Shown: positions 1 through 64,000 of the stretch, one piece after another
How positions within the stretch are numbered: the stretch's first letter is position 1
How the letters are laid out: each line of letters starts with the position of its first letter
Virus record (IMG/VR): IMGVR_UViG_3300035034_002581
Strand: one strand, 5' to 3'
DNA: 64,000 nucleotides
DNA from: a virus
Program-made: the position numbers and the translations under genes
Notes under the pieces: generated by a model
Told to the model about the DNA's origin: nothing
Database searches by the model: none
What the model saw: only the letters and a program-made list of their open reading frames with translations

Positions 1-1630
1 CACCAATCCTTTGAATAATGTTCTCAATTGGAATAAGTGCTTTGCCCAAGACAGTGCCTCTGTCTTTTTCAAGTGCTTGGTATTGTGACCAAACTTCAGC
101 ATCAGCCTTCTCTAAAAAGTCTTTTTTGCCAACGTCTTTTTTGTTTCCGGTCACAAGTCTATAAGCAGCCTGCTTTAGAATACTGTCAGGAATTCCTCGC
201 TCTGCTAAGATTTTCTCTGCAAGGTGTATTGCTAGATCACCAACAGTATTGCTTTCGTCAAGTCCAGCTTTAGATATAACTTTGTCAAGCCTACCCTTAA
301 GATCGCTCATTACATGATCAGCGTCTAGTGATCTTTTAAGTTTGAGCAATGGCACAGCGCCCATTTTAATCTTGCTTTCAAGCTTGTCAATCGCATCTTC
401 AGCGTCGCTAACAAATGTGCGATAAGCAGCATTATCAACTTCAGCATCTGGTCCAACAGCTTCGGCCTGTATAAACCTAATGTGAGGTTCTTCATAGACA
501 ATAGTATTTGGATTGTTTGGTGCAAGTAAGGCAGACTCAACTAATACCTGGCCGTTTTGGAACAGCTGGTTGGCATTCTGGGGATTCTTCTTAACAACGT
601 AGTTAATGGCATCATATGCCATAAGAAAAGCGTCTCTGACGGTCATTCTGTCATTGTACTTAGATTGAATAGTGGCTCTATTCATGCCTCCACGCTGGAC
701 TCGATTCCAGTTTGCACCCTTGGAGAAGAATTGAAGCTCACCGTCTACGACACTGAATGTAACATTTTGACCATCCATCTTTTCTTGGATGTCTTCGAGC
801 TTCCCGTCGACGACCGCCTCGATCACTTCGTAAAGCTCAGACAGCGGCATATCAAGATCTTCATAGAAGTTAAGGATATGTGCCTCTAAACCCTCAGTAA
901 CAAGCGACTCTCTAATTAGGTTTCTAAGTAGTCTTGAAGACTCTGCCATTGGTAATCCTTGGAGGAGAACTGCAATTATTTTATCTTTATCGTCTTCTGA
1001 CAAGAAATTAGGAAGATACTTTGAGATTCTAGTTCTATCTCTCGTGCCGATAACAGCGCGAACATCTGAGCCTCTTACGTTTATGAGATCTGATAGTTCT
1101 TCGTCAGATGCATCTGGATACATTGTTTTCATCGCGGAGATCATACGATCGATTCCGTCATCTTCGTCATTTAGTCCACTATCAAAAGCTAATCTCTTTG
1201 AAGACACAAGATTGCCAAAGTATCTTTCTTCTTTCTCTGTACCAATGTAACTAGTGAATCTTCTTAGATCATTTGGATCAGAGTAGATAGTAAGCTTTGT
1301 CACACTATCAGGATCTATACCTAAGTTTGCAAGCTCAGTATTCGTGCTTTTTGCGACGTCCTCGATTGCCTTAAAAGTTTTCACGATTGGTGAAGGTGTT
1401 CCAAGCTGAACTGACAGCTTTTCACCGAACTTTTTCTCAAGAGAAGGCTTCACGATCTCAAAGATCTCTTTGCCCATTTCTTTTGTAAAAAGATAGTCTG
1501 ATCCTTTCTTGCGTCCAGAAATAGCATAGTAAAGTACTACAAAGTCATTCTCTCTCATTGCCAAAGCAAGCTTTGAAAAGTGACCTGTTGTAAATGGCTT
1601 AAATCCGCCGCCGAAAATTCCTACTCTCAT
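1..1630 (-). CDS. HxGH-type nucleotidyltransferase domain fused to Rnl2/Rnl3-like RNA ligase (partial; C-terminus beyond window start)
   Basis: Manual translation of the minus strand from ATG at ~1630 gives MRVGIFGGGFKPFTTGHFSKL. This is a G-x-F-x-P-x-T-x-G-H (HxGH) nucleotidyltransferase signature as in NMNAT/NadD-type enzymes. About 290 aa downstream lies EKMDGQNVTF, a KxDG adenylation motif of the Rnl2/Rnl3 type (compare T4 Rnl2 EKIHGTNFS). No stop is seen down to position 1, and the ORF is absent from the table only because it is truncated. The start overlaps the upstream gene's stop in an ATGA coupling. Confidence 0.5.
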   Translation of the reverse strand, partial: MRVGIFGGGFKPFTTGHFSKLALAMRENDFVVLYYAISGRKKGSDYLFTKEMGKEIFEIVKPSLEKKFGEKLSVQLGTPSPIVKTFKAIEDVAKSTNTELANLGIDPDSVTKLTIYSDPNDLRRFTSYIGTEKEERYFGNLVSSKRLAFDSGLNDEDDGIDRMISAMKTMYPDASDEELSDLINVRGSDVRAVIGTRDRTRISKYLPNFLSEDDKDKIIAVLLQGLPMAESSRLLRNLIRESLVTEGLEAHILNFYEDLDMPLSELYEVIEAVVDGKLEDIQEKMDGQNVTFSVVDGELQFFSKGANWNRVQRGGMNRATIQSKYNDRMTVRDAFLMAYDAINYVVKKNPQNANQLFQNGQVLVESALLAPNNPNTIVYEEPHIRFIQAEAVGPDAEVDNAAYRTFVSDAEDAIDKLESKIKMGAVPLLKLKRSLDADHVMSDLKGRLDKVISKAGLDESNTVGDLAIHLAEKILAERGIPDSILKQAAYRLVTGNKKDVGKKDFLEKADAEVWSQYQALEKDRGTVLGKALIPIENIIQRIG

Positions 1631-2931
1631 TTTTCAAATTCCTTTTTGACTATTTCGTATGCTTTGTCATTAAGCTTTAAAAGTTTCTCATATTTGTCAT
1701 CTTCTAAACCGCGACTTTTCTTACTGTCAATTGCACTTTGAAGCCTGTCTTTATACGAAGACAATAGTACACTGAGTTCTGATGACGCACTGTCAATAAT
1801 ACCTGCAGACTCAAGAGTGTTTACAAGGCCTACTATACCATTAGCTGCTGAAGAAATAGTGATATTTTCCGTATTCATTCCGGGATTTTTGATCAAGATG
1901 TCATCTAGCTCTACTTCGCCTTGTGTTAAGTAGTTTGCTATGTCAGCAAAGATTGTAGACAGGCTCTTTCCTACTCTGACCAACTTTACATTTTTGCGCG
2001 TCTTGAATGGAACAGCAGAGCCAGCTTGTGTTTTTGCAAGAATTCCTCTGTCCGATATCGACAAGTTATATCTGTCAGACAAGATCGCGTAGACATTTCC
2101 AAGCGTATAACCTTTAAGCCCTCTTTCTGGAGTCCACCTAGCAGGCATCCATCCACTCTTGCCATCATCAGACACATACTGTGGATGTGTTACAATAGTA
2201 TCTACTTGTACATGTTGGCCATCAGGAAGTTTTACAATAAGAAGTGTTGGGCTACTCTTAACTGTAGCGGGAACGTTTACTAATCTCTGTACCTGTGGAT
2301 CACTACTTAAAAAGTCTACGAGTAACTTCGTATAAACCCTGTTTGCAAGGTTCTCGGCTTTTCTCTCATCTTCAGGTGAAGCATCTTTGTCAACTTCTAC
2401 CGGAAATGCTACGAGATAGTCAACATCACCATACTCTTTGCCAGGGTTTGATTTAAGATCTTTTTTGTAATAAGCCGTCGATCCGACTGGGCCTAATGCT
2501 TTAACGGGTCGAGCACCTTTCTTTGCAAGGTACTTGTTCCAGAGTTCAATTGCTTCTACATAGATAGCAACTGCCTGTGCTACTACTTCTGGGGTCAAGA
2601 CTGTGTCTCTTGTTAGATCAGGTGCCTTGAGACCACCCTCGGCAATCATTCTAATTGCCTTTCTAAGTCGATTTTCTTCGATAAGGTTGTTTTTCAGTCC
2701 ATAACGCTTTGCAACACGAAGTTTCTTTCTCAACTCTTCTACTGCACGTGCGTAGATATACCTTGACTTTGATGTGCGACCTTGTCGATTTCTAATTCTA
2801 ATTAGTTCATCAAGAGAGCCTTGCAAGTCGTCAATGTGCTTCTGTGAGCCATAGTCAACACTTTTACCACGTGAGGTGATAAAAGGTTTCATGACAGCTT
2901 CACGTATAAATTCTCGTAGATTGTCTTTCAT
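1627..2931 (-). CDS. Pol-beta-superfamily nucleotidyltransferase (minimal NTase fold)
   Basis: 434 aa. The segment GPVGSTAYYKKDLKSNPGKEYGDVDYLVAF matches the hG[GS]...DxD pattern of Pol-beta-fold NTases (CCA-adding, CD-NTase or OAS-like). It is translationally coupled to the downstream ligase-fusion gene. Confidence 0.4.
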   Translation of the reverse strand: MKDNLREFIREAVMKPFITSRGKSVDYGSQKHIDDLQGSLDELIRIRNRQGRTSKSRYIYARAVEELRKKLRVAKRYGLKNNLIEENRLRKAIRMIAEGGLKAPDLTRDTVLTPEVVAQAVAIYVEAIELWNKYLAKKGARPVKALGPVGSTAYYKKDLKSNPGKEYGDVDYLVAFPVEVDKDASPEDERKAENLANRVYTKLLVDFLSSDPQVQRLVNVPATVKSSPTLLIVKLPDGQHVQVDTIVTHPQYVSDDGKSGWMPARWTPERGLKGYTLGNVYAILSDRYNLSISDRGILAKTQAGSAVPFKTRKNVKLVRVGKSLSTIFADIANYLTQGEVELDDILIKNPGMNTENITISSAANGIVGLVNTLESAGIIDSASSELSVLLSSYKDRLQSAIDSKKSRGLEDDKYEKLLKLNDKAYEIVKKEFEK

Positions 2932-2959
2932 ATGCGCATTCCTACAGCGTTAAGTATTC

Positions 2960-2990
2960 AAAAGTATACTCAAAAATCAAGCTGTCAAGA
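2960..2990 (-). promoter_or_regulatory. sigma70-like promoter candidate plus AGGAA ribosome-binding site upstream of the NTase gene
   Basis: The minus strand reads TTGACA gcttgatttttgag TATACT ... AGGAAtgcgcatATG. The -35 hexamer is perfect but the spacer is short (14-16 nt), so this is weak. Confidence 0.25.
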
Positions 2991-3002
2991 AATAGCTTAA
3001 TA

Positions 3003-3746
3003 CTACATTAGTTCTTTTAGACGTCTACGCAGTGCTTCAGTCCTTTGCTTTCTTCCTACATCAATAGGAGGTGCAGTGTTTTCTACACCTGAAGAGCTTC
3101 CGGAACTCTGTGGAGACTGGGAGACTTTCTTTTTCTTCTTTTGCGAGGAATCATCGGACTTCTTACTATTTCTTGATTTAGCGTCAGACGACATCTTAAC
3201 ATTGTAAGGTTCATCAGAAGGCTCATCGGCCTCGGAACCGTCGATTCCAGCAGTTAATACTTGCGCAATTCCATCAAGAAATGCATAAAGTGCTGACTGC
3301 TCATCATCACTAAGCTCACCAAAGTACGTCTTCAGTTCCCCTCTGATCTCTTGATCTCTAAGTGATCTACCTGATCGGATTGTGTTGACTCTATCTTTAA
3401 TCATCGTAAACGTAATTTCTTCTGCAGGCCTAGATGACTTCTTGGGATTTTCTTTTTCTTCGGGTTCGACTTCAAGTTTCTCTTTCTTGCGTGCTTTCTT
3501 TTTATCCCCGTCTTCTTCGTCTCCAAGTAGATCATCATCCGCTTCATCGTGGACATCCGTATCTTTCTTGCCAGACTTCTTTAGCTTACCTAAGCTTCCA
3601 GCTAAGTCTGTCTGGAACATTCTTTCGCTTTCTGCAGAAGAAGTAGATTTTTTTCGTGCGCTATGAACGCTTTCTTCGACAATAATCTTCAAGAACTCTT
3701 TTAGATTTGACGACGTTGTAATCTTTGCCATTATTTTTTTCTCCAC
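3003..3746 (-). CDS. K/E/D-rich low-complexity protein with a leader-family-like N-terminus
   Basis: 247 aa. The internal Met gives MAKITTSSNLKEFLKIIVEESV, which resembles the shared M+x+xxL+xLI+EE leader seen in nine other proteins. The rest is a long charged low-complexity region. Confidence 0.35.
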   Translation of the reverse strand: MEKKIMAKITTSSNLKEFLKIIVEESVHSARKKSTSSAESERMFQTDLAGSLGKLKKSGKKDTDVHDEADDDLLGDEEDGDKKKARKKEKLEVEPEEKENPKKSSRPAEEITFTMIKDRVNTIRSGRSLRDQEIRGELKTYFGELSDDEQSALYAFLDGIAQVLTAGIDGSEADEPSDEPYNVKMSSDAKSRNSKKSDDSSQKKKKKVSQSPQSSGSSSGVENTAPPIDVGRKQRTEALRRRLKELM

Positions 3747-3935
3747 ACAGTTTTGTTCTGCGGGCGCTCTCTGTAAAGACGATTGTATTTTCTCTGAGGG
3801 CTCTCTTCCTGCTCCTCGGACAATGTTTTGACTCTCTTCTTTGAAACGTCTTCACGTTTACAAATGTCATCCATGAACTTATCAAATCCGTTAGACATGG
3901 TTGAAACTCCTAAGTGTATAGTAGTACGTATCTTG

Positions 3936-4325
3936 CTAGTAGTGAACGTTGACAGTCATTAAACAACTGCCCTTCTTAAACTCAATGCTATGTGAGATTC
4001 CCTTAAATATCTCTGAAGTAAGCCAGAAGGTTTTTGCGTCTTTATTTGGGCGAAATCCCATAGAAACAACTACATTCCCTTCTAGTACCTTCTGGACATC
4101 TTCCTGTAATACACTTAAAGCTACTTGTACGATTCTACCTGAACGATCCCACATCATAGCCTCCGGCTGACCTATGAACTGTCCAGTCTTCATATTCACA
4201 AGCATGTCGGGTGAATCTGCGGTAGTTTCTAAAGCCTTCTTCTTTTTCTTTGGCTCAAACTGCGAAGGATCAACGATATTCTTAATCGAATCGGACATCA
4301 AAATATCAGTCATTTGTCCTCTCAA
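3936..4325 (-). CDS. hypothetical protein
   Basis: 129-aa ORF in the minus-strand gene series. It contains a KKKKK stretch and has no recognisable motif. Confidence 0.3.
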   Translation of the reverse strand: MRGQMTDILMSDSIKNIVDPSQFEPKKKKKALETTADSPDMLVNMKTGQFIGQPEAMMWDRSGRIVQVALSVLQEDVQKVLEGNVVVSMGFRPNKDAKTFWLTSEIFKGISHSIEFKKGSCLMTVNVHY

Positions 4326-4725
4326 AGTGATAGACTACATCTTCAAATATAGAATCAACTTCTTCTGCATAGTCGAGATCGATCTCTGTAATGTCATCGA
4401 TGTCTCTCGTCCAAACTTCTACTTTGACTCTACTTTCAAACATAGTAATTTTTGCATTATGGTGAATGTTGTCTTCGTAGTCAATTATTTCAAGGAAGAA
4501 TGCGGCTTTCATTCTTGAATCTTGAAAGTCAAAGACACGGGATAACCTTTTAGAGTCACCCGTGTCTTTGACAGACCATTTCTCTTCATTTACACTAATA
4601 GGAAGATCGTCTGTATGAGCCGAACTTTGTGCTTTAGGTAAAATAGAGTCGATGTACGAAAACGAAGGCAGATTTAGGTGCTCGCGCTCGTCAGGTTTTA
4701 TGTTGACCGCTTCTGACAATTTCAC
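4306..4725 (-). CDS. hypothetical protein
   Basis: 139-aa ORF, co-oriented and tightly packed with its neighbours. Confidence 0.3.
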   Translation of the reverse strand: MKLSEAVNIKPDEREHLNLPSFSYIDSILPKAQSSAHTDDLPISVNEEKWSVKDTGDSKRLSRVFDFQDSRMKAAFFLEIIDYEDNIHHNAKITMFESRVKVEVWTRDIDDITEIDLDYAEEVDSIFEDVVYHFERTND

Positions 4726-4742
4726 TTTTCCTGCCTTCGTTT

Positions 4743-5960
4743 TTACTTACTCTTTCGTGCTGCCTTCTTCTTTCTTACGCGCTCGAGGTCTTTCTCTTTT
4801 CTCTTTGCAACGTAGTCCTGAAGTTCTGGATTGCTTCTCATCATCTTCGACCAGACCTTCTTCAATGCAAGCCTGAAGGGCTCGTACTTCATGAGCTCAT
4901 CGAAATTGTTGTCAAAATAGCTTCCTGCATATGACTTAAAGGAATCCAGTTCGGCAACGTACTCTGTTCTGTTCTTGAGTGTAGTAGCATCTTCTGGTTC
5001 GATAATGCCCTCTGCTTCAAGTTCTCCGACATAGTGATCAATGACTGTCCTGATGACTGGGTCGTTGTGATTAAGCGGCGTTTTAAGCTTACCGTCTTCT
5101 AGCTTAGTAATAAAATCTGCGGCTGTACTAATCATGATTTTTTCACGTTGCTTTTCTGGCATGTTTACAAGGAACATAACCTTGTCCATTAAGTTAAGCT
5201 TACGTGGATCTTCTAGGAATTGTCTAACAGCTGATGGTGTATTTAGACCTTCAACTTCGCCTGCGATTGCATCAAGTGTAAGTGGGTTTCCATAATCACC
5301 TGGATCACCGATCGGCTCTGCCTTGTATCCTGGCTTCTCCCACTCTTCGTATGTGTCATCGTCAAGCCAATCAAACTGCTTGCGCTTCTTTTTAAGCTTA
5401 ATATCTGACCAGGACTTTGGAACTGCCGCATTAGACTTAGCACGAAGCGCATCTGATGCACTCTTCTGTCCAGCCTCTTCTTCTGAATATGGACCTTCTT
5501 CTCCGGGCTTGAGTCTTGGTTCATCCTCTTCAAAGTCATCTAGCATGCCAGCGAAAGAATCACCGTTCGCTTCTTTGATTAGGTGCCTAATTTTCGCGCG
5601 CAAACGCTGCTCGTAAACATTCATGTTCATATCCTCTTCTTTTTGCCAGGCGACTGCGTCCTGTGATAGATCTTTAAGTTTTCTAAAAAACTTTTCAACT
5701 TGCTTTGGTGGAACTAACTTGGCAAGTGCAAATGCTGCCCTTGACAATGCAGCAACATTGTGAGGCTCATATTCTGTGTCTTCCACAGGAGGCAACTCAA
5801 ATATACCTTCGGGTTGCATTGTTTCTGACGCTTCGACAGGTGGCTTTGATGCTTTCGGCTCAGAAACAACAGCAGGCGCCGGCTTTTCTTTCGAATCGGC
5901 ACTTGTAATTGTCTCTATGAGCAAATCTACTATTGCATCTTTGCTAACTGTTACAGCCAT
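4743..5960 (-). CDS. hypothetical acidic protein
   Basis: 405-aa ORF. It is D/E-rich with predicted coiled-coil character and no catalytic motif. Confidence 0.35.
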   Translation of the reverse strand: MAVTVSKDAIVDLLIETITSADSKEKPAPAVVSEPKASKPPVEASETMQPEGIFELPPVEDTEYEPHNVAALSRAAFALAKLVPPKQVEKFFRKLKDLSQDAVAWQKEEDMNMNVYEQRLRAKIRHLIKEANGDSFAGMLDDFEEDEPRLKPGEEGPYSEEEAGQKSASDALRAKSNAAVPKSWSDIKLKKKRKQFDWLDDDTYEEWEKPGYKAEPIGDPGDYGNPLTLDAIAGEVEGLNTPSAVRQFLEDPRKLNLMDKVMFLVNMPEKQREKIMISTAADFITKLEDGKLKTPLNHNDPVIRTVIDHYVGELEAEGIIEPEDATTLKNRTEYVAELDSFKSYAGSYFDNNFDELMKYEPFRLALKKVWSKMMRSNPELQDYVAKRKEKDLERVRKKKAARKSK

Positions 5961-6030
5961 ATTAAAACCTCAACTTGTCTTGTTGCTATCCATACATATC
6001 GAGAAGAACTTCAAATAGCAATTTAACTAT

Positions 6031-6474
6031 TCACTGACTAGCTGCCTGGCCGATTGCCCATCCTGAAAGTACTGTTAGACCGATGCCTGCTATTGTTCCG
6101 CCAGCAAACCAAAGTGCTGTATTTGGCTTCTTTTGAGACATCAGTTCCTTTGACAAGAAATCGATCTGTTCATCTCTGATTTCAATTCTCTGCTGACACA
6201 GTGTTTCAGCAGTATCGAGCTTAATTTTTAGCGAATCTATCTCTCCGTCTTTTACTATCTTGATAGATTCTACTGCTCTTGTCATCTCAAGTTTACAGGC
6301 TTCTTCAGAAAAATCTAGTTGGGTCATAATTTTTGCTGCGGCTTCGGTGCTAAGTAGAGTGCCCGTGAAGGGTACTATTTCACCCTCCTCAACGGTAGTT
6401 ATAACTTCAGCACCAAAAGCATTAAATGGCAAAAGTAATGCTACAGCTAAGAGTAAGAGTTTAGTCAATGACAA
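6031..6474 (-). CDS. secreted/membrane-anchored protein (lysis-cassette candidate)
   Basis: The N-terminal signal-like segment is MSLTKLLLLAVALLLPFNAFGAEV. There is a C-terminal hydrophobic segment GGTIAGIGLTVLSGWAIG. No lipobox Cys is present. Confidence 0.3.
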   Translation of the reverse strand: MSLTKLLLLAVALLLPFNAFGAEVITTVEEGEIVPFTGTLLSTEAAAKIMTQLDFSEEACKLEMTRAVESIKIVKDGEIDSLKIKLDTAETLCQQRIEIRDEQIDFLSKELMSQKKPNTALWFAGGTIAGIGLTVLSGWAIGQAASQ

Positions 6475-6874
6475 CAGTTACTCCCGTAAGCTCAGCTATT
6501 CTTCTTGTAATGTAATTTGGATTATTGTTGTTTTCTTTTATTGCTTTTGTAATTTCTTTTTTTGCTGCCCTGTCTAGTGTACGCTTTTCTTTTTTGTACT
6601 TTTCTTCGACTTCTTTGAGTGCTTTAGTGGTTCTAAGTTCAACTTCTCTAATTTCTCTTTGCTCTGTTTCTTCTGATACTTTAATTGCAAGAAGCTCTTT
6701 TTCATGTTTATCTCTTAGTTCGCTAATCCACTTTGAAAAATCAGGTGCTCTTTTCTTTCCCATTAAGAGTATTACTAAGGCTAGAATAACTGCGCCTAAA
6801 ACAAATTCGCTGTACTGCTTCATCCAGACAAATGTTTTATAGATAGTACTTTTAATCGCTAACAATGTAATCAT
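6461..6874 (-). CDS. type-II membrane protein with coiled coil (i-spanin/Rz-like candidate)
   Basis: The N-terminal TM segment is FVLGAVILALVILLMG. It is followed by a highly charged helical region (EETEQREIREVELRTTKALKEVEEKYKKEKR). Confidence 0.3.
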   Translation of the reverse strand: MITLLAIKSTIYKTFVWMKQYSEFVLGAVILALVILLMGKKRAPDFSKWISELRDKHEKELLAIKVSEETEQREIREVELRTTKALKEVEEKYKKEKRTLDRAAKKEITKAIKENNNNPNYITRRIAELTGVTVVID

Positions 6875-7107
6875 TTTTCCGTCTCTCTATATGCTACTAT
6901 TGAATCAATAAAACCTTGTGTACCAACATACGCAACAGCAAGTGTCATCCAGTGATCTGGAGTTAATCCAAGTCCCATGCCAAAAAAGAAAGTCCCTACT
7001 AGAAACACAGTTAGCTTCCGAGAGATGACCTTTCCTACCGTTCTGTCCAGCCAAGATCCATTCTTGTTGTCTACCAGGTTTTTTGCTTTTGGTGAAAGTT
7101 CTGACAT
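6871..7107 (-). CDS. small two-TM protein (holin-like candidate)
   Basis: 78 aa with two hydrophobic segments (LTVFLVGTFFFGMGLGL and WMTLAVAYVGTQGFI). It overlaps the downstream membrane-protein gene. Confidence 0.3.
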   Translation of the reverse strand: MSELSPKAKNLVDNKNGSWLDRTVGKVISRKLTVFLVGTFFFGMGLGLTPDHWMTLAVAYVGTQGFIDSIVAYRETEK

Positions 7108-7121
7108 TGCATTAGTACTCC

Positions 7122-7430
7122 TTAATCTTTAAGCGGCGATTGTGCCTCCAATAGACTAAATAGATCTTCAACTTCGCTTTCTTCCAATTGTTTGACAACT
7201 TTGTTTCTTTTTTCTGTCTTAACCTTAGCTAAAAGACGCATCATGTATGGATCTTCAAGGCCAATCCTCTGAGCAACTTCTTCAAACACAGACTGAATTG
7301 AGAGTTCACCATTTTGAAGCAGTTTAACTCTTAGGCGTGTATGAGTCGTTTTTGTCATCTCGACGTGAACTGTCTTTTTCTTTGTAATTTCCCCAGCAAG
7401 AATCGATGCTCTTGTTCTCTTCTTTCTCAT
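7122..7430 (-). CDS. basic hypothetical protein
   Basis: 102 aa with a K/R-rich N-terminus. Confidence 0.3.
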   Translation of the reverse strand: MRKKRTRASILAGEITKKKTVHVEMTKTTHTRLRVKLLQNGELSIQSVFEEVAQRIGLEDPYMMRLLAKVKTEKRNKVVKQLEESEVEDLFSLLEAQSPLKD

Positions 7431-7963
7431 TAGATACCTCCCGGACCAGCTCCTGCAGCTGCGGGTCTACGAGGCTCATTATCAGAAGGCTCAAGTGATA
7501 GATCGAACTGTGTATCGAGTGTCTCTTCTAGTGCATCTACAAATCCAGGACCATAGTTTTCTTCAACAAAGTTAATTGATCTGTTTAAGATTACTGTCTC
7601 AATGTCCAGGAGGTTTCGATAATTTTGAACAAGTCGAGCAACTCTACGAGCAAACTCATCAATGTCGATAGGTGGTTTGTCTGGCACACCCTCTGCATCC
7701 GCTTCGACATCAGAGCTATTAGGTACATCACCTCCTTCTTCGCTCTCTTCTTCGACATCGTCTTCGGGTGCCTCTATGAGGGTGGCCAGACTGTATAAGT
7801 AACCCTCTTCTTTGAGTTCTTCATCAATTGATTCATTTTCAAATCTAATTAGTAGTGAGTCGATTTGATCATCAACAGAGTCATCTGACAAGCGTGCTTT
7901 TCCACTAATGTTTGCAAGCTCTTCAAAGATGAGAGTTCGTAATGTGTTCTTTGATAGTTTCAT
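7430..7963 (-). CDS. acidic protein, shared-leader family member 1
   Basis: The N-terminus is MKLSKNTLRTLIFEELANISGK. The remainder is strongly acidic (EDDVEEESEEGGDVPNSSDVEADAEG). Confidence 0.45.
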   Translation of the reverse strand: MKLSKNTLRTLIFEELANISGKARLSDDSVDDQIDSLLIRFENESIDEELKEEGYLYSLATLIEAPEDDVEEESEEGGDVPNSSDVEADAEGVPDKPPIDIDEFARRVARLVQNYRNLLDIETVILNRSINFVEENYGPGFVDALEETLDTQFDLSLEPSDNEPRRPAAAGAGPGGI

Positions 7964-8244
7964 TAGTAGGTGTCTTCCTCAATCTCTTGCCCTGACGCTA
8001 GCATTTCGTACGAAAATGCACTTTTTCCACAATCGTAATCATCTTCGTCTGCTAAGATCTCTTCTCCACCACAACTTGGGCAACCACAACCGCAGTCGCT
8101 TCCTGTTTCATCGTCATACTCTTCATATTCGTCATACAAATCAGGAGAATACTCTTGTGGAACTAATGCAAAGCTGTCTCTTCCAATTGAGCGTGACAGC
8201 TCTTCTCTAATAATTCTTTTGAGCGTGCTTTTCTTAATTTTCAT
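7963..8244 (-). CDS. acidic Cys-cluster protein, shared-leader family member 2
   Basis: The N-terminus is MKIKKSTLKRIIREELSRSIG. It carries a CGCGCPSCGG cluster and an acidic tail. Confidence 0.45.
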   Translation of the reverse strand: MKIKKSTLKRIIREELSRSIGRDSFALVPQEYSPDLYDEYEEYDDETGSDCGCGCPSCGGEEILADEDDYDCGKSAFSYEMLASGQEIEEDTY

Positions 8245-8492
8245 TACTTTTCTCCGAATTCTTTTCGAACGTCCGATCTTTCATCATCGTCAAGTTCTTC
8301 ATCCCAGATTTTACCTGCAATTTCTCTTGCGTGATCTTCGTCATCTATGCCTGGAGTTTTTTGAACTGTATCTAGAGTTTCTTTCCACCAATTTTCGGGT
8401 GCACGAGATTCTGCATCTTCGTCAGCTTCTTCAATATAAGAGTTCAACGACTCTCTAATTAGAGCGCGAAGCCTACCTTTGGTAATTTTCAT
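8244..8492 (-). CDS. acidic protein, shared-leader family member 3
   Basis: The N-terminus is MKITKGRLRALIRESLNSYIEE. The body is D/E-rich. Confidence 0.45.
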   Translation of the reverse strand: MKITKGRLRALIRESLNSYIEEADEDAESRAPENWWKETLDTVQKTPGIDDEDHAREIAGKIWDEELDDDERSDVRKEFGEK

Positions 8493-8515
8493 AGTTGATA
8501 CTCCTCTTTTAAGTT

Positions 8516-8839
8516 CTACAACGTCTGTCGAATTAATTCAATTGCGTTTTCTTCTGGCATATTTCTAATTAGGCTTTTGTACAACTGATAGTCTCTAAAT
8601 ACTAAATCCTCCAAAACATCTGCAGGATCAGCATCTCTTGGGATAGCGTCTTGGCTCCGATCTCTACGCGTACTCTGAATGTACTTTTCAAGATCAGTCT
8701 TTAGGCTTAGTGGTGTTTCACCAAATGCACTTGTGTCGCTTCTGCTGAAATTACTACTAAAGTACATTGGATCATCGTCGATCATCTCCTGTAGTACTTC
8801 TTTAATTGATTCTCTGAGAAGCTTTCTTGTCTTGTTCAT
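8516..8839 (-). CDS. shared-leader family member 4
   Basis: The N-terminus is MNKTRKLLRESIKEVLQEMIDD. Confidence 0.4.
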   Translation of the reverse strand: MNKTRKLLRESIKEVLQEMIDDDPMYFSSNFSRSDTSAFGETPLSLKTDLEKYIQSTRRDRSQDAIPRDADPADVLEDLVFRDYQLYKSLIRNMPEENAIELIRQTL

Positions 8840-9585
8840 TTGATTGCCTGCCCGATTCGATCTGCTTTCTTAAATCTTTCTTCGATTACTACCCAGTCAA
8901 GCTCTTTCATCATTGAGTAGATGTAAGATCTTCTGTCATCTAGGTAATCTCTAAAGTATGCATGTTCCCAAACATCGATAACTACGACCGGGTAACAACC
9001 AACTGGAATTGATGTATCGTGAGATTCTACAAAGAAGTTAATGTATCTCTGCAAAAATGTACTATAAGCACACACAGCCCAACCAGAAGCACCAGACATT
9101 GCATTAGCTACAAGATCGTATTGCCAGTTGTCAAAATTACCAAAGTCTCGTTCTAGCCTCATGTAAGATAGTGAGTCCATTGTAACTTCACTGTGCACAT
9201 CACTAATGTTTGCAAAGTACAGTTCGTGCAAGTAGACTGCGTTCATGTAGAAGATCTCATTTTGCTTTAAAGATCTATAGGTTCTGAAGTCGCTCTTTCT
9301 ATCTACAGTGTCGAGCTCTGCACTTATTCTTGTAAGTTGCTCTGTGTAATTCTCATACAGCTTCTTGTGTGCATGCTTAGCTTTTTTTGAAAGAAGCTCT
9401 GTAGGCAAGTTATAAGTTTTTGCAAGTGCCACATACGATTCGTTTAGAGTACTAGATGAAGACTCTCGCTTTATGCCAAGATCTTTCTGTATTCCTTCTA
9501 ATACTTTTCGCTGTGTTTCTTTTAGATCAGTCAAGTTTATATTCCTTTTCGAGTTCTTTTCTCGAGACCGTAAATTCTTCACCAT
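8836..9585 (-). CDS. Fe/Mn superoxide dismutase-like protein with N-terminal extension
   Basis: The C-terminal motif VVVIDVWEHAYFRDY matches the Fe/Mn-SOD signature D-x-W-E-H-[STA]-[FY]-[FY]. An upstream His-rich helix (KHAHKKLYENY, LHELYF) is consistent with the metal ligands. A ~60-aa N-terminal extension is not typical of SOD. Confidence 0.65.
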   Translation of the reverse strand: MVKNLRSREKNSKRNINLTDLKETQRKVLEGIQKDLGIKRESSSSTLNESYVALAKTYNLPTELLSKKAKHAHKKLYENYTEQLTRISAELDTVDRKSDFRTYRSLKQNEIFYMNAVYLHELYFANISDVHSEVTMDSLSYMRLERDFGNFDNWQYDLVANAMSGASGWAVCAYSTFLQRYINFFVESHDTSIPVGCYPVVVIDVWEHAYFRDYLDDRRSYIYSMMKELDWVVIEERFKKADRIGQAIK

Positions 9586-9799
9586 CTGGTGTCATGAGCA
9601 CAATGTCATCTATACCTAGTTGGGATATTGTGTAAAGCAGGTTCGTCTTGTTGTGTCTGATCTTAAGTCCGACATCAAGCACAGTATGCTTGTCATCACC
9701 AAATCCTGATGTATCGAATTCTTGTAGATTCTGAAGATGCTTTTGATATGCTTCACGCATGAGAGTTATTAGCATCTTTTCATCAAGTACATTAGTCAT
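9527..9799 (-). CDS. hypothetical protein
   Basis: 90-aa ORF that overlaps the SOD-like gene start by ~59 nt. One of the two starts is probably mis-set. Confidence 0.25.
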   Translation of the reverse strand: MTNVLDEKMLITLMREAYQKHLQNLQEFDTSGFGDDKHTVLDVGLKIRHNKTNLLYTISQLGIDDIVLMTPDGEEFTVSRKELEKEYKLD

Positions 9800-10754
9800 T
9801 TAGGCCTCCTGTGATGCCCGCCATTCTGCGCCATTGTTCTAAGACAATTTTTTCTTCATCGTTGACCTTCTGTTCGACCTGAATGCCTTTGGTCTTAAGC
9901 ACGTCAAGTACGGCGTTGACAATTCCCATTGGGACTTTGTTTTCACCATACTTTGATTCGAGCGCCGCTTCTATTTCAGATCGTGACAATGTTTTGATTG
10001 ATTCGGGCTGTGTATCACTTGTGCGTGTATCAGATGATGTCGAAACTTCCTCGTCTTCGTCTCCATCTTCATCGCCCATTGCTGTATCAACAACATACTC
10101 AGCATCTTCATCAGATAGTGCTGAAGCAAGAGAGTCAGGTACAACATCCATAAACTGCTCTAATCCTGTTCCTGTTAGGTTCAGAATATCACCTCTAAGC
10201 TTTTTAGGTGTAAGTCCAAACCAATTATTACGCTTTCCAAATAAACGTGATAGGAAGTCATCAGGTGTAAAAGACTTCTTGATTTGGATGTTGAGATCTC
10301 TTAGGCCTTCTTTGTCAAGAATATCACCGATTGATTTTTCTTCTTTAATAAAGGCAGACTCTGATGTCACTCTACTTTGAAGCTGCTGGAGCTCTTGGTT
10401 CTGTTTAATTACTTCAACAGTGTTACCAATAGCGCTTAAAAGACCTGCTACTTTAGAAGTCATGATAGCAAACGAGCGTTTACTAGTTTTACCCCTGATA
10501 AGAGCTCTAAAGACAAATCGCGCATTTTTAACTGCTTTCTGGACAGCGAGCCTCGTATTTTCCATTTCAGGAGGCACTCTATCTGCGAATTGACTTAAAC
10601 TTTGTACTAACTTTGAGAATTCATCTTTTGAGAATTCTTCTTTCAAAAGAAAAGAAGCAACGGAGTTTTCTGATAACACTCTCTTCTCTAGAATCTCATT
10701 TATATACGCGCAACCTTCGTCGAGGGCGTGATTTGTTTTTTGACGATTAGTCAT
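9792..10754 (-). CDS. hypothetical protein with acidic C-terminal tail
   Basis: 320-aa ORF. The C-terminus is D/E-rich (DEDGDEDEEVSTSSDTRTSD). Confidence 0.35.
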   Translation of the reverse strand: MTNRQKTNHALDEGCAYINEILEKRVLSENSVASFLLKEEFSKDEFSKLVQSLSQFADRVPPEMENTRLAVQKAVKNARFVFRALIRGKTSKRSFAIMTSKVAGLLSAIGNTVEVIKQNQELQQLQSRVTSESAFIKEEKSIGDILDKEGLRDLNIQIKKSFTPDDFLSRLFGKRNNWFGLTPKKLRGDILNLTGTGLEQFMDVVPDSLASALSDEDAEYVVDTAMGDEDGDEDEEVSTSSDTRTSDTQPESIKTLSRSEIEAALESKYGENKVPMGIVNAVLDVLKTKGIQVEQKVNDEEKIVLEQWRRMAGITGGLND

Positions 10755-10795
10755 GTGACGTGTCCTTGCAAGGTACGCCTATACTTATCTCACAC

Positions 10796-11200
10796 TCACT
10801 TGATTTGTATAATTTCGATTCCCGCATCTTTTAGTAACTCAATGCCGGACGTATCGACGTATTCTTTCTTGAAGTATACTATGTCTATATTAGCATTGAT
10901 AATTCTCTTTGCACACATTATGCAGGGACTAAGAGTAACATACATCTTCTTCTTCTTCGGGTTGTTGAAGTCGCACTTGATAAGTGCATTCTCTTCTGCA
11001 TGAATAAACCCAGACTTTCCCGTCTCAAAAGAGGCACGTTTGTTACTTCCTCCCTTTTCGTCGCCGTTGTATCCCACAGATAAAACTTGAGTATTATCAA
11101 GTGTTACAATTATAGCGCCCACTTTTGTTTTCTGATCAGATGATCTTCTGCTAATTTGCTCAGCAACTTTCATCCAAACTTCATTCCATTCTGGTCTCAT
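10796..11200 (-). CDS. dCMP deaminase (cytidine/deoxycytidylate deaminase zinc-binding fold)
   Basis: HAEENAL ... SPCIMCAKRI gives the H-[AC]-E ... P-C-x-x-C zinc motifs. The size (134 aa) fits. Confidence 0.75.
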   Translation of the reverse strand: MRPEWNEVWMKVAEQISRRSSDQKTKVGAIIVTLDNTQVLSVGYNGDEKGGSNKRASFETGKSGFIHAEENALIKCDFNNPKKKKMYVTLSPCIMCAKRIINANIDIVYFKKEYVDTSGIELLKDAGIEIIQIK

Positions 11201-11214
11201 GTTTAACTTCTAGT

Positions 11215-11687
11215 TTAGTATAGTGCTTGCTTAAGAGACTTGACAGTATCCTGGACTATCTCTGTTAACAAGAATGGAAGAACTGCATGCACAAAACACT
11301 TCATCGAAGCGAAAAGCAGAATACCTGCAAATCTTGATGCTCTGATGAAGTGTTCGATGTAGGAGAACCCTGTTTCTTCTAAGTGATTGAAATTCATTAG
11401 AAAGGGTTCTCCTTGCAGAACTTTACAATATTCTCAATGCATTCAAATTTCTCATCCGGAAGATCTTTGTACGATGCACCTAGTAGAGAGATTATCACAC
11501 TAGGTACATGTGCATATGCATTTCTGCCATCAGGGTGGCTAGGATGCTCAGGTAGGCGTCCCTTCAAGGTTGTCGACGCTTCCAAGATCATCTGTCTCAT
11601 CTTCTGGTTCTTTTCCGGGCTCATCAAATATCTCCTCAATGCTTTTGTTTCCTGGCCAACGACAGCCTGCTGCCGATCTATGACCAC
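11215..11687 (-). CDS. two adjacent small ORFs (96 aa and 60 aa) in different frames
   Basis: ORFs 11397..11687 and 11215..11397 meet at a shared stop/start. The upstream one overlaps the DHH gene by ~140 nt. These may be real small genes or one frameshifted gene. Confidence 0.2.
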
Positions 11688-12447
11688 CGCCGCCGAAGAC
11701 CTTTGCGATCTCGGAGACGTCAGTGTCAGGTGTAACAGAACGGAAGCTTACGTGGTATGAACTATCCTTGTGATCAAGAAACCAAACCACAGCCACATCA
11801 GTAAACTTTGCTAAATGCATTCCGAATTCTGACATCCAGTGTGAAGAGTTTACTACTAGAGCAGATCTTCCCTGGATCTTTCTTTTTGCTGCTCGACCCA
11901 TAATCTTATTGATAAATGTTCTCTTGTGTGCAAGGATATAACTTCCTCTTTTTACTGCATCATCAAATACAGAGTTGTCTGTATATGCGTCATAGTCTTC
12001 AAACTTCATTTCTACCATGTCGAAAGCAGCACTAAATTCTTTACTGTATGGGAGTTCCCAATTCCATAAGTCTCTGTCTTGAATGTATGACAAGAACTTA
12101 GGCGGCTCTTTACCAGGGTGGAAAAACTCCCAACCTAAGATTGCTCCTGATTTGTTCATATCAAAGTGTGTCTGGCTAATGTCATGCAACTCAATCATTG
12201 CAGACTTATGATGATCTAAAACAAGAAGCTCTTTAGCATCCTCAATCATAGCCTTAGTCGTTGCATTATCGTAAGAGAAGTCAACGATCACAACATTTTT
12301 CCCAGTCACATCAGGTGGCGGTGTTCCAAACTTTCCAGGAACATACTTTGCTCTACTTCCAAGAAGCTTCCACGCAGCAAAAGCAGCACCGAAGCCATCA
12401 GAGCAACCACCGTGATAAATGACAATATCTACATTATTTGGATCCAT
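11548..12447 (-). CDS. DHH-family phosphoesterase (NrnA/RecJ-like)
   Basis: IVIYHGGCSDGFGAAFAAW is DHH motif I. LVLDHHKS is the DHH motif. A TAAGGAG-like RBS (aaggag) sits 8 nt upstream of the ATG. Confidence 0.6.
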   Translation of the reverse strand: MDPNNVDIVIYHGGCSDGFGAAFAAWKLLGSRAKYVPGKFGTPPPDVTGKNVVIVDFSYDNATTKAMIEDAKELLVLDHHKSAMIELHDISQTHFDMNKSGAILGWEFFHPGKEPPKFLSYIQDRDLWNWELPYSKEFSAAFDMVEMKFEDYDAYTDNSVFDDAVKRGSYILAHKRTFINKIMGRAAKRKIQGRSALVVNSSHWMSEFGMHLAKFTDVAVVWFLDHKDSSYHVSFRSVTPDTDVSEIAKVFGGGGHRSAAGCRWPGNKSIEEIFDEPGKEPEDETDDLGSVDNLEGTPT

Positions 12448-12467
12448 CGAAAAATCTCCTTCGAATC

Positions 12468-12498
12468 ATTTTATACTATTTTTGTGACTTTTACAAAT
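12468..12498 (-). promoter_or_regulatory. promoter-like element upstream of the DHH gene
   Basis: The minus strand reads TTGTAA-15 nt-TATAAAAT, followed by AAGGAG and then ATG. The -35 hexamer is weak. Confidence 0.25.
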
Positions 12499-12503
12499 CA
12501 CAG

Positions 12504-13079
12504 TTACCACATGTCTCTTTCATTTGTGTAGCTGTGGCAGTTCCAGCAACGTGGTTCATATAGGTCGGCGCCGCCCACTTGTATCTCTTCTCCTTCTTCT
12601 ACCTTCCTCTGAGTATAAAATGCGTCTGCCTGACACTCTACACAAACAGCTGGACACTTTTCAATTCGTGTTGCCCAGGGCATTATCTTTGCAACTTCAT
12701 CAAATGCTTTACAAGACGCTGACATCTCCAAGGAAGACACAATTATTGTCTTACCAAGTCTAAAAAGACGTATTAGTGTTTCTGCTACATCATCTATCAT
12801 AAATGCTTCGTCAACAGCAATTACATCATAATCAACGTCAGAATCTATCAAGAATCTATAAATATCCTTAGCAGTTTCGACTGTGACTACTTCGACGTCG
12901 TCAAGCGTTAGACCTATGTGCGTCTTTATGTTTGTTTTTGAATAGCGATCATCCATGATAGGCTTAAAAGCTACTGTTCGCTTTTTTTGATACTTGTATC
13001 TATCGATCTGAGCTAAAAGTCGAGTAGTTTTACCACTAAACATCGGACCTGTGAAGAGGATAAATTCTGGATTACGCAT
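12504..13079 (-). CDS. tdk: thymidine kinase
   Basis: FTGPMFSGKTTRLL is the P-loop typical of TK1-type thymidine kinases. A C-terminal CxxC...CxxC zinc ribbon is present (CAVCVEC...CWNCH). Confidence 0.8.
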   Translation of the reverse strand: MRNPEFILFTGPMFSGKTTRLLAQIDRYKYQKKRTVAFKPIMDDRYSKTNIKTHIGLTLDDVEVVTVETAKDIYRFLIDSDVDYDVIAVDEAFMIDDVAETLIRLFRLGKTIIVSSLEMSASCKAFDEVAKIMPWATRIEKCPAVCVECQADAFYTQRKVEEGEEIQVGGADLYEPRCWNCHSYTNERDMW

Positions 13080-14112
13080 AGTCTTCCCACCACTTAATAG
13101 TAAGTTCTAGCCCTTCCCAGAAGTGGACTTTAACTTTATAATCCAATTCCTCTTGTGCTCTTGAGATGTCTGCGAGGGTATGCCTAACATCTCCGATTCT
13201 TCTAGGTGCATGGTTGATTTTTACTTTATCACCGTGCTGATTCTTAAGTGCTTCAAGTATTTGATTGTTGCTTACACTCTTTCCGCAAGCAATATTGTAA
13301 CACCTGCCAGTCTTAAGATCTTTATTACTAGAGCTTAATAATAGTTGTGCAGCCTGAATATTAGCATGCACGACATTGTCGATATAACACATATCTCGTG
13401 TCTGTTCTCCATCTCCATCACTCCTTAGTTCAAGCCCGTGTTTAATTGCGTGACACCAGGCTGATACTGCAGTCGCATATGCACTTCCGGCCAATTGACC
13501 AGGCCCGAAAACGTTAAAATACCTTAGGCCTATGCTTTTGAGCTCGTATAAGTCTGCATACAACTTACTATAATCTTCAAGATGATACTTTTGCATCGCA
13601 TATGGAGATTTAGGTAGAGAGTGGCCCTTTTGGCTTTCGACTGTAGGTAGAATTGAAGCACCACCATACACAGCGCTAGAAGATGCCCAAACAACAGGCG
13701 TCTTGCTATCTGCCGCTGCTTTAAAGAGTAAGAGTGATCGGTGTAGATTGATCATATTGCTCTTTACAGGGCTTTCTACAGAATATGATACGCTTGGAAT
13801 GGCTGCTTGATGAAAAATGACGTCGTATCTAGACTTTTGAATTCTTCTAAGTACACTTTTATCTGCAAAATCATTTTGAAAAAATGGCACAACAGCTTCG
13901 TTCTTTGGGATACCTTCTGCAGCACCTGTTCGATTAGTAAGACTATCAAGCCAGTCATCTGATCCTACATAAATAGTCTTTAAAGGGCTTAACAACTCGT
14001 AAGAGCCTGATGAAAGATCATCGACAACCTCTACATCCCATCCCTCTTTGACAAGTTCTTTTACAAGGCTAGATCCGATAAATCCAGCACCTCCTGTTAC
14101 TAAACAACGCAT
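13072..14112 (-). CDS. NAD-dependent nucleotide-sugar epimerase/dehydratase (extended SDR)
   Basis: MRCLVTGGAGFIGSSLV is a Rossmann GxxGxxG motif. YAMQK is the catalytic YxxxK. The length is 346 aa. Confidence 0.65.
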   Translation of the reverse strand: MRCLVTGGAGFIGSSLVKELVKEGWDVEVVDDLSSGSYELLSPLKTIYVGSDDWLDSLTNRTGAAEGIPKNEAVVPFFQNDFADKSVLRRIQKSRYDVIFHQAAIPSVSYSVESPVKSNMINLHRSLLLFKAAADSKTPVVWASSSAVYGGASILPTVESQKGHSLPKSPYAMQKYHLEDYSKLYADLYELKSIGLRYFNVFGPGQLAGSAYATAVSAWCHAIKHGLELRSDGDGEQTRDMCYIDNVVHANIQAAQLLLSSSNKDLKTGRCYNIACGKSVSNNQILEALKNQHGDKVKINHAPRRIGDVRHTLADISRAQEELDYKVKVHFWEGLELTIKWWEDYA

Positions 14113-14135
14113 TTTTATCTCCTACTAGAAGTATT

Positions 14136-15059
14136 TTACCGCACCAGATGTGCAGAGTTTAAGCTAAAACTAAACTTAGCTTCTACAGGAGAACCTAGAT
14201 TGTATTTCTCATGAACTACACTTGCGAGGTAATAAATGAACTCAAGATCCTTGCGAAATGTCTTTGCAACGTTTGAAGATCGCAAGTTCACGTTTACATC
14301 CATAATGTTGTCTCTAAACAGAATATGAATGAGTGAAATGCATGTGTCGTCAGTGTATATAAAACGTCGAGATGTAGAAGTTTGTTTCTCGTTATACTCA
14401 TTCTTACCATTAAGCTCATTTGTCATCTTTGTAGTCATCTTTTCAAGTATACCCTTGAAGTAGTCCCCTTCTACATCGTCATCAAGAATTTCAGGATCAG
14501 CTTCTGGAAAATCAAGATCTTCAAAGAAGGTGAAACTCAATGGAACTTCGCAGTCTTTTGCTGATGTGCTTGGGATGTTTGACACGTATCTTAGTACTTC
14601 ACTTGCAATGTCATCTAAGTCACACTCTTCTTTTGTCTTGTTCCAAGCTACAATGTCATGTGTTGTTTCTTCGACACTTTTCGTATCATTTTCGACGTGA
14701 ATGACATTAGGTAGATTTGATATCCACTCTTGATCTTCGAACAAAGTGTAGAGTCGAGAAAGCGATTCTTCTGTTTGGAAATCATCGCCGCGTTTTTGGA
14801 ATCTAGCCTTGACTGTCTCCCAGGGCGGAAGGACAAAAACGACACGATTATTCAAACATGATAGCTCTGTCCAAAAATTACGTGCATGTTGAGTTAAGTT
14901 CCTACTATACATTTGACCGTAAACTAACATCGATAGCGTTGAACGATCTTGAATGTTCCATCGGAACGATGACTCTCTGTGTATCTGACTGTACAAAGAA
15001 GATTTACCAGAACAATCTGGTCCTTCTAAGATTAATTGACTTGTATGAAATCTGATCAT
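14136..15059 (-). CDS. thymidylate-kinase-like dNMP kinase with ~110-aa C-terminal extension
   Basis: ILEGPDCSGKSSL is the P-loop (compare Tmk IEGLDGAGKST). The DRSTLSMLVYGQ segment matches Tmk DRYxxSxxAYQ. Confidence 0.5.
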   Translation of the reverse strand: MIRFHTSQLILEGPDCSGKSSLYSQIHRESSFRWNIQDRSTLSMLVYGQMYSRNLTQHARNFWTELSCLNNRVVFVLPPWETVKARFQKRGDDFQTEESLSRLYTLFEDQEWISNLPNVIHVENDTKSVEETTHDIVAWNKTKEECDLDDIASEVLRYVSNIPSTSAKDCEVPLSFTFFEDLDFPEADPEILDDDVEGDYFKGILEKMTTKMTNELNGKNEYNEKQTSTSRRFIYTDDTCISLIHILFRDNIMDVNVNLRSSNVAKTFRKDLEFIYYLASVVHEKYNLGSPVEAKFSFSLNSAHLVR

Positions 15060-15106
15060 TTTACATCCTTATGCTACATCATACACACTTTTGATGGAAT
15101 CTTTAA

Positions 15107-15484
15107 TCAATCGTCACTTTTCATTTCTGTTATAACAGATTCATCAAGAAATGCGTTAGCGAGTGGAAAACCTTTATTTTCAATTTTGCAACGATACTGA
15201 AAATGAACGTTGCCGTCGACCCGCTGATCTTGAATTTCCTCTATCTTGAGAGAAACTTGTGTTGTAACTGTGTCTCCAATCTGGTATTTAAACAAAGATT
15301 TTACGTACATTTCATGAATATTCTTGTGAGATACATTGTGAGTTTCTCCTGCTAGACCGATCAAATCGTAGAATACTCCCTTGCGAGTTATTCTGATTTC
15401 GTCTACTGAGAAGACATGCTTTGTATCTCTGTCTATAAACTTAACGTAGTCACCTATCTTAAACATTTTACTCCTTTGAATCAA
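15107..15484 (-). CDS. small KOW/SH3-like protein, tandem two-repeat member of the GD(L/Y)V family
   Basis: 125 aa with two internal copies (FKIGDYVKFI... and YQIGDTVTTQ...). Confidence 0.35.
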   Translation of the reverse strand: MIQRSKMFKIGDYVKFIDRDTKHVFSVDEIRITRKGVFYDLIGLAGETHNVSHKNIHEMYVKSLFKYQIGDTVTTQVSLKIEEIQDQRVDGNVHFQYRCKIENKGFPLANAFLDESVITEMKSDD

Positions 15485-15683
15485 TTCTGCGAACTATTCT
15501 TAAAATAAGCTCTGCATTTTGTAGAAAAAAGTCCAGGACACGTCCATCTGTAAGCAAACATCTGTACTTTTGATGTTTGTTACCTTTATTCACAGATACC
15601 ACCAGCATAAGGTCATTGCTGACGATGTGTTTCTGATGATCTGGATGTCCCAGAGATACGAGGTCGCCTTTCTTGTACATCAT
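15468..15683 (-). CDS. small KOW/SH3-like protein (GDLV family)
   Basis: MMYKKGDLVSLGHPDHQKHIVSNDLMLVVSV. Confidence 0.35.
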   Translation of the reverse strand: MMYKKGDLVSLGHPDHQKHIVSNDLMLVVSVNKGNKHQKYRCLLTDGRVLDFFLQNAELILRIVRRIDSKE

Positions 15684-15886
15684 TGTGCTTCTTCCTTTAC
15701 GCGACTTAAGAGAGTCACTTTGTACAAATATCTCTTGTATACACTTCCGTCAATCAAGATATCGTAGTAGATCATTCCAGCTTCGTCCTTGTATCGGGCG
15801 GTAATAAGACCGATGACGACTTGGTTCGATGTCACAAAGTAGAACCTTACGATATCGTTTGCTTGAAGGTCAACAGACAATTTCAT
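15680..15886 (-). CDS. small KOW/SH3-like protein (GDLV family)
   Basis: ...NDIVRFYFVTSNQVVIGLITARY. It is a paralog of its neighbours. Confidence 0.3.
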   Translation of the reverse strand: MKLSVDLQANDIVRFYFVTSNQVVIGLITARYKDEAGMIYYDILIDGSVYKRYLYKVTLLSRVKEEAQ

Positions 15887-16707
15887 GACGTTTGGAGTTC
15901 ACTAAATTTGATAAAGTTGATGCCTCTGTCGTTAAATGCCAAGATTTCTTCAACACGCTTAGCTTTCTTCTGTCCATTTGAATAGAGTTTACCAAGTGTA
16001 ACAAAATCAAATCCATGCGCCTTCAGATTTCTTTCGTTAGCGTCTGTCTTGAGACAAGAGATAATGACAGGGTTTTTTCTCTTTCCAAGTGCTTTCACTA
16101 GCTTAATATCATCTGTGATGGTCCACCCAGCTGGAGTATAGCTTGTAAACGTAGATGAGTACGGTGCATCTGCATAAATAACAGCATCTTCGTCTTCAAG
16201 ATCAGGTAGCGAATGTTCCCAGGAAAGGCATGTGGCTGCTTTTATTTTATCAGATGGGGTAATTAACAGCTTATCAAATGGAAACCTCCTAGGGCCTCCA
16301 TAAGGCACGTTACAGCCATTCTTGCTGGCCCGCCATAACCCATTAAATCCTGCGTAAAGAATAGCTAAGAAGGCAACTGGATCTTGCTCGCCAGTGCTCT
16401 TAAAGTTATTGCGAACCTCGTAGAATTTAGCCCGTGGATCAGGATCACCTTGAATGCTATCGAATAGATCACGAACTTCAGTCAAGTAATCGTTCTTACG
16501 AAGTGCAAGCTCTTTGTACATGTTAATCAAAGGCAAACAGGTATCGTTTAAGTATGCCTCCTTTGCATGCGTTAGCGAGACAGATGCACTTCCTGCAAAA
16601 GGCTCGTAGCACACGTCCATACTTCTGAAAACTGGTAGAAGCCACTTTTTAGATCCTGTCCATTTAATTGTCATTCTTTTTCTCACTTGGATTGTACAAC
16701 TGTTCAT
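15883..16707 (-). CDS. DNA N6-adenine methyltransferase (Dam-like, alpha group)
   Basis: Motif I is EPFAGSASVS (compare Dam EPFVGAGSV). Motif IV is IYADAPYSS, a DAPY variant of DPPY. Confidence 0.7.
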   Translation of the reverse strand: MNSCTIQVRKRMTIKWTGSKKWLLPVFRSMDVCYEPFAGSASVSLTHAKEAYLNDTCLPLINMYKELALRKNDYLTEVRDLFDSIQGDPDPRAKFYEVRNNFKSTGEQDPVAFLAILYAGFNGLWRASKNGCNVPYGGPRRFPFDKLLITPSDKIKAATCLSWEHSLPDLEDEDAVIYADAPYSSTFTSYTPAGWTITDDIKLVKALGKRKNPVIISCLKTDANERNLKAHGFDFVTLGKLYSNGQKKAKRVEEILAFNDRGINFIKFSELQTS

Positions 16708-16888
16708 TCAGTAACTGCTGTTGAATTATCTCAGTTTTGAGGTGTTCTCGATAGATCTTCTCATTGTCCATCTGTATTCTTCGATACTTTTGGTACAACA
16801 TTGTAGCAAATCCTGGAATTGAAAACACTAAAATTGCTGAGCTGACAATGCCAGCTACAACGATCAGACCTATCAAGAAATTAGCCAT
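16664..16888 (-). CDS. small membrane protein
   Basis: 74 aa. The N-terminal TM segment is FLIGLIVVAGIVSSAILVF. It overlaps the methyltransferase start. Confidence 0.3.
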   Translation of the reverse strand: MANFLIGLIVVAGIVSSAILVFSIPGFATMLYQKYRRIQMDNEKIYREHLKTEIIQQQLLNEQLYNPSEKKNDN

Positions 16889-16989
16889 CAGTCACCCTTT
16901 GTCACAATGAAAGGCGCCGGCGCCCATAATTGTCTCCTTACTAGACAAGACAATTGTACCACAATTTGATGGTTATTTACAATCGAAGA

Positions 16990-18003
16990 CTACTTTAAAA
17001 TGTGTGTGTGTGATTCTCTAAGTGAATTTCCAGAGACTCTTAATAACACACATTTAGCTTGAAACTCTTCGATACTAATACATCCTGAGTAGCTTAGTGC
17101 ACTTTTAACTCTGGATTCTACTTCTCCCAGGATAGTTTCTACGCTGTCAGTTTTAAATGGGATTCTTGTTGTAATACCTTCAAGAGACGCAGCTTTACCT
17201 CTCCAATCAATTTGCGCATCTTTACTGGCCATACCTCGATAAACCTTCATGAGCTGGCCTTTATACATGTAAGCCTCACCAGGAGTAGATGCTGTCCCAG
17301 CTAACATACTACCCAGCATAACAGCATCAGCACCTGCTGCAAGGGCCTTAGAGATGTCTCCTGCGTTTCTTAGGCCGCCGTCGGCAATCAAAGCTGCCGG
17401 TCTTGTCGAGGTTGCACACTCAAGAATTGAAGACAATGTTGGCATTCCGTGTCCTGTCTGGAGTCGAGTACTACAAATACTTCCACCGCCGATTCCGACT
17501 CGAATACTGTTTGCGCCCCAGTCTGACAAGTCGTCGAAACCTTTCTTCGTGGCTACATTGCCTGCCATTATGTGGATGCCCAATCCGTACTGCTTGCGTA
17601 GTTCATAGAGCGCTTTTTTCATCATTTCTGTGTGTCCATGGGCTACATCAATACAAAACTTGTTAGCACCCTCCTGGATATGTGCATCGACGCGCTCGAT
17701 ATAGTCACCTGATACGCCGATCGCTATGACTTTGTTGTGTGCTTTCTTTGCTATTTCGACCTGATCTTCGATAGAGTTATATCTGTGAATGACGCCGATT
17801 CCGCCGGACCTTGTCATATCATTACACATAACATCTTCAGTTACAGTGTCCATCGGACTTGAAATAATAGGCAGTGAAAGATCAAGACCGCCACAGAATG
17901 AATATAAGCTAATCAAGCTCCTAGATGGGATCTTAGAGTATTGCGGTCGAATGAGAATGTCGTCGAAACAGAGCAACTCCGGTTTTTGTAGGTCAAGTCT
18001 CAT
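16990..18003 (-). CDS. guaC: GMP reductase-like (IMPDH/GuaC family, no CBS domain)
   Basis: 337 aa. FDDILIRPQYS matches the GuaC N-terminus FKDVLIRPKRS. GIGGGSICSTR matches the catalytic-Cys loop GIGPGS(V/I)C(T/I)T. Confidence 0.6.
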   Translation of the reverse strand: MRLDLQKPELLCFDDILIRPQYSKIPSRSLISLYSFCGGLDLSLPIISSPMDTVTEDVMCNDMTRSGGIGVIHRYNSIEDQVEIAKKAHNKVIAIGVSGDYIERVDAHIQEGANKFCIDVAHGHTEMMKKALYELRKQYGLGIHIMAGNVATKKGFDDLSDWGANSIRVGIGGGSICSTRLQTGHGMPTLSSILECATSTRPAALIADGGLRNAGDISKALAAGADAVMLGSMLAGTASTPGEAYMYKGQLMKVYRGMASKDAQIDWRGKAASLEGITTRIPFKTDSVETILGEVESRVKSALSYSGCISIEEFQAKCVLLRVSGNSLRESHTHILK

Positions 18004-19110
18004 TTAAAAAGTACCTCGTTGTGTCCATGACGGACTGTCTAGAAACTCTATGTGATCAATAGGGAACGCTGCATTTTTTCGAATAGCACTTGTGATTGAC
18101 TGCAACATGGCTTCTTCTGAATCATATCGGCGCAACACACCGTTATAAAAGAATGGCCACTCTTCTTTGTGCCCCATAGTGGCGTTTAAATAGCTCAATT
18201 TTACTGCTGTCGAAAATACGTCAAGCTTATTGATGTAGATTTTGTTTGATCCAGTAATATTGATTGCTTTGATAAGTTTGTCAACATTGAGAAAGTTTGT
18301 ATCTCGTGCCCTTCCAGTTGTTACGCCAATCTCTTTACCTGCTACGGCGAGATCTTTTTTAAAACGAGCGTGATTCTCCGGCTCTGGATCGAAACTAGGA
18401 TCGATTCCGACTCTTGTGTCATACATCTTAGCAACACCGTAGACATCACGTATTGAATAGTGTGAGAAGCCTAAAGATAGTGCACCAGCGGGTGTTGTAT
18501 TTGAAGATGTAACATATGGATAGTTTCCGTAGTCTACATCAAGCCAACATCCTTGTGCTCCTTCACATAACACCTTCTTTCCGAGTACTTCATCCCAAAT
18601 CATGTGTGCAGGGAGGTAGTCTTTTGCAAGTTTTCCTGTTCGTCCATATTTGTCCCTATACGCTGGTGCAATACCGTTACCTGTAGTACCCAATCTTTCC
18701 TTGAACTCTCCAGAATCTTCTCTAATGTGATCATTCGTAACGATATGAGCACGAGGAGATACTTTGACAAGTGAACCGTTATGTCCTGCCTTCTCTAATA
18801 GGGAGATCTCTCGCATCAGTTTCTCAACATTAACAACACAACCAGGACCAATCACACTCTTGATGCCGAAGAGTACACCGCAAGGGACAATATGTGTTTT
18901 GTATACCTTTTCTTCTCCATCTTTTCCGGGCACATGAATTGTGTGCCCTGCATTTGAACCTCCGCTCCATCTCGCGACCATGTCATAGTCACCTGTTGAT
19001 GCTAGTCCTGCTGCTATCTTTCCTTTTCCTTCATCGCCCCAAGCTAAACCTGTAACGATGTCAACGATCAAACCCATGTCGTTTTGTCCCTTTGAATTAT
19101 TTCTAAACAA
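18004..19110 (-). CDS. purA: adenylosuccinate synthetase homolog (short, archaeal-type; PurA or PurZ-like)
   Basis: WGDEGKGKI is the P-loop and SGGSNAGHT holds the catalytic His, as in PurA. It is only 368 aa, against ~430 aa for bacterial PurA. The coding sequence directly abuts the guaC-like gene. Confidence 0.7.
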   Translation of the reverse strand: MFRNNSKGQNDMGLIVDIVTGLAWGDEGKGKIAAGLASTGDYDMVARWSGGSNAGHTIHVPGKDGEEKVYKTHIVPCGVLFGIKSVIGPGCVVNVEKLMREISLLEKAGHNGSLVKVSPRAHIVTNDHIREDSGEFKERLGTTGNGIAPAYRDKYGRTGKLAKDYLPAHMIWDEVLGKKVLCEGAQGCWLDVDYGNYPYVTSSNTTPAGALSLGFSHYSIRDVYGVAKMYDTRVGIDPSFDPEPENHARFKKDLAVAGKEIGVTTGRARDTNFLNVDKLIKAINITGSNKIYINKLDVFSTAVKLSYLNATMGHKEEWPFFYNGVLRRYDSEEAMLQSITSAIRKNAAFPIDHIEFLDSPSWTQRGTF

Positions 19111-19292
19111 TCTGAATCACGATATAGTAAACCAAGTGGTGTGTATATCTTGTAGCACAATCCTTCGGAATAAGGTGCTGGAATTTGGGCATCAGTTATG
19201 ATGCCTACTGTTTTGTTCTTGAGCGAACCAAAATGTCCCGTTGCTTTCCAGACACGAATTTCTACCAGGTCACCACGACCTACATTACTCAT
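19068..19292 (-). CDS. small KOW-like protein (GDLV family)
   Basis: GDLVEIRVWKATGHFGSLKNKTVGIITD fits the KOW pattern Gd.V.v...G.f.G..G.V. Confidence 0.35.
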   Translation of the reverse strand: MSNVGRGDLVEIRVWKATGHFGSLKNKTVGIITDAQIPAPYSEGLCYKIYTPLGLLYRDSDCLEIIQRDKTTWV

Positions 19293-19522
19293 ACTACTAC
19301 CTGCTTCATTGATTGTATTAGCTTAGCATTTATGTCTGTTCGCTTTATAATACAACCATCAGGTGCTAACATTGTATAGACAACACAAGATGATCTAGTG
19401 TTAAATGAGATGACTAGACCGACTGTGTCAACTTTAAAGTGTTCACTGTAACCTTTAGCATAGACAGTTATCTTAACTAAGTCACCGGAGTTAAGGCAGT
19501 TTCGTTTCATGCAATCCCTCAA
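19289..19522 (-). CDS. small KOW-like protein (GDLV family)
   Basis: SGDLVKITVYAKGYSEHFKVDTVGLV. Confidence 0.35.
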   Translation of the reverse strand: MRDCMKRNCLNSGDLVKITVYAKGYSEHFKVDTVGLVISFNTRSSCVVYTMLAPDGCIIKRTDINAKLIQSMKQVVV

Positions 19523-19739
19523 CTAATTCATAGTCCTGAAAAAATCTGGTGTGTATCGTGAGTGTTTCTGAATCAATGACTTTTGTTGTTGTGATGTATG
19601 TAATTTCTGAGCATCTCACATTCATCACGATTCCGAGGCTTCGTGTGGCCCTATGTCGGACTAGATCACCTCGCATGTATCTATACATCAGTCTAGATCC
19701 AGTGGACGAATCTTCCATGCTGTGGTCGATGGACCCCAC
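19491..19739 (-). CDS. small KOW-like protein (GDLV family)
   Basis: MRGDLVRHRATRSLGIVMNV. The start is probably an internal Met. Confidence 0.3.
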   Translation of the reverse strand: MGSIDHSMEDSSTGSRLMYRYMRGDLVRHRATRSLGIVMNVRCSEITYITTTKVIDSETLTIHTRFFQDYELVEGLHETKLP

Positions 19740-22700
19740 TTGTCGTCGCCCTTAGCTTGACACATCCAAACACTGAACCTTGGGATCTCTTCTTTGAGAT
19801 TACCCCAAACCTTGAGCCAAACAAGATTGTTGTCGCCATCTTGTGCTCTGATTCTGTGATACGTCTTGCCGTTCTTGGTCTTTTTAACTTGAACTTCTCG
19901 ACATAGGAACCATGCAACTGCTTCGACGCCACCTGGGATTTCTGTCAACGGAGGAATATCCTTCTCTTCAAGCCTTTCCAAAAACCCTTCTGGGAACAAC
20001 TGTTCATTACTAATGGCACTTCTAAGGTCAGCGTTGAATGTGATCTTCTCGGTTCGAGTCCAATCTTCATCGAACTCGACTGACTTGATTAGATCTGGGA
20101 GAATGTCTGGGACTGCCTTACCGTTCTTGATATCACGCTTAATACCCGCAGCAGACTTACCCTTCTTTCCTTTTCGCAATACGTTCCAATTGTCCATCAA
20201 GAGCGCATGTAGTTGTCGGTGATTTTCAAAAGTACCGTCTTTGAATTCAGCAAGTGAGTTGAACGCTTCGATTTTGCAGAGTGAATCAAATGATCCCTTG
20301 TTCATCTTAGAGTGATACCACTTGCCTTGGTCATCAAACAATAGATCTTCAAGACTCTTGAATGGACGAGATTCTAGGATCTCAGCAGCTGCAGTCTTAC
20401 CAACTCTCTTGATAGAAGAAAGCGGAGGTACGAAGGCATTGATTTCGTATGAGTACTCCCATTCAAATCCAGAGTGATTAATGTCGATCGGAGCAATTTC
20501 ATAGCCGAGACGCTTAAGTTCAACAATTGCCTTTGATAGACCTGTCGGACTGTTGTTCTCAGACTGCAAGATTGTTGCAATCCACTGCTCTGGATGATAA
20601 GTGAAGAGCCACGCGCCGAAGTAAGAGTCAATTGCATATGCAATGGCGTGAGACTTGTTAAATCCATAGACGCTGAAGAATTCGATCTTTTTCCAGAGTT
20701 CTTCTGAGATATGCTCTGGAATGTCATGGAGTTTCTTGGCGCCCTTGACAAACTGGTCTCTAGCAGCAGCACGCTCATCGCCCTTCTTACCCATTGTATC
20801 AAGTGACTTCTTAACAAGAGTCTTACGAAGTTTGTCAGATTCCGCAGGTGAGAATCCAGCTAGCTCTTGTGCAAGTAGCATGAACTGCTCTTGGAAGGAG
20901 ATATATCCGAGGGTCGGACTTAGGATTTTCTCAATAATTGGGTGATCATAAGTAATTGCAACACCTTCTAGCAGCTGTTTTTTTGTTGCAACATAGTCGG
21001 TGTGCACGTTAGCCTGGAGTGGACCGGGTCGGTAGATTGCAGTAATTGCGCCTAGCTCGGTTGCATCTGTTGGCTTGACCTGTCGACAGAATTCACGAGC
21101 ACCTTCAGCAGTAAATTGGAAGAGGCCTGGCGCAAAGTCTTGCTGATGATATGCTGTCTTGAAGACATGCAGATCATCGGGATCGTTTGTTCTGCAATTT
21201 AAGTGCTTGTCAAAGTAGGCTTTTACTTCATCAAACGTCGGCTTGGGATTACCTTCCTTGATTAAGATTCGACGAATACAGTTTCTAACGTCTTCCATGA
21301 GCGTCAACCCAAGGAAGTCAAACTTAATGAATCCGTTGTCTTCAAGGTTACGGAAGTTCATACCTTCTGTCCAAGGTGTTTGTAGTTCACCGCGAACAGA
21401 GATGATCGGCATCGTTCTTTCAAGCTGCTCAGGTGGAGCGATAATGACACCACCAGCGTGACGACCCAGACTCTTGTTCTGCATGAAAAGAGCAGCAATG
21501 TGTTGCTTAACCTCTGGGTACTCATCCATGAATGCACGGTACTTCTTAGAATACTTCATACAATCTGCGTGCTTGAGAACGAACACCGACTTCTCAGTGT
21601 TGGAGTCCTTAGCTTGAGGCATGACCTCTTCCTGTAGGCCACGAGTAAGATCAAAGACCTCAGAAGCAGGAATATCGTAGAATGAAGAAATGTCCTTTAG
21701 TAATGACTTGAGTTTCAAAGTATTGAAGTTAGACACAGGAATGACTGCGTCGTTGCCGTAAAGTTCACGTGCAGCGTTAATCAAGACGTCGCGGTCGCCA
21801 ACATCAGAGTCGATGTCAGGCCAAGAAGTACGGTGTCGACCAAGGAATCGCTCCCAAAGTAAACCGTATTTCAGTGGATCCACCTGTGTAACACCGAGAA
21901 GATAGTTGACAAGTGAACCAGCACCTGATCCTCGACCACATCCAAAGAGCGTTGATTTAGCAGCAAGGTTAAAGACCTGATACATGACCAAGAAATAGTT
22001 TTCAAACCCAAGGTGCTTGATGTCAGACAACTCATAGTGAGCGCGCTTGATATACTCTGCGTTTTTAGCAAAACCTTCCTTGATCAACCCTTCCTTAACG
22101 AGTTTTGCAAGCTGATTGAAGGCTGACTCTTCTTTGGTAGAAAAGTTAGGTAGCTTTGCTTCAGTGTCAATCCATGTGTCAGAGCACATATCCCAGCAAA
22201 TGTCGTGTGTTCGCTCAATTGAGTCACGAACAATTGCTTCGGTGCCTTCATAGAATGGGTACTTGTCTTTATGTGCAAGGTACTCATCCCACATCTGTTG
22301 TGCATTTTTAGGATAGAGTTCACACTTTAGATCTTCTTTCTTCGGAAGACCCTCGTCATCTTTTCGCTTCCAACCAAGGCGTCTATAGAGTTCTCGTGCT
22401 TGCCACAATTCAGGTGCTGGATAGTGAGAGTCAGCAGTGGCCACAAGTGGAATACTAGTCTTCTCAGCAAGCTTGATTAGTGCAGCATTTGTTAGATGCT
22501 GGGCTGGGAGGCTGTTGAACTGCATCTCGAGAAAGAAGTTTTCTTGACCAACAGCGTCGACAAATCGGTCTGTCATGTTTTCGAGGCGATTCATGACATT
22601 GACAGCAGCTTGGCCAGTTAGAAGATCAGGGTGAAGCTCATCGAACTTCTTATCAGGAAACTCCTTGTAGATCAAACCAGAAGCTGCGCCACCGACGCAT

Positions 22701-23254
22701 GCTGTACTTACGATAAGACCTTCGCTATGTTCTTTGAGCATGTCATAGTCAATACGAGGGAAGCGATAGAATCCATGCTTGAAAGACTTCTTGACGAGCC
22801 TGTAAATATTGTGAAGACCTTCTTGATTCTTGGCCAAGACAACTAGGTGATAGTATCGCTGCCAATCTGGCTTTCCGGACGATCTTGTCTCTTCCTCAGA
22901 CTCAATGACGTGTCCTTCCTCTTCCTCATTAGAAGTTTTCGCCTTTGCTGCAGCCTTTTGTGCTTTGTGAGCTTCATAATCTAATCGCCACTGTGTCAGA
23001 GAGGGGACAAAGTAAAACTCTACGCCATACAACTGACGGAACTTCTGACCTTTCTTTCTTCTCTTTTCATACTCTTTCCTTGCGTGAGCATGAGAGTTTG
23101 CATTTCCGTGATTTGTAATCGACCAAGCGTCCATTTCGTTGTTAAGAACGAATTCGACGTGATCTGATGGATATCCTAAACCATCGTATGTAGAGAATCC
23201 ATCGTGAGCGTGTAGACCGACGAATCGGTTAGGTGGTCGAATTAACTTTGACAT
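19688..23254 (-). CDS. dnaE: DNA polymerase III alpha subunit (DnaE-type replicative polymerase with N-terminal PHP domain)
   Basis: ~1190 aa. The N-terminal PHP motif RFVGLHAHDGFSTYDG matches E. coli RFVHLRVHSDYS. Downstream Pol III alpha core motifs follow. The start was moved to the second in-frame ATG (MSKLIRPP) because it is preceded by GCTAGGAGTATAATG, a perfect SD. Confidence 0.85.
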   Translation of the reverse strand: MSKLIRPPNRFVGLHAHDGFSTYDGLGYPSDHVEFVLNNEMDAWSITNHGNANSHAHARKEYEKRRKKGQKFRQLYGVEFYFVPSLTQWRLDYEAHKAQKAAAKAKTSNEEEEGHVIESEEETRSSGKPDWQRYYHLVVLAKNQEGLHNIYRLVKKSFKHGFYRFPRIDYDMLKEHSEGLIVSTACVGGAASGLIYKEFPDKKFDELHPDLLTGQAAVNVMNRLENMTDRFVDAVGQENFFLEMQFNSLPAQHLTNAALIKLAEKTSIPLVATADSHYPAPELWQARELYRRLGWKRKDDEGLPKKEDLKCELYPKNAQQMWDEYLAHKDKYPFYEGTEAIVRDSIERTHDICWDMCSDTWIDTEAKLPNFSTKEESAFNQLAKLVKEGLIKEGFAKNAEYIKRAHYELSDIKHLGFENYFLVMYQVFNLAAKSTLFGCGRGSGAGSLVNYLLGVTQVDPLKYGLLWERFLGRHRTSWPDIDSDVGDRDVLINAARELYGNDAVIPVSNFNTLKLKSLLKDISSFYDIPASEVFDLTRGLQEEVMPQAKDSNTEKSVFVLKHADCMKYSKKYRAFMDEYPEVKQHIAALFMQNKSLGRHAGGVIIAPPEQLERTMPIISVRGELQTPWTEGMNFRNLEDNGFIKFDFLGLTLMEDVRNCIRRILIKEGNPKPTFDEVKAYFDKHLNCRTNDPDDLHVFKTAYHQQDFAPGLFQFTAEGAREFCRQVKPTDATELGAITAIYRPGPLQANVHTDYVATKKQLLEGVAITYDHPIIEKILSPTLGYISFQEQFMLLAQELAGFSPAESDKLRKTLVKKSLDTMGKKGDERAAARDQFVKGAKKLHDIPEHISEELWKKIEFFSVYGFNKSHAIAYAIDSYFGAWLFTYHPEQWIATILQSENNSPTGLSKAIVELKRLGYEIAPIDINHSGFEWEYSYEINAFVPPLSSIKRVGKTAAAEILESRPFKSLEDLLFDDQGKWYHSKMNKGSFDSLCKIEAFNSLAEFKDGTFENHRQLHALLMDNWNVLRKGKKGKSAAGIKRDIKNGKAVPDILPDLIKSVEFDEDWTRTEKITFNADLRSAISNEQLFPEGFLERLEEKDIPPLTEIPGGVEAVAWFLCREVQVKKTKNGKTYHRIRAQDGDNNLVWLKVWGNLKEEIPRFSVWMCQAKGDDKWGPSTTAWKIRPLDLD
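23217..23250. repeat. 34-bp direct repeat copy 1 (covers dnaE codons 2-13)
   Basis: ccgacgaatcggttaggtggtcgaattaactttg is identical to the copy at 23799..23832. Confidence 0.8.
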
Positions 23255-23798
23255 TATACTCCTAGCTGTCATTACTCTAGCAGCTTTTAAGGACGGCCGA
23301 CTAGCTTATTTTTGTTCTTGTATATTGTACCATCAACTAGTACACAATTACACATTTTGTTTCCTCTTTGTAATCGAAAAGTATATACAAAGAAGAATGT
23401 TATTGAAGGCAGGCAGAACCTACGGAGAGGGTTACGACCCCTCTACCACTTTAGATCAACTCCCGTGGACGGCTATCCTCCGTCTTTGTATATCGGGCCA
23501 GCATTTAATGGTCTGCACGTTTAAAGTTGTCGCCCCCTTCTTCAGCTTTCATCATCTTACGTTATTAGATTACTTGCTTAGTGAAGCTGCCTGCTATCCT
23601 GATTGGGTGTTTCTCCTCAATAACAAAAATGATAATTTACTCTACTCATGTGACAGATTTGCTTTAGCTTTCTCAGCTCTCACTGCATCATTGAGAACTG
23701 CCAGCCTTCCTTCGCGACTTTTGTATGAATAAATTGCATCGTCTAACATCTTCTGTTCGACATGCGTTTTAAGGCCCTTACCTTCATTTGTTACCCAG

Positions 23799-23832
23799 CC
23801 GACGAATCGGTTAGGTGGTCGAATTAACTTTG
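23799..23832. repeat. 34-bp direct repeat copy 2 (~580 bp upstream of dnaE)
   Basis: Exact duplicate of the dnaE 5'-end sequence. It makes the 68/73-aa ORF 23642..23863 begin ...ITKLIRPPNRFVGW, mimicking the DnaE N-terminus. Confidence 0.8.
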
Positions 23833-24112
23833 TAATGGCGACCATAGTAAGTGTATTCGGCAATCCAAATATCTTCTTAAATTCTCGTCAGTAAAATAAG
23901 CTCTGGTACAGGAACAGACTCAAATATCTTGCTTACTTTTGAATTCGCAAAATAGCGGCAAGACAAAGCTAATGCTGTTAGTATGTATCCGAGCACTGCA
24001 ATGGTGACGGCGACACTATACACAATTGCACTTCAATTTATGTTCCTTTGAATGAGTTCGTTATACTATAACGTACAACAAAACTTTTTACAAGTCAAAG
24101 TTCTACACAGGA

Positions 24113-24340
24113 TTAGGCGTTGTATCCATCAGTAAATTCAGTAACAACATCAGATAGTATGTCAGTAGCATCTCTACCAGAGACACCTTCAGTTTTTTCT
24201 ACATCGACTAGAAATGCTTCAAGTGCTGTGTAAAGGCCAACTTCTTCTGCGATCTCATCGTACAATGGGTAAACGCCGTCTACTTCTGATATGACTTCTG
24301 CGATTAGGCCGCGAATTCTTTTTCTATTTAGTGTCTTCAT
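24113..24340 (-). CDS. shared-leader family member (paralog pair with the next gene)
   Basis: The internal Met start gives MKTLNRKRIRGLIAEVISEVDG, preceded by a cAGGAAAac RBS. YPLYDEIAEEVGLYTALEAFLVDVE is paralogous to the adjacent gene. Confidence 0.45.
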   Translation of the reverse strand: MKTLNRKRIRGLIAEVISEVDGVYPLYDEIAEEVGLYTALEAFLVDVEKTEGVSGRDATDILSDVVTEFTDGYNA

Positions 24341-24353
24341 GTTTTCCTGCTTA

Positions 24354-24605
24354 TTATCGTGCAAACGAAGGTTCAGAAAGGGACGATCTTAGCTTCTTTA
24401 TGTGTTCCATCATGAGATCTTCTAGTGCATCATATGCGTCTTCGTCAGTCGGGAATTTTTCCAATGTAATTGTCTCATCGACAAATCTTTCCATTGCGTC
24501 ATATAGCCCAACTTCTTGTGCAATCTCATCGTGTAGCGGGTAGGTGCTCTCTTTAAGAATGTTAGCTATTTCTTCTCGAATGAGCTTTTGAAACTTGGTT
24601 TTCAT
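24354..24605 (-). CDS. shared-leader family member (paralog)
   Basis: The internal Met start gives MKTKFQKLIREEIANILKES. YPLHDEIAQEVGLYDAMERFVDE matches the neighbour. Confidence 0.45.
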   Translation of the reverse strand: MKTKFQKLIREEIANILKESTYPLHDEIAQEVGLYDAMERFVDETITLEKFPTDEDAYDALEDLMMEHIKKLRSSLSEPSFAR

Positions 24606-24606
24606 C

Positions 24607-25011
24607 TTAGTCTTCCTCTTCATCAAATATGTCAACAAGGCTTGAAACACCAGTGTGAATTCCGTCTTCGTAGTCTTTCATTTTTTTAACTTTTTTCGGA
24701 CCCGCTTCTTCTTCTGCCATCTCTTGAGCTGCTCTAAGCTCTGCAGGTAGGTCTTTTACAGCGCCTTCGCCCATGAACCCTTTTGCAATCCAAGATCCGT
24801 CGGGCTTCAATATTAAGACTTCGTTTCCAAAAGCGCCTAAAGGATAAATTAAGACTTCGCCCTTATTTGATGTACTAACTGCCGTTTCACCTTGCTTGAT
24901 TCCAGCAGATAATTTTCGTGTGATAGACTGTGGTGAGTCTGACTGTCTTGCTACCAAATTGTCAAGTTCTTCTTTGATAAGCTTTCTAATTACTGACGTC
25001 GAGAGTTTCAT
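24607..25011 (-). CDS. shared-leader family member
   Basis: The N-terminus is MKLSTSVIRKLIKEELDNLVAR. The C-terminus is acidic (DIFDEEED). Confidence 0.45.
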   Translation of the reverse strand: MKLSTSVIRKLIKEELDNLVARQSDSPQSITRKLSAGIKQGETAVSTSNKGEVLIYPLGAFGNEVLILKPDGSWIAKGFMGEGAVKDLPAELRAAQEMAEEEAGPKKVKKMKDYEDGIHTGVSSLVDIFDEEED

Positions 25012-25065
25012 TTAAAAATGCTCCATACAATGTAATTATCACACGGAGCAGCTAAGTAACCTAAC

Positions 25066-26148
25066 TCAATAAAACTTGGTCAAGTCGATATTGAGTTCAT
25101 CAGCAGCTTCTAGATACTTAAGCGGATTGTAGTGTGATCCGCCACAAATTTTAGAGAGTATTGTCTCTACAACATCTTCAATACCTGATTCAAGATTAAC
25201 CGTTGGCGACCATCCAGAGGTCTTTCTGAAGCTTTTTGATGACAACCTATGGTTTCCAAGGTAGTCAGTTTTTGGATTCCATCTGACTATTTCTGACGGT
25301 ACTTTAAGCTGATCAATTATTTTGATAAATGGCGGCCAGTCTTTAAATGATACTGTGTGTGATCTCATACTGGCTGCTAATACTTGATCAACTGTGTCAA
25401 TAATCTCACCAGTAACTCTAGGATCTTCAGCGGCGACAATGAAATCTTGACCCCACAGATTTTGTTCAGCTGCCATTAACACAGCAGTACAATAATCCTT
25501 GACATGAAGATAGTCTTTGTACTTGGTTGGATCGAGAAACATATCGATTTCTTCTCTTCCTATCATTGCTCCGTAAATAGACTTGGCAATTAGAGAGTTC
25601 ATGTCGCCTTCGCCGCCATATGCAAAGAGAGGCCTGATGATGTTTGTTTTGCCTTTCGATTCTCTTACGATCATGTCACCTGTTTGTTTTAGCTGACCGT
25701 AGTAAGTTGTAGGCTTTACCGTGCTTTTCTCTGTGATGAGTGTGTGTTGGTAATTTGGAGTGTCATAGATTACTGTCGTTCCCATGTAGCTTACTAAGAT
25801 TCCTTCTGCTTCGCATGCTCTAACAATGTTGTAAGTTCCGTTCACGTTTGTAAGAGTTGCCTCAGCAGCAGACAGTGCAACGACGTCTGTACCTACAACT
25901 GCAGCATTGTGTATAACAAGATCAACCTCGAAATGTGTAAGTGCTTTTCTCCATTCCACGATTGTATTCTTGTGTACGCAAGGCTCCATAAACATAGAGG
26001 GCTGATGTGGTTCGCCTTTGACCCGCCAGATAAGATGTTTAGCAGCTTCTTCAGTACACAAAGAAACGAACTCATGGCCTCGTTTTTTGATTTCTTTAAT
26101 TAGTCCTTGAGCGATGAAACCTTTTTCACCAGTGATTGCAATTTTCAT
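25066..26148 (-). CDS. NAD(P)-dependent epimerase/dehydratase (SDR family)
   Basis: MKIAITGEKGFIAQGL is a Rossmann motif. YGQLK is the YxxxK motif. The length is 360 aa. Confidence 0.6.
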   Translation of the reverse strand: MKIAITGEKGFIAQGLIKEIKKRGHEFVSLCTEEAAKHLIWRVKGEPHQPSMFMEPCVHKNTIVEWRKALTHFEVDLVIHNAAVVGTDVVALSAAEATLTNVNGTYNIVRACEAEGILVSYMGTTVIYDTPNYQHTLITEKSTVKPTTYYGQLKQTGDMIVRESKGKTNIIRPLFAYGGEGDMNSLIAKSIYGAMIGREEIDMFLDPTKYKDYLHVKDYCTAVLMAAEQNLWGQDFIVAAEDPRVTGEIIDTVDQVLAASMRSHTVSFKDWPPFIKIIDQLKVPSEIVRWNPKTDYLGNHRLSSKSFRKTSGWSPTVNLESGIEDVVETILSKICGGSHYNPLKYLEAADELNIDLTKFY

Positions 26149-26156
26149 TTTTCCCT

Positions 26157-26318
26157 CTACTTAATGTTACAAGCTTGACACCAACAACCTGCTGGGTTGA
26201 CCATACATTCCGAAGGGTCCCAGTCTTTTCTTCTTCGCTTCTTCTTGCGTTTTTCCTTCAAAGGGCCCTTAGTAACCATGGGGGCGTTATTCAAAAGCGC
26301 GTCATTTTTGGTGTCCAT
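26157..26318 (-). CDS. small basic zinc-ribbon protein (below 60-aa cut-off)
   Basis: Manual translation gives MDTKNDALLNNAPMVTKGPLKEKRKKKRRRKDWDPSECMVNPAGCWCQACNIK, which has C...C and CxC..C motifs. The listed plus-strand ORF 26136..26333 is its antisense shadow. Confidence 0.3.
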   Translation of the reverse strand: MDTKNDALLNNAPMVTKGPLKEKRKKKRRRKDWDPSECMVNPAGCWCQACNIK

Positions 26319-26393
26319 TTATCTTTCCTCTAAACAAAGCAGGCTATCTCTAACTATTTGTCAAAGATAGCCCTTTTCATGTATGATCAAAGA

Positions 26394-26837
26394 TTACTCA
26401 ATGTTGCCTTCATACATCTCAACAGCAAGTGATCCATCTGCTAAAGAGCGCTTGATATAGGCATCAAGATCTTCAAGTGATGTACAGACTGTGACACCAG
26501 ATGCCGACAACATAAGGTTAAACTTAGCGCCTTCAGGTAAACCTGCACAGAAGTAAACGATTGGTCGATCTAGGCAATGGAAATACCCTGCCTCGAAGAT
26601 TGAACCCATGTCCTTGTTTCGAGTGTTGCAGATCATCCAGTCTGAATCTTGCATGCCCTTGATGTTGCCACTGAAGATCTTGTCTTGCAGCGAAAGGGAT
26701 GCATCAGCAGGTGCAACAGCTTCATCACGTGGCGAGAAGTAATTCAACCCATTGTCGTCAAGAACTTTCTTGATTGCCTCAAGCTCTTCGAGCCACTCTG
26801 GACTAAACCAACCGCTTGCTATGTAACACTTCTTCAT
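26394..26837 (-). CDS. nucleoside 2-deoxyribosyltransferase / dNMP N-glycosidase (Rcl/DNPH1)-family protein
   Basis: MKKCYIASGWFSPE corresponds to the family N-terminus (YxAGPxF). DMGSIFEAGYF matches the catalytic D-x-G-[ST]-x-F-E-x-G-Y motif. Confidence 0.6.
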   Translation of the reverse strand: MKKCYIASGWFSPEWLEELEAIKKVLDDNGLNYFSPRDEAVAPADASLSLQDKIFSGNIKGMQDSDWMICNTRNKDMGSIFEAGYFHCLDRPIVYFCAGLPEGAKFNLMLSASGVTVCTSLEDLDAYIKRSLADGSLAVEMYEGNIE

Positions 26838-26862
26838 TCGTATTCTCCCTTTATTGTATTTG

Positions 26863-27846
26863 TCATTCTACCCACCCAACGTCAGTTTTCCATGCAGAAT
26901 ATTCTTCTCGAATGTCTTTCACTTCCTTGTCATAACCTTCCATTAGTTGGTCGAATCTAAAGTTCTCGGGCTTACCAAGTTCTGGGTCTGTTCCGTTAAC
27001 TTCATTTCTGTAGCAGTTGTAGATGAAGTCTTCTGGGTGCCAGTCAAACTTATCGGAGTCGGCATCGGGCCAGTACAGATTCGTAGCCTTTCCAGTACGA
27101 GCTGTTGCAATGTAGTGGCGAGAAGCTGCATGCGGATTGATGCATGATGTAATCTCTGGGAACAACTTAGCGACAGCAATAAACATCTGGTATGCCATCA
27201 CATTGTCTGTTGTAGGCTGAATCTGCTTATCAAAACGCTGACGAAGGAAGTTGAGCATATCCTTTAGGTTGCATCGGGCGTAGTAGTGTGTCTCAATAGC
27301 TCTAGGAAGGATTGTCCTTGCATCCATGATTGAAATCTTACGAGAATCAATCATATCACAGTACAACTCCTTTGCATCTTCAACGTGCTTCTTCCAACGC
27401 TCGTAGAGTTCTGGACTGTTCTGGACAGGACCTGGAACTAGCGCATTGCTATGTGACTGCCAACGATCTCCAGTACACTGAGCGCTGAATGAGAACGTTC
27501 TGTGTCTGATGAGATGGGTGACTGTCTGTAGATCGATGCCTTCAATGCGGAAGGTAAAGTCCAAAGTCTCCATAACAGTCGGAAGTGCTTTGTAATTGAG
27601 AGCGAGTTCGAGTGCTTCATGTCCCTTCCATGCTGGGACATCGTCCGGGTTGTGCATTCCTGGTGCGTCTTCCCATGTAGCATTGATAAACTGATAGACC
27701 ATTCGCCTGACACGCTCAGGATCAGGATAGTCGAGCAAAACTACATTTAAAGAGTCAAGATCGTTCTTGAACTCAGTTGTTGGCTTTTCGTCAAAGCGAA
27801 TCGCCATGGGAAATTCTACGGGCTTTAATTTTTTGTCTTGTGGCAT
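26863..27846 (-). CDS. divergent ThyX-like (flavin-dependent thymidylate synthase family) paralog
   Basis: FTFRIEGIDLQTVTHLIRHRTFSFSAQCTGDRW matches the ThyX core (FxFxI...sRa...Ql.RHRxxSfsqxSxRY). A Cys replaces the signature Ser and TGDRW replaces SQRY. It is 327 aa against 229 aa for the canonical ThyX at 32317. Confidence 0.5.
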   Translation of the reverse strand: MPQDKKLKPVEFPMAIRFDEKPTTEFKNDLDSLNVVLLDYPDPERVRRMVYQFINATWEDAPGMHNPDDVPAWKGHEALELALNYKALPTVMETLDFTFRIEGIDLQTVTHLIRHRTFSFSAQCTGDRWQSHSNALVPGPVQNSPELYERWKKHVEDAKELYCDMIDSRKISIMDARTILPRAIETHYYARCNLKDMLNFLRQRFDKQIQPTTDNVMAYQMFIAVAKLFPEITSCINPHAASRHYIATARTGKATNLYWPDADSDKFDWHPEDFIYNCYRNEVNGTDPELGKPENFRFDQLMEGYDKEVKDIREEYSAWKTDVGWVE

Positions 27847-27899
27847 CCTTTATTCCTCACTAAATATTACAACTTTTGACGTAAATGTTCAAACTATTT

Positions 27900-28070
27900 C
27901 TAGACATCATTCCAGTAGCTATCTGGCTCAGATGACGCTTGCTTAATTACCCTTAGCACCTTCGACCATTCGAAGAATAAGTAGTGTTCACAATTGTCAG
28001 CACCATGAAGATGCTTCTCGGATTGCCACACATTTATGGATTCTAGAGAGTCAATAATATTTTTGGTCAT
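27900..28070 (-). CDS. small hypothetical ORF (56 aa)
   Basis: Manual translation gives MTKNIIDSLESINVWQSEKHLHGADNCEHYLFFEWSKVLRVIKQASSEPDSYWNDV. It lies in an otherwise ORF-poor ~600-bp region. Confidence 0.2.
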   Translation of the reverse strand: MTKNIIDSLESINVWQSEKHLHGADNCEHYLFFEWSKVLRVIKQASSEPDSYWNDV

Positions 28071-28457
28071 TAATCGCTCAAAGCTTTAAGTTGATATGAG
28101 ATGATCTCTGGCTTGCCCTTTAGTTTAAATCGGAACCCTGTGCTCTTTACAATGACAATATCATAAAAGTCAGCTGAGTCTAGTTGGTCTTGGACGAGAC
28201 TGCTATAATCACTGCTAGTGTCTACAAATGAACCTAGGAGTTCACTGCATCAACGCCATTATCGTCTGTCCATGTTGAAATAGCAAGAAATCTCTGTGAA
28301 TTAGACTCAACGAGCTTGATCATTTCTTTATGACGTCCGCTTAGAATTTTGTCAGTCAAGTAGCCGTTTTTATACAAGGCCCTGACAAGAGGTGATGTAA
28401 ATTCTAAGACGAAGTCAATTGTTTTTTATATCTTTTTCTTTGTCGCTTACACATAGT

Positions 28458-29378
28458 TTAGTCCTTCTTTGTGAGTCTTTTAACAAAATTGTACAACCCA
28501 TCCGCTGTATCGTACATTGTCACATTTTCAACATTTTCTAGATCAGCATTAACTGATGTTCTGGGTGATAGTGTATGTACTCCGTGCTTTGCGTATTCTG
28601 TTGCATGCTTTGGTGAATCATCAATAGCACAAACAACCTTTTCGCTCTTGTAGTAATCAGTTCTTGCTAGCCACAAATATTTCTCAGGTGAGAAACTAAT
28701 TCGATGACATTTGATACCACTCTTTTCAAGCCAGGCGTAAGTGTCGTATTTGCATACAAGGAGATCGGCTGGTCGCGCTGTCAATAGATGGATCCAGTAT
28801 CCTTCGTCGTAGAGTTTGTTTATCGTTTCTACGATGCTAATGTTTGTTCTCATTGATTTGAGTCGTCTAGCCTCAATGAACTTCATGTACATTTCTTCTG
28901 TGATTGAGTAGTAAGCAGTTGAATCTTCATCAGGAACGAAGTCAGTATTTGCCTTAACCCATCGTGTGCATTCGTCTTTAAAGGGCGTCAAAACGTCATC
29001 AACATCAACGATGATAACGGGCTGCCCTTCCCACTTGACCTGCTCTTTATTAAAGCGCGTGTTTAGATGCAGATCACGTACACTGAAGGCGTCTTCAAAG
29101 TCATCGTGAGTAATCCCCCACGTGTTTAAGATAGCTAGAAGATACCTGAAGGCGTCGACAGATTCGTGTAAGATTTTGCTAAGCTCTGGACTTTCATCTT
29201 TTGCACGGTGGTGACGATAATTGACGCCATCTAAGATATCGCCAACTTCCTTTTGTAAAGAAGCAGAGAACTGCAACGTAAGTTTCTCTCTATCTTCTTG
29301 AGTTAGATTCTCGTGATCAATAAAGTTCTCGGAAAATCGCTTTTGCTTTAGTAGCATTTCTTTAAAAGTATCTTTCAT
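28458..29378 (-). CDS. MazG-like NTP pyrophosphohydrolase domain fused to HAD-superfamily phosphatase (5'-nucleotidase-like)
   Basis: The N-terminal ~110 aa parallel the standalone MazG-like ORF at 29422 (EVGDILDGV...ILHESVDAFRYLLAIL versus EEVFEALNHL...FLEEWVDAMNYFFSVL). The C-terminal half has PVIIVDVDDVLTP, HAD motif I (DxDx[TV]). Confidence 0.5.
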   Translation of the reverse strand: MKDTFKEMLLKQKRFSENFIDHENLTQEDREKLTLQFSASLQKEVGDILDGVNYRHHRAKDESPELSKILHESVDAFRYLLAILNTWGITHDDFEDAFSVRDLHLNTRFNKEQVKWEGQPVIIVDVDDVLTPFKDECTRWVKANTDFVPDEDSTAYYSITEEMYMKFIEARRLKSMRTNISIVETINKLYDEGYWIHLLTARPADLLVCKYDTYAWLEKSGIKCHRISFSPEKYLWLARTDYYKSEKVVCAIDDSPKHATEYAKHGVHTLSPRTSVNADLENVENVTMYDTADGLYNFVKRLTKKD

Positions 29379-29421
29379 GTAATCCTCTAGTAATTATTAC
29401 ACATTACTAGAGGATGTTCAA

Positions 29422-29838
29422 TTAATAGTCACTTCTAAGTCGCTCATGGATAACTCGATCCTTTTCTACATAGGACTCATATATTTCATGAGGTGTGAAT
29501 CCTGCAAGAATAAGCACAGAGAAGAAGTAATTCATAGCATCTACCCATTCTTCTAGAAACTTGTCACGATCAAAGTCAGGCATTTCTGTCTTGCGATGAG
29601 GTTTCCAGTTCTTTAGATGATTAAGTGCTTCAAAGACCTCTTCTACGCCACGTAGAGAGACGTCTCTTAAGTTCCTCTGTGACTCTTTTGACCTTAAGTC
29701 CAAAGGCCATTCAGACTGTGCTCCGGGTCGATTCCTACTTAAAGCATGCATAAACTCTTCACGAAGTCTAAACATCTCTTCAAACCTGTCAGGGACAGGA
29801 GGCACCGGCATTGGCGCATCTTCATCAAAGCGATCCAT
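29422..29838 (-). CDS. MazG-like all-alpha NTP pyrophosphohydrolase
   Basis: RGVEEVFEALNHL matches ExxExxEA. DKFLEEWVDAMNYF matches the EExxD(x)L second MazG motif. Confidence 0.5.
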   Translation of the reverse strand: MDRFDEDAPMPVPPVPDRFEEMFRLREEFMHALSRNRPGAQSEWPLDLRSKESQRNLRDVSLRGVEEVFEALNHLKNWKPHRKTEMPDFDRDKFLEEWVDAMNYFFSVLILAGFTPHEIYESYVEKDRVIHERLRSDY

Positions 29839-30080
29839 TATTCACTCTCGTTGTCTTCTGATAGCATCTTTGTCTGGTGGTCTTCGACTTCTTGCATCAT
29901 AGAGTTAATTTGCTTTTCAAAAAGCTCCCTATAATCTGCAGTAAGAGCAAGCTTACCATCTTCTGTCGGTTCAACTTCGATCATTCGAATATGATCAATG
30001 ATGTCTGTTCCCGACAAGATCGCGAGTTGCAATGTGTCTCTAAGTTGCCCAATTAGTTCGTCTGCGAAATGATACTTCAT
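29838..30080 (-). CDS. hypothetical protein
   Basis: 80-aa ORF. Its start overlaps the MazG-like stop in an ATGA coupling. Confidence 0.3.
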   Translation of the reverse strand: MKYHFADELIGQLRDTLQLAILSGTDIIDHIRMIEVEPTEDGKLALTADYRELFEKQINSMMQEVEDHQTKMLSEDNESE

Positions 30081-30123
30081 ACTATCTCCTATTTGACTAT
30101 CTTAATTCTTCTGTCTTATTTGT

Positions 30124-30954
30124 TTAAGTTTGAACTGACGGTACCCAATGGGTAGTTCGCTTATCTTTTGTTGTTTCTTTGATTACCTTGTTACCTTCGG
30201 GGTCTTCTTTCTTACCGTAAACTTTTAGCTTAAATTGGAAAGACCCTTCGTTTCCGTTAGGGCTCCTGTAGTTCTTTATAGTGGTTCCACGGTATTTGTA
30301 GCTTGATGACATTACATCACATATGATTTTGCATAAAAGCTCCCACTCCTTATCTGATACATCATAGACAGGACGATTAGGTGATATCTTTGACATATAC
30401 AGCACTTCTGCCTTTATATAATTTCCTACTCCTGCAAAATAACTCTGATTCATTAGTACTTCTGCAATTGTCTTCTTTGTTTGACGCAACTTAGCTTTTG
30501 TAATGAACTTTTTGCTTTGCAATACGCTTTGTCGCAAAGGATCCCAACCAAGACTGTCAAGTTTCTTTTGAAGAGCTTTGGATTCTGAAACATACTTTAG
30601 TGTTCCGAAATTTCGCATATCACAAAACACAAGCGTTGTATTATTGTCAAGTGTGAATCTAGCATGACCATGTTTTGGAAACTCCTCTCCGTCTTTTACA
30701 ATGGACCAGTTTCCTGTCATCCCAAGCGTATTAAAGATGTAAGGTGCATCTTCGAGGAGAAAGTAAATAAACTTACCCTTGGCACGAACAGCTTCAATCA
30801 TAGCTGGAAGAGAAGACTTAAGATCTTCATCACCAAAAGGCTTCTTTTCTCTTGAGTATCTTCCTGATGCGTATTGCACTTTCGTGATTGATCTTCCTTC
30901 TACAAATCGTGAGATTTGATCTACTACGATCGCAACTTCAGGGCCTTCTGGCAT
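30124..30954 (-). CDS. formamidopyrimidine/endonuclease VIII-family DNA glycosylase (Fpg/Nei)
   Basis: The N-terminus MPEGPEV is the hallmark Fpg/Nei motif, with Pro2 as nucleophile and Glu3. The size (276 aa) fits. Confidence 0.75.
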   Translation of the reverse strand: MPEGPEVAIVVDQISRFVEGRSITKVQYASGRYSREKKPFGDEDLKSSLPAMIEAVRAKGKFIYFLLEDAPYIFNTLGMTGNWSIVKDGEEFPKHGHARFTLDNNTTLVFCDMRNFGTLKYVSESKALQKKLDSLGWDPLRQSVLQSKKFITKAKLRQTKKTIAEVLMNQSYFAGVGNYIKAEVLYMSKISPNRPVYDVSDKEWELLCKIICDVMSSSYKYRGTTIKNYRSPNGNEGSFQFKLKVYGKKEDPEGNKVIKETTKDKRTTHWVPSVQT

Positions 30955-30956
30955 TA

Positions 30957-31223
30957 CTACTCCATCTCGTCGTCAAAGCAGTCCATTGTATTCATTGTAA
31001 AAATCGGACCTAGAGAAATTGAATGAATAGGTCCATCGTACCAATCTTCGTGATAGCCGAATGTCCAGTACTTACGTTTTACAAGCAGATGCAGTGTCAT
31101 GTTTTGCTTGTACTTAAAAAAGGGAACTTTAACATTGAGAAAACTAAAGGCTATAAATCCTGCTGTTTGATCAATTATGTGAATCCCTATTTCTGCTTTT
31201 AGCACTTTAAAGGACAGCAGCAT
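30957..31223 (-). CDS. hypothetical protein
   Basis: 88-aa ORF. Confidence 0.25.
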   Translation of the reverse strand: MLLSFKVLKAEIGIHIIDQTAGFIAFSFLNVKVPFFKYKQNMTLHLLVKRKYWTFGYHEDWYDGPIHSISLGPIFTMNTMDCFDDEME

Positions 31224-31587
31224 CTACAGCGTCTTTTTTGATAAGGTGTGAAACAATATCGACAACTACATCAACTTCAAATATTTCATCGACCCTATCA
31301 GCTAAAGGCTTAACTCTATCAGCTAAAGGCTTAACTCTTTCACGTACATCATTCTTTAGTGTCTCCGCAAAGTACGCACGATTAAATTCCTTTGAGTTGA
31401 TAGGCTCCTTGATATCGTGAACGATTCGGAACAGCTCATTGTGAAACTTATTAGATGGGTATATCTTGATGCTGCTCAACCTTTCTCTTAGTGTGTCTCT
31501 ACTAATATCTCTTGCAACGTACTGGTCGACGAGTTCCATTAGTGCATTAATTACTTCGTTATCTACTTTTTTACTCACTGTCTTCAT
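31207..31587 (-). CDS. hypothetical protein carrying an in-frame perfect 21-bp tandem duplication
   Basis: 126 aa. RVKPLADRVKPLADRV is encoded by 2 x ctatcagctaaaggcttaact at ~31295..31336. Confidence 0.35.
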   Translation of the reverse strand: MKTVSKKVDNEVINALMELVDQYVARDISRDTLRERLSSIKIYPSNKFHNELFRIVHDIKEPINSKEFNRAYFAETLKNDVRERVKPLADRVKPLADRVDEIFEVDVVVDIVSHLIKKDAVDAAVL

Positions 31588-31837
31588 CCATTAGCATTAC
31601 TGCCATTGCAGCGTAGTTGTGTAAGTCTATCAGCGTATCACGAAGGCTTTCGTCTTCAACAAGCGAGACACCATTTTTTGTGATAGCAGACATTCTACGA
31701 ATCTTATCACCCATCCTAACCAAGACACCGACAGGACCAAAGTCGGAAAATGCATCTCCGTAGTCCTTGTTCTTTCTTGAAAAGAGTGCAAATGCCTCGT
31801 CTTGGACAGCTCTTAGCTGCTTCTCTCTATCGTTCAT
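31571..31837 (-). CDS. hypothetical protein (possible small all-alpha NTP-PPase-like)
   Basis: 88 aa. EAFALFSRKNKDYGDAFSDFGPVGVLVRMGDKIRR. The similarity is weak. Confidence 0.3.
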   Translation of the reverse strand: MNDREKQLRAVQDEAFALFSRKNKDYGDAFSDFGPVGVLVRMGDKIRRMSAITKNGVSLVEDESLRDTLIDLHNYAAMAVMLMDEDSE

Positions 31838-31838
31838 G

Positions 31839-32311
31839 TCATTCCTCTTTTTGTATGCGGCGTCGCCAATTGACTACTAACGAACCGCTATTCTTTTTGT
31901 ACTGCGAAACGTGCCACTTACCCCACTTTCCTGGATACACCTTCCAGCCTTTTGGAGACTCAATGTCGATGGGTGCGAGTTTCTTAAAGTTAATGTCTGC
32001 ATCATTTGGCTTTCTTGTCGCACGAGAAGAAATAGTCACAATGCCTTGCCACTTAGTCTTAACTGTCGGTATGAAAAACTCTTCACAGTTAGCAAGCGGG
32101 TTATTAGTTACCAGCTTTTTCATATTTCGCTCGATGTATAAGTTCTTATCACACTGATTTCTTCTTCGTATCTATAGATTATGGTTCTATTGTGTGCATA
32201 ACATTTATAAAGCGCTCCTATAGATTCTGTCTTGACAAGTTGTAAAACTAAACAAAAGCCCAGAACTTCATCACATGAGTTTGCATATACTAACGTTCCA
32301 GGCTTAATCAT
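31839..32311 (-). CDS. two small hypothetical ORFs (94 and 63 aa)
   Basis: ORFs 31839..32123 and 32120..32311, packed between neighbouring genes. Confidence 0.25.
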
Positions 32312-32316
32312 TATTG

Positions 32317-33006
32317 TTATGTCCTATTTGCAAATGCCGCGACGGATACTGGCCACAATGTCAATGCAATTGTGTTTAGTGCCTCAGCAACTTTCTGAAT
32401 TTCCCACTGGGCACCTTCATGGGTTCTCAATCTAATAAAATGCATCAAGTTATGCAAATTTACTGTACCATAATATTCTGTATAAAGATTTTGAGGTAAT
32501 ACTCCTCTCGCTTGTTCGCGACAGACTCCTGCGTCAAGCAATTTTTCAAAAAGTGCAAGACTGTGTATATGATGCACGAGGACTGCTTCTGACGCTTTTG
32601 TTTTTATGTTATCGAGTGAAACAATGTCAGGGTCGATCAATTCATTTTCGTTCGATGCCTGTCTGTTAGATTTATGCTGTGTTCTAAACTCTTGTGGTTC
32701 ATAGAACCTCATGTTAATGTCAGTGTATCTTCTACTAATCTCGTTGTATGCCCATGTCCTATGACGATGATGCTGTGATCTAACGTAAAGTGGCACTGTA
32801 AATCTAAATGTTGCTGTGCAGTGCTCGAATGGTGACGTATGATTGTGCTTGGCAAGATAGTTGATAAGCTTTTCATCTTTACTGTCAACTTCTCCTTTTT
32901 GTCCACCAAAAGAAACTCGAGCAGCGTTAACAACGCTTAAGTCAGTGCCCATGTGACTAATAAGTTCTACTTCACCAATTCCGTCTTCGTATAGTTCAAT
33001 CTTCAT
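32317..33006 (-). CDS. thyX: flavin-dependent thymidylate synthase ThyX
   Basis: Canonical RHRTWAYNEISRRY gives RHR-x7-S. The N-terminus has VVNAARVSFG. The length is 229 aa. Confidence 0.85.
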   Translation of the reverse strand: MKIELYEDGIGEVELISHMGTDLSVVNAARVSFGGQKGEVDSKDEKLINYLAKHNHTSPFEHCTATFRFTVPLYVRSQHHRHRTWAYNEISRRYTDINMRFYEPQEFRTQHKSNRQASNENELIDPDIVSLDNIKTKASEAVLVHHIHSLALFEKLLDAGVCREQARGVLPQNLYTEYYGTVNLHNLMHFIRLRTHEGAQWEIQKVAEALNTIALTLWPVSVAAFANRT

Positions 33007-33791
33007 TAGAAATGTTCCTTGTATTCTGTTGCTGTTTCAATCTTGTAAAGCGTTGTGTAGTCAGCAGTCTTGTCACTTAGTCCCAAAACTTCTAATCCCT
33101 TCTTGGTTTTCTTTCCAAGATAGCCGTCAATCGATCCTACGTTCATTCCGCATCGATGTAACTGCGCTTGTAGTGCACGATTTCTTACTCTTAAGAAATC
33201 TCCGACACCAATATCTAGAGACGCACACATCGCAGCTTCTTTATACCCAAGGACGTCATAGGTTTTTGACCAGATTCCCATATAGTCAAAGTGCCAAGAT
33301 TCTGATTTTCCTTCCCAGGGCCCTTTGATAACTGGTCTCCAACCTAATGGAACAGCTAACTCCCACAATTTATCAAGTTGCTTGTCGGCTGGAACACCTG
33401 GAAACTTTAGCATGTCAACGTGTATATCAATCGCTCGCCCTGAATTGTGGAAAGAGAATCCGGGCTCGGCAACAAATACGTTTTTCATGGTCTTTGAGTC
33501 GTATTTGCTGGATGACCTGTCAGGCTTCCCTGCTTTGACCCATCTTATATAGCGATCACGAAGCTCTGCCTGTGTCTTGAATTCTCTAAGCCCATCCGTA
33601 ATCCTAAGATCTCCGCACTCTTTAAGTACTGCAGAATTTAAATTGACAAGTGCACTTTCAGCTTCAGCTACAAACCATCCTGTTTTAAGCTTAGAAAGCG
33701 ATGTTAACGAATGTCTAAGACTGTTTATTGGGTAAGACGATACCACAGATTTATGAATTCTAACTAATTCTATTCTCGGTGTGATTTTCAT
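33006..33791 (-). CDS. peptidase M15 (L-alanyl-D-glutamate/VanY-like) endolysin with peptidoglycan-binding domain
   Basis: SFHNSGRAIDIHVD matches the M15 SxHxxGxAxD zinc motif. The C-terminal segment IDGYLGKKTKKGLEVLGL is PG_binding_1-like. Confidence 0.7.
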   Translation of the reverse strand: MKITPRIELVRIHKSVVSSYPINSLRHSLTSLSKLKTGWFVAEAESALVNLNSAVLKECGDLRITDGLREFKTQAELRDRYIRWVKAGKPDRSSSKYDSKTMKNVFVAEPGFSFHNSGRAIDIHVDMLKFPGVPADKQLDKLWELAVPLGWRPVIKGPWEGKSESWHFDYMGIWSKTYDVLGYKEAAMCASLDIGVGDFLRVRNRALQAQLHRCGMNVGSIDGYLGKKTKKGLEVLGLSDKTADYTTLYKIETATEYKEHF

Positions 33792-34396
33792 TATTCAAAC
33801 CTTGTTTCTACTGTTACTGTTCGCGTCATCTTAGGTACTCTAATGAAGTTCGCGATACCTAGATTTTTTGTTTCTGTAGGTGACAAATACCAGTCTGCGT
33901 TTCCACGCTTGAACATTTCCTTGATAAAGAAGTCTTCAGGCTTCCCACAGTTTCTTGCCATGATCTTGAAGAGTCGTTCATTCAATCTTTTCATTTCTTC
34001 TGTAGAAGCTACAATGTCTGTGTGCTTTCCTCTAGAACCACCTGATATTTCGTGTATCATGACACGAGCATTCTTGTCAATGAATCGATAGCCATCTGTT
34101 CCCATTGATAGCAGAAATGATCCACATGACATAGCTTTACCCACAGCAATAGTGGCAACAGGCTTCTCAGCGTTTTGAATATCAGATATCATAGAGATCA
34201 AGCTATCAACATATCCACCATAAGAATCGATGACGATGGGAATAACAGGCTGACCTGATTCATGAGCCTTCGACATGAATTCACTAAATTTCTTTGCCGA
34301 CTCTTCGTCGAACTTTGAAACTCTCATGAGTAGGGGCACGCTTCTAAATTTACACTCTGTTATTTCGTTGCCGATAATCTGTGTTGTAACTCTCAT
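33791..34396 (-). CDS. clpP: ClpP-family serine protease
   Basis: ATIAVGKAMSCGSFLLSMGTDGYRFIDKNARVMIHEISGG covers the ClpP catalytic Ser region (G-x-A-x-S-M-G) and His region. Confidence 0.75.
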   Translation of the reverse strand: MRVTTQIIGNEITECKFRSVPLLMRVSKFDEESAKKFSEFMSKAHESGQPVIPIVIDSYGGYVDSLISMISDIQNAEKPVATIAVGKAMSCGSFLLSMGTDGYRFIDKNARVMIHEISGGSRGKHTDIVASTEEMKRLNERLFKIMARNCGKPEDFFIKEMFKRGNADWYLSPTETKNLGIANFIRVPKMTRTVTVETRFE

Positions 34397-34725
34397 TTTC
34401 CCTCCAAGAAATCTGATAAAACATTATACGGCAAGGCACCTACTTTTCTTCTTTTTTCTTCGCCTTTTTCAAAAACAATGATTGTAGGGAGGCCTGATAC
34501 CCTTGATGCCTGTGCAAGAGCGGGCTCATCCTCAGCGTTTATCTTAACGAATTTGTACTTTCCAGGTGGTAGTGCACTCTCAAGCTTTTCAATAGTTTTT
34601 GCAAGCGTCTTGCAAGGTCCACACCAGCTAGCCCAGAAGTCGACAATGACTGTCTCTTCCGCCTCTAAAACCTCTTTCTTAAAGTTATCATCATTAACTT
34701 CTATCACTTTTCTGTCTCCATTCAA
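34393..34725 (-). CDS. trxA: thioredoxin
   Basis: WASWCGPCK is the active site. The length is 110 aa. Confidence 0.85.
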   Translation of the reverse strand: MNGDRKVIEVNDDNFKKEVLEAEETVIVDFWASWCGPCKTLAKTIEKLESALPPGKYKFVKINAEDEPALAQASRVSGLPTIIVFEKGEEKRRKVGALPYNVLSDFLEGK

Positions 34726-34975
34726 ATGCTGTAACTGTTAGACCATTATCATCATCCGGACAGGACTTTACAAACAGTTTGCTCTTTTTAAATCTCTTTT
34801 TGACTTCAGCCTCAGTTTTGAATTGAAATGTTCTCAAAGAACCAATTGACCAAGGTATGTCGTAGTTTTCATTCAATGCAAATGTTCCATTACAATATCT
34901 GAAAACTACTTTATCGAGTTTGATTATCTCACAATTGGTCTCTTTGAGGATTCTTTTGAGTTTTCTAAGCTGCAT
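34694..34975 (-). CDS. hypothetical protein
   Basis: 93-aa ORF between thioredoxin and RNR. Confidence 0.3.
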   Translation of the reverse strand: MQLRKLKRILKETNCEIIKLDKVVFRYCNGTFALNENYDIPWSIGSLRTFQFKTEAEVKKRFKKSKLFVKSCPDDDNGLTVTAFEWRQKSDRS

Positions 34976-34988
34976 GTTTCACTCCATT

Positions 34989-37472
34989 TTAGCATTTTCC
35001 GTGTCCACAAGCAGAACACATCACACAGCCTTCTGTATAGTGGAGTGCGTCAGGTGCACCGCATTCAGGGCAATCCTTAGTTCCGCCGGGTCTTGTTCCA
35101 TCTTGGATGTATGTCTTCAAGACTCTTCCGATAACCTTAGAGAAAGAGAAGAGATCCATATCTCTATCTCCCTTTTCAAGCTGTTCAACCATATAGTTGA
35201 TTGGCGCGCCGTGTCTAAGTGACAGAGACAAGATCCTTGTGAATGAAGAGTGATTCGGATTCTCAAATGCAGATACAACATCCTTAATTCTCAATTCGTC
35301 TTCATCACTATCCATAATTAGGTCATAGATTGATGCACGTGATTTACGTGGATGCTTTTCGATAATTCCATGCTTATACTTCTTAGGAATCTCTACAAAT
35401 TTAGAGAGGCCACCTAGAAGCTCGTATGGTCTTCCATCGAGAAGCCCAACTAGAATTGTCCACTTTTCTCCCTTGATTGTCTTTTGATGAATATCACAGC
35501 TTAAGGTTAGCGGCCTCTTAGGTGCATTGTTCTCTGAGAACTTTGTTTCTGCTTCGGGCTTTGCATCATCACTGATAAGTACGCCAGTTCTTGAGCCATC
35601 TCTATAGACGGTAAACCCCTTACATCCAAGTTCCCATGCCTTCAAGTAAACCTCACTGATCAATTCGGGCTTTGCCTCCTTTGGAAGATTGCATGTCTTA
35701 GAGATTCCATGACAGACCCAACGCTGTGCTGCAGCTTGGACCTCAACAGACTTTGACCAATCGACATCATTTGAAGTTGCTCCTACATATGGGCAAGTAT
35801 CATCAATCTCTGTTTTGTTATTGATCTCCATCCATTTCTTTGCTCCGTGATGGTAAACCTTAAACTCTTCCCACTTGTCACCCATGTCATCTATAAAATC
35901 AGGAACGACGTCAGAGTTGGAATCGACAATCTTCTTTCTTCTGACATGCGAGATGAGATAAGCTGGCTCAATTCCAGAAGTTGTCTGAGATAGACACGAA
36001 ACAGAACCAACGGGTGCTGTAGTTAGTAGGGCGATGTTGCGTCGACCATACTTCTTTCTCATTTCGTTTATATCGTCAGGGAGTGAACTCCAGATTCTAT
36101 TCAGAAACTTATGTCCCTCTTCAAGCTTGCTATCATAGACTGGGAATGAACCGCGCTCTTTTGCAAGAACTATTGAAGAAGAGTATGCACCAATAGCAAG
36201 CGTCTTGTAGATCTCTTCAGTAACTTCAATCGATGTATCAGTCCCATATCTTATTCCTAATGCAGCGAGTGTATCACCAAGAGCAGTAATTCCTAGGCCT
36301 GTTCTTCGACCTCCGAGAGTTGCTGCTTTGATCTTCTTCCAGAGGTTGAGCTCGATCTCTTTGACATCGTCTGGTTCGTTATCTGATCTGATCTTAGCAA
36401 TGATCTTATCAACTGCCTCTGTTTCAAGAAAGATTAGATCGTCCATAAGACGTTGTGCCTGTCCTGCAACCTTTCGGAACTTTAGGAAATCAAACGTAGC
36501 TTTCGGTGTGTATGGATTTTCAACGAACTTAATCAAGTTTACAACCATTAAGCGACAGCTATCATACTTGCTTAGTGGAATTTCAGCACATGGGTTGGTT
36601 GAGATTGTCTCATATCCAAGATCTTTGTAGCAATCAGCTGGACTCATTTCCGTAATTCTATCCCAGAACAAAGCACCAGGTTCAGCACAGTCCCAAGCAG
36701 CCTCTACAAAGGCATCCCATACTTCTTTTGCCTTAACAACCTTGACACATTCTGCGTCTTCAATAGATGCTGTTACAGGCCACCTTAGAGTAAACTCTTC
36801 GTCTGCTATTACAGCTTCCATGAATTCGTCTGTAAACTTTACAGAGATATTGGCGCCTGTCACTCTAGTTCTGTCGCGTTTAATCCCAATGAACGTCATG
36901 ATCTCTGGGTGCATGCAGTTGATGGTAATCATCAACGCACCTCTTCGGCCGCCTTGTGCAACTTCGCGGCACGAGTTAGAGAATCGGTCCATGAAAATTG
37001 CAATGCCGTCTGTTGTCCTTGCAGCATTAGACGTAGGAAGGTTCTTCGGTCTGATTGGTGAGATGTCAAAGCCTACGCCACCACGCCTCTTCATAATCTG
37101 GACTTGTTCCTGATCAGTGTAGAGGATGCCTCCATAAGAATCTTTCGGTGTGTCAATGACAAAGCAGTTTGACAAACTCTGAATCTGGTCTTTGTTCCCG
37201 ATTCCTGAGAGGGGTGATCCTTGTGGTATAACTGTCCATGAAGAGAGAAGCTCTTCAATAACGGACTCTGGCATAGGGTTGTCGAAGCTTGACTCTGCTC
37301 TAGAAAATTCTCCAGTAAGACGTTTATGCATGTCTTTTGGAGTTAGTTCAAGCAGCATTCCTGGCTGATCAAGTTTAGGTAATGAATACTTCGATGGAAA
37401 AACAGATGCTGCCAACTTGTCGCCGTCAAAATATTCCAGTGAAGCCTTAGTAACTTCTTCTAATGTGTACAT
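34989..37472 (-). CDS. ribonucleotide reductase large (catalytic) subunit
   Basis: 827 aa with RNR-type ten-stranded barrel motifs (e.g. ...TNPCAEIPL... finger loop with Cys). The C-terminal Cys-rich tail is CPECGAPD...CVMCSACGHGKC. No small subunit is seen nearby, so it may be class II. The adjacent thioredoxin is a plausible reductant. Confidence 0.75.
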   Translation of the reverse strand: MYTLEEVTKASLEYFDGDKLAASVFPSKYSLPKLDQPGMLLELTPKDMHKRLTGEFSRAESSFDNPMPESVIEELLSSWTVIPQGSPLSGIGNKDQIQSLSNCFVIDTPKDSYGGILYTDQEQVQIMKRRGGVGFDISPIRPKNLPTSNAARTTDGIAIFMDRFSNSCREVAQGGRRGALMITINCMHPEIMTFIGIKRDRTRVTGANISVKFTDEFMEAVIADEEFTLRWPVTASIEDAECVKVVKAKEVWDAFVEAAWDCAEPGALFWDRITEMSPADCYKDLGYETISTNPCAEIPLSKYDSCRLMVVNLIKFVENPYTPKATFDFLKFRKVAGQAQRLMDDLIFLETEAVDKIIAKIRSDNEPDDVKEIELNLWKKIKAATLGGRRTGLGITALGDTLAALGIRYGTDTSIEVTEEIYKTLAIGAYSSSIVLAKERGSFPVYDSKLEEGHKFLNRIWSSLPDDINEMRKKYGRRNIALLTTAPVGSVSCLSQTTSGIEPAYLISHVRRKKIVDSNSDVVPDFIDDMGDKWEEFKVYHHGAKKWMEINNKTEIDDTCPYVGATSNDVDWSKSVEVQAAAQRWVCHGISKTCNLPKEAKPELISEVYLKAWELGCKGFTVYRDGSRTGVLISDDAKPEAETKFSENNAPKRPLTLSCDIHQKTIKGEKWTILVGLLDGRPYELLGGLSKFVEIPKKYKHGIIEKHPRKSRASIYDLIMDSDEDELRIKDVVSAFENPNHSSFTRILSLSLRHGAPINYMVEQLEKGDRDMDLFSFSKVIGRVLKTYIQDGTRPGGTKDCPECGAPDALHYTEGCVMCSACGHGKC

Positions 37473-37480
37473 TCAAATCC

Positions 37481-38878
37481 TCAATTCTTTTGATTTCTAA
37501 CTTCATTCCACTTCTTCTTCAGCGTGGATTTCATATCTGCTTCATTTTGTTCACTAGCACCGCCGAGGGTTTTCATGTCATTTGGATTTACCACAGTTAT
37601 TCTCGATTGAGCTGTGTCCATTATAACATCAAATAGCAACCCGTCTCGTCCAGCTCTATTTTTAGCAACAAACATTCTACCATGTCCCGTAGATTTTTCA
37701 GACGCCTTTCTCGACAGCGTGATAACAACATCTGCTACCATTGCCTTACCATAAGCTTCAGCCATGTTTTCAAGGCCTACAACATCAGCATTAGCAGCTT
37801 CTCTGTTAGCTTGCGATGCAGTCCAAATTGGTACATTGAGATCTTGTGCAAGGTTTCGTAGCTCTTCATAAATGAGCTTGAGCTCATGTCGCATTGAATC
37901 GTAACGTCGTGTTGATCTCATAATGTCAGCGTAGTCAATCAAGATCAGACTAGGTTTAAAACCCTTCATCATTAGCTTTTCAATGTGTGATCTAAGAGTA
38001 ACAACTGAGGCGTATCCTGTTGGATACTCTTTGATGATCAGGCGTCCGATTTCAAGATTGTCGTACTTTCCTCTAATTTCTTCTTTGTTGTCCTGAACGT
38101 CGTTGCTATCGATTTCGCAAAGGTTAGAATCGTATCTGATTCCTACTGCTGTTTCGGTAAGCTCAAACGTATAGTGTAGAACGTTTTTTCCAGCTCTTAG
38201 TGCTTGTGCACCCATATTTACCAAGAAATGCGACTTACCAACACCTGTAGGCGCTGTAACAACTCCGATTTCACCTCTGCCTAGTCCACCATTTAGCACG
38301 TCTTGTCTGTCAAGTTGTGGAATACCAGTAGGACATGCTTTTCTATCCATCTTAACAAATCGTGCCTCGAAGTCTTCTTTGAAGTCGTGCCCAACTGATG
38401 CTGGGATGCCGACTGCAACAGCTTCTTTCATGATCTTTACAACCTGCTCATGATTTCCTGTCTCAATAAGGTCGACCGCAGATTCTAGCGCCTCTTTCAT
38501 TGCCTGCTTTCTACAGAAAGCAAGTGCCATCTCTTTGACCTTGGGAAGATCTCCATATTCAGGATTAAACTTGATCCTTGTGAGATAATCAATGACTTGA
38601 CCTTGCAAAGCTTTGCTTGTGCCTCTTAGATCTTCCTTGACGACGGATGCAAGTAGTGAAAGTGTTGGGAAGGTTCTGAAGTTTCTGAAGTGCTCAAAGT
38701 ACTTCTCACTTAGATACTGGAGGTACTTGAGTTCAAAGTATTCTGGCTTAGATACTTCTAACATTTGTGCTGCCCAGTCTTTGTCCATTAACAGGGCCTG
38801 GAAGATCTTCTCTTGAAATGGCTTGTCGTAGCGACTGAAATGTGTATTGACTGCTGACACTTGTTGTGTCTCGGACAT
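37481..38878 (-). CDS. DnaB-like replicative helicase (T4 gp41-like)
   Basis: GIPQLDRQDVLNGGLGRGEIGVVTAPTGVGKSHF is the DnaB Walker A and arginine-finger region. The length is 465 aa. Confidence 0.8.
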   Translation of the reverse strand: MSETQQVSAVNTHFSRYDKPFQEKIFQALLMDKDWAAQMLEVSKPEYFELKYLQYLSEKYFEHFRNFRTFPTLSLLASVVKEDLRGTSKALQGQVIDYLTRIKFNPEYGDLPKVKEMALAFCRKQAMKEALESAVDLIETGNHEQVVKIMKEAVAVGIPASVGHDFKEDFEARFVKMDRKACPTGIPQLDRQDVLNGGLGRGEIGVVTAPTGVGKSHFLVNMGAQALRAGKNVLHYTFELTETAVGIRYDSNLCEIDSNDVQDNKEEIRGKYDNLEIGRLIIKEYPTGYASVVTLRSHIEKLMMKGFKPSLILIDYADIMRSTRRYDSMRHELKLIYEELRNLAQDLNVPIWTASQANREAANADVVGLENMAEAYGKAMVADVVITLSRKASEKSTGHGRMFVAKNRAGRDGLLFDVIMDTAQSRITVVNPNDMKTLGGASEQNEADMKSTLKKKWNEVRNQKN

Positions 38879-38887
38879 ATTGACCTC

Positions 38888-39850
38888 TTAGTTAGATTTG
38901 AGTACGAAAGAAAAAGTGAAAAAGAAACGTTCTCCGTCAAAAGTTGTCAATCCACTTTTAACTAATTTTCGTAACAATCCTATTTTATCCCATTTAGGCT
39001 CAAAAGTATTGCAAGTGTGTTCAATCTTTTTAACCTGTCTTCCAGATAGTGATCCAATGTCGAGGTACATAAGTTTCCAATTTCTCCGTGCAACTTCTTC
39101 GCCCTCAGCTATTCGTGTCAATATCTTGGGACTCTTTTCTGTGCATTTTTCTTTAGCTTCTTTAACTATATCGCTAACTGACACATCTTCCAAATTACTT
39201 AGTTGAGGAAATCTTTTGACTAGTGATTTGAAGCCTACACTTTTAATACCAGGCACGTTGTCTGAGGGATCTCCACAAAATGCTTTTGCAGTGCAAAAAT
39301 TGTTAGGATGTATATTGAAACGCTCTAAGACATCTTCAGTCTGAATGTACTTCTTGCTTGTAGGTGAATATATTTTTGTCTTTTTGTCGATGAGTTGATA
39401 AAAATCTTTATCTGATGACAAGATTACTTTTTCCACGTCGTTAAAAGTGTTTTTACACAGATAACCGATCACATCATCAGCTTCACAGTTGTCAACGTAA
39501 ATCTGCTGGACTGGTACATGACGTAGTGTACTGATGATTGTTTCAATCTGCCAGTTTCTGTTGCCTACTGTATTTGGTATATCTTCGTCGTAGAATCTAT
39601 TGAGTTTTTGAGGCCTCCTTTTAGACTTGTAGTCCGGAAATATCTTTCTCTTTCTTTGAGATCCGCCACCCTCCCAGATGACAATGACTCTAGACGGAGT
39701 TGTTGCACTAACTACATTCTGTAGGTTCCTTAAGAATCCAACAAGGCCGCCCGCAGGCTCACCTTTTGAACTCATTGATGGATTTGCAACAAAGTGTCTA
39801 ACAAACAAGTTCATCGCGTCAACTAGGAGGATGGGTCTCTCTTTTTTCAT
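38888..39850 (-). CDS. 5'-3' exonuclease / flap endonuclease (T4 RNase H-like)
   Basis: ILLVDAMNLFVRHF ... EADDVIGYL are the FEN/PIN-domain acidic-cluster motifs. The length is 320 aa. Confidence 0.75.
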   Translation of the reverse strand: MKKERPILLVDAMNLFVRHFVANPSMSSKGEPAGGLVGFLRNLQNVVSATTPSRVIVIWEGGGSQRKRKIFPDYKSKRRPQKLNRFYDEDIPNTVGNRNWQIETIISTLRHVPVQQIYVDNCEADDVIGYLCKNTFNDVEKVILSSDKDFYQLIDKKTKIYSPTSKKYIQTEDVLERFNIHPNNFCTAKAFCGDPSDNVPGIKSVGFKSLVKRFPQLSNLEDVSVSDIVKEAKEKCTEKSPKILTRIAEGEEVARRNWKLMYLDIGSLSGRQVKKIEHTCNTFEPKWDKIGLLRKLVKSGLTTFDGERFFFTFSFVLKSN

Positions 39851-39851
39851 G

Positions 39852-41153
39852 TCAGTCCTCTGGGTTTATATCGTCAACAAGTGCCGTTCCAATTTCATCT
39901 GCAAGTGAAGACATTTCGATGTAAGATTCAGCGTTTATGTCGGGATTACCCTGCATGACTCTTAGCATGACCTTCTGAAGCAGCTTATCAACCCAGGGTG
40001 CTGTTTCTGGATCCCTGATGATCTGGTCGAAGTCTTTCGAATAGAACGGCTTCGAGATGATTGCATTTTCATCTAGCTGTAGCTTCTTAAACTCTTCCTT
40101 TGTCGGCCATTTGTACTTATTTGACTTTTTGTCAAACTTGAAGTCTTCAATGTCAACTTTAGATTTAGGAATGACAATCATCTTCTTCCAAGCACCGGAC
40201 CCACCAAATCCTATAATGTGGTCACCGATTAGATCTGGCCCATGTCCCTTAAGCATCTCATAGATTTGCTCGTGCTCTTTGATGCCGTATCCAAAGTGAA
40301 TCTCAAATTCGACTTTTCTAAAGGGTGGTGCAACCTTGTTCTTAATTGTCTTTGCAAGGACTCTAATGCCTACGATCTCATCGTAATCATTCTTTAGCTT
40401 CTGACCTCCGAGTAATTGAATTCGAACTGAAGAGTGGAAAGGAATAGCTTTTCCTCCCGATGTAGTCGTAGGATCACCATACATTACGCCAATCTTTGTT
40501 CGTGTCTGATTTAAGATTACGAACAGGACGTTGTTGTCGCCAATTGCTCCCGTGATCTTTCTCATACCCTTTGAGATTGTTCTTGCCTGAAGACCGATGG
40601 AGTTGTCGTCATATTCACCATCGAGTTCAGCCTTTGGTGAAGACGCTGCGACAGAGTCCCAGACAATAATAATAGGAACATCCTTCTTCATACTACGTGC
40701 TTTGAGCATTGTTTGTTCAGCAATGCTCATAACATTTTCTGTACAGTGTTCTGACACGTAGACAAACTTGTCAGCTATGTTGACACCTAGCAAGCCGAGG
40801 TTTTCAGGACTTGTAGCATTTTCAGTGTCAATGTATACAGCAAGACCTCCCATCTGTTGGGCACCTCTGCAGATCTGTGCAGCAACGTGTGACTTACCAA
40901 TACTCGGATCACCAAAAATCTCAACAATTCTACCTTCTGGCAGGCCGCCGTTTGGAATGTTTGAAACGATATAGTCAAGAAGCTTACTACCAGTTGAGAT
41001 CCATCGCTTAACATGTGTCGGTGACTGATCAAGTGAAAGGTTGTAGGCAACCATGTCACCGCTTTCTCTGTTTAGATCCTTGATTAGCGAAGACGTAAAG
41101 TCCTTAATGTCGACATCTTCTTGCTCTAGTGCCTTCTTTTTCTTTCTAGCCAT
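39852..41153 (-). CDS. RecA/UvsX-family recombinase
   Basis: [25 protein letters not shown] matches RecA [53 protein letters not shown] matches the RecA L2 region. Confidence 0.8.
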   Translation of the reverse strand: [433 protein letters not shown]

Positions 41154-41189
41154 TGAGATTCTCCTCTTGTTATATTATTCTCTATCTGT

Positions 41190-41231
41190 TTAAAAAGTAC
41201 AAGGGGACATGGCATTTTGTGCCATGTCCCC
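41190..41231 (-). terminator. rho-independent terminator downstream of the SSB gene
   Basis: 12-bp perfect stem ggggacatggca/tgccatgtcccc with a 5-nt loop. On the minus strand it is followed by TTGTACTTTTT. Confidence 0.5.
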
Positions 41232-41265
41232 TGATTTCATTTATAGCCTGTCAGTAGAACTGCGA

Positions 41266-42075
41266 TTAGTCTTTCATGAGGGTCTTGAATGCGTCGTCGA
41301 TGTTGGCATGTGCCTCACCTGTGGACTCACTCGAATCGTCATCATCGTCAGAACTGTCGCTGGCGTCAGTCTTTCCAGATCTCTCGGTTCCAGTGTCATC
41401 TTCAGAGTCTTCGTCATCACTGAGCCAATCATTGATAATCTTGGCAAGCACGTCGTAGGACTTAAGCTGATAGATGTCGTCTAGTGATGGAATTTCTTCA
41501 ACCCACTTTTCAACCTGCTCAGCATCACCAGACAACTTAGTCTGCTTTCCTCGAGGAAGGACCTCAGTCTTAGCCCATTGCTGGCCCTCTGGTTTTGTCA
41601 CCTTGATCTTGATATCTCGGCCACTAAGTGGATCTGTAATATCTCCATAATCTTCATCAATCATGATGTTTAGAAGTTGCTGATACACAGTCTTTCCAAA
41701 AGACCATAGACGCGGACCTTCTGACTCTTCGCCTCTGACAATTACTGCAGCATATGCTCTCATCTTAGGGTAGAGCTTCTTTGCAAGTTCGTAAGATTCC
41801 TTAGATCCTGCAGCACCTTCATCGCGAAGCTTCGTAATCAACTCCTGGAAAGGATCAGGCTTGTCGAACTGGTAAGGAGCGAGCAAGCCGCGGTTCTTAC
41901 CAATGTTGTAGTAGAAGTGACGCTCCTTAAAAGGCTGGCCATCATTATCACTGAACGGTAGAATTCGCACAGTGTAGTCAGTGTCAGTATCAGGACGCCA
42001 GAAAGAGTTCTTGCGTCTATTGTTGCCAGAAAGTTGTCCTAGCTTCTTGCGGATTGCTTCAAAATCAACTGCCAT
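41266..42075 (-). CDS. single-stranded DNA-binding protein (T4 gp32-like) with acidic C-terminal tail
   Basis: FWRPDTDTDYTVRILPF resembles the gp32 N-terminal region. The C-terminus is DDEDSEDDTGTERSGKTDASDSSDDDDDSSE. It sits between recombinase and helicase as in T4-like replication modules. Confidence 0.55.
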   Translation of the reverse strand: MAVDFEAIRKKLGQLSGNNRRKNSFWRPDTDTDYTVRILPFSDNDGQPFKERHFYYNIGKNRGLLAPYQFDKPDPFQELITKLRDEGAAGSKESYELAKKLYPKMRAYAAVIVRGEESEGPRLWSFGKTVYQQLLNIMIDEDYGDITDPLSGRDIKIKVTKPEGQQWAKTEVLPRGKQTKLSGDAEQVEKWVEEIPSLDDIYQLKSYDVLAKIINDWLSDDEDSEDDTGTERSGKTDASDSSDDDDDSSESTGEAHANIDDAFKTLMKD

Positions 42076-42211
42076 TTTTTGTCTCCAAATTCCAAATTTC
42101 TATTGGATGTCTTATTATCTTATTTTTTTTGTAATTGTTCAAGTTTTTAATTTTGTATGCTCGTTTTTGTCTATAGGTGTCGACTCCTTTTCTTAATTAT
42201 ATTCTATATGC

Positions 42212-43225
42212 TCATCCATGTGTATATTTAAAGCCCTTAGTTTCGCTACCTTTTTTCTTCCTCTTTCTTCCAAAAGATGGGGTAGCAGCACCGAGAGGTA
42301 AGGTTGCTCCGGCTACTGCACCGGCGCCAGAAAATTCATCGAGATCATCATCGGTTTCTTCTTCTTCATCTTCATCTATTACAGTTTCACGAATAAGAGC
42401 CTGAAGTCTTCTTGACGTGGCTTCTTGTTGTTTGTTTGACTGACTCATAGCGCTCTTTTCTTCGAAGGATTCGCCTATGAATGCGTTAAGTGCACTCTGC
42501 ATTTTTGGAACGAATGGGTGCAACTTTTCGAGCTTTGGATCCTCTTGAATCTCGTCAAAAAGTTTATTGATCATGGATTCATTTCTACGCAGTGTTTCTT
42601 TAGCCATCTTAATTTTTTGAATGACTTTAGGACCGTGTTTAGTTGCTTGCTTAGATGCCTTTGGAAACGTCTTCAGCAACCAGTTGGCGATCTTTCCACC
42701 TTTTCCTAGTACATCACCAATAGCTGGTATCGTAGACACAAGAGAAAATGCTGCTAGAAGATTTTCGCCTTCAACTGCATATGCTATAGCATTTGTAGCG
42801 TCACATGCTGCTCCAACTCCAGCGCCGACACCAGTTAAGTCTGCTGCAATTCCGCAAACATCAAGTGCAAAGTGTGAAATACCTTTCGTAGCATCACTAA
42901 CACTAAGTTCGTGTACAAAAGCTTCACGTATATAGACTCTTAAAAGTGCTTCATCCAAAACAATACTCTTTTTTGGACACCTACAACGCATCATGCTATT
43001 ACAGCCGCATTCTGCCTCTTCGGAGTCTTCTCCCTCACCTGTATAAGTAGGCTCTTGACCGACATTTTGTTGAGAAATTTGACTCATTGTTGTATCAACA
43101 GAAGCAGAGGGTGAGCCTCCAGCTCCTGATAACCAAGCTGATCTCGGTGGATCAAAATTCTTGACTATTGGTTTGCCTAAGGCTTTACCTGGCGAAGCAC
43201 TTCTTGACTCTTTCTTTATACGCAT
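42212..43225 (-). CDS. hypothetical protein with Cys cluster
   Basis: 337 aa with EAECGCNSMMRCRCPKK. Confidence 0.3.
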   Translation of the reverse strand: MRIKKESRSASPGKALGKPIVKNFDPPRSAWLSGAGGSPSASVDTTMSQISQQNVGQEPTYTGEGEDSEEAECGCNSMMRCRCPKKSIVLDEALLRVYIREAFVHELSVSDATKGISHFALDVCGIAADLTGVGAGVGAACDATNAIAYAVEGENLLAAFSLVSTIPAIGDVLGKGGKIANWLLKTFPKASKQATKHGPKVIQKIKMAKETLRRNESMINKLFDEIQEDPKLEKLHPFVPKMQSALNAFIGESFEEKSAMSQSNKQQEATSRRLQALIRETVIDEDEEEETDDDLDEFSGAGAVAGATLPLGAATPSFGRKRKKKGSETKGFKYTHG

Positions 43226-43234
43226 AGTTAGTAA

Positions 43235-43867
43235 CTATCTCATAGCTTTCTCTTCTTGACAAGCATGTCGATCAGCTGTCTGAACTATAAGTGCTAGTGT
43301 CGGTTCATGCATCATGTAGTACCTGTTTTCTTCTGCGATTGGTCCATCATTTGTTCTGATTGCAATCCACTCGTCAAGTGTTAGGTAGACACCAAAATGC
43401 TGCAGCAGCCAAAGTCCTCTTTCTGCATTAGGCATCTTCTGCATGTCGTAGTTAATCTTGTAGAACTCTCCAAGGTTATCTCTTCGCCATTCATTGTCCT
43501 GATATTCGTAGTAGTCATCGGTCAAATCGCCGATCTTTCCGAAATCATGGAAAAGGCATGCCATAATCAAGGATTCAGAGTCTATTTTGTAACCAAATGA
43601 TTTACAGATCTTTTGTGCATTAGCTAAAACTCTAAGTGAGTGATCAACTAGTCCGCCAGGATAAGCAGCATGAAATCTTTCTTTTGATGATGCAGGGCAA
43701 AGCACAAGCCTATCACCAAAATGCTCTAAGAGGTGAAGTAGCTTTTCTGCTCTGTCTGGTTGCTGCTTAATGTTTGTACTTTTACACAGTTTAAGAAATG
43801 TGTTGTAGTTACTTTCAATCTTGTCTTCTTTAAGCATCTTTGACTTCCATGGGAAAGTTGTTGTCAA
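43235..43867 (-). CDS. HD-domain phosphohydrolase
   Basis: MACLFHDFGKIGDL is the HD motif. An upstream His and downstream Asp are consistent with an HD metal site. The length is 210 aa. Confidence 0.6.
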   Translation of the reverse strand: MTTTFPWKSKMLKEDKIESNYNTFLKLCKSTNIKQQPDRAEKLLHLLEHFGDRLVLCPASSKERFHAAYPGGLVDHSLRVLANAQKICKSFGYKIDSESLIMACLFHDFGKIGDLTDDYYEYQDNEWRRDNLGEFYKINYDMQKMPNAERGLWLLQHFGVYLTLDEWIAIRTNDGPIAEENRYYMMHEPTLALIVQTADRHACQEEKAMR

Positions 43868-45056
43868 AACCCTCTATCTGAGTGCCTTGTTGAATTATCT
43901 CATTTAAAGTATATTCATCTACTTCTGGATGTACATCAAGCAGAATTGCATCGTGAATAATCATAATAGGAGCAACTTTGATGCTGTACTTCTGGATGTG
44001 CTTGATTAGCTTATTGAACCCTTGCAATGCTAGATCGACTCCAGTTGACTGAACATGGTAGCTGATGAGTCCCGGGCCGTCACTTCTAGATGGATTCAGG
44101 ATTCTTCCATAATGATTTCTAACAAATCCACACTCGTCATATTCTTTTTTTAGCTTGTATTCCAGGGCACTTACGTTAAAGTGCTCCTTGACTTTTGACA
44201 TTACAACTGATGCGTTAATGGTTGAGCCCAGCATGCTCTGTAGTTTGGTATCACCGATACCATACAAGACGCCCATTACAATGATCTTTGCTTCTTTTCG
44301 TGTTATGTCGACATCTTTCAATGCTGTATTCATGACATGTGTGTATACATCGTCATCAGGTGTTTTTCCAACAAGAGATAGCAGAATTCTGGGCTCAAGT
44401 GAAACATAGTCTGCCTGAAGTATTCTGCCTCCTTCCCATCTGCTTTTGATCATATTTCTGTATTCTTTCTTTAGATGCAAGATTTTTGGTCCCGATTCTA
44501 TTGAAAGCCTTCCTGTTGCGTCACCCTTTTTGTAGACGATGGGTTGTGCAAAACCATCAGCGTCCGGTCTGAAAGATTCTACAGTACTTTTCTGACCGTT
44601 ATCTGATCCATTCTTATTAGCAGACCATAAAGATACGTCAATTGATGCTCTTTTAAGATTCAGAAGGCTGTTTCTAGTGTTTTTAAGCGTTTCAGAATAT
44701 GTTTTAGCATTTTCATCTTCAAAAACTTCCTGTGCTTTCTGGATGACACTCTTGACGTAACCTTTAAAAACATCAGGTGGTAAGATTTTTGACCACGGAA
44801 CATTAATCGGAACTTGATCCATGGTATCAACATCGTATATCTCAAAAAACTGTCTATCCCATTTTCCACCAGGTGAAAGTGAGATCTTTTTTCTCATAGC
44901 TTCACTTAGTGCTGATATTGAGAGAAGACACGACTTATCACCGATAGTCCAGAGATCAGTTTCTGATCTGTTTGACCACGTAAATGTGTTCTCTTGCTGA
45001 TCAACAATGAGATGCTGATCAGTTCCTAGCAATTTTTTATGTATGCAAATTTTCAC
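43830..45056 (-). CDS. family-A DNA polymerase polymerase-domain-only protein (no 3'-5' or 5'-3' exonuclease domain)
   Basis: Motif A is ILQADYVSLEPRIL (compare DYSQIELR). Motif B/O-helix is RKEAKIIVMGVLYGIG (compare RRxAKxxNFGxxYG). Motif C is IMIIHDAILL (compare HDE). It is only 408 aa and its start overlaps the HD gene by 38 nt. Confidence 0.6.
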   Translation of the reverse strand: MKICIHKKLLGTDQHLIVDQQENTFTWSNRSETDLWTIGDKSCLLSISALSEAMRKKISLSPGGKWDRQFFEIYDVDTMDQVPINVPWSKILPPDVFKGYVKSVIQKAQEVFEDENAKTYSETLKNTRNSLLNLKRASIDVSLWSANKNGSDNGQKSTVESFRPDADGFAQPIVYKKGDATGRLSIESGPKILHLKKEYRNMIKSRWEGGRILQADYVSLEPRILLSLVGKTPDDDVYTHVMNTALKDVDITRKEAKIIVMGVLYGIGDTKLQSMLGSTINASVVMSKVKEHFNVSALEYKLKKEYDECGFVRNHYGRILNPSRSDGPGLISYHVQSTGVDLALQGFNKLIKHIQKYSIKVAPIMIIHDAILLDVHPEVDEYTLNEIIQQGTQIEGFDNNFPMEVKDA

Positions 45057-45087
45057 ATATCAAAATTACAGTTCAAATAATTTTTGT

Positions 45088-47898
45088 TCATTCTCCATCT
45101 GCAATATCTTTATTAAGTATAGAGATTGCTGACTGAATAGAATTTATTGAAGATCGGAATTTTCCGTATGCGTCAATATTGATCATTTTAAAAGAAGATT
45201 CAAAATTCCCGGACTCGAGCTTATGCGTGAGGCCTACTATGCCGTATATGTTATCTACAGTCGTACCTGTGTCAAGATCTATGAATAATTGTTGCCCGAA
45301 GTTCATAAGCGGGCAACCCATAGTGTCCATTGACAGCTCTGTAGGCAGCATTTGCATAGGTACAATCTCACCATCCACTCCTGGAGCCTGTGACGTGTCA
45401 ATTAATCCAGCTCTCTGCATATGAACAGTGTTCAAAGCTGGATCTTGTAAACTTTGTACTGATATTTGTTTGATATTTGATGTAGAATTACCATATCTGA
45501 TTGTTGGAGCACTTTTTGCTATGAACTTTTTGATTCCTGATGGTGTTGCGGTGTCTGTAAGCTTATATGTGTGACTTCCACGAGTGATTTCTTCAATCAG
45601 GCCTGGTCCACCATCTTCTGTCGGAGTCGATGCAGCTTGCAAGACAGATTTCGCCAACTCAGTTTGCTTAGTCAAGTCTTCAACGTTGCTTCCGGCACTT
45701 GGCTCACCAAAAGTGCCGAGGTTTTTGTCTAACATCGCGTCTAAAAGTTTCTTAAACCCTAAATGTGGAGAAGATTGCTTGTCTGTTATATGAATCTTAA
45801 GAAGAGAAGGTCCGCTGTCACCTACAAATCGCTCTGCAGACTCACTTGATCCCAAAGGAACAGTCTCAATGTACATTGAGATCTCAGGCATCAAAAATTC
45901 ACCATCTGGGATACCAAGAGCCTTCATTCTCTTAGAAATTGATGAGTTTAGAATTGTAATGTCGTCATCTGCGTCTTGTGGGGGCTGCCTTTCACCATTT
46001 TTGAACTTTGTAGTCAAATCGAACTCAATGTTATTAGAAATTCCATAAGCATCGTTAGAAATGTCATCAATAAAGTTATTTGCAACATATTCGACAAATT
46101 CTGACAAGGTAATGTTAAATCTTCCGCGTGATTCGATGTTTTTCTGGAAATTTGTCGAAAAGTCCGATATATCGATTGGGAAAGACCCGATATTTGACGT
46201 TCTCATTGCTCCGGCTCCAGAATTGAAAGAGTAGAACAAGATCTGGACTTCGTCAAACTTTGCAGTTGATGCAAGAGGCTCTCCAACAAACAAAAGCAAC
46301 AATTTAGCAAATGAAACATACCCAGACTCGAGAGGGTTCCCAATTTGATCAAAAAATTGATTCAAATAAAACAATGGAGGATCTATTGTGTCTTTTCCCT
46401 TAATTGCAGCTAGTTTTCTTCTAAAAGAATCATCTAAAGTCGAATTTAACTGTCCAACAGCACCATCTTCACCATCAGTCCCGTCTGTACCGTATAAACC
46501 TACTAAGCTGTCCCTTAAGAGCTTTCCGTCAGACTCTATGTCACCATTTCTTGAGTCAGAAAGGTATTTGTCAATAGCTTTTTTGGCATCTTTACTAAGA
46601 TTCAAGGCTGATGTTGTGTCAGAAGTCGAATCTAAGAGTGTTGTTCCTCTTATTTCTTTAACACTTGCACTTCTCATCGTGTTATTCTTTATGTTTGAAA
46701 TAGCACGTGTTAGATTTTCAATCTGGTTAACGAGATCAGCGGTTTCTTTAGTTTCTGCAATCTTTGAAGTCGAAAAGTCCGTCACACCTTTCATAAAGAG
46801 CTCAACTGTGACGTTTACTTGTCCGCTATCATCGAATGTAAATGAAGAGTTCATTACACCGTACTTTTCACGCGTTCTCATACTGTTAATGAGCAGACCG
46901 TATGCATTATTTCCAGTGTTATCAGGGTGACTCCATCCATATTCAATTAAGAGTTCAACAGCGCTATATAGATCGGGCCTAACTAAGTCAGCAATCTCTC
47001 CAAGTCTTGATCTATCGTGTAAAACTAGTTGAAGCTTAGCTGTTTTGTACGATAACATGCCAAATGTAGGTACAACTTCTAATTCAAAGCTTTTAATTGA
47101 CAAAAATGGGCGAAACTTATCAATAATGGGAGATGATCGATTGCCGATGTTTGTTTCAAATGAGTCATTTCCTGGCACTAGAGTTTGTGGAGAAGTAAAA
47201 ATCTCCATTCCTGCACTCGTAAAGTCACGCTCTCCATCAAGAGTATTTTGTGTGACTGATGAAGCATTAATTATTGCTGCCGACTTCTCAGAAGTTATCG
47301 GATTGTTTCCAACAAGAAACTTATTGATTGACAATCCCTGAAGTTTGCCAGATGAGTCTAGTGGTTTATTCGGTGAAAGCATTTTAATGTCTAAATGAGG
47401 CATCGCACGCGACATTTCAACGGTCGGGATCGCTGTTAAAAAGAGCGCACACGCATCAGAAAATCTAGATGCAGGCGTAATGTTTGCCGGAAGTACCTGA
47501 ATGATAGATACAGATGTTGTGCTTTTGTTTGCGCTTGATCTATGTGTATTGACAACATCACCTGCCATTTCATTGATCGTGCCTTCTTTCCCGGTCTCTT
47601 GTTGGTAGTTAACAACAAGGGGAAGATTACTCCTATCTGCTTCGTACCAAATTAGCAAACTGTTTCCAAGTTCTTTTACATCATTATCGTCAAGCTGCTT
47701 AATGTCTTTGATGATCTCGTCAATTCTCTTTCCGCCTTCAATTACGTTCAAAAAGAAATCAATAGCTTTGTTTGATGCACTGTTATCCCTAGTTGTAGAG
47801 TTTACAGCTTGACGTATAACATCGTCTCGACCTTCGATCTCGTAGTATTTTTTAAGTTGTAAAACAGCTTCAGATAGCTGCTGGAAGTCAAATGCCAT
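45088..47898 (-). CDS. large tail/baseplate structural protein
   Basis: 936 aa. It is placed between the LysM tail protein and the replication module, with no catalytic motif. Confidence 0.35.
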   Translation of the reverse strand: MAFDFQQLSEAVLQLKKYYEIEGRDDVIRQAVNSTTRDNSASNKAIDFFLNVIEGGKRIDEIIKDIKQLDDNDVKELGNSLLIWYEADRSNLPLVVNYQQETGKEGTINEMAGDVVNTHRSSANKSTTSVSIIQVLPANITPASRFSDACALFLTAIPTVEMSRAMPHLDIKMLSPNKPLDSSGKLQGLSINKFLVGNNPITSEKSAAIINASSVTQNTLDGERDFTSAGMEIFTSPQTLVPGNDSFETNIGNRSSPIIDKFRPFLSIKSFELEVVPTFGMLSYKTAKLQLVLHDRSRLGEIADLVRPDLYSAVELLIEYGWSHPDNTGNNAYGLLINSMRTREKYGVMNSSFTFDDSGQVNVTVELFMKGVTDFSTSKIAETKETADLVNQIENLTRAISNIKNNTMRSASVKEIRGTTLLDSTSDTTSALNLSKDAKKAIDKYLSDSRNGDIESDGKLLRDSLVGLYGTDGTDGEDGAVGQLNSTLDDSFRRKLAAIKGKDTIDPPLFYLNQFFDQIGNPLESGYVSFAKLLLLFVGEPLASTAKFDEVQILFYSFNSGAGAMRTSNIGSFPIDISDFSTNFQKNIESRGRFNITLSEFVEYVANNFIDDISNDAYGISNNIEFDLTTKFKNGERQPPQDADDDITILNSSISKRMKALGIPDGEFLMPEISMYIETVPLGSSESAERFVGDSGPSLLKIHITDKQSSPHLGFKKLLDAMLDKNLGTFGEPSAGSNVEDLTKQTELAKSVLQAASTPTEDGGPGLIEEITRGSHTYKLTDTATPSGIKKFIAKSAPTIRYGNSTSNIKQISVQSLQDPALNTVHMQRAGLIDTSQAPGVDGEIVPMQMLPTELSMDTMGCPLMNFGQQLFIDLDTGTTVDNIYGIVGLTHKLESGNFESSFKMINIDAYGKFRSSINSIQSAISILNKDIADGE

Positions 47899-48194
47899 TA
47901 TCCAACAACCTCTGCAACTTCTTCTAGAAGTCTTGGAATCCTAAGTCTAGTCCCAGGAGGTGTTTGAGGTGCCCATCCAATTCCTGACGCGGCTGCGATG
48001 ATCCACCACAAACGAGAATCATTGTATCTCATTCCAGCTATAGTGTCTAGTCTTTCACCCTCTTGCATTATGTAAGTATCAAATGTAATCTGACCTCTCT
48101 CCACAGCTTTGTAAATAGCAGACGTAGCACGTGAAGTACCATACTGCAGTCCACCTTTTATTATTGGTGCTCTATTGTATCTTCTAAATGCCAT
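47898..48194 (-). CDS. LysM-domain tail protein X (P2 gpX-like)
   Basis: QITFDTYIMQEGERLDTIAGMRYNDSRLWWIIAAASGI...PPGTRLRIP is a LysM fold signature. It lies in the baseplate region. Confidence 0.55.
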   Translation of the reverse strand: MAFRRYNRAPIIKGGLQYGTSRATSAIYKAVERGQITFDTYIMQEGERLDTIAGMRYNDSRLWWIIAAASGIGWAPQTPPGTRLRIPRLLEEVAEVVG

Positions 48195-51100
48195 TACTGA
48201 GTTTCCTTAATCCTGCTAACATACTGTGTAAGCTCTAAGAGTGAGTTCTTAACTAAATCATTAAGTGTGTCTTGATCTTTAGAGTCATAGACATCACCAA
48301 AGATGCGACCCATAATAGAACCTACGTTGTAGACAGGTGCTCTGTTAAACCCATCAGCGTCCAGGCCGGGAGCAATATCGTGAATTACGTCAAAGTTCAT
48401 TGTAACGAGGCACCATTGCGGTGCTCTTCTGTTAGCTCCATTTGTCTCCCACGTAGGTTTATACCAATCAAAATTCATACTGGTGATAAATCCAGCAAGG
48501 CCGCGGCCCATAGTAGACTCAAAAGATTTAATAACAACATTATTTTCAGCAGCGAAGAAGCTCTGTGTTTCTTGAACGCTATCTGAGTTCGCATTCCCTA
48601 GTTGATTAAGAATCTCGCCTCTAAGCTCTGAAGCTCCTATCACATACTCAGGATCAATTCTCAAATCGCCGTGTGTAACTTCAAGTTGATTAACTCCATT
48701 TAGCCCATCGACACCACCGTCAGCAAATTGAACTGTATACACTGTTCTAGAAACACTTGAAGTGTTAAGTCGAGAAGAGTTTAGGCTCTTAGTTTCTTTC
48801 TTAATGACCACCACCGGCAAATCAGCGGGTAACTTTACTCTTCTACGAGATTGCTTTTTCTTAAAAAATCCCGCTACATCTGGTATGTCAGCTTCAAAGT
48901 AGCCATGACCTCTTGATGCTTTTAGAATTGCTTGTTCACTGACTTCAAACCCACCGTTAGTTGTATCGGGATCTTGTGACATCCTCTTAATTAGATTACG
49001 TGCTCTATTTACATAGATTTCAATATCAGAAGATAGTTCAAAATCGTTTTGATTCTGTCCAGAACTAAATCCGCGCCTTCCAAGACCAAACAAACGAGCA
49101 ATGTTAAACTTACTGTAGTTTGATTTGATTAAGTCACCGATTCTCATCCTAATCATTGGAGACGCTGTCGGAATCTGTGAGAAAGGCTGAGTAAAGGACT
49201 CTCCGGTAGCATCATTTGTAAGCCTTCTACCTGGACTCCACTGTGGATATAAGAGTGTGATAAGCTTGTTAACACGCCACCATAGTGCATCAAAGTCTTC
49301 TTCTGATGTAGATGCTACGTGGAATGATAGCGAGATTGTTCGCTTCGTCTTCTTGTACGTTTTAACTGAATCAATCCTACCGTAACTGTCTGTGTCAACA
49401 TATTCAGGTGCATAATCTTCAGTGAGCGATCCTAAAAATGCGTGAAACGATGTAATCTCATTTGTTCTCAAGTCATGAAAGTAAAAAGGAACGTACTCAG
49501 ACTCAAGAGCATCTTCCATCGCTCTGACATCATCACCTGAAATCCTGTTGACTTCAGAAAGTTTAAACTTTCCGGATTGATAATCTCCGACAGTACCTTC
49601 AAGAAGTCTCGTATTACCACCCAGTAAAGTATCAGCTGCTATGACGCTCGCAGGCAAGATATACATTGCAGGCGCCGATGAGGCTCTCCAGGCAAGTGAA
49701 AGCTTAGACGTGCCGTCTTTACTTCTATTTTTCATTACTCTGGTGACAGGTCGATCAGGTAGTGCATCAACATACGATGCGATATTCTTTTGACCAACAC
49801 TCACATTAAATCCGAGCTGCTCATGCTTTATTACAAGGTCACCGATTCCTGCCATTACATTGTAAAATGATATGATCTTTGAGCTTCGAATAATGTCGAT
49901 AAGACCGATTACAGACTGCACACCTTCGGATACAGAGTCAAAGCCAACATCCCTTGAACCATTAGTGATTGTGTTAAGGCTTCTTAGAACGTTCCTTCCA
50001 AGTACAGCATAGTATCCTGGTGACTGCGCAATATTGATTAGAGTGCTTTTTGATGCTCCAGTGATATTATCCCCGTCAAACCCAAAAAAAACGTTTGTGC
50101 CACGCCTTGCAGCTTCAAAGAAGTCGTTCTCTGTATTTATGAGGCCGAGACCTGCAGGTCCGACTAATGCACCGAGAATACCGTCTGCTCCAGGGCGCCC
50201 ATACTCGCCAAGCACATATGGTCCAGGTTCTAGTCGAACGCCGCTGTTGTTATTGCTTGCAATGAGATCTAGCATTCTAAGCACTGTCTCTGATCCCGTG
50301 ATTAGCGCTACAACTTGTGCTGCTGCGAGAGATACCATTGAGACTGGTGCAAAGCCACTGAATGGTTCCAAGTGGTTGTTTAACTGACCGTATGAATAGA
50401 AGTCAGGATCTTGGTCGCCGCCATTGAGTTCTGATGGTAGACTCGTTCTTTCGACGTCATTTGATGCAAATGCTTCACGAACGTTCATTTCTGTCCGAGA
50501 AAGTCGGTTGACGCCGAGCTGAACTCCTGTTGGTCTTAGGCCAGTAACGTTACTTGGATCTTTTGATCCGTCTGAGTCGCCTGTTGCCATTAGCATTAAG
50601 CTTAGGGCTTGTTTTGAAAGCTTATCAAATGAAATTTCTACGCCGCCTTCCGAGACACCCACAGTGTCTCTAATGATTGCTGCAACAGACGGCACCTCTC
50701 CTTCATCCACATATGGTGTTGCGCCAGGTGTTGGGTTAAATCTATTACTTCTTAGCACTTGTGAAATCTGTTTCTCAATTACTGTGTCACCATCCACAGA
50801 TGTACGAAGAATTGAGCCGTCAAGTGTGTCTTCTCCGGTAATACTTGACAACAAAGAGTTCCCAGTTTCTTTATTACTACTATCTGGCGTCTTTCCTTTT
50901 GCAAGATAGTCTGATGTCTTAAAGTCTGGAGAATTCCGATCTAGAAAGTTATGAACCCAACCTGCAAGATCATTTGTAAAGAGTGCATCATTTGTGTCAC
51001 CGGTTCTAATTGCTGATGGGTATCCTCCCTCATCTGTCATCTTAATCTCTGATGAGCCTGCATCAATAACGTATGCATTTTTAGCCTCAGCAGTCACACA

Positions 51101-51262
51101 GTTTAAGTAGTCACCCATTGTCTTTTTAATAACTTGTTTTAAGTCATCAACACCTGGATTAAACCCATCACCTTCTTGGTCGTCTACAATATAGGCAACT
51201 TCTTCGTCTTGCTTAGGTTCTTGTGCCAACCTTGCATTTATGACGTCTTCTCTGTTACCCAT
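48194..51262 (-). CDS. large baseplate/tail hub-like structural protein
   Basis: 1022 aa, immediately downstream of the tape measure and upstream of tail protein X. It contains a T8 homopolymer in frame (~50084..50091). Confidence 0.35.
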   Translation of the reverse strand: MGNREDVINARLAQEPKQDEEVAYIVDDQEGDGFNPGVDDLKQVIKKTMGDYLNCVTAEAKNAYVIDAGSSEIKMTDEGGYPSAIRTGDTNDALFTNDLAGWVHNFLDRNSPDFKTSDYLAKGKTPDSSNKETGNSLLSSITGEDTLDGSILRTSVDGDTVIEKQISQVLRSNRFNPTPGATPYVDEGEVPSVAAIIRDTVGVSEGGVEISFDKLSKQALSLMLMATGDSDGSKDPSNVTGLRPTGVQLGVNRLSRTEMNVREAFASNDVERTSLPSELNGGDQDPDFYSYGQLNNHLEPFSGFAPVSMVSLAAAQVVALITGSETVLRMLDLIASNNNSGVRLEPGPYVLGEYGRPGADGILGALVGPAGLGLINTENDFFEAARRGTNVFFGFDGDNITGASKSTLINIAQSPGYYAVLGRNVLRSLNTITNGSRDVGFDSVSEGVQSVIGLIDIIRSSKIISFYNVMAGIGDLVIKHEQLGFNVSVGQKNIASYVDALPDRPVTRVMKNRSKDGTSKLSLAWRASSAPAMYILPASVIAADTLLGGNTRLLEGTVGDYQSGKFKLSEVNRISGDDVRAMEDALESEYVPFYFHDLRTNEITSFHAFLGSLTEDYAPEYVDTDSYGRIDSVKTYKKTKRTISLSFHVASTSEEDFDALWWRVNKLITLLYPQWSPGRRLTNDATGESFTQPFSQIPTASPMIRMRIGDLIKSNYSKFNIARLFGLGRRGFSSGQNQNDFELSSDIEIYVNRARNLIKRMSQDPDTTNGGFEVSEQAILKASRGHGYFEADIPDVAGFFKKKQSRRRVKLPADLPVVVIKKETKSLNSSRLNTSSVSRTVYTVQFADGGVDGLNGVNQLEVTHGDLRIDPEYVIGASELRGEILNQLGNANSDSVQETQSFFAAENNVVIKSFESTMGRGLAGFITSMNFDWYKPTWETNGANRRAPQWCLVTMNFDVIHDIAPGLDADGFNRAPVYNVGSIMGRIFGDVYDSKDQDTLNDLVKNSLLELTQYVSRIKETQ

Positions 51263-51264
51263 AT

Positions 51265-51507
51265 TTACTGTCCTTTCTTAGTAGAATCATCACCGTTAAT
51301 AGTATCTATGATACCAGTCCGAAACTCAGCTGCTTTGTCTGGATCCTGCATGATCATAAATAGACCATTTGCGAACTCCTCGAAGAAATCAGTAATCTTT
51401 GCAACTGACGCTTCGATTTCATGACAATCCTTTTCGTCAGCGTTTTCTAAAGCTGACTTGTATGCTTTGCTATTCTTTACTTTTTCGAGTAGTACTTTTT
51501 TGCTCAT
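51265..51507 (-). CDS. hypothetical protein
   Basis: 80-aa ORF between the tape measure and the baseplate protein. Confidence 0.3.
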   Translation of the reverse strand: MSKKVLLEKVKNSKAYKSALENADEKDCHEIEASVAKITDFFEEFANGLFMIMQDPDKAAEFRTGIIDTINGDDSTKKGQ

Positions 51508-51510
51508 GTA

Positions 51511-54500
51511 TCACTTCGGCATTATTTTATTAGTTTCTAGAAGCACAGACGCTAGTTTATCAGACTCAAGTGTAACAGTCAAGTTAAGAGTCAAGTTAAC
51601 TCCTGGTGTCTCTATCTTAAGCTTATTATCTTTGATGCCTAAAACTTTTCCAATCTTTTCAAGGTTAATAGGCACATCGAGATCTGGGATGTCACCTAGA
51701 GATTTGTTGATAGAGCTAACGTCTGCTAGTACATTTGATATTGCTGACGCTGATGATCCTAGCACAGAGTTCATAATACTTTCGCTGTCTATTGCTCCGC
51801 TTATTATACTCGGTGCATCCATCAAAGTGCTTGACAGACCCTTTGTTACACCCAATCCGATGTTTTGGCCGATGTCTCTTTCAAACATCTTCGATGGCGA
51901 CGCAATACCCAAAAATGATTTAATTCCGTCTACGCTCGTTGAAAATGTTGCCATGAAGCCCTTCTTCATACCTGACATTCCCTTAAGCAAACCCGCCACT
52001 AAGTCTGTTCCAAATTCAGTAAACTTTAGTATAACCGGAGAGAAAACCTTATCATACAGATTGTTAAACAACGCGTCTTTCATACCATCCATTAGAGACA
52101 AAGCTAATGTGCCTGCGACAGCAATCAAACCTACAGATGTTTCAAGGAGTGTAAGCGTTTGGAGAAGCGCAGCTTCAAGATAAGTCATAAACAAGTTATC
52201 ACCGCTTTCATTTTCTGCAGTGAATGCATTGAATAGACCGGTAATTATCTTTGAACCAACTTCTGACGCCTTCTTAGACATAAAGACTATCATTTCGTCA
52301 GAGAAGAGATAGCTGTTGAGTTCACCTAACATCTTAGTTACACTTTTACCTGATGAGATAATGCTTTTAAATAGTGAATCTACAATTGCGTATCCCGTGT
52401 CACGTAAAGATTGCTGTAACTCAGAGTTGTTTTGGAATCCTTCAATAGACTTCTTTAAAGAGTTCCACATAGAAGACGTAAACTTACTCATTGATGCCAT
52501 CATTGAAGAGCTTTTCTTTGAGTTGTTGCTAATTATGTCGGGTATGCTCTGTACGAACCTAACAACTTCGGGTTTTGCTTTTTCGTACAAACTATTAAAA
52601 GCGAACTTTAAGGCTTTGAACATTATGTTCGCCGAGCTTTTAATAAATCCAACAACCTTATCACCAGACTCAATCAGTGCGTTATACATTGTAGTGTAAG
52701 GACCAGCTTCACCTTCAGCAAAATCTACAAGCTCACCCTTCTTGTTTACTTTCTTGTCTAATATACCAAACGATGTTTTAAGTCCCGTCCAGAAGCCATT
52801 AGCAACTTCATCAAAGTTGGCACCGCTGCCGAGACCAAAAAACAGAGTAGTGAAAACTGCTTCAATAGACGCCTTAAACTTTTCATATTTCGCCGGATCA
52901 AACAATTGATTGAATCCTTCTGCAAACTTTTCAACTCCAGGGAAAGCTCGCATGAATGTTTTTCCAATTGTCATTCCAGCAAAGTGAACAAGATCAAGCG
53001 ATTTGTGTAGATTGCTTAGCATTGTCATGAATGGACCTGATACTTTGATTCCATTCTGAAACCCTGAGATAAACGTGTCAAAGAAGCTCTCGTGTTCAAA
53101 TACACGCACAATCCTCTGAATGTTATCTGCCATCATTGCCAATGTCTCGTTCATTCTCTCTTGAGGATCAGCTTTCTTAGCTTGCTTTCGAATATCTTCC
53201 ATGGACTTTCCACGGTTCTTCATTGAAAACGCAAGACGTGCCTCTTCTTCTGAGAGACCTGACGTTGATGCTAGAAGTCTTAGCTCTGCTGTTGACATCT
53301 TTGAGGCGTCACGACCAGCTGAAAACATCGAGTTTCTGAGTTGATCCAAGACTTTGCCGCCGCCTTTGGCAGCACCGTTCATGAGTTGCAAAGTGTCAAG
53401 GTTGACACCAAAAGACTGTGACAGCATTGACGCACTTTTAGCAGCATCTTCAAAGTTCAAGAATTTATCTGACAGCTTTCCAAGCACTTCGACTTCTAAG
53501 CCAAGTGATCTAGCTCGCATAGCAGCGGTCGTAAGTGTTTCAATGGTGTTATTACCAAAGTCCTTGACATTAGACACCATTTTTGTTAGGTCTTGAGCTA
53601 TCTGTTTACTTGACACATTGAATGCTTTTTCCATCTGTGTTGCATATGCAGATACTTCATTCAATGTGTCACCAAGTGTGTTCCCCATTGACTTTGACAA
53701 CATTGCTAGGGATTTTGTCTGTTCACCCGAAAGACCCATACCTTTTGTCAGTGTAACAAATTCGGCACCTAATGCCTGAATCTCAGGACCGAAAGTATCA
53801 ATCAGAGATCCCATACCGCTAAACTGCTTAGAAAAGTAATTAATTGCGTCAGCTGAGTCTGTAAAGACGCTGTGGAAGTTAAGGCCCGAGATGATACCCA
53901 TGCCGTTTCTGGCACCTTCTAAGGCACCTCCGAGCGCTTTTCCTGCAACGTTTTCTAGGTTACCAAGCTCTCCTCTAAAAGACTCGTAAGCCTCGGTTAC
54001 GTGCTTCCATGCTTTCGCCTGTTCATTAGACAGTTTAATCATATTGCTGAATATACTGAATGGGATTGATATAATCGCAGCACTCATTCTGTAAATTGAG
54101 CTTCCTGCTTGTTTCATGATCCCGACAAACGAAGAACCTAACTCTTTAATCAAGGTAAACCCCTTAGACGCTACAGCAAAGAATCCTGTAAAAAGCCTCG
54201 TCGGGACAAACTTTCCCATACCCTTAAGCAATGTAGAAGCCGCGCCGATTAGATCACCTTGATTGAGGAGTTGATCGCCCGCAGATCTCAGCGTATCTGT
54301 AATCGTATTATATGTGTCGTCTACCTCTTTACCCATTTCACGAAAGCTATTAGCAAGATCTAATGCATTTTTAGCAGAATCAGTCGCAGAAGAACCACCA
54401 GAGACAGCTTTTTTAATACCCTCTGCAGTTGCAAGTTGTCCTTGTAGAACAGTCTGTTGCTGCTGCAAAGTATCCAGAATTTCTTTTTGGAGCTTAGCAA

Positions 54501-54543
54501 ACTGTGCAGCAAACTGCTGAAATTGGGAAATACTGTCTGCCAT
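51511..54543 (-). CDS. tail tape measure protein
   Basis: 1010 aa. It is Ala/Gly/Ser/Leu-rich and helical with repeated GxxxG-like segments. Its position, downstream of the tube/chaperone genes and upstream of the baseplate, fits. Confidence 0.55.
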   Translation of the reverse strand: MADSISQFQQFAAQFAKLQKEILDTLQQQQTVLQGQLATAEGIKKAVSGGSSATDSAKNALDLANSFREMGKEVDDTYNTITDTLRSAGDQLLNQGDLIGAASTLLKGMGKFVPTRLFTGFFAVASKGFTLIKELGSSFVGIMKQAGSSIYRMSAAIISIPFSIFSNMIKLSNEQAKAWKHVTEAYESFRGELGNLENVAGKALGGALEGARNGMGIISGLNFHSVFTDSADAINYFSKQFSGMGSLIDTFGPEIQALGAEFVTLTKGMGLSGEQTKSLAMLSKSMGNTLGDTLNEVSAYATQMEKAFNVSSKQIAQDLTKMVSNVKDFGNNTIETLTTAAMRARSLGLEVEVLGKLSDKFLNFEDAAKSASMLSQSFGVNLDTLQLMNGAAKGGGKVLDQLRNSMFSAGRDASKMSTAELRLLASTSGLSEEEARLAFSMKNRGKSMEDIRKQAKKADPQERMNETLAMMADNIQRIVRVFEHESFFDTFISGFQNGIKVSGPFMTMLSNLHKSLDLVHFAGMTIGKTFMRAFPGVEKFAEGFNQLFDPAKYEKFKASIEAVFTTLFFGLGSGANFDEVANGFWTGLKTSFGILDKKVNKKGELVDFAEGEAGPYTTMYNALIESGDKVVGFIKSSANIMFKALKFAFNSLYEKAKPEVVRFVQSIPDIISNNSKKSSSMMASMSKFTSSMWNSLKKSIEGFQNNSELQQSLRDTGYAIVDSLFKSIISSGKSVTKMLGELNSYLFSDEMIVFMSKKASEVGSKIITGLFNAFTAENESGDNLFMTYLEAALLQTLTLLETSVGLIAVAGTLALSLMDGMKDALFNNLYDKVFSPVILKFTEFGTDLVAGLLKGMSGMKKGFMATFSTSVDGIKSFLGIASPSKMFERDIGQNIGLGVTKGLSSTLMDAPSIISGAIDSESIMNSVLGSSASAISNVLADVSSINKSLGDIPDLDVPINLEKIGKVLGIKDNKLKIETPGVNLTLNLTVTLESDKLASVLLETNKIMPK

Positions 54544-54607
54544 TTTTCGTCAAATCCTCAAATCAAATCTTACGTCTATACTTATGTACCTCTTCAAAAG
54601 GCAAAAC

Positions 54608-54859
54608 TTAAAGCGGCCAAGGATACCCTAGCGTAGATTCAAATTTTCTTGCAGCCGATTTCTTTTCTTCAAGGCACTCCAAGACTTCGTCTAGCTTAAC
54701 GCCTTCTTTAATCAATGTATCTCTAAAGCGTCGAGAAGCTCTTAGTGCTTCACCGATTACTGCAATTTCCTTCTCTGTTCCTTTGACTTTTACATTAGTC
54801 GACTTTCTAGAAACCCATGCAGCAAATCCTGCATTCAAAAGTTGCAACTTATCAGACAT
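54608..54859 (-). CDS. hypothetical protein
   Basis: 83-aa ORF just upstream of the tape measure. Confidence 0.3.
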   Translation of the reverse strand: MSDKLQLLNAGFAAWVSRKSTNVKVKGTEKEIAVIGEALRASRRFRDTLIKEGVKLDEVLECLEEKKSAARKFESTLGYPWPL

Positions 54860-54929
54860 AACTTGACCTCCATACTAAAAAACAGGGACAGAATGCCCCT
54901 GTTATATCTAGGAAAGTTTTTAGCTTTTA

Positions 54930-55250
54930 TTATGTGAATCTGGTCATTTTAGATGGAACAAACTGTCTGTCCCTTCCCTGCAAATTCCTGAGTTGAGGCG
55001 AATTGTGATGAGCACCTCTCGACTCTCCATTCCCTTCGTCATTTGATTTTGCAAATTCCTTGTTGATTCTACGTATAAACCAAAGACGATAAGAAATCGG
55101 AAGTTTTCGCGCTTCACTGTATGAGAATCCGCCATAGTACATCAATACAAAGCAGTGCTCAAGTGTGTTCTCTCTATACGCGCTGCTATTTTCAGGAGTC
55201 AGGCCAAAAAAACTTGGCCCCAAGGGGCATGTTAACCTCCTGTTGTTCAC
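54930..55250 (-). CDS. +1-frame ORF overlapping the 3' end of the upstream 280-aa ORF (candidate frameshift extension, tail assembly chaperone-like arrangement)
   Basis: It overlaps 55192..56034 by 59 nt. It is in the +1 frame relative to that ORF, and the overlap contains an A/T7 tract at ~55206..55212. Confidence 0.3.
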   Translation of the reverse strand: MNNRRLTCPLGPSFFGLTPENSSAYRENTLEHCFVLMYYGGFSYSEARKLPISYRLWFIRRINKEFAKSNDEGNGESRGAHHNSPQLRNLQGRDRQFVPSKMTRFT

Positions 55251-56034
55251 CGCATGCTGGGCACTCCGTCCATCCCTTCATGTCAATTCCAGGCTCGTTT
55301 TCTTCCATGAACTTTCTCAAAGCACGACTGTCACTAGCAGGCATGTTTCGAATGAATATGTTGATCTTGTTAGGATCTGAAATACCACCAACAGAGATTA
55401 TTGCTCTTCTAAGTCGCCCTGTTACTAATGTGTCTTTTGCAAAGCGCATCGTTTTTCTTCTACGATCTGCCTCTTGTAGAAGATCGTTTTCATCAGCACC
55501 TGTCAAGAACTTAAATAGGACGTTGTGTCCTGAACGTGGTAGCTTGAACTCAAATTCATTCTTGCCTTCTTCTGTAGGGTCAATTTTGAGTTTCTTAATA
55601 GGAAGCGCTGACAAATCGAACTCTGCTTCTACACCTTCACCACAACTACCACATGTAATTGATGCTTCGTATTCGCTCCCGTACCCTGTGATTCTATGTG
55701 CAACCATTATTGCGTTTCGATCTCCAGACAAGAGCGCGTCTGGAGAGACACCTGGCGATAAAATGCAAGATCTAAGAAGTTCTGTAATAACAGTGCCCTT
55801 CTTGATTAGCGCTCTTGATGTCAGGATGTCTTCTTGAACAGCAGTCATTGCAGATATTTCTACAGAATGCTTACCATAAAGTGGGCTATCTACTCCGTAA
55901 ACCCTTCCTTCTGATGGTAGTGGTGCTAGATCAACTGGAACGTCAATTCCGAAGTCGTCTTTCATTACATCACGCCTTGTAATACCATCGGATCGATCTC
56001 TACCGAAAACTTCGTTCTTTCTATCTTCTGACAA
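55192..56034 (-). CDS. tail assembly chaperone-like protein (zero-frame product)
   Basis: 280 aa with CGSCGEG...CPACGEQ zinc-ribbon-like Cys pairs. It is located between tube and tape measure. Confidence 0.35.
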   Translation of the reverse strand: MSEDRKNEVFGRDRSDGITRRDVMKDDFGIDVPVDLAPLPSEGRVYGVDSPLYGKHSVEISAMTAVQEDILTSRALIKKGTVITELLRSCILSPGVSPDALLSGDRNAIMVAHRITGYGSEYEASITCGSCGEGVEAEFDLSALPIKKLKIDPTEEGKNEFEFKLPRSGHNVLFKFLTGADENDLLQEADRRRKTMRFAKDTLVTGRLRRAIISVGGISDPNKINIFIRNMPASDSRALRKFMEENEPGIDMKGWTECPACGEQQEVNMPLGAKFFWPDS

Positions 56035-56148
56035 TTGTGACCTCTCAATACTTACACAAATTCTATTCTATGTCTACTAGAAGTAAATATCACAAATAGA
56101 AAAAGGCAGACACATTGTGTCTGCCTTTTCACCAAATAAGCTTTTAGT

Positions 56149-56862
56149 TTAGAGTTTAGCTAACATGTCGTCTAATGTCTGGAGTGATAGTGCAAGTCTG
56201 TCACCAGCTTTTCCGAGGCACATAGAGCGTCTAATTCTTGGAGTAAAGCTGTTGTGTAGGTAAAGCCAATCAGAAATAAGCTTCTTAGCTTTTGTCATTA
56301 CAATTGAGTCGTTGCTTTCGTATCCAATCGTGTTTCGTTCTCTTTCTCTTCTGTCACCAAATCCTTTAGGTCCTCTTTGCTTAGGACCTGCAGATGTGAC
56401 ACCACCAAAAGGAGCTTCTGCCAAACCAATCTTCTTCGCTTCTTTCATAATTGTCTCACGAAGTTCATCAGCAGTAAACTTTGTACCTTCGTGAAGCTCT
56501 CCGACAAGAGACTTAAGCGTGCTTTCAAGTTCTATGACAATGTCTGACATTTCTTGTCCTGCTTTACTTCTGCAAATAAAGCTATGCCATTTAGGGTTAA
56601 ACGCAGACAGATCTCTCAATGCTTGCTTAAGAGCATTTGTTGCATCTCTAGATGCTTGTGGTGAAAGCGTAGTAGGTGTAAAGTTTGAAGGCTCTGGAAC
56701 ATCCATAGGATCGTCAAACTGATTGTCAAATCGACGCGCGCCTCTTTGAGAAGGGCCTGCAGATGTGACACTACCAAAAGGAGCTTCACTTAGACTAGAC
56801 TCTTCTAGTTTTTTTATCTCCTCTCTTACGATTTGCTTAAACTCTTTAAGTTTAATTCTCAT
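56149..56862 (-). CDS. shared-leader family member with internal ~135-aa duplication
   Basis: The N-terminus is MRIKLKEFKQIVREEIKKLEES. EAPFGSVTSAGPSQRG and EAPFGGVTSAGPKQRG are repeated, with a ~33-nt near-identical DNA repeat. Confidence 0.4.
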   Translation of the reverse strand: MRIKLKEFKQIVREEIKKLEESSLSEAPFGSVTSAGPSQRGARRFDNQFDDPMDVPEPSNFTPTTLSPQASRDATNALKQALRDLSAFNPKWHSFICRSKAGQEMSDIVIELESTLKSLVGELHEGTKFTADELRETIMKEAKKIGLAEAPFGGVTSAGPKQRGPKGFGDRRERERNTIGYESNDSIVMTKAKKLISDWLYLHNSFTPRIRRSMCLGKAGDRLALSLQTLDDMLAKL

Positions 56863-56880
56863 CTTTTTATCTCCGTTAAT

Positions 56881-57369
56881 TTAGTACTGTAGGACTGCGT
56901 TATCAAATCGAAGTGTCAAAGTTATGTCTGAAATGTCGTTGCTTTCGTAATCTAAATCACCAAAGTTAATTGATGTTGGGAAAGCACCCTTAATGTCCCA
57001 GAGTTCAACAACAGTACCAACGGGATCTAGCATTTTAAGCTGGACATCGCGCTTGTAGAAATCTGCATATCCACCACGTGCGGATACAGATTCATAGATT
57101 AATCTTAGCCATTCCATAACCTGCTGAGCACCTGATGGTGCGATTGGGTCATGAAGTGTAATGTCAATTGTTTCGAACTTCGTTTTGCCTGCAAGGTAAC
57201 GCGTCGCATTAATGTATCCAATCTCAACTTCATCAGTTGAAATCGATGGTCTTGCAGCAATTTTCATCATGTAAGAATCGACTCCTTCAATTTGAAAAAC
57301 CCATCTAAACTTGCGCTTTGCTTCAAACTTGTTGGGTAACATGTCTGTTACGGAAAGTGTCTCTGCCAT
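56881..57369 (-). CDS. tail tube protein (T4 gp19-like)
   Basis: 162 aa. FEAKRKFRWVFQIEG is the typical gp19-family N-terminal motif. It is immediately downstream of the sheath genes. Confidence 0.65.
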   Translation of the reverse strand: MAETLSVTDMLPNKFEAKRKFRWVFQIEGVDSYMMKIAARPSISTDEVEIGYINATRYLAGKTKFETIDITLHDPIAPSGAQQVMEWLRLIYESVSARGGYADFYKRDVQLKMLDPVGTVVELWDIKGAFPTSINFGDLDYESNDISDITLTLRFDNAVLQY

Positions 57370-57417
57370 TTTAGAAAACTCCTATTACATTACTACATAT
57401 CATTAAGAACAAACTTA

Positions 57418-58143
57418 TTACCTCTTTGAGTCGAAAAGTACATTATAAAGAGACACTTTCGACTCCTTGACACCTTTGCGCCTATCAAGTATTTCGCGTG
57501 CGACCGATACTACACTCTTGTATATTTCTTGAGGTTCTTTGTCCGGAAAATCACCTGATTTGTATAGCTTTTGTGTGATTCTTCCTGCGAGCGAACTGTG
57601 ACCTTTAAGACCAGCAATATCACCGAGTTCTGTTGGGTTCATGGGCAGAACCTTTGCAATCTTGCGTCTTAGATCCTGATCATGTTCTCCTGTCCCTGAC
57701 TTTTTGGCAACTTCTACTGCCTTCATCGCATCTTCAATGTTAAGTTGTGGGTATTTTTTAATTATGTTCTGTGCAAGTGTCTTGATCATTCTGCCTGATA
57801 TTTCACTTGCATCGTACTGCCCAAAGACTTTTGACGCGTATCTAATTGCGACACCAATCTGAGCTGATTCAATCAATACTGACTCATTAACTACGCCCTG
57901 AAATACAAGCTCGTCCATGACGTCATCTAGAAGGTCGAAGTCAAAATTGGAAGGATCTGCATAGCCAGAACTTATAAGCTCATCGTGAACGAACGATTCA
58001 AGTTCGGACTCAATGTAATACTCGTCCCTGATCATGTCACCGTACTGTTGAGCAATATCACTGGCAATTTGGCTAGCAGACGGTGCTATAGCATTCATCT
58101 CTGTCAAAATCAAATTGCGCAGTGTAGCTTTGTTCAACCTCAT
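57418..58143 (-). CDS. shared-leader family member located between sheath and tube genes
   Basis: The N-terminus is MRLNKATLRNLILTEMNAIAPS. Confidence 0.4.
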   Translation of the reverse strand: MRLNKATLRNLILTEMNAIAPSASQIASDIAQQYGDMIRDEYYIESELESFVHDELISSGYADPSNFDFDLLDDVMDELVFQGVVNESVLIESAQIGVAIRYASKVFGQYDASEISGRMIKTLAQNIIKKYPQLNIEDAMKAVEVAKKSGTGEHDQDLRRKIAKVLPMNPTELGDIAGLKGHSSLAGRITQKLYKSGDFPDKEPQEIYKSVVSVAREILDRRKGVKESKVSLYNVLFDSKR

Positions 58144-58145
58144 GA

Positions 58146-61136
58146 TTATACCTCAGCACCTGCGTTTGTAACAACGAAGTCGATTCCGACGAACTCTGCT
58201 GTCTTAGTAGGCTGTACAAAGATTTGTCCTCGAATCGTCTTGTTTTCGATGTCTGCAGCCGACGTTGTTGTTGTATCAATTCTAACCCTGAATCTTTCAA
58301 CACCCTGAAGCTCTTGAATTCTTTGCAGTCTTGGACGAACTAGTGTTTCAAACTTAGATAGAGTTGTTGCTCTAGCTGGCTCAAAGATTAGTCGATCTGC
58401 AATCTGCTTGACTTGGCGTCTAACTTCAATTAGCAAGCGTCTTACGTTAACTCTGTCAAGTGAGCTTGCTGTTGAAAGAAGTGTCTTCTGACCCCATACT
58501 ATTGGACCCGATGATCCTGGGAACTTAGTAATTGGGTTAATGTCCACGTCGTAAAGCTCATCAAGGTTTGAGCGGTTAAGGTTGACCGATGATTCTACTG
58601 AAGAGTTTAGTGCACCTCTTGCGAAACCTGCTGGAGCTGTCCATGGGTGACCAAGAGAGTCGTTAAGTGCAAAAGCACCTAGTACTACAACAGAAGGAGG
58701 AACCTTAACATTTGTAAATGTTGTTGGATCTTCCACAATCTGATCAGGGAAGTAAGCTGCAGCGAAAGAAGTATCAAGATTTCTGTTACTAAATGATGCC
58801 ACAGTGTTTGCAACAGAGACTTCTTGTTCTGATCCTGTCACGACAGTATTTAGAGTATCACGTTCTTCGACGTCCATGATGAACATTGCGTCGAATCGGT
58901 CTTCTGTCGTAATAATGGCTTGATCTGTGACGATTGAGTGTCTAATACCAGGAATAGCAAGCAGCTTAATATCAACTTCTGATTTCTCACCAATAACATC
59001 CAGAGCCTTTGTATAAGCGCTAACTGTAGCTGCTTCATCTTGTCCTCTAGAAGCGTCTGACATCTCTTCTACAATGGCGGCATTGGTAAGTTTTGCAGCC
59101 TTCTCATTGAAGATCCTAACTCCGTCGAATCCACCCTGTGTAAAGAAGGTAAACTTAGCATAACGTCTAGCAGTTAGGTCAGCAAGGTCTGTCTCAATAT
59201 TGAAACCACGTGTCTTGTTAGTTTCATTTGCAACAATACCACCAGTCCTTGAGTATGAAGCTGATGCCCATAGCTTAGGATCTGCTAAGCCGTTGGCACC
59301 TGTAACTACCTGAACTCTTTCTAGTGAGAACAAGTTATTGTTAAATCTGTCTGCATCATATACCGTACCGTCAGAATCTGCTGTACCCTCGTTGTCACCA
59401 ACCCAAGACTTCTGCCATACTGTGTGGTAGTGTGGGTAGTACTGTGTGTAACTGTCAAGGCTCTTATCTGAGACGAGTGTCTTGTTAGTTTCTGCAAGGT
59501 CAGTCTTCTTCTCAAACTGAACTCCCCAATGCAAGTTAGCGTTGACTGATTTCTTCGGACCTGTCCCAACAGCGACGTTGTCTCTGAATGGAACTGGAAG
59601 CTCTACGGCTCTTTCAATCGAAGTGCCCTGACCCGTAACGTGTACTCCCACATCTTCAGTGCCTGGGTTTAAAATACTACTACCTGATGTTACAAGGTGC
59701 TTAGGTCCTCTAAATCCTACAGGAAGCGAAACATCAGGGACTTCAGCATTGTTAACTGATGGTGCCATCTCGACCCTAATGTACTTTGATACGTTAGGGA
59801 AACTGCCATCAAGAACCAGCTTTTGTCCGTCTTCGCTCTTGTCGAAGTCAAAGTAGAAGTGCTGATCGCCGATTACCTTTGCAATGTATCTATCGTTAGA
59901 TGGATCCAAGCTAAGTTTAAAGAAGCTTTCAAGGACAAATTGATCTTCATCTGTATCAGACCAACGTCTAACAACTAGATCAAATGTTCCGTACTGATCA
60001 CGTTCTGATGTAGATGGCGCAATGTTTCTGATAGAAATCTTGAACTTGCCGTTTGCATACTCGCCGTCATCTAGTGAGTGAATCTTGAAGAGGTTCTTCG
60101 GAGACCCACCAAAGTTCTGCGAAACAACGAAAGGGGATTCCGGAGTTCTAAAGCGATCTTCGTAACTCTCGAAGTTTGGAACCGCAGATGAACCAGAGTT
60201 TCTTGTAAGTGTTGTCGTTGTCAAGAAACCAACAGGCTCTAGAGACGCGCCGCCGAATGTTGCTGCAGCGTCAATGATACCAGTGCCTGTAACAACTGCG
60301 AATGATGGGTGAATATCATAGTGTGTGTAAAGGTAGTGTCCAGTCTCTTCTATAAGGAGTGGATCTGTGTTTAAGACATTAGGGAAGTAATTGCTAGAGT
60401 CAACATCAAAAGATGCAGTAACAACACCAGGATACTGGCTAGTTGGCTTGTGTCCGTTAAGTATGACAACAAACTCTTGCTTACTACTCGATAGATCAAT
60501 AGTACCAGTGATTGCACCAGCAGGCCCCGCGGACGTCGCAGGTGTAGAACCATCAGGTGCTGTGTTGTTGTCTGTTAGAGAACCCGACATTGTTGGAACG
60601 ACACCAGAAGCTGCGAAGATGACGCCTCGAACAATAGGATGAGCCTTTGAGCTATCTTGAATACCAGCAGCACTGAAGACTGTGCTTCCTGCAGATTCTG
60701 ACATGTAGCAGCCCAAAAAGTGTGCTCGACCCGGAACACCATCAGATACAGCGAATCTGTTCGCGCCTAGCAGACCTGATGGCTGAGGCTGTTCGTCACC
60801 TACGACGAAGCCCGCACGAGTAACCTTACCGGCATTGTCACCAGTAGAAGTTCTCTTTTTACCATCACCGACGCCGAGGACTTTTAGATATGTAGCAGCT
60901 TGAGAGTTCTGAAGCCACTCATTGACAGCGAGCGGTCCGAACTTCTCTCCGTCGGTATCTCCAAAGACAACTTTGAAGTCGCTAAATTTTGCAAAAACAA
61001 TAGGCACGAAAGCAGGACCCTTTACTGATGTCCCGATGACACCTGCAGGAACACCCACAGGCTCAACATTTGAAGGACCGGATAGGCCTATTTCTCTTGC
61101 GCTAACGCCCGCACTTCTATAAGTGAGTTCAGACAT
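58146..61136 (-). CDS. contractile tail sheath protein (paralog 2)
   Basis: 996 aa. The C-terminal region IVWGQKTLLS...RVNVRRLLIEVRRQV...LIFEPA...RVRIDTTTTSAADIENKTIRGQIFVQPTKTAEFVGIDFVVTN matches conserved sheath C-domain features (WG.RT, VNVRR, FEPN-like, PAEFV-like). Confidence 0.75.
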   Translation of the reverse strand: MSELTYRSAGVSAREIGLSGPSNVEPVGVPAGVIGTSVKGPAFVPIVFAKFSDFKVVFGDTDGEKFGPLAVNEWLQNSQAATYLKVLGVGDGKKRTSTGDNAGKVTRAGFVVGDEQPQPSGLLGANRFAVSDGVPGRAHFLGCYMSESAGSTVFSAAGIQDSSKAHPIVRGVIFAASGVVPTMSGSLTDNNTAPDGSTPATSAGPAGAITGTIDLSSSKQEFVVILNGHKPTSQYPGVVTASFDVDSSNYFPNVLNTDPLLIEETGHYLYTHYDIHPSFAVVTGTGIIDAAATFGGASLEPVGFLTTTTLTRNSGSSAVPNFESYEDRFRTPESPFVVSQNFGGSPKNLFKIHSLDDGEYANGKFKISIRNIAPSTSERDQYGTFDLVVRRWSDTDEDQFVLESFFKLSLDPSNDRYIAKVIGDQHFYFDFDKSEDGQKLVLDGSFPNVSKYIRVEMAPSVNNAEVPDVSLPVGFRGPKHLVTSGSSILNPGTEDVGVHVTGQGTSIERAVELPVPFRDNVAVGTGPKKSVNANLHWGVQFEKKTDLAETNKTLVSDKSLDSYTQYYPHYHTVWQKSWVGDNEGTADSDGTVYDADRFNNNLFSLERVQVVTGANGLADPKLWASASYSRTGGIVANETNKTRGFNIETDLADLTARRYAKFTFFTQGGFDGVRIFNEKAAKLTNAAIVEEMSDASRGQDEAATVSAYTKALDVIGEKSEVDIKLLAIPGIRHSIVTDQAIITTEDRFDAMFIMDVEERDTLNTVVTGSEQEVSVANTVASFSNRNLDTSFAAAYFPDQIVEDPTTFTNVKVPPSVVVLGAFALNDSLGHPWTAPAGFARGALNSSVESSVNLNRSNLDELYDVDINPITKFPGSSGPIVWGQKTLLSTASSLDRVNVRRLLIEVRRQVKQIADRLIFEPARATTLSKFETLVRPRLQRIQELQGVERFRVRIDTTTTSAADIENKTIRGQIFVQPTKTAEFVGIDFVVTNAGAEV

Positions 61137-61172
61137 TTAAAAATCTCCCAGTGTACATGTAGTAACTATCTG

Positions 61173-64000
61173 TTAGTTGAACGATACACCCGAATTCGTG
61201 ATAATGAAGTCAACTGCAACAAACTCGAACGTTCTCGTAGGTGTAACTATGATACGACCGTTTAGTCTATTTGACTCAATATCCTCTGATGTATTGTTTG
61301 ATTCATCCATCACAATATCGAATCTTTCGATTCCAGACTGAGTTTGAATGAGTCCTAATGGTGGCTTGACTAGCTTGATAAATCTTTGTCTAGTCGATGC
61401 TGTATTTTGTTCGAAAACAAATCTTTGAGCAATATCAATGACCTGCTTCTTAATCTCAAGCATGAGCCTTCTTACGTTAACTCTGTCAAGAGCAGATTGT
61501 GCCTGCTGCAGAGTTTTCTGTCCCCAAACAACGTATCCCTGTCTTGGGAATGTAGCAATAGGGTTGATTCGTGCATCATGCAGACTATCTCTATCTGCCT
61601 TATTGAGCCTAACTTCAACATTTGTGACAAAGTCAAGTGAAGCTCTGTTAAAACCGGCAGGAGCGTACCAAGGGTAAGATGATTTATCGTTGAAGGCAAG
61701 TGCTCCGAGTGCAGGAATTGAAGACGGAACCTTGACGCGACGCTTATTGACCGGGTCATCAATGAAGACGTCTGGGAAGTATGTTGCTACGTAACTGTTG
61801 TCAATAGCTCTTCCATTAAACTGTTCCTTCGTCTTTCTCACATCAGGTTTAGCCGTCGATGAATCGAACAGTCGAACTCCATCTTCGTCGTAAGAAACTG
61901 GGTCGAGAATGTACATAGCCAATGCGTACTCTCTTACCTTAGTAGATGCGTAGTCCGTTACAAAACTATCTCTCATGCCCGGTATTGTCAATATGTTTGT
62001 ATTGACTGTGAACGGATCAGTCATGATGTCTGTCGCAGCGCGATATGACTTAACAGCGTTGTTGTTTTGACCTACTCCGCCAACGTTAGAGGAAAGACCT
62101 GGTGAAACAAAGCTTGAAGCGGCGCCGCCACCTGTATCACTTGATGCTGCTTGATCATTCATTCTTGATGCATTAGGGTCAAGGACGTTAAATCCATCGA
62201 ATCCGCCGCCGAGAACTGTTGTGTACTTAGTAAACTCTGAGAACCTGTTAAACTCTGCAGAGGAAGTAAGTGCTACAAGTGTCGCAAGAGTAATTCTATC
62301 TAGACTTGAATCTGTAATTCTAAATCCAGTTACGTCAGGTACGCCATTTCTGATGTACGCCATTTCTTTTGCGTGTTCTCTAACAGAAGCTGTCAAATCT
62401 GCAACTGCACCGTTGCTAAATGCAACCTTTGCAAGTGTAAACTTGTTGTTGTTAAATTTGTCTGCGCCCGATCCTGTCACTAGCGCGTCTAGCTTCTTAA
62501 TGCCCAAGAATCTTGTGTATGACTCAATAAGTGGGTTTGCTCTTGATCCAGCATTTGAGTTGTAAATTGCGTTTGATACAGTTCCTGACTTAGGAAGTCT
62601 TTCAAACTTTACACCCCAATGAAGTCTATTGTCGACTAGTTCACCAATTCCTGGCTTGCCTGTGAATCCACCTGATGTAGATACAGCGCCCTTCGTAACC
62701 TTAAATCTAAATGGTAGTGGTGGCACGATTGATCCGGAAAGTACTCCGCCCGCAGCATCTTCTGCCGCAAACGCAAGACGTCGAGACAATACATCGCCTT
62801 CTCCAGGAAGTGCAACTACTGGATTGTCAGTCAGTGTATCAGAAGTTTTTAGTGCTTCAATACCACGGAAGCCGAATGGAAGTGCTCCGTCTGGGACAGA
62901 TCGCTTTTCAACTCCGGGTTCCATGATGACACGAATGTAGTTAGAGCGATTCGGGTACTTGCCACTGATCACAATTCGTCTATCATCAGCGCTATCAGCG
63001 TCGAAGTTATAGAATGCCTTCTTGTCACCAATTGCTCTTGCAATGTAGTTCTGTGATCTTGGGTCTAGAGAAACATTAGGATATCTCTCAAGAACTTGCT
63101 GATCAGTGTCATTATCATCCCACTTACGAACAGATACAGAGAACGTTCCATATGGGTTTGCAGGGTTAGATGACTTCTTAAGATCAGTAATTGCAATCTT
63201 GTACTTGGAGTTTGAGTATGCTCCATCATCTAGCGCTTCGAATCTAAACAGGTCATATTCTGTAGAACCATAAGGCTGTGAAATAAACCTTGTAGTTGTT
63301 GGTGTAGTATATCTGGTATCGAATCTACCGAATAGGTTGCGGAATATAACAGCGGTATCACCAGAAACCTCAGAGGTTAACAGGGAACCCGAAGTGATTG
63401 CAATTGAATCTGATTCTGTTGACACAGTTGCAAGTTCATTCTCAACCGTAAAGTCCGCATACAGCAAGTGCTCTTCTTCCACAAATCTATCAGGATCGGT
63501 GTTGAGAATCTTGCCGATGTAATTAGAGTTGTCAGGGTCGAGTGATGCTGTCAGTATTCTAAGCCCTGACAAACCATCGCCCGTTGAGAAAGCAGGCGTC
63601 GAACTTGAAATAACAAGCTTGAATAGCCCTGCGCTCGTTACAGTTGCTTGGTCATTAGCAGTATGACTAAAAGTTTCACCAGTTCCGTTGAGAACCATCA
63701 TTCTCGTGCCCGATGGCATCAAAACCATTGCTCTAACAAGTGAAGCAAAGTTATCTGTTGACGTTCCAACACTGTCATTCTGTGTTAAAGATGGGTAACC
63801 GACTGCTTCTGATGCTGACACAAAGTGTTTTGCAACCAAGAATTGTACAGCTCCGTTGTGACGGCCCAAGCTATCGTCAACGACTTCTGATGAAGTAAGA
63901 CTAAAGCCTGCATTTTTGACAGTACCTTTTGCCCTTGTTGCTTCAATATCAGATGAAGTATCGTTTGCACCTGCTCCAAGAACTCTAAGATACGTAACCG
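61173..64000 (-). CDS. contractile tail sheath protein (paralog 1; N-terminus beyond window end)
   Basis: It is paralogous to 58146..61136 (NRLHWGVKFE/NLHWGVQFE, PYGTFSVSVRKWDDNDTDQQVLE/QYGTFDLVVRRWSDTDEDQFVLE, and VNVRRLMLEIKKQVIDIAQRFVFEQN...FEFVAVDFIITN). The table start (TTG at 63869) is not the real start, because the frame stays open through 64000. Confidence 0.75.
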   Translation of the reverse strand, partial: VTYLRVLGAGANDTSSDIEATRAKGTVKNAGFSLTSSEVVDDSLGRHNGAVQFLVAKHFVSASEAVGYPSLTQNDSVGTSTDNFASLVRAMVLMPSGTRMMVLNGTGETFSHTANDQATVTSAGLFKLVISSSTPAFSTGDGLSGLRILTASLDPDNSNYIGKILNTDPDRFVEEEHLLYADFTVENELATVSTESDSIAITSGSLLTSEVSGDTAVIFRNLFGRFDTRYTTPTTTRFISQPYGSTEYDLFRFEALDDGAYSNSKYKIAITDLKKSSNPANPYGTFSVSVRKWDDNDTDQQVLERYPNVSLDPRSQNYIARAIGDKKAFYNFDADSADDRRIVISGKYPNRSNYIRVIMEPGVEKRSVPDGALPFGFRGIEALKTSDTLTDNPVVALPGEGDVLSRRLAFAAEDAAGGVLSGSIVPPLPFRFKVTKGAVSTSGGFTGKPGIGELVDNRLHWGVKFERLPKSGTVSNAIYNSNAGSRANPLIESYTRFLGIKKLDALVTGSGADKFNNNKFTLAKVAFSNGAVADLTASVREHAKEMAYIRNGVPDVTGFRITDSSLDRITLATLVALTSSAEFNRFSEFTKYTTVLGGGFDGFNVLDPNASRMNDQAASSDTGGGAASSFVSPGLSSNVGGVGQNNNAVKSYRAATDIMTDPFTVNTNILTIPGMRDSFVTDYASTKVREYALAMYILDPVSYDEDGVRLFDSSTAKPDVRKTKEQFNGRAIDNSYVATYFPDVFIDDPVNKRRVKVPSSIPALGALAFNDKSSYPWYAPAGFNRASLDFVTNVEVRLNKADRDSLHDARINPIATFPRQGYVVWGQKTLQQAQSALDRVNVRRLMLEIKKQVIDIAQRFVFEQNTASTRQRFIKLVKPPLGLIQTQSGIERFDIVMDESNNTSEDIESNRLNGRIIVTPTRTFEFVAVDFIITNSGVSFN

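Follow-up and report, generated by a model that had tools for sequence, protein, structure and literature searches.

In phage T4, capsid-targeting sequences are N-terminal propeptides of 10–20 amino acids on otherwise unrelated internal proteins, and related proteases cut after glutamate (PMC3012670, PMC5694885). Superoxide dismutases (SODs) are packaged in the virions of two eukaryotic viruses, the chlorovirus PBCV-1, whose A245R protein is active (PMC7019647), and vaccinia virus, whose A45R protein is inactive (PMC9282662), and lambdoid prophages of Escherichia coli O157:H7 carry the periplasmic Cu,Zn SODs sodC-F1 and sodC-F2 (PMC2569942). For bacteriophages, we found no previous description of an Fe/Mn superoxide dismutase that is injected. 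Here we describe a gene for an Fe/Mn-family SOD in a stretch of 64,000 nucleotides of viral DNA (IMG/VR record IMGVR_UViG_3300035034_002581; hereafter the window) from a large, uncultured, marine phage of the T4-like kind. The product begins with a diverged copy of a leader that no fewer than 43 other proteins in this phage lineage carry, always at the N terminus. By analogy with T4, we propose, with a confidence that falls a little short of even, that the SOD is active and is made as cargo, targeted to the capsid and processed there by a protease.

The open reading frame (ORF) is identified as encoding an Fe/Mn-family SOD homologue, as a preliminary description of this DNA had proposed, by a match to Pfam Sod_Fe_C (PF02777; 68.6 bits against a cutoff of 20.9, 5e-19) over residues 143–237 and by matches to 170 SOD chains in the PDB, the best being 1COJ, the Aquifex Fe-SOD (1e-23, and 1.5e-36 with the family profile). 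Residue numbers follow the 249-residue frame counted from the first ATG, and model residues the 232-residue protein described below. The AlphaFold model has a pLDDT of 91.3 and its Foldseek matches, at TM 0.72–0.75, are all Fe/Mn SODs. The C-terminal DVWEHAYF signature noted at the outset occupies residues 204–211 and fits, as a regular expression, the PROSITE PS00088 pattern D-x-[WF]-E-H-[STA]-[FY](2). The Pfam model of the N-terminal domain (PF00081) has no match in the window SOD at E ≤ 1 and has a precomputed match in two homologues (P0004 and P0010). The two-helix hairpin characteristic of this domain is recovered by the family profile, which aligns full-length PDB SODs, 1COJ and archaeal SODs among them, from model position 44, and by AlphaFold, which places two long antiparallel helices at model residues 50–76 and 83–109, with Foldseek alignments spanning 196–212 columns.

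The assignment had been made to hang on an alignment of the metal ligands, and all four (H73, H120, D204 and H208) are present, so that ligand loss of the kind seen in vaccinia A45R is absent from the window SOD. We assign H73 by its spacing from a conserved L/I-S motif and by its invariance: it is the sole invariant histidine of helix 1 (86 of 86 family members) and lies at ‘LS + 6 residues + H’, a spacing identical to the ‘IS + 6 + H’ of 1COJ. The H-H-D-H set is kept in all 86 family members and in 194 of 195 close relatives. Y80, the candidate equivalent of the gateway Tyr34, is found in 79 of the 86 at +7 from the ligand histidine rather than the canonical +8, the His30 position is leucine (L76) in 78, and H189, at the outer-sphere position and aligned to His145 of the Mycobacterium tuberculosis Fe-SOD, is kept in 75; the closest cellular relatives share both the +7 spacing and the leucine. 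Histidine at the outer-sphere Gln position marks the sequence as belonging to the subtype of the Aquifex, archaeal and mycobacterial enzymes. Given all four ligands and a probable gateway tyrosine, this portion of the protein most likely binds Fe or Mn and catalyses superoxide dismutation.

The N-terminal extension is shorter than the first ATG implies. The TTG at 9534 is most likely the true start, giving 232 residues: homologue N termini (‘MTD...’) align exactly at L18 of the ATG frame, an AAGGA resembling a Shine–Dalgarno sequence precedes the TTG by 8 nt, and two independent gene calls (JGI and Logan) return a protein of 232 residues. The ATG at 9585 has no Shine–Dalgarno sequence ahead of it and would create a 59-nt overlap with the upstream gene, as the stretch between the two starts covers the 3′ end of that ORF. 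The peptide encoded there, MVKNLRSREKNSKRNIN, is absent from every homologue. In view of the homologue N termini, the AAGGA, the two gene calls and the 59-nt overlap, these very basic first 17 residues probably lie outside the real protein. An extension described as basic and about 60 residues long is thereby reduced to about 32 residues ahead of the canonical SOD start, and these are not notably basic (Table 1).

Table 1. Positions of the SOD gene, its parts and other genes of the window.
Feature	Position	Strand	Remarks
SOD ORF	8836..9585	minus	249 aa counted from first ATG
SOD gene as most likely translated	8836..9534	minus	TTG start; 232 aa plus stop
In-frame stretch up to first ATG, MVKNLRSREKNSKRNIN	9535..9585	minus	Probably untranslated
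Leader helix, residues 24–38, TQRKVLEGIQKDLGI	9472..9516	minus	Diverged copy of the lineage-wide leader
Variable linker, residues 39–46	9448..9471	minus	Low-confidence and flexible in the model
Junction L47-N48-E49	9439..9447	minus	Candidate prohead-protease site; cut after E49, new N terminus S50
SOD N-terminal domain, residues 50–131	9193..9438	minus	Extended arm and two-helix hairpin with H73, Y80 and H120
SOD C-terminal alpha/beta domain (PF02777), residues 143–237	8875..9159	minus	Carries H189, D204 and H208
H73 codon, metal ligand 1	9367..9369	minus	Equivalent to His26 of E. coli SODs
H120 codon, metal ligand 2	9226..9228	minus	Invariant; aligns with the His of VVLHELYF in 1COJ
D204 codon, metal ligand 3	8974..8976	minus	GAT, read directly; invariant
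H208 codon, metal ligand 4	8962..8964	minus	CAT, read directly; invariant
Upstream partner ORF, 90 aa	9527..9799	minus	Conserved; 8-nt overlap with SOD start
Four tandem small acidic ORFs	7430..8839	minus	Directly downstream of SOD; each begins with a leader
Individual acidic ORFs	8516-8839, 8244-8492, 7963-8244, 7430-7963	minus	N termini MNKTRKLLRESIKEVL, MKITKGRLRALIRESL, MKIKKSTLKRIIREEL, MKLSKNTLRTLIFEEL
Nucleotidyltransferase-like protein	1627..2931	minus	Leader, ~85-aa helical module, flexible I-A-E/GG junction, Pol-beta-type core
Two leader-bearing ORFs flanking the tail-tube gene	56149-56862, 57418-58143	minus	N termini MRIKLKEFKQIVREEI, MRLNKATLRNLILTEM
Tail-tube gene	56881-57369		phrog_4542 and Pfam gp19
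Fpg/Nei	30124..30954		Found in window
RNR large subunit	34989..37472		Found in window
Thioredoxin	34393..34725		Found in window
ClpP-family protease	33791..34396		Found in window

The remaining extension opens with a predicted helix (model residues 2–19 in AlphaFold) and contains a diverged copy of a leader shared across the phage lineage, with consensus MKITKSQLRKIIREEL. The suggestion that it might be a targeting peptide seems right in spirit; the sequence is not a signal of the Sec or organelle type. A hidden Markov model (HMM) built from SOD leaders only finds other ORFs, with 65 matches at 6 bits or above against 1 in reversed sequences, and 19 of the 22 matches listed start within the first 10 residues of their ORF. 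Reciprocally, an HMM built from non-SOD leaders only (43 distinct proteins of 74–1026 aa) matches the SOD N termini, with none in reversed sequences. Across 84 related loci the leader occurs on 55 ORFs (43 distinct), plus at least 10 in the window; among the 55 matches listed it either opens the ORF or directly follows an in-frame Met, the exception being two identical ORFs with no preceding Met. The leader starts MK..., and 33 of the 43 distinct non-SOD copies contain I-x-E (consensus I-R-E). Within the SOD family I32 is kept in 81 and L36 in 83 of 86 members, and the window SOD’s own leader scores weakly against the family leader HMM (E = 0.14). A repeated, mobile 5′ DNA cassette is ruled out as the origin of the leader: at the nucleotide level eight leader regions share only 51% identity and nothing conserved precedes them, which places the conservation in the protein.

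Between leader and SOD domain lies a linker of 4 to 30 residues across the family, in which the model drops below pLDDT 50 at model residues 25–28, and the linker ends in an (L/I/V)-x-E junction (phi-x-E, with phi hydrophobic) immediately ahead of the position at which cellular SODs start. E49 is kept in 195 of 195 close relatives; position 47 is L, I or V in 193, with one F and one K, and position 50 is A or S in 191. Among representatives at 50% identity, the junction glutamate is present in every phage-type cluster with an aligned N terminus, those lacking metal ligands included. The phi-x-E motif is short, and E49 may alternatively be a structural cap peculiar to this clade of SODs.

Genes for a matching prohead protease and capsid were read on a near-identical strain, contig L174, which is 99.5% identical to positions 58829–64000 of the window. 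It encodes, at 3245..3853, a Peptidase_S77 protein (T4 gp21-type prohead protease; 89.9 bits), together with a Gp23-type major capsid protein (259 bits), a T4-type portal (Portal_T4) and, at 6396..7919, a scaffold-like protein of 507 aa, and its capsid protein has L-x-E at the position where T4 gp23 is cleaved (L-T-E/A in T4, the slash marking the cut). The leader HMM gives no meaningful match to T4 gp20–gp24, gp67 or gp68 (the N terminus of gp24 reads MAKINELLRES), and neither leader HMM matches the phage’s own scaffold or capsid genes significantly. The likeness of the leader to T4 targeting sequences is consequently one of analogy, in the sense of ‘works like’. By eye, the capsid protein N terminus LTEGIRSRHL resembles the LIEGIRKDL of the SOD clade, a weak lead only.

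On our preferred reading, the protein would be a pro-enzyme of three parts: an amphipathic leader helix of about 20 residues, a short flexible linker running to L-N-E49, and the Fe/Mn SOD from S50 to K249. The leader would be the lineage’s common N-terminal address tag and, by analogy with the capsid-targeting sequences of T4 internal proteins, would dock the SOD onto the prohead core. Cleavage after E49 by the phage’s gp21-type serine protease would follow, leaving the mature SOD inside the head, from which it would pass into the next host along with the DNA. There it may act as infection begins, or it may shield the virion and its genome in sunlit water. The sequences themselves show the SOD fold and ligands, the shared leader, the invariant junction, and the presence of the protease and of a capsid protein with L-x-E at the T4 cleavage position; catalysis, cleavage, packaging and delivery are what we infer.

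The same layout recurs in an unrelated enzyme family. The nucleotidyltransferase-like protein of the window also runs from leader through linker and phi-x-E to core, and in both models the junction is disordered: its AlphaFold pLDDT is 89 and falls below 50 exactly at residues 90–99. In the alignment of this family (A2), E98 is kept in 35 of 35 members and position -2 is always L, I, V or M, and two members begin at M followed directly by GGLK, immediately after the junction. Foldseek places Pol beta/PolX and cGAS-type enzymes at the top of the list, weakly. Neither the leader nor this family was found in sequenced phages, and ten other leader-bearing proteins searched against Pfam, and several against PHROGs, gave no informative match. 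A broader proposal, which we hold more tentatively and with the balance against it, is that the lineage runs a general cargo-loading system in which leader and phi-x-E site send varied proteins into the capsid for the next host, the SOD being one of those injected. The cargo may then comprise the Fe/Mn SOD, nucleotidyltransferase-like and ADP-ribosyltransferase-like proteins, many small acidic proteins and proteins of roughly 1000 aa.

The immediate surroundings of the SOD gene are conserved. A homologue of the upstream partner ORF lies directly upstream in 59 of 80 related loci, its N terminus in relatives being leader-like (MKxLTExDIIRIMREEW), and in P0132 partner and SOD are fused in one gene call; downstream, a member of the 7430-7963 ORF family comes after the SOD gene at 67 of 75 loci. 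The gene stands outside the head module. Its neighbours serve replication and nucleotide metabolism, and it shares a co-directional block with the genes for thymidine kinase, dCMP deaminase, ThyX, RNR, thioredoxin, Fpg/Nei and PolIII alpha; the Fpg and RNR already reported in the window are borne out, with thioredoxin in addition. T4 internal-protein genes also lie outside the head module. A short PurA-like ORF (18004..19110) was considered as PurZ, the mark of 2-aminoadenine genomes, and this was ruled out, as PDB matches favour PurA (1e-49, against 1e-8 to 1e-18 for PurZ). Two promoter scans were uninformative on when genes are expressed: TATAAATA, the late-promoter motif of T4, is present once where 2 are expected, and sigma-70 sites are fewer than in shuffled sequence.

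This gene order fits an ordinary cytoplasmic auxiliary SOD, never packaged, that shields the phage’s replication and nucleotide-metabolism enzymes from superoxide, with the leader serving another role, such as oligomerization, recruitment to a phage complex or stability control through the phage’s ClpP homologue. We regard this explanation as doubtful though well worth keeping in play: within the close clade strong purifying selection acts on the ligands, the phage does encode a ClpP-family protease and its recognizable head proteins have no leader. It leaves unexplained, however, why the junction glutamate with a hydrophobic residue at -2 is better kept across the wider family than the ligands are, and why the same junction appears in an unrelated enzyme family, some members of which start exactly after it. 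Moreover, no leader was found on the neighbouring nucleotide-metabolism enzymes among the window ORFs.

The description of SODs as rare in phages is right for those that have been sequenced and cultured (2 weak matches in 50,697 records, and no cultured relative of this phage among those sequenced) and fails for uncultured marine phages, in which IMG/VR holds 225 relatives of the window SOD. The viral family forms roughly 40 clusters at 50% identity, and the window clade comprises 195 distinct sequences at 47–70% identity, most of which also keep Y80 and H189. The family is a large viral clade of Fe/Mn SODs that has not previously been discussed. In species-representative genomes a single-protein scan found no close relatives; with the profile, the scan yielded three phage-like contigs, from MAGs labelled Bdellovibrionota, Methylococcaceae TMED69 and Flavobacteriales, and otherwise only distant cellular SODs. 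These three family-level matches in genomes labelled bacterial, together with one cluster member named after a Bathyarchaeota MAG, are what might point to a cellular contig, wrongly assembled or binned, that carries a host SOD. We consider that very improbable and effectively refuted: the MAG matches are single contigs of 89–306 kb, the next-best genome matches have 36% identity or less and do not align with the N-terminal extension, all genes of the window lie on one strand and include two tail sheath genes, a tube, a baseplate protein and T4-like replication genes, and the same synteny recurs on contigs of 180–334 kb and on the 225 IMG/VR viral contigs.

Ligand loss is found farther out in the family. 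One to four ligands are missing from 11 of about 44 more distant clusters at 50% identity, which nevertheless keep the length, the leader, phi-x-E and a W-Q-x-D motif; the two with readable context, P0161 and P0151, have lost all four and occupy the same syntenic slot, and two others, P0128 and P0133, are known only from contigs under 1 kb. Because some of these distant members keep the leader and the junction glutamate without any of the four ligands, protection of the infected cell from oxidative stress, the role first suggested, is not the whole story. They also raise the question of whether the family’s conserved job is non-catalytic, the SOD fold being structural or a binding module, for example as a prohead-core or ejected protein or as a decoy against host SOD or metal handling, and the intact site of the window protein being ancestral and secondary. 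In favour of this, the PDB matches include PAP4/FSD3, SOD-fold subunits of a larger plastid complex; that complex is an RNA polymerase. We judge this explanation improbable, as retention of H-H-D-H in all but one sequence of the window clade is difficult to account for unless metal binding or catalysis is selected.

If leader cleavage operates as we propose, the leader and junction would give a sequence rule for predicting which proteins of large marine phages are carried in the head and injected, something now learned only through virion proteomics of cultured phages, of which this lineage has none. The phage proteins known to be injected would then include an antioxidant enzyme, which would suggest that superoxide is an obstacle when infection starts or while the particle persists in sunlit water. 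The mixture of ligand-intact and ligand-less members would be a natural experiment in the passage from enzyme to non-enzymatic viral component and, if the general cargo-loading system exists, would indicate that the cargo slot outweighs the chemistry. Even on the plainest reading, a large viral Fe/Mn SOD clade, with its 225 IMG/VR relatives, is documented.

Set beside the Fe or cambialistic SODs of Aquifex pyrophilus, archaea and actinobacteria (1COJ, 1MA1, 3AK1, 4FFK and 1IDS), the window protein has the same two-domain fold, the same His/His/Asp/His ligands and the outer-sphere histidine; with 1COJ it shares 29% identity (TM 0.75) and a long insertion between the N-domain helices. It differs in having H-x6-Y rather than H-x7-Y and Leu at the His30 position, both of which are shared by some cellular relatives, several with signal peptides, and the leader–linker–phi-x-E module belongs to the phage family only. 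The sodC-F1 and sodC-F2 genes likewise place a SOD in a phage genome, but they are lysogenic-conversion genes that benefit the bacterium, and their products are Sec-exported and have another fold and metal, whereas the window SOD comes from a phage that is large, T4-like and apparently lytic, and its sequence lacks any hydrophobic signal peptide. PBCV-1 A245R and vaccinia A45R are closer in kind, SOD-fold proteins carried in the particle and delivered at entry, their packaging being demonstrated where ours is proposed, and the active and inactive versions parallel the ligand-intact and ligand-less phage members; they have, however, the Cu/Zn-SOD fold, unrelated to Fe/Mn SOD, and belong to viruses of eukaryotes. 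We know of no leader-and-protease logic in either. For that logic the nearest counterpart is T4, in which the internal proteins and gp24 likewise carry a short N-terminal sequence on otherwise unrelated proteins of one phage, and whose gp21-family protease (Peptidase_S77) and gp23-family capsid protein with L-x-E are matched here. Compared with the T4 targeting sequences, the leader described here is longer (~16 aa), has no detectable sequence homology to them and is borne by far more proteins, including enzyme-like ones of 230–1026 aa.

The minus-strand ORF for the superoxide dismutase (SOD) encodes 249 residues when counted from its first ATG. The signature on which the preliminary description relied, DVWEHAYF at residues 204–211, is real and far beyond chance: Pfam recognises the Fe/Mn-SOD C-terminal domain (5.4e-19, 68.6 bits; cutoff 20.9), and sequence matches extend to 170 SOD chains of known structure, headed by the Aquifex pyrophilus Fe-SOD 1COJ (1e-23). 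The N-terminal extension it proposed also exists, but not as about 60 basic residues. Homologues of 224–238 aa begin with an MTD that aligns exactly with L18-T19-D20 of the window protein; the L18 codon is a TTG at 9534, with AAGGA 8 nt upstream and an 8-nt overlap with the stop of the upstream gene, a typical coupled arrangement, and two independent gene calls, from JGI and Logan, agree on a length of 232 aa. No ribosome-binding site precedes the ATG at 9585, and starting there would create a 59-nt overlap with the upstream gene. Because these observations favour the TTG, the basic MVKNLRSREKNSKRNIN is most likely not translated, leaving a true extension of about 32 residues before the SOD domain. 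We retain the 249-aa numbering despite the probable TTG start.

Judged from sequence and predicted structure, the protein is a complete Fe/Mn SOD. A profile built from an alignment of 86 relatives at 50–70% identity best matches 1COJ (1.5e-36), with archaeal and actinobacterial SODs next, and the AlphaFold model from the same alignment (pLDDT 91.3, pTM 0.82) shows the classical two-helix hairpin and α/β domain, with top Foldseek matches in the PDB that are all Fe/Mn SODs (TM 0.72–0.75). H120, D204 and H208 align unambiguously with three of the four metal ligands. In the first-ligand helix, pairwise alignments disagreed by one to four residues; H73 is the sole invariant histidine of this helix in the family, and its spacing ('L-S + 6 residues') equals the 'I-S + 6 + His' of 1COJ. 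The check for a missing ligand found none: all four are kept in 86/86 aligned relatives and in 194 of 195 distinct close relatives, IMG/VR loci included. The gateway tyrosine, Y80 (Y-V-x-x-L-N context), lies 7 rather than 8 residues past the ligand, and so one residue is absent between them. At this site the helix of canonical SODs is irregular, a feature that a one-residue deletion could remove. As the closest cellular relatives carry the same H-x-x-L-Y-x-G-Y-V helix, the shorter spacing appears, on these alignments, to be a subfamily trait and not a defect. H189 occupies the outer-sphere Gln position, aligning with His145 of the Mycobacterium tuberculosis Fe-SOD, and the position four before H120 is Ala, versus Gln in classical Fe-SODs; the protein can therefore be grouped with SODs that have His at the outer sphere (Fe or cambialistic), a grouping from which metal preference is not readable. 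A small subclade of four sequences (LYDSDHE, LYDADHE, LYDTDHE and IYSSDHE) keeps the four ligands and has joint changes at Y80 (D or S), H189 (D) and W206 (H), which suggests a remodelled active site.

The extension is, as far as profile searches indicate, a leader common to other proteins of this phage. Members of the SOD family carry, for example, MNDKTLKQIIREELGL..., and the SOD gene is followed immediately by four small acidic ORFs that begin with MNKTRKLLRESIKEVL, MKITKGRLRALIRESL, MKIKKSTLKRIIREEL and MKLSKNTLRTLIFEEL; at least six more window ORFs have the same kind of N-terminus. Reciprocal tests of this relationship covered 84 related loci (1.7 Mb, 2387 ORFs). With an HMM from SOD leaders alone there were 65 matches at ≥6 bits against 1 in reversed sequences, and 19 of the 22 matches listed as non-SOD begin within the first 10 residues, although six of these 22 are actually SOD ORFs. 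An HMM from non-SOD proteins alone converged on MKITKSQLRKIIREEL, found in 55 ORFs (43 distinct, 74–1026 aa) and in nearly all occurrences placed at the ORF start or right after an in-frame Met; against SOD N-termini, 3 of its matches reach E ≤ 0.01 and 6 reach E ≤ 1; of the 18 matches in the search 16 are N-terminal, and the reversed control gave none. The window SOD's own copy, TQRKVLEGIQKDLGI, is diverged and matches its own family's leader HMM weakly (E = 0.14). It retains I32 and L36, which are conserved hydrophobic positions. A repeated DNA cassette was rejected as an explanation: eight leader regions are just 51% identical as DNA, with no conserved upstream sequence, and thus the motif appears to be kept at the protein level. 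Leader-like starts also occur on a 90-aa ORF conserved upstream of the SOD gene in 59/80 loci (MKxLTExDIIRIMREEW) and on the downstream acidic family (67/75 loci). The true start of a 1022-aa window ORF may lie further downstream than called, because proteins of ~1025 aa in related loci begin directly with MKITESRIRRIIREEL.

Between leader and SOD domain is a variable linker of 4–30 aa, modelled with low confidence, and after it stands (L/I/V)-x-E-(S/A)-Y. Among the 195 close relatives E49 is invariant, position 47 is L, I or V in 193 and position 50 is A or S in 191. S50-Y51 lies within a few residues of where cellular Fe/Mn SODs start, and also fits the mature N-termini of relatives bearing signal peptides. 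More widely, 11 of about 44 phage-type clusters in the representative set have lost one to four ligands, with L, L, A, E (P0161), L, F, N, N (P0151) or N, N, H, S (P0128) at the ligand positions; the junction Glu is present in every phage-type cluster with an aligned N-terminus, mostly with a hydrophobic residue at −2. Conservation is therefore stronger at the junction than in the active site. P0161 and P0151 occupy the syntenic slot of the window SOD gene and are read as orthologues, not extra copies. That the SOD fold serves mainly a non-catalytic role is suggested by these ligand-less relatives, but it is unlikely for the window protein, in whose own clade ligand conservation is near-perfect. 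Separately, P0132 (325 aa) joins the SH3-like small upstream ORF to SOD in one gene call, and another SOD clade, with which P0131, P0136, P0138, P0144, P0148, P0151 and P0152 (295–332 aa) are listed, has a Pro/Gln-rich C-terminal tail of about 70–90 aa behind the SOD domain and often swaps the Glu of D-x-W-E-H for A, H or S.

The same layout recurs in the family of a 434-aa window ORF that has no Pfam or PHROG match. Its family alignment contains a G-S...D-x-D nucleotidyltransferase motif, and its members have a leader (for example, LIRSLIRES), 14–100 residues and (L/I/V/M)-x-E|G-G-L-K-A-P, where the conserved core starts. The junction Glu is present in 35/35 sequences, and two members begin at M|GGLK. 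AlphaFold confidence (pLDDT 89 overall) falls below 50 exactly at residues 90–99, the junction, and Foldseek gives weak matches to Pol β, PolX, TENT5 and cGAS-type enzymes. A 157-aa neck-region protein of the same phage also has a leader-like start, MMLLRETIRRMITET, and gives a sub-threshold match to an ADP-ribosyltransferase domain found in 'polyvalent' proteins (28.5 bits; cutoff 31.2).

Features of the window and of contigs of the same or near-identical phage
Feature	Position	Remarks
434-aa ORF	1627..2931	
SOD ORF	8836..9585 (−)	
Three small paralogous ORFs	15107-15886	68-125 aa
GMP-reductase/IMPDH-family gene	16990-18003	Adjoins next gene; PolIII alpha nearby
Adenylosuccinate-synthetase homologue	18004-19110	368 aa (short)
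Three small paralogous ORFs	19068-19739	68-125 aa
Fpg/Nei glycosylase	30124..30954	
ClpP-family protease	33791-34396	PF00574, 96 bits
Thioredoxin	34393..34725	
RNR large subunit	34989..37472	
1022-aa ORF	48194-51262	Leader-like DDLKQVIKKTMG at residues 39-48, not N-terminal
Tail-sheath paralogue	58146-61136	About 1000 aa; tandem with next
Tail-sheath paralogue	61173-64000+	About 1000 aa
GroEL-type chaperonin (Cpn60_TCP1)	L173 19331-20941	536 aa; about 7 kb past left end of window
T4-type portal with intein	L174 197-2398	About 15 kb past right end of window

The window belongs to a large phage, with nearly all long ORFs on one strand. It encodes PolIII alpha, noted as a marker of a large metagenomic group (PMC9123017), together with DnaB, a RecA/UvsX-like protein, a gp32-like SSB and Dam; nucleotide-metabolism genes (RNR, ThyX, thymidine kinase and dCMP deaminase), the RNR and Fpg of the preliminary description both being recovered; and two tail-sheath paralogues, a gp19-type tube and a T4 baseplate protein. 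The sheath paralogues are roughly half as long again as T4 gp18 (~1.5-fold), and their sheath-family match is confined to the C-terminal thirds. PurZ, which would indicate 2-aminoadenine DNA, was rejected for the adenylosuccinate-synthetase homologue, as its PDB matches favour ordinary PurA (1e-49) over PurZ (1e-8 to 1e-18). The small paralogous ORFs flanking the Dam and PurA/PolIII genes have a common 'GDLV...' β-rich pattern and are possibly SH3-like.

The SOD family has no close relative in 50,697 sequenced phage records; relatives occur on 225 IMG/VR viral contigs, and the gene order is repeated on metagenomic contigs of 180–334 kb. With one genome per bacterial or archaeal species, family-level copies were found on only three contigs, all from MAGs (89–306 kb); beyond these, identity is ≤36% and the cellular SODs do not align with the extension. 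Among 1.84 billion representative proteins, roughly 40 clusters are of the phage type, after which similarity drops to that of the cellular subfamily. Several cellular SODs whose ORFs were read have Sec or lipoprotein signal peptides; because these include the closest (from Syntrophobacterales, Gastranaerophilales and Simkania MAGs; L087, L088 and L094), the subfamily seems to be exported in bacteria. The enzyme family is already known, some of its members bearing the JGI label 'Fe-Mn family superoxide dismutase'. What appears to be new is the viral clade, together with its conserved junction, its ligand-less members and the modular N-terminus common to many other proteins, and SOD is unmentioned in the literature examined on marine and aquatic jumbo phages (including PMC9123017).

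Head genes lie beyond the window. A 100%-identical contig (L172), found through the first tail-sheath protein, runs past the window end, and a gene on it led to L174, an IMG/VR contig 99.5% identical over 5.2 kb to 58829..64000. L174 encodes the portal, whose intein carries an HNH endonuclease domain, a gp21-type prohead protease (Peptidase_S77, 89.9 bits; phmmer against T4 gp21, 1e-21), small and acidic proteins, a 507-aa scaffold-like protein and a gp23-type major capsid protein (259 bits). The ClpP-family protease, among the nucleotide-metabolism genes, is separate from this S77 protease. In six capsid proteins aligned with T4 gp23, L-x-E|(T/S/A) coincides with L-T-E|A, the T4 maturation cleavage site after Glu65. 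The best-supported reading, which we favour tentatively, takes the window protein for an active SOD made as targeted, processed cargo: its leader would attach it to the prohead core, cleavage after E49 by the S77 protease would follow, and the head would then carry the mature enzyme, cleavage and packaging being inferred from the motif. Counting against this, the SOD gene lies among replication genes, and no copy of the leader was detected in the scaffold or capsid genes of the phage itself. It is possible, if somewhat doubtful, that the protein is instead a plain cytoplasmic antioxidant enzyme whose leader has another role.

The cargo reading finds a comparison in T4, whose gp24 begins MAKINELLRES, although the leader shows no homology to the T4 leader, which also counts against that reading. 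T4 capsid-targeting sequences are N-terminal propeptides of 10–20 residues and the sole conserved part of otherwise diverse internal proteins, and the T4, phiKZ and SPN3US proteases alike cleave after Glu (PMC3012670, PMC5694885). Particle-borne SOD-fold proteins are known from the chlorovirus PBCV-1, in which the protein is active (PMC7019647), and from vaccinia, in which A45R is inactive (PMC9282662).

Follow-up and report, generated by a model that had tools for sequence, protein, structure and literature searches.

A compact phage PurA homolog and an adjoining CBS-less IMPDH/GMPR-family protein as a predicted guanylate-to-adenylate shunt

We analysed a 64-kb stretch of viral DNA (64,000 nucleotides, hereafter the window) and found two directly adjoining genes whose products probably form a shunt from guanylate to adenylate, running from GMP through IMP to adenylosuccinate and finished by host PurB. 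The upstream gene encodes a shortened homolog of adenylosuccinate synthetase (PurA) that retains the catalytic and specificity residues of the cellular enzyme, and the downstream gene encodes a protein of the IMPDH/GMPR family that we predict to be a GMP reductase. The initial annotation had placed open reading frames at 16990-18003 and 18004-19110 without giving a strand, had quoted four motifs (GIGGGSICSTR and FDDILIRPQYS for the guaC-like gene, GDEGKGK and NAGHT for purA) and had seen no intergenic gap. All of this held on re-reading of the sequence: both frames are intact and lie on the minus strand, the four motifs are present, and purA is transcribed first, followed by the guaC-like gene. 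The features referred to below are these:

16990..18003, minus strand: IMPDH/GMPR-family (beta/alpha)8-barrel enzyme, CBS-less, 337 aa, predicted GMP reductase (PF00478, E=1.4e-87)
18001..18006, minus strand: TAA/ATG junction with 0 intergenic bases (direct sequence reading)
18004..19077, minus strand: purA homolog ("mini-PurA"), 357 aa (PF00709, E=1e-71)
19068..19739, minus strand: three small ORFs of 74, 77 and 82 aa that overlap one another and separate purA from the Pol III alpha gene
10796..11200, minus strand: dCMP deaminase (PF00383 match; ComEB/dCMP deaminase, 4.4e-19)

At the junction (...ACT TTT TAA ATG AGA...) the TAA that ends purA (18006-18004) runs directly into the start codon ATG of the guaC-like gene (18003-18001), and a GAGG lies 10 nt upstream of this ATG, within the 3' end of purA. 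The pair is probably co-transcribed, and its translation is probably coupled. No promoter- or terminator-like sites above shuffle expectation were detected around the pair or between the genes. The purA frame reaches back to a TTG at 19110, a less likely start than the ATG at 19077, which overlaps the stop of the preceding small ORF by 10 nt and yields a 357-aa product identical to database protein P0001. The small ORFs run in the same direction as purA, the last of them overlapping its start; they show weak similarity to one another and to three further small ORFs at 15107-15886.

The pair belongs to a block of replication and nucleotide-metabolism genes in a large marine-type myophage. A megablast search of positions 16000-20000 against GenBank phages returned 0 matches, and the phage therefore has no close cultured relative there. 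The GC3 values of the two genes (0.34 and 0.40) are the same as those of the rest of the phage (mean 0.37, sd 0.04), and the window as a whole has 41.5% G+C. The dCMP deaminase gene belongs to the same co-directional block and provides, on the pyrimidine side (C to U/T), a counterpart to the G-to-A conversion proposed here, an observation of context rather than of proven coupling.

We examined the PurA homolog at the level of individual residues. PF00709 (Adenylsucc_synt) spans the whole protein (242 bits against a cut-off of 27), and the domain assignments of both members of the pair are far beyond chance. The catalytic residues D13, H41, K16 and Q224 (E. coli numbering) correspond to phage D15, H45, K18 and Q175, which are invariant in 30/30 family members. 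The IMP/aspartate pocket is likewise kept, with phage T253, T254, R256, R258, T131, T132, T190 and R146 matching E. coli Thr300/301, Arg303 (the contact to the ribose 2'-OH), Arg305, Thr128/129, Thr239 and Arg143 (from the partner subunit). The equivalent of E. coli N38 is also kept, and the GTP-specificity motif K331-x-D333 appears as INKLDVF, in which K284 and D286 are invariant in the family; across the 30 members every catalytic or specificity residue listed here is invariant or present in 29. These residues point to a mini-PurA that would make adenylosuccinate from IMP, aspartate and GTP. Because of deletions and divergence, the protein nevertheless scores under all NCBIfam equivalog cut-offs (NF002223, 232.9/402; TIGR00184, 218.1/395.6; archaeal NF003295, 160/368).

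Comparison with known PurAs places the phage protein in the same Pfam family as the bacterial enzyme (E. coli b4177), with 35% identity to E. coli PurA, and its best solved relatives are the bacterial PurAs of H. pylori and C. jejuni (6ZXQ, 7PVO, 9F17; E~1e-48). It is approximately 75 residues shorter than E. coli PurA and lacks some 85 residues of bacterial PurA, among them a stretch of about 50 aa (roughly E. coli residues 149-198) and a pair of shorter stretches towards the C-terminus. The short archaeal PurA of Pyrococcus horikoshii (339 aa; 2D7U/5K7X) aligns with it in a single colinear stretch over residues 18-300, and the archaeal-type model NF003295 also matches in one stretch; the two proteins have a compact architecture in common, and the short phage form therefore matches a solved cellular PurA. 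The similarity to archaeal PurA (E 1e-28) is weaker than that to the bacterial enzymes, and the phage clade forms a separate, virus-dominated group.

The 337-aa protein carries the catalytic loop GIGGGSICSTR with Cys177 on its PF00478 barrel. Cys177, Thr179 and Glu275, the equivalents of E. coli GMPR Cys186/Thr188/Glu289, are invariant in its family. This triad is required for the activity of E. coli GMPR (PMC2525682) but is also present in IMPDH, and it is therefore necessary for a GMP reductase without discriminating one. All purine-NMP ligand-binding and catalytic residues are intact. Hallmarks that would identify an IMPDH are missing: the CBS/Bateman subdomain is absent (about 120 residues fewer than E. 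coli GuaB); in an alignment with the E. coli and B. anthracis IMPDHs the ...SDRYFQ... segment that holds the Arg418-Tyr419 dyad falls in a deletion; and the flap falls about 10 residues short of the IMPDH flap. The flap reads DWRGKAASLEG, and the family's own conserved D-W-R-G matches neither the RY of IMPDH nor the E-Y-R-A-(A/S)-E-G of GuaC; its Arg could conceivably act as a base. In addition, G-M-A-S replaces the G-M-G-S of IMPDH (Gly415, human IMPDH2 numbering), and the alanine concerned, Ala259, is invariant in 28 family members. Gly415 is common to all annotated IMPDHs, and the same Gly415-to-Ala change is found in the GMPR of T. brucei, an enzyme devoid of IMPDH activity (PMC4701174), and in that of M. 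smegmatis with its Met387-Ala388 (PMC9790621). Features of the IMPDH type that the phage protein keeps are the C-terminal K+-site motif ESHxH (as ESHTH) and YRGM.

Profile models place the protein nearer to IMPDH than to GMPR, a result that counts against the shunt. It scores 247 bits with the IMPDH model TIGR01302 (cut-off 481.5) and less with the GMPR models NF003470 (187.8/397), NF003966 (174.7/344) and TIGR01305 (173.8/492). The gene identities given in the initial annotation thus stand at the family level (PF00709 and PF00478), and the narrower call of GMP reductase is a prediction for a protein that fails all NCBIfam GMPR and IMPDH cut-offs. The AF2 model has a pLDDT of 83 with a disordered flap, and a Foldseek search with this model, in which the Cys loop and flap score only 41-59, returned IMPDH catalytic domains and 3R2G as top matches; the model does not tell IMPDH from GMPR.

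We then compared the protein with named enzymes. With classical GuaC (E. coli b0104; human GMPR2, 2C6Q) it has in common a CBS-less barrel of about 340 aa, the Cys/Thr/Glu triad, the lack of Arg-Tyr and a residue other than Gly after G-M, but it is only 31% identical to E. coli GuaC, its flap does not carry the GuaC motif, and its C-terminus is of the IMPDH type. Its identity to IMPDH cores is higher, at 38-41%. The protein labelled "guaC-like" in the initial annotation is closer overall to IMPDH cores than to classical GuaC, while CBS, the Arg-Tyr dyad and GMGS are all missing. A second group, the IMPDH-like GMP reductases (T. brucei GMPR, 6JL8; M. smegmatis GuaB1, 7OY9), consists of enzymes shown experimentally to be GMP reductases (PMC4701174, PMC9790621); judged by the residues quoted in those papers, they resemble the phage protein in being more IMPDH- than GuaC-like in sequence, in their K+-site residues and in G-M-A. 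The T. brucei enzyme matches the phage protein at 1.7e-60. Both carry CBS domains and long flaps, whereas the phage protein has neither.

The closest solved structure is 3R2G from Legionella pneumophila (361 aa; E 5e-74, 43% identity), which is likewise CBS-less, has the GGGSxCSTR and GMAS motifs and has a short flap, although the flap sequence differs (EWKTAEG as opposed to DWRGKAASLEG). It is named "IMP dehydrogenase", but as a structural-genomics entry for which we found no biochemical characterisation, it provides a name and not evidence of function. Phage-borne family members, annotated as GMP reductase or IMPDH/GMPR, occur in Xanthomonas phage XacN1, Stenotrophomonas phage RAS14, Thermus phages phiYS40/TMA and Microcystis phage Mel-JY01, and the metagenomic "deep ecotype" pelagimyophage has an annotated IMPDH/GMPR-family gene (PMC7029224). 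These cultured and metagenomic phage proteins are 35% identical or less to the window protein, and none of the named phages is among the PurA matches listed.

The initial annotation had regarded phage-borne purA, and its pairing with guaC, as rare and had proposed a survey of co-occurrence. Run on IMG/VR loci, this survey contradicted the claim of rarity and revealed that the pair recurs in many uncultured viruses. Confirmed matches from alignment-based scans numbered at least 572 for PurA-like and at least 595 for GuaC-like proteins; a single-sequence PurA scan found none. Both genes were present in 37 of 160 anchored loci (8/80 anchored on guaC and 29/80 anchored on purA), spaced 0.6-6 kb apart. 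Where the upstream flank exceeded 7 kb, 28/52 purA-anchored loci contained an IMPDH/GMPR-family partner, and among close relatives of the reductase, 25 of the 30 loci with such a flank had no PurA within 10 kb. Some of this co-occurrence stems from gene order conserved within phage lineages and does not represent independent events.

The partners of mini-PurA fall into three different IMPDH/GMPR subtypes, one of which is canonical GuaC, with NF003470 scores of 536.7 and 499.7 bits (cut-off 397) in loci L162 and L141 at distances of 4.8 and 0.13 kb from mini-PurA, respectively. In L141, PurB stands next to GuaC, the sole PurB among the viral loci. Neither a CBS-containing or GMGSxxAM IMPDH nor GuaA was found in the 164 viral loci or in the window. 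Of 25 type-2 viral loci, 18 have a dCMP deaminase homolog no more than a few kb from the IMPDH-like/PurA pair, and these loci have 25-35% G+C. A narrow-pattern search of cellular genome contigs, covering 13 loci only, included one CPR bacterial contig (L176) in which a full-length GuaB adjoins PurA. Close matches on the MAG contigs L168, L169 and L171 proved to be on phage contigs with Pol III alpha, the first two of which also encode ClpP. Our literature search found no description of a phage purA-guaC pairing and no paper combining PurZ with GMP reductase.

Collectively, the retained PurA residues, the missing IMPDH hallmarks, the inclusion of GuaC among the viral partners and the lack of a canonical IMPDH or GuaA nearby favor the guanylate-to-adenylate shunt, which the initial annotation had proposed and which is the best-supported reading, with the activities themselves predicted. 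In the first step, the 337-aa enzyme would act as an NADPH-dependent GMP reductase (GMP + NADPH to IMP + NH3), with Cys177 forming the E-XMP* thioimidate and the Thr179/Glu275 pair protonating the leaving ammonia. Mini-PurA would then join IMP to aspartate, spending GTP, and host PurB would release AMP from the resulting adenylosuccinate; the host enzyme is needed because there is no purB in the 64-kb window. Overall, guanylate, derived for instance from the breakdown of host RNA or DNA, would be shifted to the adenylate pool of this phage with 58.5% A+T, a purpose that would parallel the C-to-T route encoded nearby (dCMP deaminase and ThyX). The description of the phage as AT-rich is only moderately true, the argument from AT-richness is suggestive only, and a G surplus in the host would be an assumption. 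With no CBS/Bateman subdomain in the reductase and about 85 residues missing from PurA, the two enzymes may therefore escape host allosteric control.

The similarity to IMPDH raises the alternative that the 337-aa protein is a deregulated, CBS-less IMPDH converting IMP to XMP. The phage would then supply the first committed step of each branch that leaves IMP, and the synthesis of GMP and AMP would be finished by host GuaA and PurB. We consider this unlikely. It is consistent with the higher identity to IMPDH cores, the TIGR01302 score of 247 against 188 bits or less for the GMPR models, the retained ESHTH and YRGM, the Foldseek matches and the GuaB next to PurA in L176, and loss of CBS would be expected to abolish GTP/ppGpp feedback. 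Moreover, water can be activated slowly in IMPDH through Thr321/Glu431 even in the absence of Arg418 (PMC2525682), and weak IMPDH activity of the phage protein is therefore conceivable. However, the Arg-Tyr dyad is missing, the flap is shortened, and Ala occupies the position of Gly415, which is invariant in IMPDH. T. brucei and M. smegmatis have IMPDH-like enzymes with this substitution that are proven GMP reductases (PMC4701174, PMC9790621), precedents showing that neither resemblance to IMPDH nor a K+ site is a sure sign of IMPDH activity. GuaA is absent from every viral locus, and the viral partner of mini-PurA, where classifiable, is GuaC. Less probable still is that the two proteins have other or uncoupled roles, whether as independent neighbors, through an IMPDH-family protein that uses a different substrate or is non-catalytic, or in replenishing adenylate against host defences. 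Small ORFs separate the two genes in relatives (0.85-5.9 kb), PurA is missing within 10 kb for most reductase relatives, and the D-W-R-G flap motif matches no characterised enzyme. Set against this are the co-localisation of three reductase subtypes with mini-PurA and the stop-to-start junction in this phage, the complete set of purine-NMP binding and catalytic residues, and a window in which nothing points to a specific function in defence evasion.

The remaining alternative concerns the PurA homolog, which might instead belong to the Z-base (2-aminoadenine) pathway as a PurZ or PurZ0, turning dGMP into the precursor of dZMP, with the neighboring enzyme adjusting the G pool. This idea is suggested by the length of 357 aa, which resembles PurZ as well as archaeal PurA, and by the PHROG family label "2-aminooxy adenylosuccinate synthetase"; the PurZ model NF038379 also gives a weak match (105.7 bits), and the window encodes an HD-domain protein and a weak dUTPase_2-like protein elsewhere. 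Known PurZ/PurZ0 proteins (phiVC8, 6FM1; S-2L, 7ODX; Gordonia phage Archimedes, 7VF6) share with the PurA homolog the superfamily, phage origin and a similar length, but they have Ser for Asp13, have lost Arg303 and KxD, and adjoin datZ/mazZ or dutZ/dmtZ (PMC8342488, PMC12884076), and the phage PurA homolog differs in all of these residues. It keeps the PurA-type Asp13 (GDEGKGK, as opposed to GSTGKG in the PurZ of phiVC8 and S-2L), Arg303 with the TTGR motif, and the K331/D333 GTP motif. Ser stands in place of Asp13 in 100% of 147 phage PurZ/PurZ0 sequences (PMC12884076), an S14D mutation abolishes PurZ selectivity (bioRxiv 10.1101/2025.10.22.683976), and the PurZ residue corresponding to Arg303 makes no ribose contact (PMC8342488). 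The NF038379 score is far under the cut-off of 300, PurZ structures match at 1e-18 and 1e-8 only, compared with 1e-48 for PurA, and tblastn with the DatZ and MazZ of S-2L and phiVC8 revealed no homolog of either in the window (best E 0.59 or worse). A PurZ or Z-genome identity is contradicted by these residues, the model score and the lack of datZ/mazZ, leaving such a role exceedingly improbable.

Returning to the guanylate-to-adenylate shunt, we tentatively raise a broader and doubtful extension of it, namely that marine and aquatic phages repeatedly assembled a dedicated "GC-to-AT" pool-conversion module, with non-orthologous reductases of at least three kinds recruited into it. Two of these kinds would be virus-specific and CBS-less, the segments for possible host allosteric control would be missing, and the module would help AT-rich viruses (25-42% G+C) to make their DNA out of host nucleotides that differ in composition. 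More speculatively still, the pair might replenish adenylate once host defences have depleted or deaminated ATP.

Purine interconversion is textbook chemistry, and for a specialist the surprise is modest. Two lessons for annotation follow from the comparisons: a phage "IMPDH" that lacks CBS, the RY dyad and GMGS is not to be taken for an IMPDH, and a homolog of PurA in a phage need not be a PurZ, the two being told apart by the Asp13/Ser test. If the shunt is real, it would assign a function to two large, virus-dominated and mis- or under-annotated clades of proteins about 335 aa long, a CBS-less "IMP dehydrogenase" and an "adenylosuccinate synthase", each with hundreds of IMG/VR matches. It would also provide a clean example of a virus that carries two sequential purine-interconversion enzymes and reshapes the nucleotide pool towards its own base composition, complementing the well-known dCMP deaminase/thymidylate synthase route.

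The ORF list of the window contains two abutting minus-strand reading frames, 18004-19110 (368 aa from a TTG) and 16990-18003 (337 aa), matching the initial annotation in coordinates and in all four motifs quoted there (GIGGGSICSTR, FDDILIRPQYS, GDEGKGK and NAGHT). When read directly, the coding-strand junction is ...ACT TTT TAA ATG AGA..., in which stop and start codons are contiguous; the intergenic distance is therefore zero, as had been claimed. A GAGG lies 10 nt 5' of the guaC-like ATG. The ATG at 19077, overlapping the stop codon of the small ORF before it, is the most likely start of the PurA homolog and yields a 357-aa product identical to P0001, a database protein called independently in public assemblies. 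The genes are arranged as follows:

19688-23272, minus strand: full DnaE-type Pol III alpha with PHP domain, 1194 aa
18004-19077, minus strand: PurA homolog, 357 aa
16990-18003, minus strand: IMPDH/GMPR-family (GuaC-like) protein, 337 aa
19068-19739 and 15107-15886, minus strand: six short reading frames of 68-125 aa on either side of the pair

Transcription runs from Pol III alpha through three small ORFs to the PurA homolog, the GuaC-like gene, a small ORF and a Dam methylase. In a scan around the pair, no promoter- or terminator-like site between the two genes exceeded shuffle expectation, and their composition is that of the surrounding genome (GC3 of 0.34 and 0.40; mean 0.37, sd 0.04). 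The six flanking ORFs, several of which overlap one another by a few codons, have in common a weak pattern (G-D-L/I/Y-V at the N-terminus, followed by a V/I-G-L/I-V stretch and Y...D-G) and resemble a set of small paralogs.

The PurA homolog matches PF00709 (E=1e-71) and scores below all NCBIfam PurA equivalog cut-offs. Its best solved relatives are bacterial PurA (E~1e-48), with Pyrococcus PurA (1e-28) and PurZ structures (1e-18 and 1e-8) more distant. Compared to bacterial PurA, the phage protein lacks a ~50-residue segment, around which the alignment splits into two stretches, whereas it aligns colinearly with the 339-aa Pyrococcus enzyme; we therefore refer to it as a mini-PurA. Alignment with PurA of E. 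coli and with the PurZ enzymes of phiVC8 and S-2L, both characterised experimentally, demonstrated conservation of Asp13, Glu14, Lys16, Asn38, His41, Thr128/129, Arg143, Gln224, Thr239, Thr300/301, Arg303, Arg305, Lys331 and Asp333 (E. coli numbering), all invariant or nearly so among 30 family members. In the same alignment the PurZ enzymes deviate at exactly the specificity positions assigned in the literature. Asp13, 99% conserved in PurA, is Ser in 100% of 147 phage PurZ/PurZ0 sequences (PMC12884076); an S14D mutation abolishes selectivity (bioRxiv 10.1101/2025.10.22.683976), and the Arg303 equivalent makes no ribose contact in PurZ (PMC8342488). Both PurZ enzymes have lost the KxD guanine-recognition motif, whereas the phage protein keeps Lys331/Asp333. 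A Z-base enzyme was ruled out by these PurA-type residues together with a 64-kb window in which no DatZ or MazZ homolog was found. From residue conservation we conclude that the mini-PurA is a predicted PurA-type enzyme using IMP, aspartate and GTP.

The 337-aa protein belongs to PF00478 (E=1.4e-87) and falls far under every NCBIfam cut-off, whether for IMPDH, GuaB1, GuaB3 or either GMPR type. The IMPDH model scores highest (247 bits versus at most 188 for GMPR), which favours the main rival reading, that a deregulated IMPDH and PurA act together as boosters of the IMP branch point. A CPR bacterial contig in which a full-length GuaB adjoins PurA points the same way, and because IMPDH possesses a slower Thr321/Glu431 water-activation route (PMC2525682), weak IMPDH activity of the phage protein is conceivable. 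Alignment with E. coli GuaB, E. coli GuaC, B. anthracis IMPDH and 3R2G revealed retention of catalytic Cys177, Thr179 and Glu275, ribose-binding Asp208, Tyr255-Arg-Gly-Met and an IMPDH-type C-terminal ESHTH. However, the CBS subdomain of IMPDH is entirely absent, the flap segment with the Arg-Tyr dyad that brings the general base into the active site (PMC2525682) is missing, with a conserved D-W-R-G in the phage family instead, and the G-M-G-S containing Gly415 reads G-M-A-S. The loss of all three argues against a dehydrogenase, and no CBS-containing protein, GMGSxxAM motif or GuaA was found in the window and 164 viral loci; we thus regard the IMPDH reading as unlikely.

The nearest solved structure is 3R2G, an uncharacterised CBS-less Legionella protein (5e-74), followed by IMPDH catalytic domains, T. 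brucei GMPR (1.7e-60) and human GMPR1 and GMPR2 (about 1e-44). The T. brucei enzyme is BLAST-closer to IMPDH than to GMPR, needs monovalent cations, lacks IMPDH activity and has Ala at the Gly415 position (PMC4701174), while M. smegmatis GuaB1 is an IMPDH-like, K+-dependent GMP reductase whose Met387-Ala388 contacts GMP (PMC9790621). Given these precedents, IMPDH similarity and a K+ site are no argument against a reductase. An AlphaFold model of the phage protein has a confident barrel (pLDDT 83) with disordered Cys loop and flap, and Foldseek did not separate IMPDH from GMPR activities.

Both proteins belong to large, mostly metagenomic clades whose members are about 50-64% identical to them. 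Phage purA is listed as an auxiliary gene in virome studies, and the annotations of several jumbo and marine phages include IMPDH/GMPR-family genes (PMC7029224). Alignment-based scans of IMG/VR confirmed at least 595 GuaC-like and at least 572 PurA-like loci; phage-borne copies are therefore not rare, contrary to what had been proposed. Three close GuaC-like matches come from MAG contigs binned as Legionellales and Chitinophagaceae (L168, L169 and L171), in which the Pol III alpha and guaC-like genes follow the same order as in the window. Since all three carry phage Pol III alpha, and L168 and L169 also ClpP, these contigs probably come from phages and were wrongly assigned to bacterial MAGs.

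We surveyed up to 10 kb of flank around the best 80 loci per query and observed three partner types. In the first, which is the window's own lineage, a same-strand mini-PurA gene precedes the GuaC-like gene by 0.85-5.9 kb in 8 of the 80 GuaC-anchored loci and usually follows Pol III alpha; direct joining of the pair is confined to the window, and in the majority of type-1 relatives PurA is absent from the surrounding 10 kb. In the second (25 of 80 PurA-anchored loci), the partner, about 368 aa long with 30% identity, is another kind of IMPDH-family protein; its gene is on the same strand and 0.6-3.2 kb upstream in 24 of 25, and 8.4 kb off on the opposite strand in L154. The protein has a GPGSMCLTQ Cys loop (loop Arg to Gln), G-M-A-S and a flap without Arg. 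A dCMP deaminase lies within a few kb in 18 of 25 tabulated loci (24 type-2 loci and L162; G+C 25-35%), so that the three genes often form a recurrent cluster in very AT-rich viral contigs. In type-2 loci (L105-L161; for example L123, 6860-10951) the deaminase is often directly beside or between the other two genes. In the third, four loci encode a classical GuaC, which exceeds the NCBIfam GMP-reductase equivalog cut-off of 397 in L162 and L141 (536.7 and 499.7 bits) and falls just under it in L144 and L164 (387.3 bits). L141 encodes GuaC and PurB in tandem, divergent from mini-PurA across a 128-bp gap, a complete GMP-to-AMP set; this set occupies 4930-8667 of an 11.5-kb giant-virus-binned IMG/VR contig, GVMAG-M-3300021961-22.

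Every viral mini-PurA partner that a curated model can classify is a GMP reductase, and the two unclassifiable subtypes have reductase-like signatures in common. This occurrence of non-orthologous partners in the same neighbourhood speaks most strongly for the reductase reading, although part of the co-localisation signal is lineage synteny. Our literature search found no account of mini-PurA being recurrently paired with three reductase forms in viruses or of dCMP deaminase as the frequent third partner, and no biochemical study of either virus-dominated reductase subtype.

The window comes from a large tailed phage, with no close relative at the DNA level among GenBank phages. In addition to genes for a tail sheath, a T4-type baseplate protein, DnaB helicase, UvsX, a gp32-like SSB, an exonuclease, the DnaE-type polymerase, class I RNR, ClpP, Fpg, a DHH phosphoesterase and Dam methylase, it carries genes for two ThyX homologs, thymidine kinase, a thymidylate-kinase-like protein and dCMP deaminase. 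Further features are:

26863-27846 and 32317-33006, minus strand: two ThyX (Thy1) homologs
13072-14112 and 25066-26148, minus strand: NAD-dependent sugar epimerase/dehydratase homologs within the nucleotide-metabolism/replication block
14136-15059, minus strand: 307-aa P-loop protein, weak thymidylate-kinase similarity confined to the N-terminal half (PHROG 761, E=4.7e-12)
43235-43867, minus strand: 210-aa HD-domain protein, not a DatZ homolog by tblastn
43830-45056, minus strand: separate 408-aa protein with weak family-A polymerase similarity, directly upstream of the HD-domain gene and overlapping it
8836-9585, minus strand: 249-aa protein, Fe/Mn superoxide dismutase match in the C-terminal domain only (E=5.4e-19)
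58146-61136 and 61173-63869, minus strand: neighbouring, unusually long tail-sheath-like proteins (996 and 898 aa), sheath similarity in the C-terminal third only

One ThyX homolog is canonical (229 aa, E=2.9e-49); the other, of 327 aa, is divergent, with similarity limited to the C-terminal three quarters of the domain (E=1.7e-23) and a score under the TIGR02170 cut-off. The ~170-aa C-terminal extension of the P-loop protein weakly matches phrog_35203, a PHROG of unknown function. One epimerase/dehydratase gene lies directly between those for thymidine kinase and the thymidylate-kinase-like protein, a placement that may hint at a nucleotide-sugar or DNA-modification function.

GMP reductase, PurA and PurB form the textbook route of guanylate-to-adenylate interconversion. 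The shunt proposed in the initial annotation stands as the best reading of the pair, with a reductase activity that is predicted from sequence for a protein failing the NCBIfam GMPR cut-offs. How the genes are arranged and which residues are conserved is observed directly; substrates, direction, coupling and benefit are inferred, and the shunt as a whole is probable. The 337-aa enzyme would convert GMP and NADPH to IMP and NH3 via a Cys177 thioimidate and a Thr179/Glu275 proton relay; mini-PurA would convert IMP, Asp and GTP to adenylosuccinate, GDP and Pi; and host PurB, which the 64-kb window does not encode, would release AMP and fumarate. Host kinases and the phage RNR would then supply dATP. 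The window has a G+C of 41.5%, and the appeal to AT-richness is suggestive only. Together with dCMP deaminase and ThyX, the shunt would move G and C pools towards A and T in a genome of 58.5% A+T.

Follow-up and report, generated by a model that had tools for sequence, protein, structure and literature searches.

The dnaE gene examined here is preceded by a second, perfect 34-bp copy of its own 5' end, and this arrangement is probably a lineage-specific recombination scar left by one non-homologous join in the hypervariable region just upstream of dnaE. The locus lies in a window of 64,000 nucleotides, the whole stretch of DNA analysed, from what we take to be an uncultured large marine myovirus. 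A recombination scar was among the origins proposed in the initial annotation of this DNA, and it is the option that the evidence favours: an ectopic copy of the dnaE start, a putative fragment of another gene (X') fused to it, and relatives without the arrangement. The features are listed in Table 1.

Table 1 Features at the dnaE 5' end and upstream of it, in window positions
Feature	Position	Strand	Description
dnaE	19688-23254	-	DNA polymerase III alpha-like replicase, 1188 aa; true start ATG 23254-23252
Native 34-nt copy	23217-23250	-	dnaE nt +5 to +38, codons 2-13, S-KLIRPPNRFVG
Noncoding stretch	23255-23641	-	387 nt; expanded dnaE upstream region
dnaE Shine-Dalgarno AGGAG	23259-23263	-	4 nt before ATG; read from sequence
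dnaE promoter-like element, extended -10	23324-23353	-	GTGTAATTG-N-TGGTACAAT
GC-richer hairpin core	23405-23600		196 nt; GC 0.485, about 95th percentile
Chimeric ORFan	23642-23845	-	67 aa from ATG 23845, or 73 aa from TTG 23863
X'	23645-23798	-	51 coding-like codons (WVTNEGKGLK...ANLSHE)
Ectopic 34-nt dnaE 5' copy	23799-23832	-	in-frame fusion to X'
48-codon ORF	23877-24023	-	between last credible gene and chimeric ORF
Possible second-promoter upstream-half relic	24015-24047	-	AGGAACATAAATTGAAGTGCAATTGTGTATAGT; resembles 23337-23364

A perfect direct repeat and the native dnaE start

The sequence CCGACGAATCGGTTAGGTGGTCGAATTAACTTTG occurs exactly twice in the window and the two copies differ at no position (34/34), as the initial annotation had described. 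None of 100 shuffled sequences matched it (chance expectation 0), and it outranks by length every other perfect direct repeat in the 64 kb. The copies are spaced by 582 nt, which equals 194 codons, and all genes around the locus lie on the minus strand. The arrangement is real and no assembly artefact, as supported by two other public assemblies. In a JGI scaffold from another sample (L020), each contig half spans one complete copy and continues on both sides of it, which covers the junctions in-R-X' and UTR-R-dnaE (R, the 34-bp repeat). A Logan contig, 99.99% identical, ends exactly 30 nt into the upstream copy (k-1, k=31), the behaviour expected of a real repeat in a de Bruijn graph. Such a break exactly at the repeat would also be seen if strain variants had been chimerically joined at a common 34-mer, but the independent JGI halves traverse both copies with both flanks and gene calls of the 67-aa chimeric ORF come from 3 contigs, one of them of 179.6 kb, which makes an artefact extremely improbable. 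In practice, the repeat splits k=31 assemblies at its edge and gives a misleading small gene call in public databases.

The dnaE product, which is called identically on a 179.6-kb public contig, carries the Pfam families PHP (residues 14-245), DNA_pol3_alpha, finger and HHH_6, and its N-terminus MSKLIRPPNRFVGLHAH agrees with MSKLIKPPNRFVGLHAH and MSKIIRPPRRFVGLHAH of relatives. In the closest relatives, at 69-71% identity, DnaE starts with MSK[LI]I[KR]PP.RFVGLHAH, encoded from ATG TCA AAR onwards; the context of the downstream copy, with its ribosome-binding site and ATG TCA AAG, is kept in L021 and L023. The AGGAG site is of a kind found in front of 34 of the 46 genes of the window. The MSK start of the relatives and the AGGAG site thus identify, by comparison, the downstream copy as the native dnaE start and the upstream copy as ectopic. 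The initial annotation was silent on which copy is the original, and it is the relatives that point to the downstream one.

It had also been suggested that the region might contain the dnaE promoter, and we indeed observed a promoter-like element upstream of the native start. Its pattern, GTGTAA(A)T followed after ~17 nt by TAnAAT, is conserved upstream of dnaE in 5/8 relatives, at the orthologous position in L021, L023, L024, L005 and L007, and matches only once in the window (0.25 expected). A possible relic of the upstream half of a second such promoter precedes the ectopic copy. Its local alignment scores 25 vs 19.0±2.2 in shuffles, 6/300 of which equal it (p about 0.02), suggesting at most a marginal residual similarity to the dnaE promoter region. 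The 13-nt motif GTGYAATTGTGTA was considered as a recurring phage promoter and rejected, the bare 13-mer being at chance level and the full promoter pattern unique to dnaE; the motif survives only as a marginal relic. Another candidate, ATATACAAAGAAG as an operator or iteron, proved to be merely a two-copy inverted pair.

A chimeric ORF and a hairpin-rich spacer

The ectopic copy is embedded in an ORF that reads MVAIT, then the dnaE patch KLIRPPNRFVG, then X'. The initial annotation had noted a decoy ORF here (23642-23863), which lies on the minus strand and does read ...ITKLIRPPNRFVGW before diverging from DnaE. Neither of its candidate starts has a Shine-Dalgarno site. Among 5.8 billion proteins its sole match is itself (P0001, on 3 contigs), and word-indexed and exhaustive HMMER searches for homologues of this small ORF likewise gave only the small ORF itself; two further matches, to a tandem-repeat protein and to a multi-C-type-lectin, were rejected as artefacts because both proteins are highly repetitive. 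A tblastn search of the small ORF against phages gave no match, and Pfam and PHROGs found nothing in the small ORF, the 48-aa ORF or the plus-strand ORFs of the segment.

The X' part of the ORF has a codon-usage score of +0.337 per codon, which stands at the median of real genes (0.344±0.123) and is reached by only 0.8% of 239 spurious stop-free ORFs. It retains zero similarity to dnaE, to the rest of the window or to the relatives. Native codon usage together with the lack of a Shine-Dalgarno site and of any homologue fits a truncated gene fragment, and we interpret X' as the 3' remnant of an unknown gene X. The earlier statement that no convincing ORF lies between the copies needs to be divided: it holds for 23255-23641, but not for 23645-23798, whose 154 nt are in frame and coding-like. 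Further upstream, the 48-codon ORF has a codon score of about 0, equalled by 20% of spurious ORFs, and neither a Shine-Dalgarno site nor a family match; it is probably no gene.

Between the chimeric ORF and dnaE, all three frames of the 387-nt noncoding stretch score negative and contain many stops, and its last ~100 nt are, judged by sequence, the native promoter and 5' UTR. This is not the only sizeable noncoding region of the window, as had been thought, since at least one other is present (27847-28457, 611 bp). A noticeably higher GC had been ascribed to the whole segment between the copies; the segment has a GC of 0.409 vs a window mean of 0.415, and only the 196-nt core is richer. In the core, a long-range helix between GGCAGGCAG (23408-23416) and CTGCCTGC (23587-23594) encloses the hairpins AGAGGG/CCCTCT (23426-23444) and GACGG/CCGTC (23467-23485); the short hairpins named in the initial annotation (agaggg/ccctct, gacgg/ccgtc, ggcaggcag...) are all present. 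Folding of the core is weak and shows no strand preference (z = -1.98 on the minus strand, -2.41 on the plus strand). A scan of 22500-24600 with Rfam 15 (cmscan, E<=10) gave as its sole match a spurious lncRNA model (E=4) outside the segment, and the whole window gave nothing at the gathering threshold; the covariance-model check proposed earlier for introns and ncRNA families has thus come out negative. ARAGORN found no tRNA or tmRNA, and no GenBank phage was matched when the locus was searched by blastn. IMG/VR and GTDB genomes, scanned for the core with exact and structure-degenerate patterns, yielded 0 matches, and no part of the segment is copied elsewhere in the window.

Origin of the arrangement

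Of ~14 relatives, not one has its own dnaE 5' end twice; the gap between dnaE and its upstream gene in relatives is 0-81 nt. In the comparison proposed in the initial annotation, the 550-bp segment is absent from the relatives, which are at most 71% identical and differ in neighbouring genes too; apart from near-identical copies, no relative closer than 71% in DnaE was found, and neither an 'empty' ancestral state nor a full-length gene X was observed. Between the 134-aa gene and dnaE, the content of the present phage differs from that of L023, indicating that the region is hypervariable. A tandem segmental duplication of the dnaE 5' region would show similarity beyond the 34 nt. The downstream flanks of the two repeat units are unrelated (score 15 vs null 18), and their upstream flanks have a common match of ~35 nt that is marginal (p about 0.02). 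In about 120 DnaE homologues a variable leader of 2-10 residues precedes the conserved [LI]I[RK]PPxRF[VT]GLHxH, which makes MVAIT-KLIRPPNRFVG a plausible former DnaE start; it is separated from MS-K... by a 9-nt indel and one substitution.

We infer a single-join history with a donor and a recipient, and an absence of function. The join would have connected nt +38 of a dnaE 5' end to the interior of the unrelated gene X, upstream of an intact dnaE. It may have arisen by unequal crossover between co-replicating or co-infecting related genomes, by integration of a circularised fragment through short dnaE homology, which is topologically equivalent to such a crossover, or by a template switch in recombination-dependent replication, and all three routes would yield the same product. 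On the minus strand, this product would begin with a dead dnaE stub of 16 codons (MVAIT-KLIRPPNRFVG). The stub would run on in frame into the final 51 codons of X and so form a chimeric ORFan without a ribosome-binding site; the former downstream spacer of X (~290 nt, hairpin-rich) would follow, and after it dnaE itself, intact and with its native promoter, 5' UTR and ribosome-binding site. The phage encodes a RecA-family protein (39855-41153) and a gp32-like SSB (41269-42075), as well as FEN and DnaB-like proteins. In T4-type recombination systems, less than 50 bp of homology suffices, a figure that comes from those systems and not from the present phage, and repeat-flanked cassettes and mini-circles are made in hyperplastic regions (PMC2839356). 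The repeat itself is probably without function, and it would persist because recombination between the copies would leave an essential gene with no promoter, ribosome-binding site or start codon. That the copies are perfectly identical suggests either a recent event or short-tract gene conversion by the phage RecA/gp32 that keeps them alike.

Several observations sit less easily with a recombination scar. Identity at 34/34 positions implies that the parental dnaE 5' ends were near-identical and had unrelated leaders and 5' UTRs; otherwise gene conversion is needed as a second process. On its left side the repeat stops 4 nt past the native ATG and not at a gene border, so that a further indel and a substitution, or else a second junction, have to be assumed. 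The in-frame fusion and native codon usage would equally fit a translated, selected small protein. The hairpin-rich core, for its part, may conceivably have a function.

The ectopic copy covers exactly the dnaE translation-initiation region, in the same frame and perfectly conserved, two samples keep the arrangement, and the RNA between the copies has a somewhat more stable fold than shuffles (z about -2). These features would suit a cis-regulatory unit in which the upstream ORF, sharing the first codons of dnaE, or the ectopic copy, acting as an RNA decoy, together with a structured leader of ~290 nt, tunes dnaE transcription or translation, possibly by titrating a repressor or sRNA at the initiation region, by translational coupling or by attenuation. 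We nevertheless consider such a unit unlikely. Since the structured core is located upstream of the native promoter, neither it nor the ectopic copy would be part of the promoter-proximal dnaE mRNA; the upstream ORF lacks a Shine-Dalgarno site, the opposite strand folds equally well, and nothing comparable is present in any of the ~14 relatives. No sequence complementary to the repeat was found in the segment, the best duplex (-19.8 kcal/mol) not exceeding that of shuffled probes (-21±2.8 kcal/mol). Leader-peptide and attenuator systems have a translatable upstream ORF with initiation signals and mutually exclusive pairings at the initiation region; here both candidate starts lack a Shine-Dalgarno site and complementarity to the repeat does not exceed chance. 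The same weak folding on both strands, and the absence of any Rfam match at E<=10, of a terminator on the minus strand and of a homologue in which covariation could be sought, make it distinctly unlikely that the core (23405-23600) represents a separate small gene for a structured RNA, belonging to a new family, unrelated to the repeat and merely located in the expanded spacer, even though its local GC of 0.485 stands out within AT-rich intergenic DNA, a long-range helix closes over three hairpins and a weak promoter-like site (23656-23629) lies just upstream. The sole observed sequence variant falls in an unpaired bulge. The structured or regulatory RNA proposed in the initial annotation is therefore not borne out, given a z-score of about -2 on both strands, no homologue and nothing complementary to the repeat.

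Perfect direct repeats that bound a discrete segment absent from relatives have the geometry of Campbell-type integration, with an identical core at both ends (34/34) as in att duplications, and mini-circles between short repeats are documented in T4-type phages (PMC2839356). It is nevertheless improbable that the segment is a non-autonomous 582-bp integrative cassette with a 34-bp att-like core, inserted at the dnaE 5' end by a site-specific recombinase acting in trans and bringing a replacement dnaE start, or a cassette that excises as a mini-circle. What would be the replacement start, with the ~100 nt that precede it, is not cargo but the promoter and start native to dnaE and conserved in its family, and the ectopic copy lies in frame within coding-like sequence and not at the edge of a discrete element. 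The 582 bp encode no recombinase, and no integrase, transposase or endonuclease is among the best 25 of 42 Pfam families of the 56 window ORFs, about 115 kb of the genome lying outside the window. The segment was not found elsewhere in the window, in IMG/VR or in GTDB genomes, and no collapsed MVAIT-DnaE variant is on record in the 100%-identity protein cluster. The att-like insertion of the initial annotation keeps a low probability. A more far-reaching reading, which we regard as quite improbable, is that the 582-bp unit is a functional cassette reversibly excised and re-inserted as a mini-circle by RecA/gp32 acting on the 34-bp repeats, or that the ectopic copy is an RNA or DNA decoy. If so, the cassette would toggle dnaE between two leader/promoter configurations, MS-DnaE made from the conserved promoter and MVAIT-DnaE made from upstream signals, or the decoy would protect or titrate something that targets the dnaE initiation region; in both cases phage replicase control would take a new form, and no measurement here favours one or the other. 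An excisable cassette would yield a circle or tandem junction TATAATGT-R-CTGGGTAAC and a collapsed junction CCATTA-R-TCTACACG.

Phage DNA polymerase genes are classic intron hosts, and a hairpin-rich segment at the 5' end of such a gene recalls a group I/II intron or homing-endonuclease element that splits dnaE and brings along a duplicate of its target. This reading, also raised initially, is effectively refuted and has next to no probability left: no group I/II model matches the locus at E<=10 or the window at the gathering threshold, neither GUGYG...AY nor an ORF for an endonuclease or RT is present, and dnaE is a complete gene that has a promoter, ribosome-binding site and ATG of its own, as in relatives without the segment. 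If splicing took place within the direct repeat, the 5' exon and the intron would also have to end in the same base, which conflicts with the group I U/G rule. A DGR-type TR/VR pair was likewise rejected: the repeat is perfect, without A-specific mismatches, and lies at the 5' end, and no RT is among the families listed.

Relation to known systems and implications

A close parallel to a recombination scar of this kind is provided by phage mosaic junctions (Hendrix-type; relaxed phage recombinases, PMC3945230), in which a novel joint at an arbitrary position leaves a gene fragment in a variable region beside a conserved core gene, and survival depends on retention of the intact essential gene. 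Here, by contrast, the joint would lie inside the 5' end of the essential gene and would have duplicated that end, leaving a 34-bp perfect direct repeat that is unusually clean and a chimeric ORF in frame, and the parental forms are not observed. In T4-type phages, PeSL (promoter-early stem-loop) cassettes and mini-circles (Arbiol et al. 2010, PMC2839356; PMC4122927) also occur in large myoviruses with RecA/UvsX-like and gp32-like proteins, place an ORFan between short direct repeats in a hyperplastic region and have the Campbell-type geometry predicted for mini-circle integration; however, the repeat described here is dnaE coding sequence and not a promoter-terminator motif, it is present just twice and not as a dispersed family, and the flanked ORF has no expression signals of its own. 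Integrative elements that target gene ends and bring a replacement copy, such as prophages that target tRNA genes, likewise leave gene-end direct repeats around inserted DNA and keep the gene intact, whereas at this locus no recombinase was found, the 'replacement' end is native with a family-conserved promoter, and the element, at only 582 bp, shows no recognisable arm sites. Self-splicing introns in phage replication genes, and likewise free-standing homing endonuclease genes, resemble this locus in that extra structured DNA accompanies a phage polymerase gene; here there is no ribozyme core and no endonuclease, and the extra DNA lies upstream of a complete, uninterrupted gene.

Taken together, the locus would represent a clean, datable case of DNA gain by a phage beside an essential gene. 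One aberrant join would have duplicated 34 nt of dnaE and created a chimeric ORFan with native codon usage, and the gap in front of dnaE would have grown from 0-81 nt to several hundred nt. A recombination scar of this kind would illustrate one route by which ORFans and long 'noncoding' spacers may originate in large marine myoviruses.

The repeat and the native dnaE start

Exactly two copies of the 34-mer CCGACGAATCGGTTAGGTGGTCGAATTAACTTTG are present in the window, and they form the longest perfect direct repeat of the 64 kb; a match was found in 0 of 100 dinucleotide-preserving shuffles. On the minus strand, which carries nearly all genes here, the 34-mer reads CAAAGTTAATTCGACCACCTAACCGATTCGTCGG, and both copies share one reading frame at a spacing of 582 nt (194 codons). 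The repeat described in the initial annotation is therefore real, and other assemblies back the arrangement. L017, a Logan contig (SRR6185438), shows 99.99% identity to window 23803-34148 and ends exactly 30 nt inside the upstream copy (k-1 for a k=31 de Bruijn graph), indicating that the graph of an independent assembly branches at the repeat. L020, a 1066-bp JGI scaffold from another sample, spans 22806-23861, interrupted at ~23325 by a scaffolding gap of 10 N; either half traverses one full copy plus both flanks, and beyond the gap its sole difference from the window is one C-to-T in a predicted bulge. Three public contigs have a call for the 67-aa chimeric ORF that includes the upstream copy (P0001), and the largest of them (179,559 bp) also carries an identical 1188-aa DnaE call with an MSKL start. 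Taken together, the L017 break, the L020 read-through and these calls make an assembly artefact very unlikely as the source of the arrangement. Public assemblies break up at this locus, as at the L017 end, and the DnaE call of a 99.8-kb JGI contig (P0002) is cut short at residue 41. Contig breaks and a misleading gene call, the "hypothetical protein" P0001, are thus effects of the repeat.

DnaE has Pfam PHP (residues 14-245), pol3_alpha, finger and HHH_6 matches. In this uncultured lineage its identity to every GenBank phage stays below 30%, and the nearest relatives found were P0003 (loci L021/L022, 71%) and P0004 (locus L023, 69%), whose N-termini, MSKLIKPPNRFVGLHAH and MSKIIRPPRRFVGLHAH, use codons ATG TCA AAR. 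Across ~120 homologues a variable 2-10-residue leader precedes a conserved [LI]I[RK]PPxRF[VT]GLHxH. A promoter-like GTGTAA(A)T..~17 nt..TAnAAT immediately follows the preceding gene, 35-72 nt 5' of the ATG, in 5 of 8 relatives, and has a single match in the window, consistent with the earlier suggestion that the region holds the predicted dnaE promoter. The relatives' DnaE starts and this element identify the downstream copy and the ~100 nt preceding it as native dnaE and the upstream copy as ectopic.

Upstream of dnaE, the motif ATATACAAAGA[A/C]G occurs as an inverted pair 85 nt apart, and the related ATATACAAGAAC overlaps the -10 element; the pair could be an operator, but the motif has only two close copies. 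In a clade of 56% identity (L005, L006, L007 and L015), a 263-aa J-domain-like protein with an HPD motif (...LTHPDKL...) adjoins dnaE upstream, and dnaE begins just 5-6 nt past a -10-like element, so its mRNA may be nearly leaderless.

Features of the dnaE region and of other parts of the window
Feature	Position	Strand	Description
Downstream copy	23217-23250	-	AGGAGtataATGT[repeat]TCTACACGCT, giving MSKLIRPPNRFVGLHAHDG
Upstream copy	23799-23832	-	cttactATGGTCGCCATTA[repeat]CTGGGTAAC, giving MVAITKLIRPPNRFVGWVTNEGK
X'	23645-23797	-	51 unique codons after ectopic copy; +0.337 per codon
dnaE promoter-like element	23353-23324	-	GTGTAATTG...TGGTACAAT
Inverted pair	23383-23395 / 23481-23493	+ / -	
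PurA-family gene	18004-19077	-	357 aa
PurA-family neighbours	16990-18003, 15883-16707	-	
GDLV ORFs	19068-19739	-	three, tandem
ThyX genes	26863-27846, 32320-33006	-	327 and 229 aa
Gap before thyX	27847-28457		611 bp, GC 0.378
21-nt unit	31292-31333		within 126-aa ORF 31210-31587
47-nt direct repeat	56372-56418 / 56741-56787		within ORF 56152-56862

The segment between the copies

Scored by codon-usage log-odds, with 35 long window genes as the training set, the segment showed an unbroken coding signal in the dnaE frame from ~23870 to 23645, followed from 23641 to 23255 by negative scores and numerous stops in all frames. The score of X' matches that of real genes (0.344±0.123); among 239 spurious stop-free ORFs of comparable length, just 0.8% attained it. 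The earlier view that the segment has no convincing ORF thus holds for 23641-23255 but not for the coding-like X'. Neither candidate start of the chimeric ORF has a Shine-Dalgarno site (present in 34 of 46 genes). Among 5.8 billion clustered proteins it matched only itself; HMMER, run exhaustively on 1.84 billion representatives, returned itself and two further matches, which were dismissed as repeat-protein artefacts. No match was found in Pfam, PHROGs or six-frame GenBank phages, and no counterpart in relatives or elsewhere in the window. Coding-like codons without a Shine-Dalgarno site or homologue fit the 3' remnant of a genuine gene, deprived of its start and joined to a dnaE stub.

The initial annotation had also offered an intron or homing element, a structured RNA and an att-type insertion. 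Folding z-scores were -2.1 for the 387-nt noncoding stretch and, for its 233-nt core, -1.98 on the coding and -2.41 on the opposite strand, a weak signal without strand specificity. With no Rfam match even at E<=10, the structured-RNA and intron or homing readings find no support. An att-type insertion is not supported either. No tRNA or tmRNA genes were found, nor a further copy of the hairpin core in the rest of the window, IMG/VR or GTDB genomes. The segment contains no complementarity to the repeat beyond chance, which removes attenuator-type models. Its GC (0.409) is not raised over the window mean (0.415) as had been proposed, except in a 196-nt core (0.485). Of the readings offered, that of a recombination scar stands as the probable one, with a lineage-specific ectopic dnaE 5' copy joined to the gene-fragment-like X'.

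Relatives and other features of the window

The spacing before dnaE is 0-81 nt in eight relatives, against 387 nt here when measured to the chimeric ORF stop and ~860 nt when measured to the last credible gene (24113). The proposed comparison with relatives thus finds the segment absent, although neighbouring gene content differs too: in L023 a homologue of the 134-aa window gene (24607-25011) precedes one unrelated 92-aa gene and then dnaE, so the interval is hypervariable. None of ~14 relatives having upstream sequence duplicates the 5' end of its dnaE, and a degenerate IMG/VR scan for the peptide motif found two contigs with one copy apiece. The duplication is lineage-specific.

Directly downstream of dnaE lie three small paralogous ORFs with a GDLV motif; similar MKPGDLV ORFs lie directly upstream of dnaE in L001, a 40%-identity relative (5321-5931), suggesting a dnaE-linked family of variable position. 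Past them is a short PurA-family enzyme below curated cut-offs (adenylosuccinate synthase, 233 vs 402 bits; PurZ, 106 vs 300 bits), behind which lie a GMP-reductase/IMPDH-like gene and a Dam-family methyltransferase; the enzyme may act in the AMP pathway or on a modified purine. Two ThyX (Thy1) genes within 6 kb, with nucleoside 2-deoxyribosyltransferase, dCMP deaminase, thymidine kinase and RNR, form a dense nucleotide-metabolism island. The gap between a 306-aa gene and thyX has no ORF of at least 80 aa and no gene call in L017; contrary to the earlier statement, the dnaE region is therefore not the sole sizeable noncoding region. A 47-nt repeat (89% identical, spacing 369 nt or 123 codons) looks like an internal domain duplication of a structural-region protein, and a 21-nt unit occurs in two tandem copies (95% identical).

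Origin of the arrangement

The window encodes a RecA-family recombinase (39855-41153), gp32-like SSB, FEN and DnaB-like helicase, together with sheath and T4-type baseplate proteins, a gene content that marks the source as a large myovirus that brings its own machinery for recombination. T4-type machinery has a homology requirement of <50 bp and generates repeat-flanked ORFan cassettes and mini-circles in hyperplastic regions (PMC2839356). The most economical history would be a single non-homologous join of nt +38 of one dnaE 5' end to the interior of a gene X, which would have sat upstream of an intact dnaE in a sister or closely related genome; integration of a circularised fragment via dnaE homology would lead to the same outcome. 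The left unit would fit a former dnaE 5' module, given its leader MVAIT, plausible for DnaE against ~120 homologues, and, at 24047-24015, what may be a remnant of the promoter's upstream half (marginal, p about 0.02). Perfect copy identity suggests that the event was recent or that gene conversion keeps the copies alike. Collapse between the repeats would remove the dnaE promoter, ribosome-binding site and ATG, so selection probably maintains the scar. The arrangement is a new instance, in an uncultured lineage, of a known phenomenon, the phage mosaic junction with partial gene duplication.
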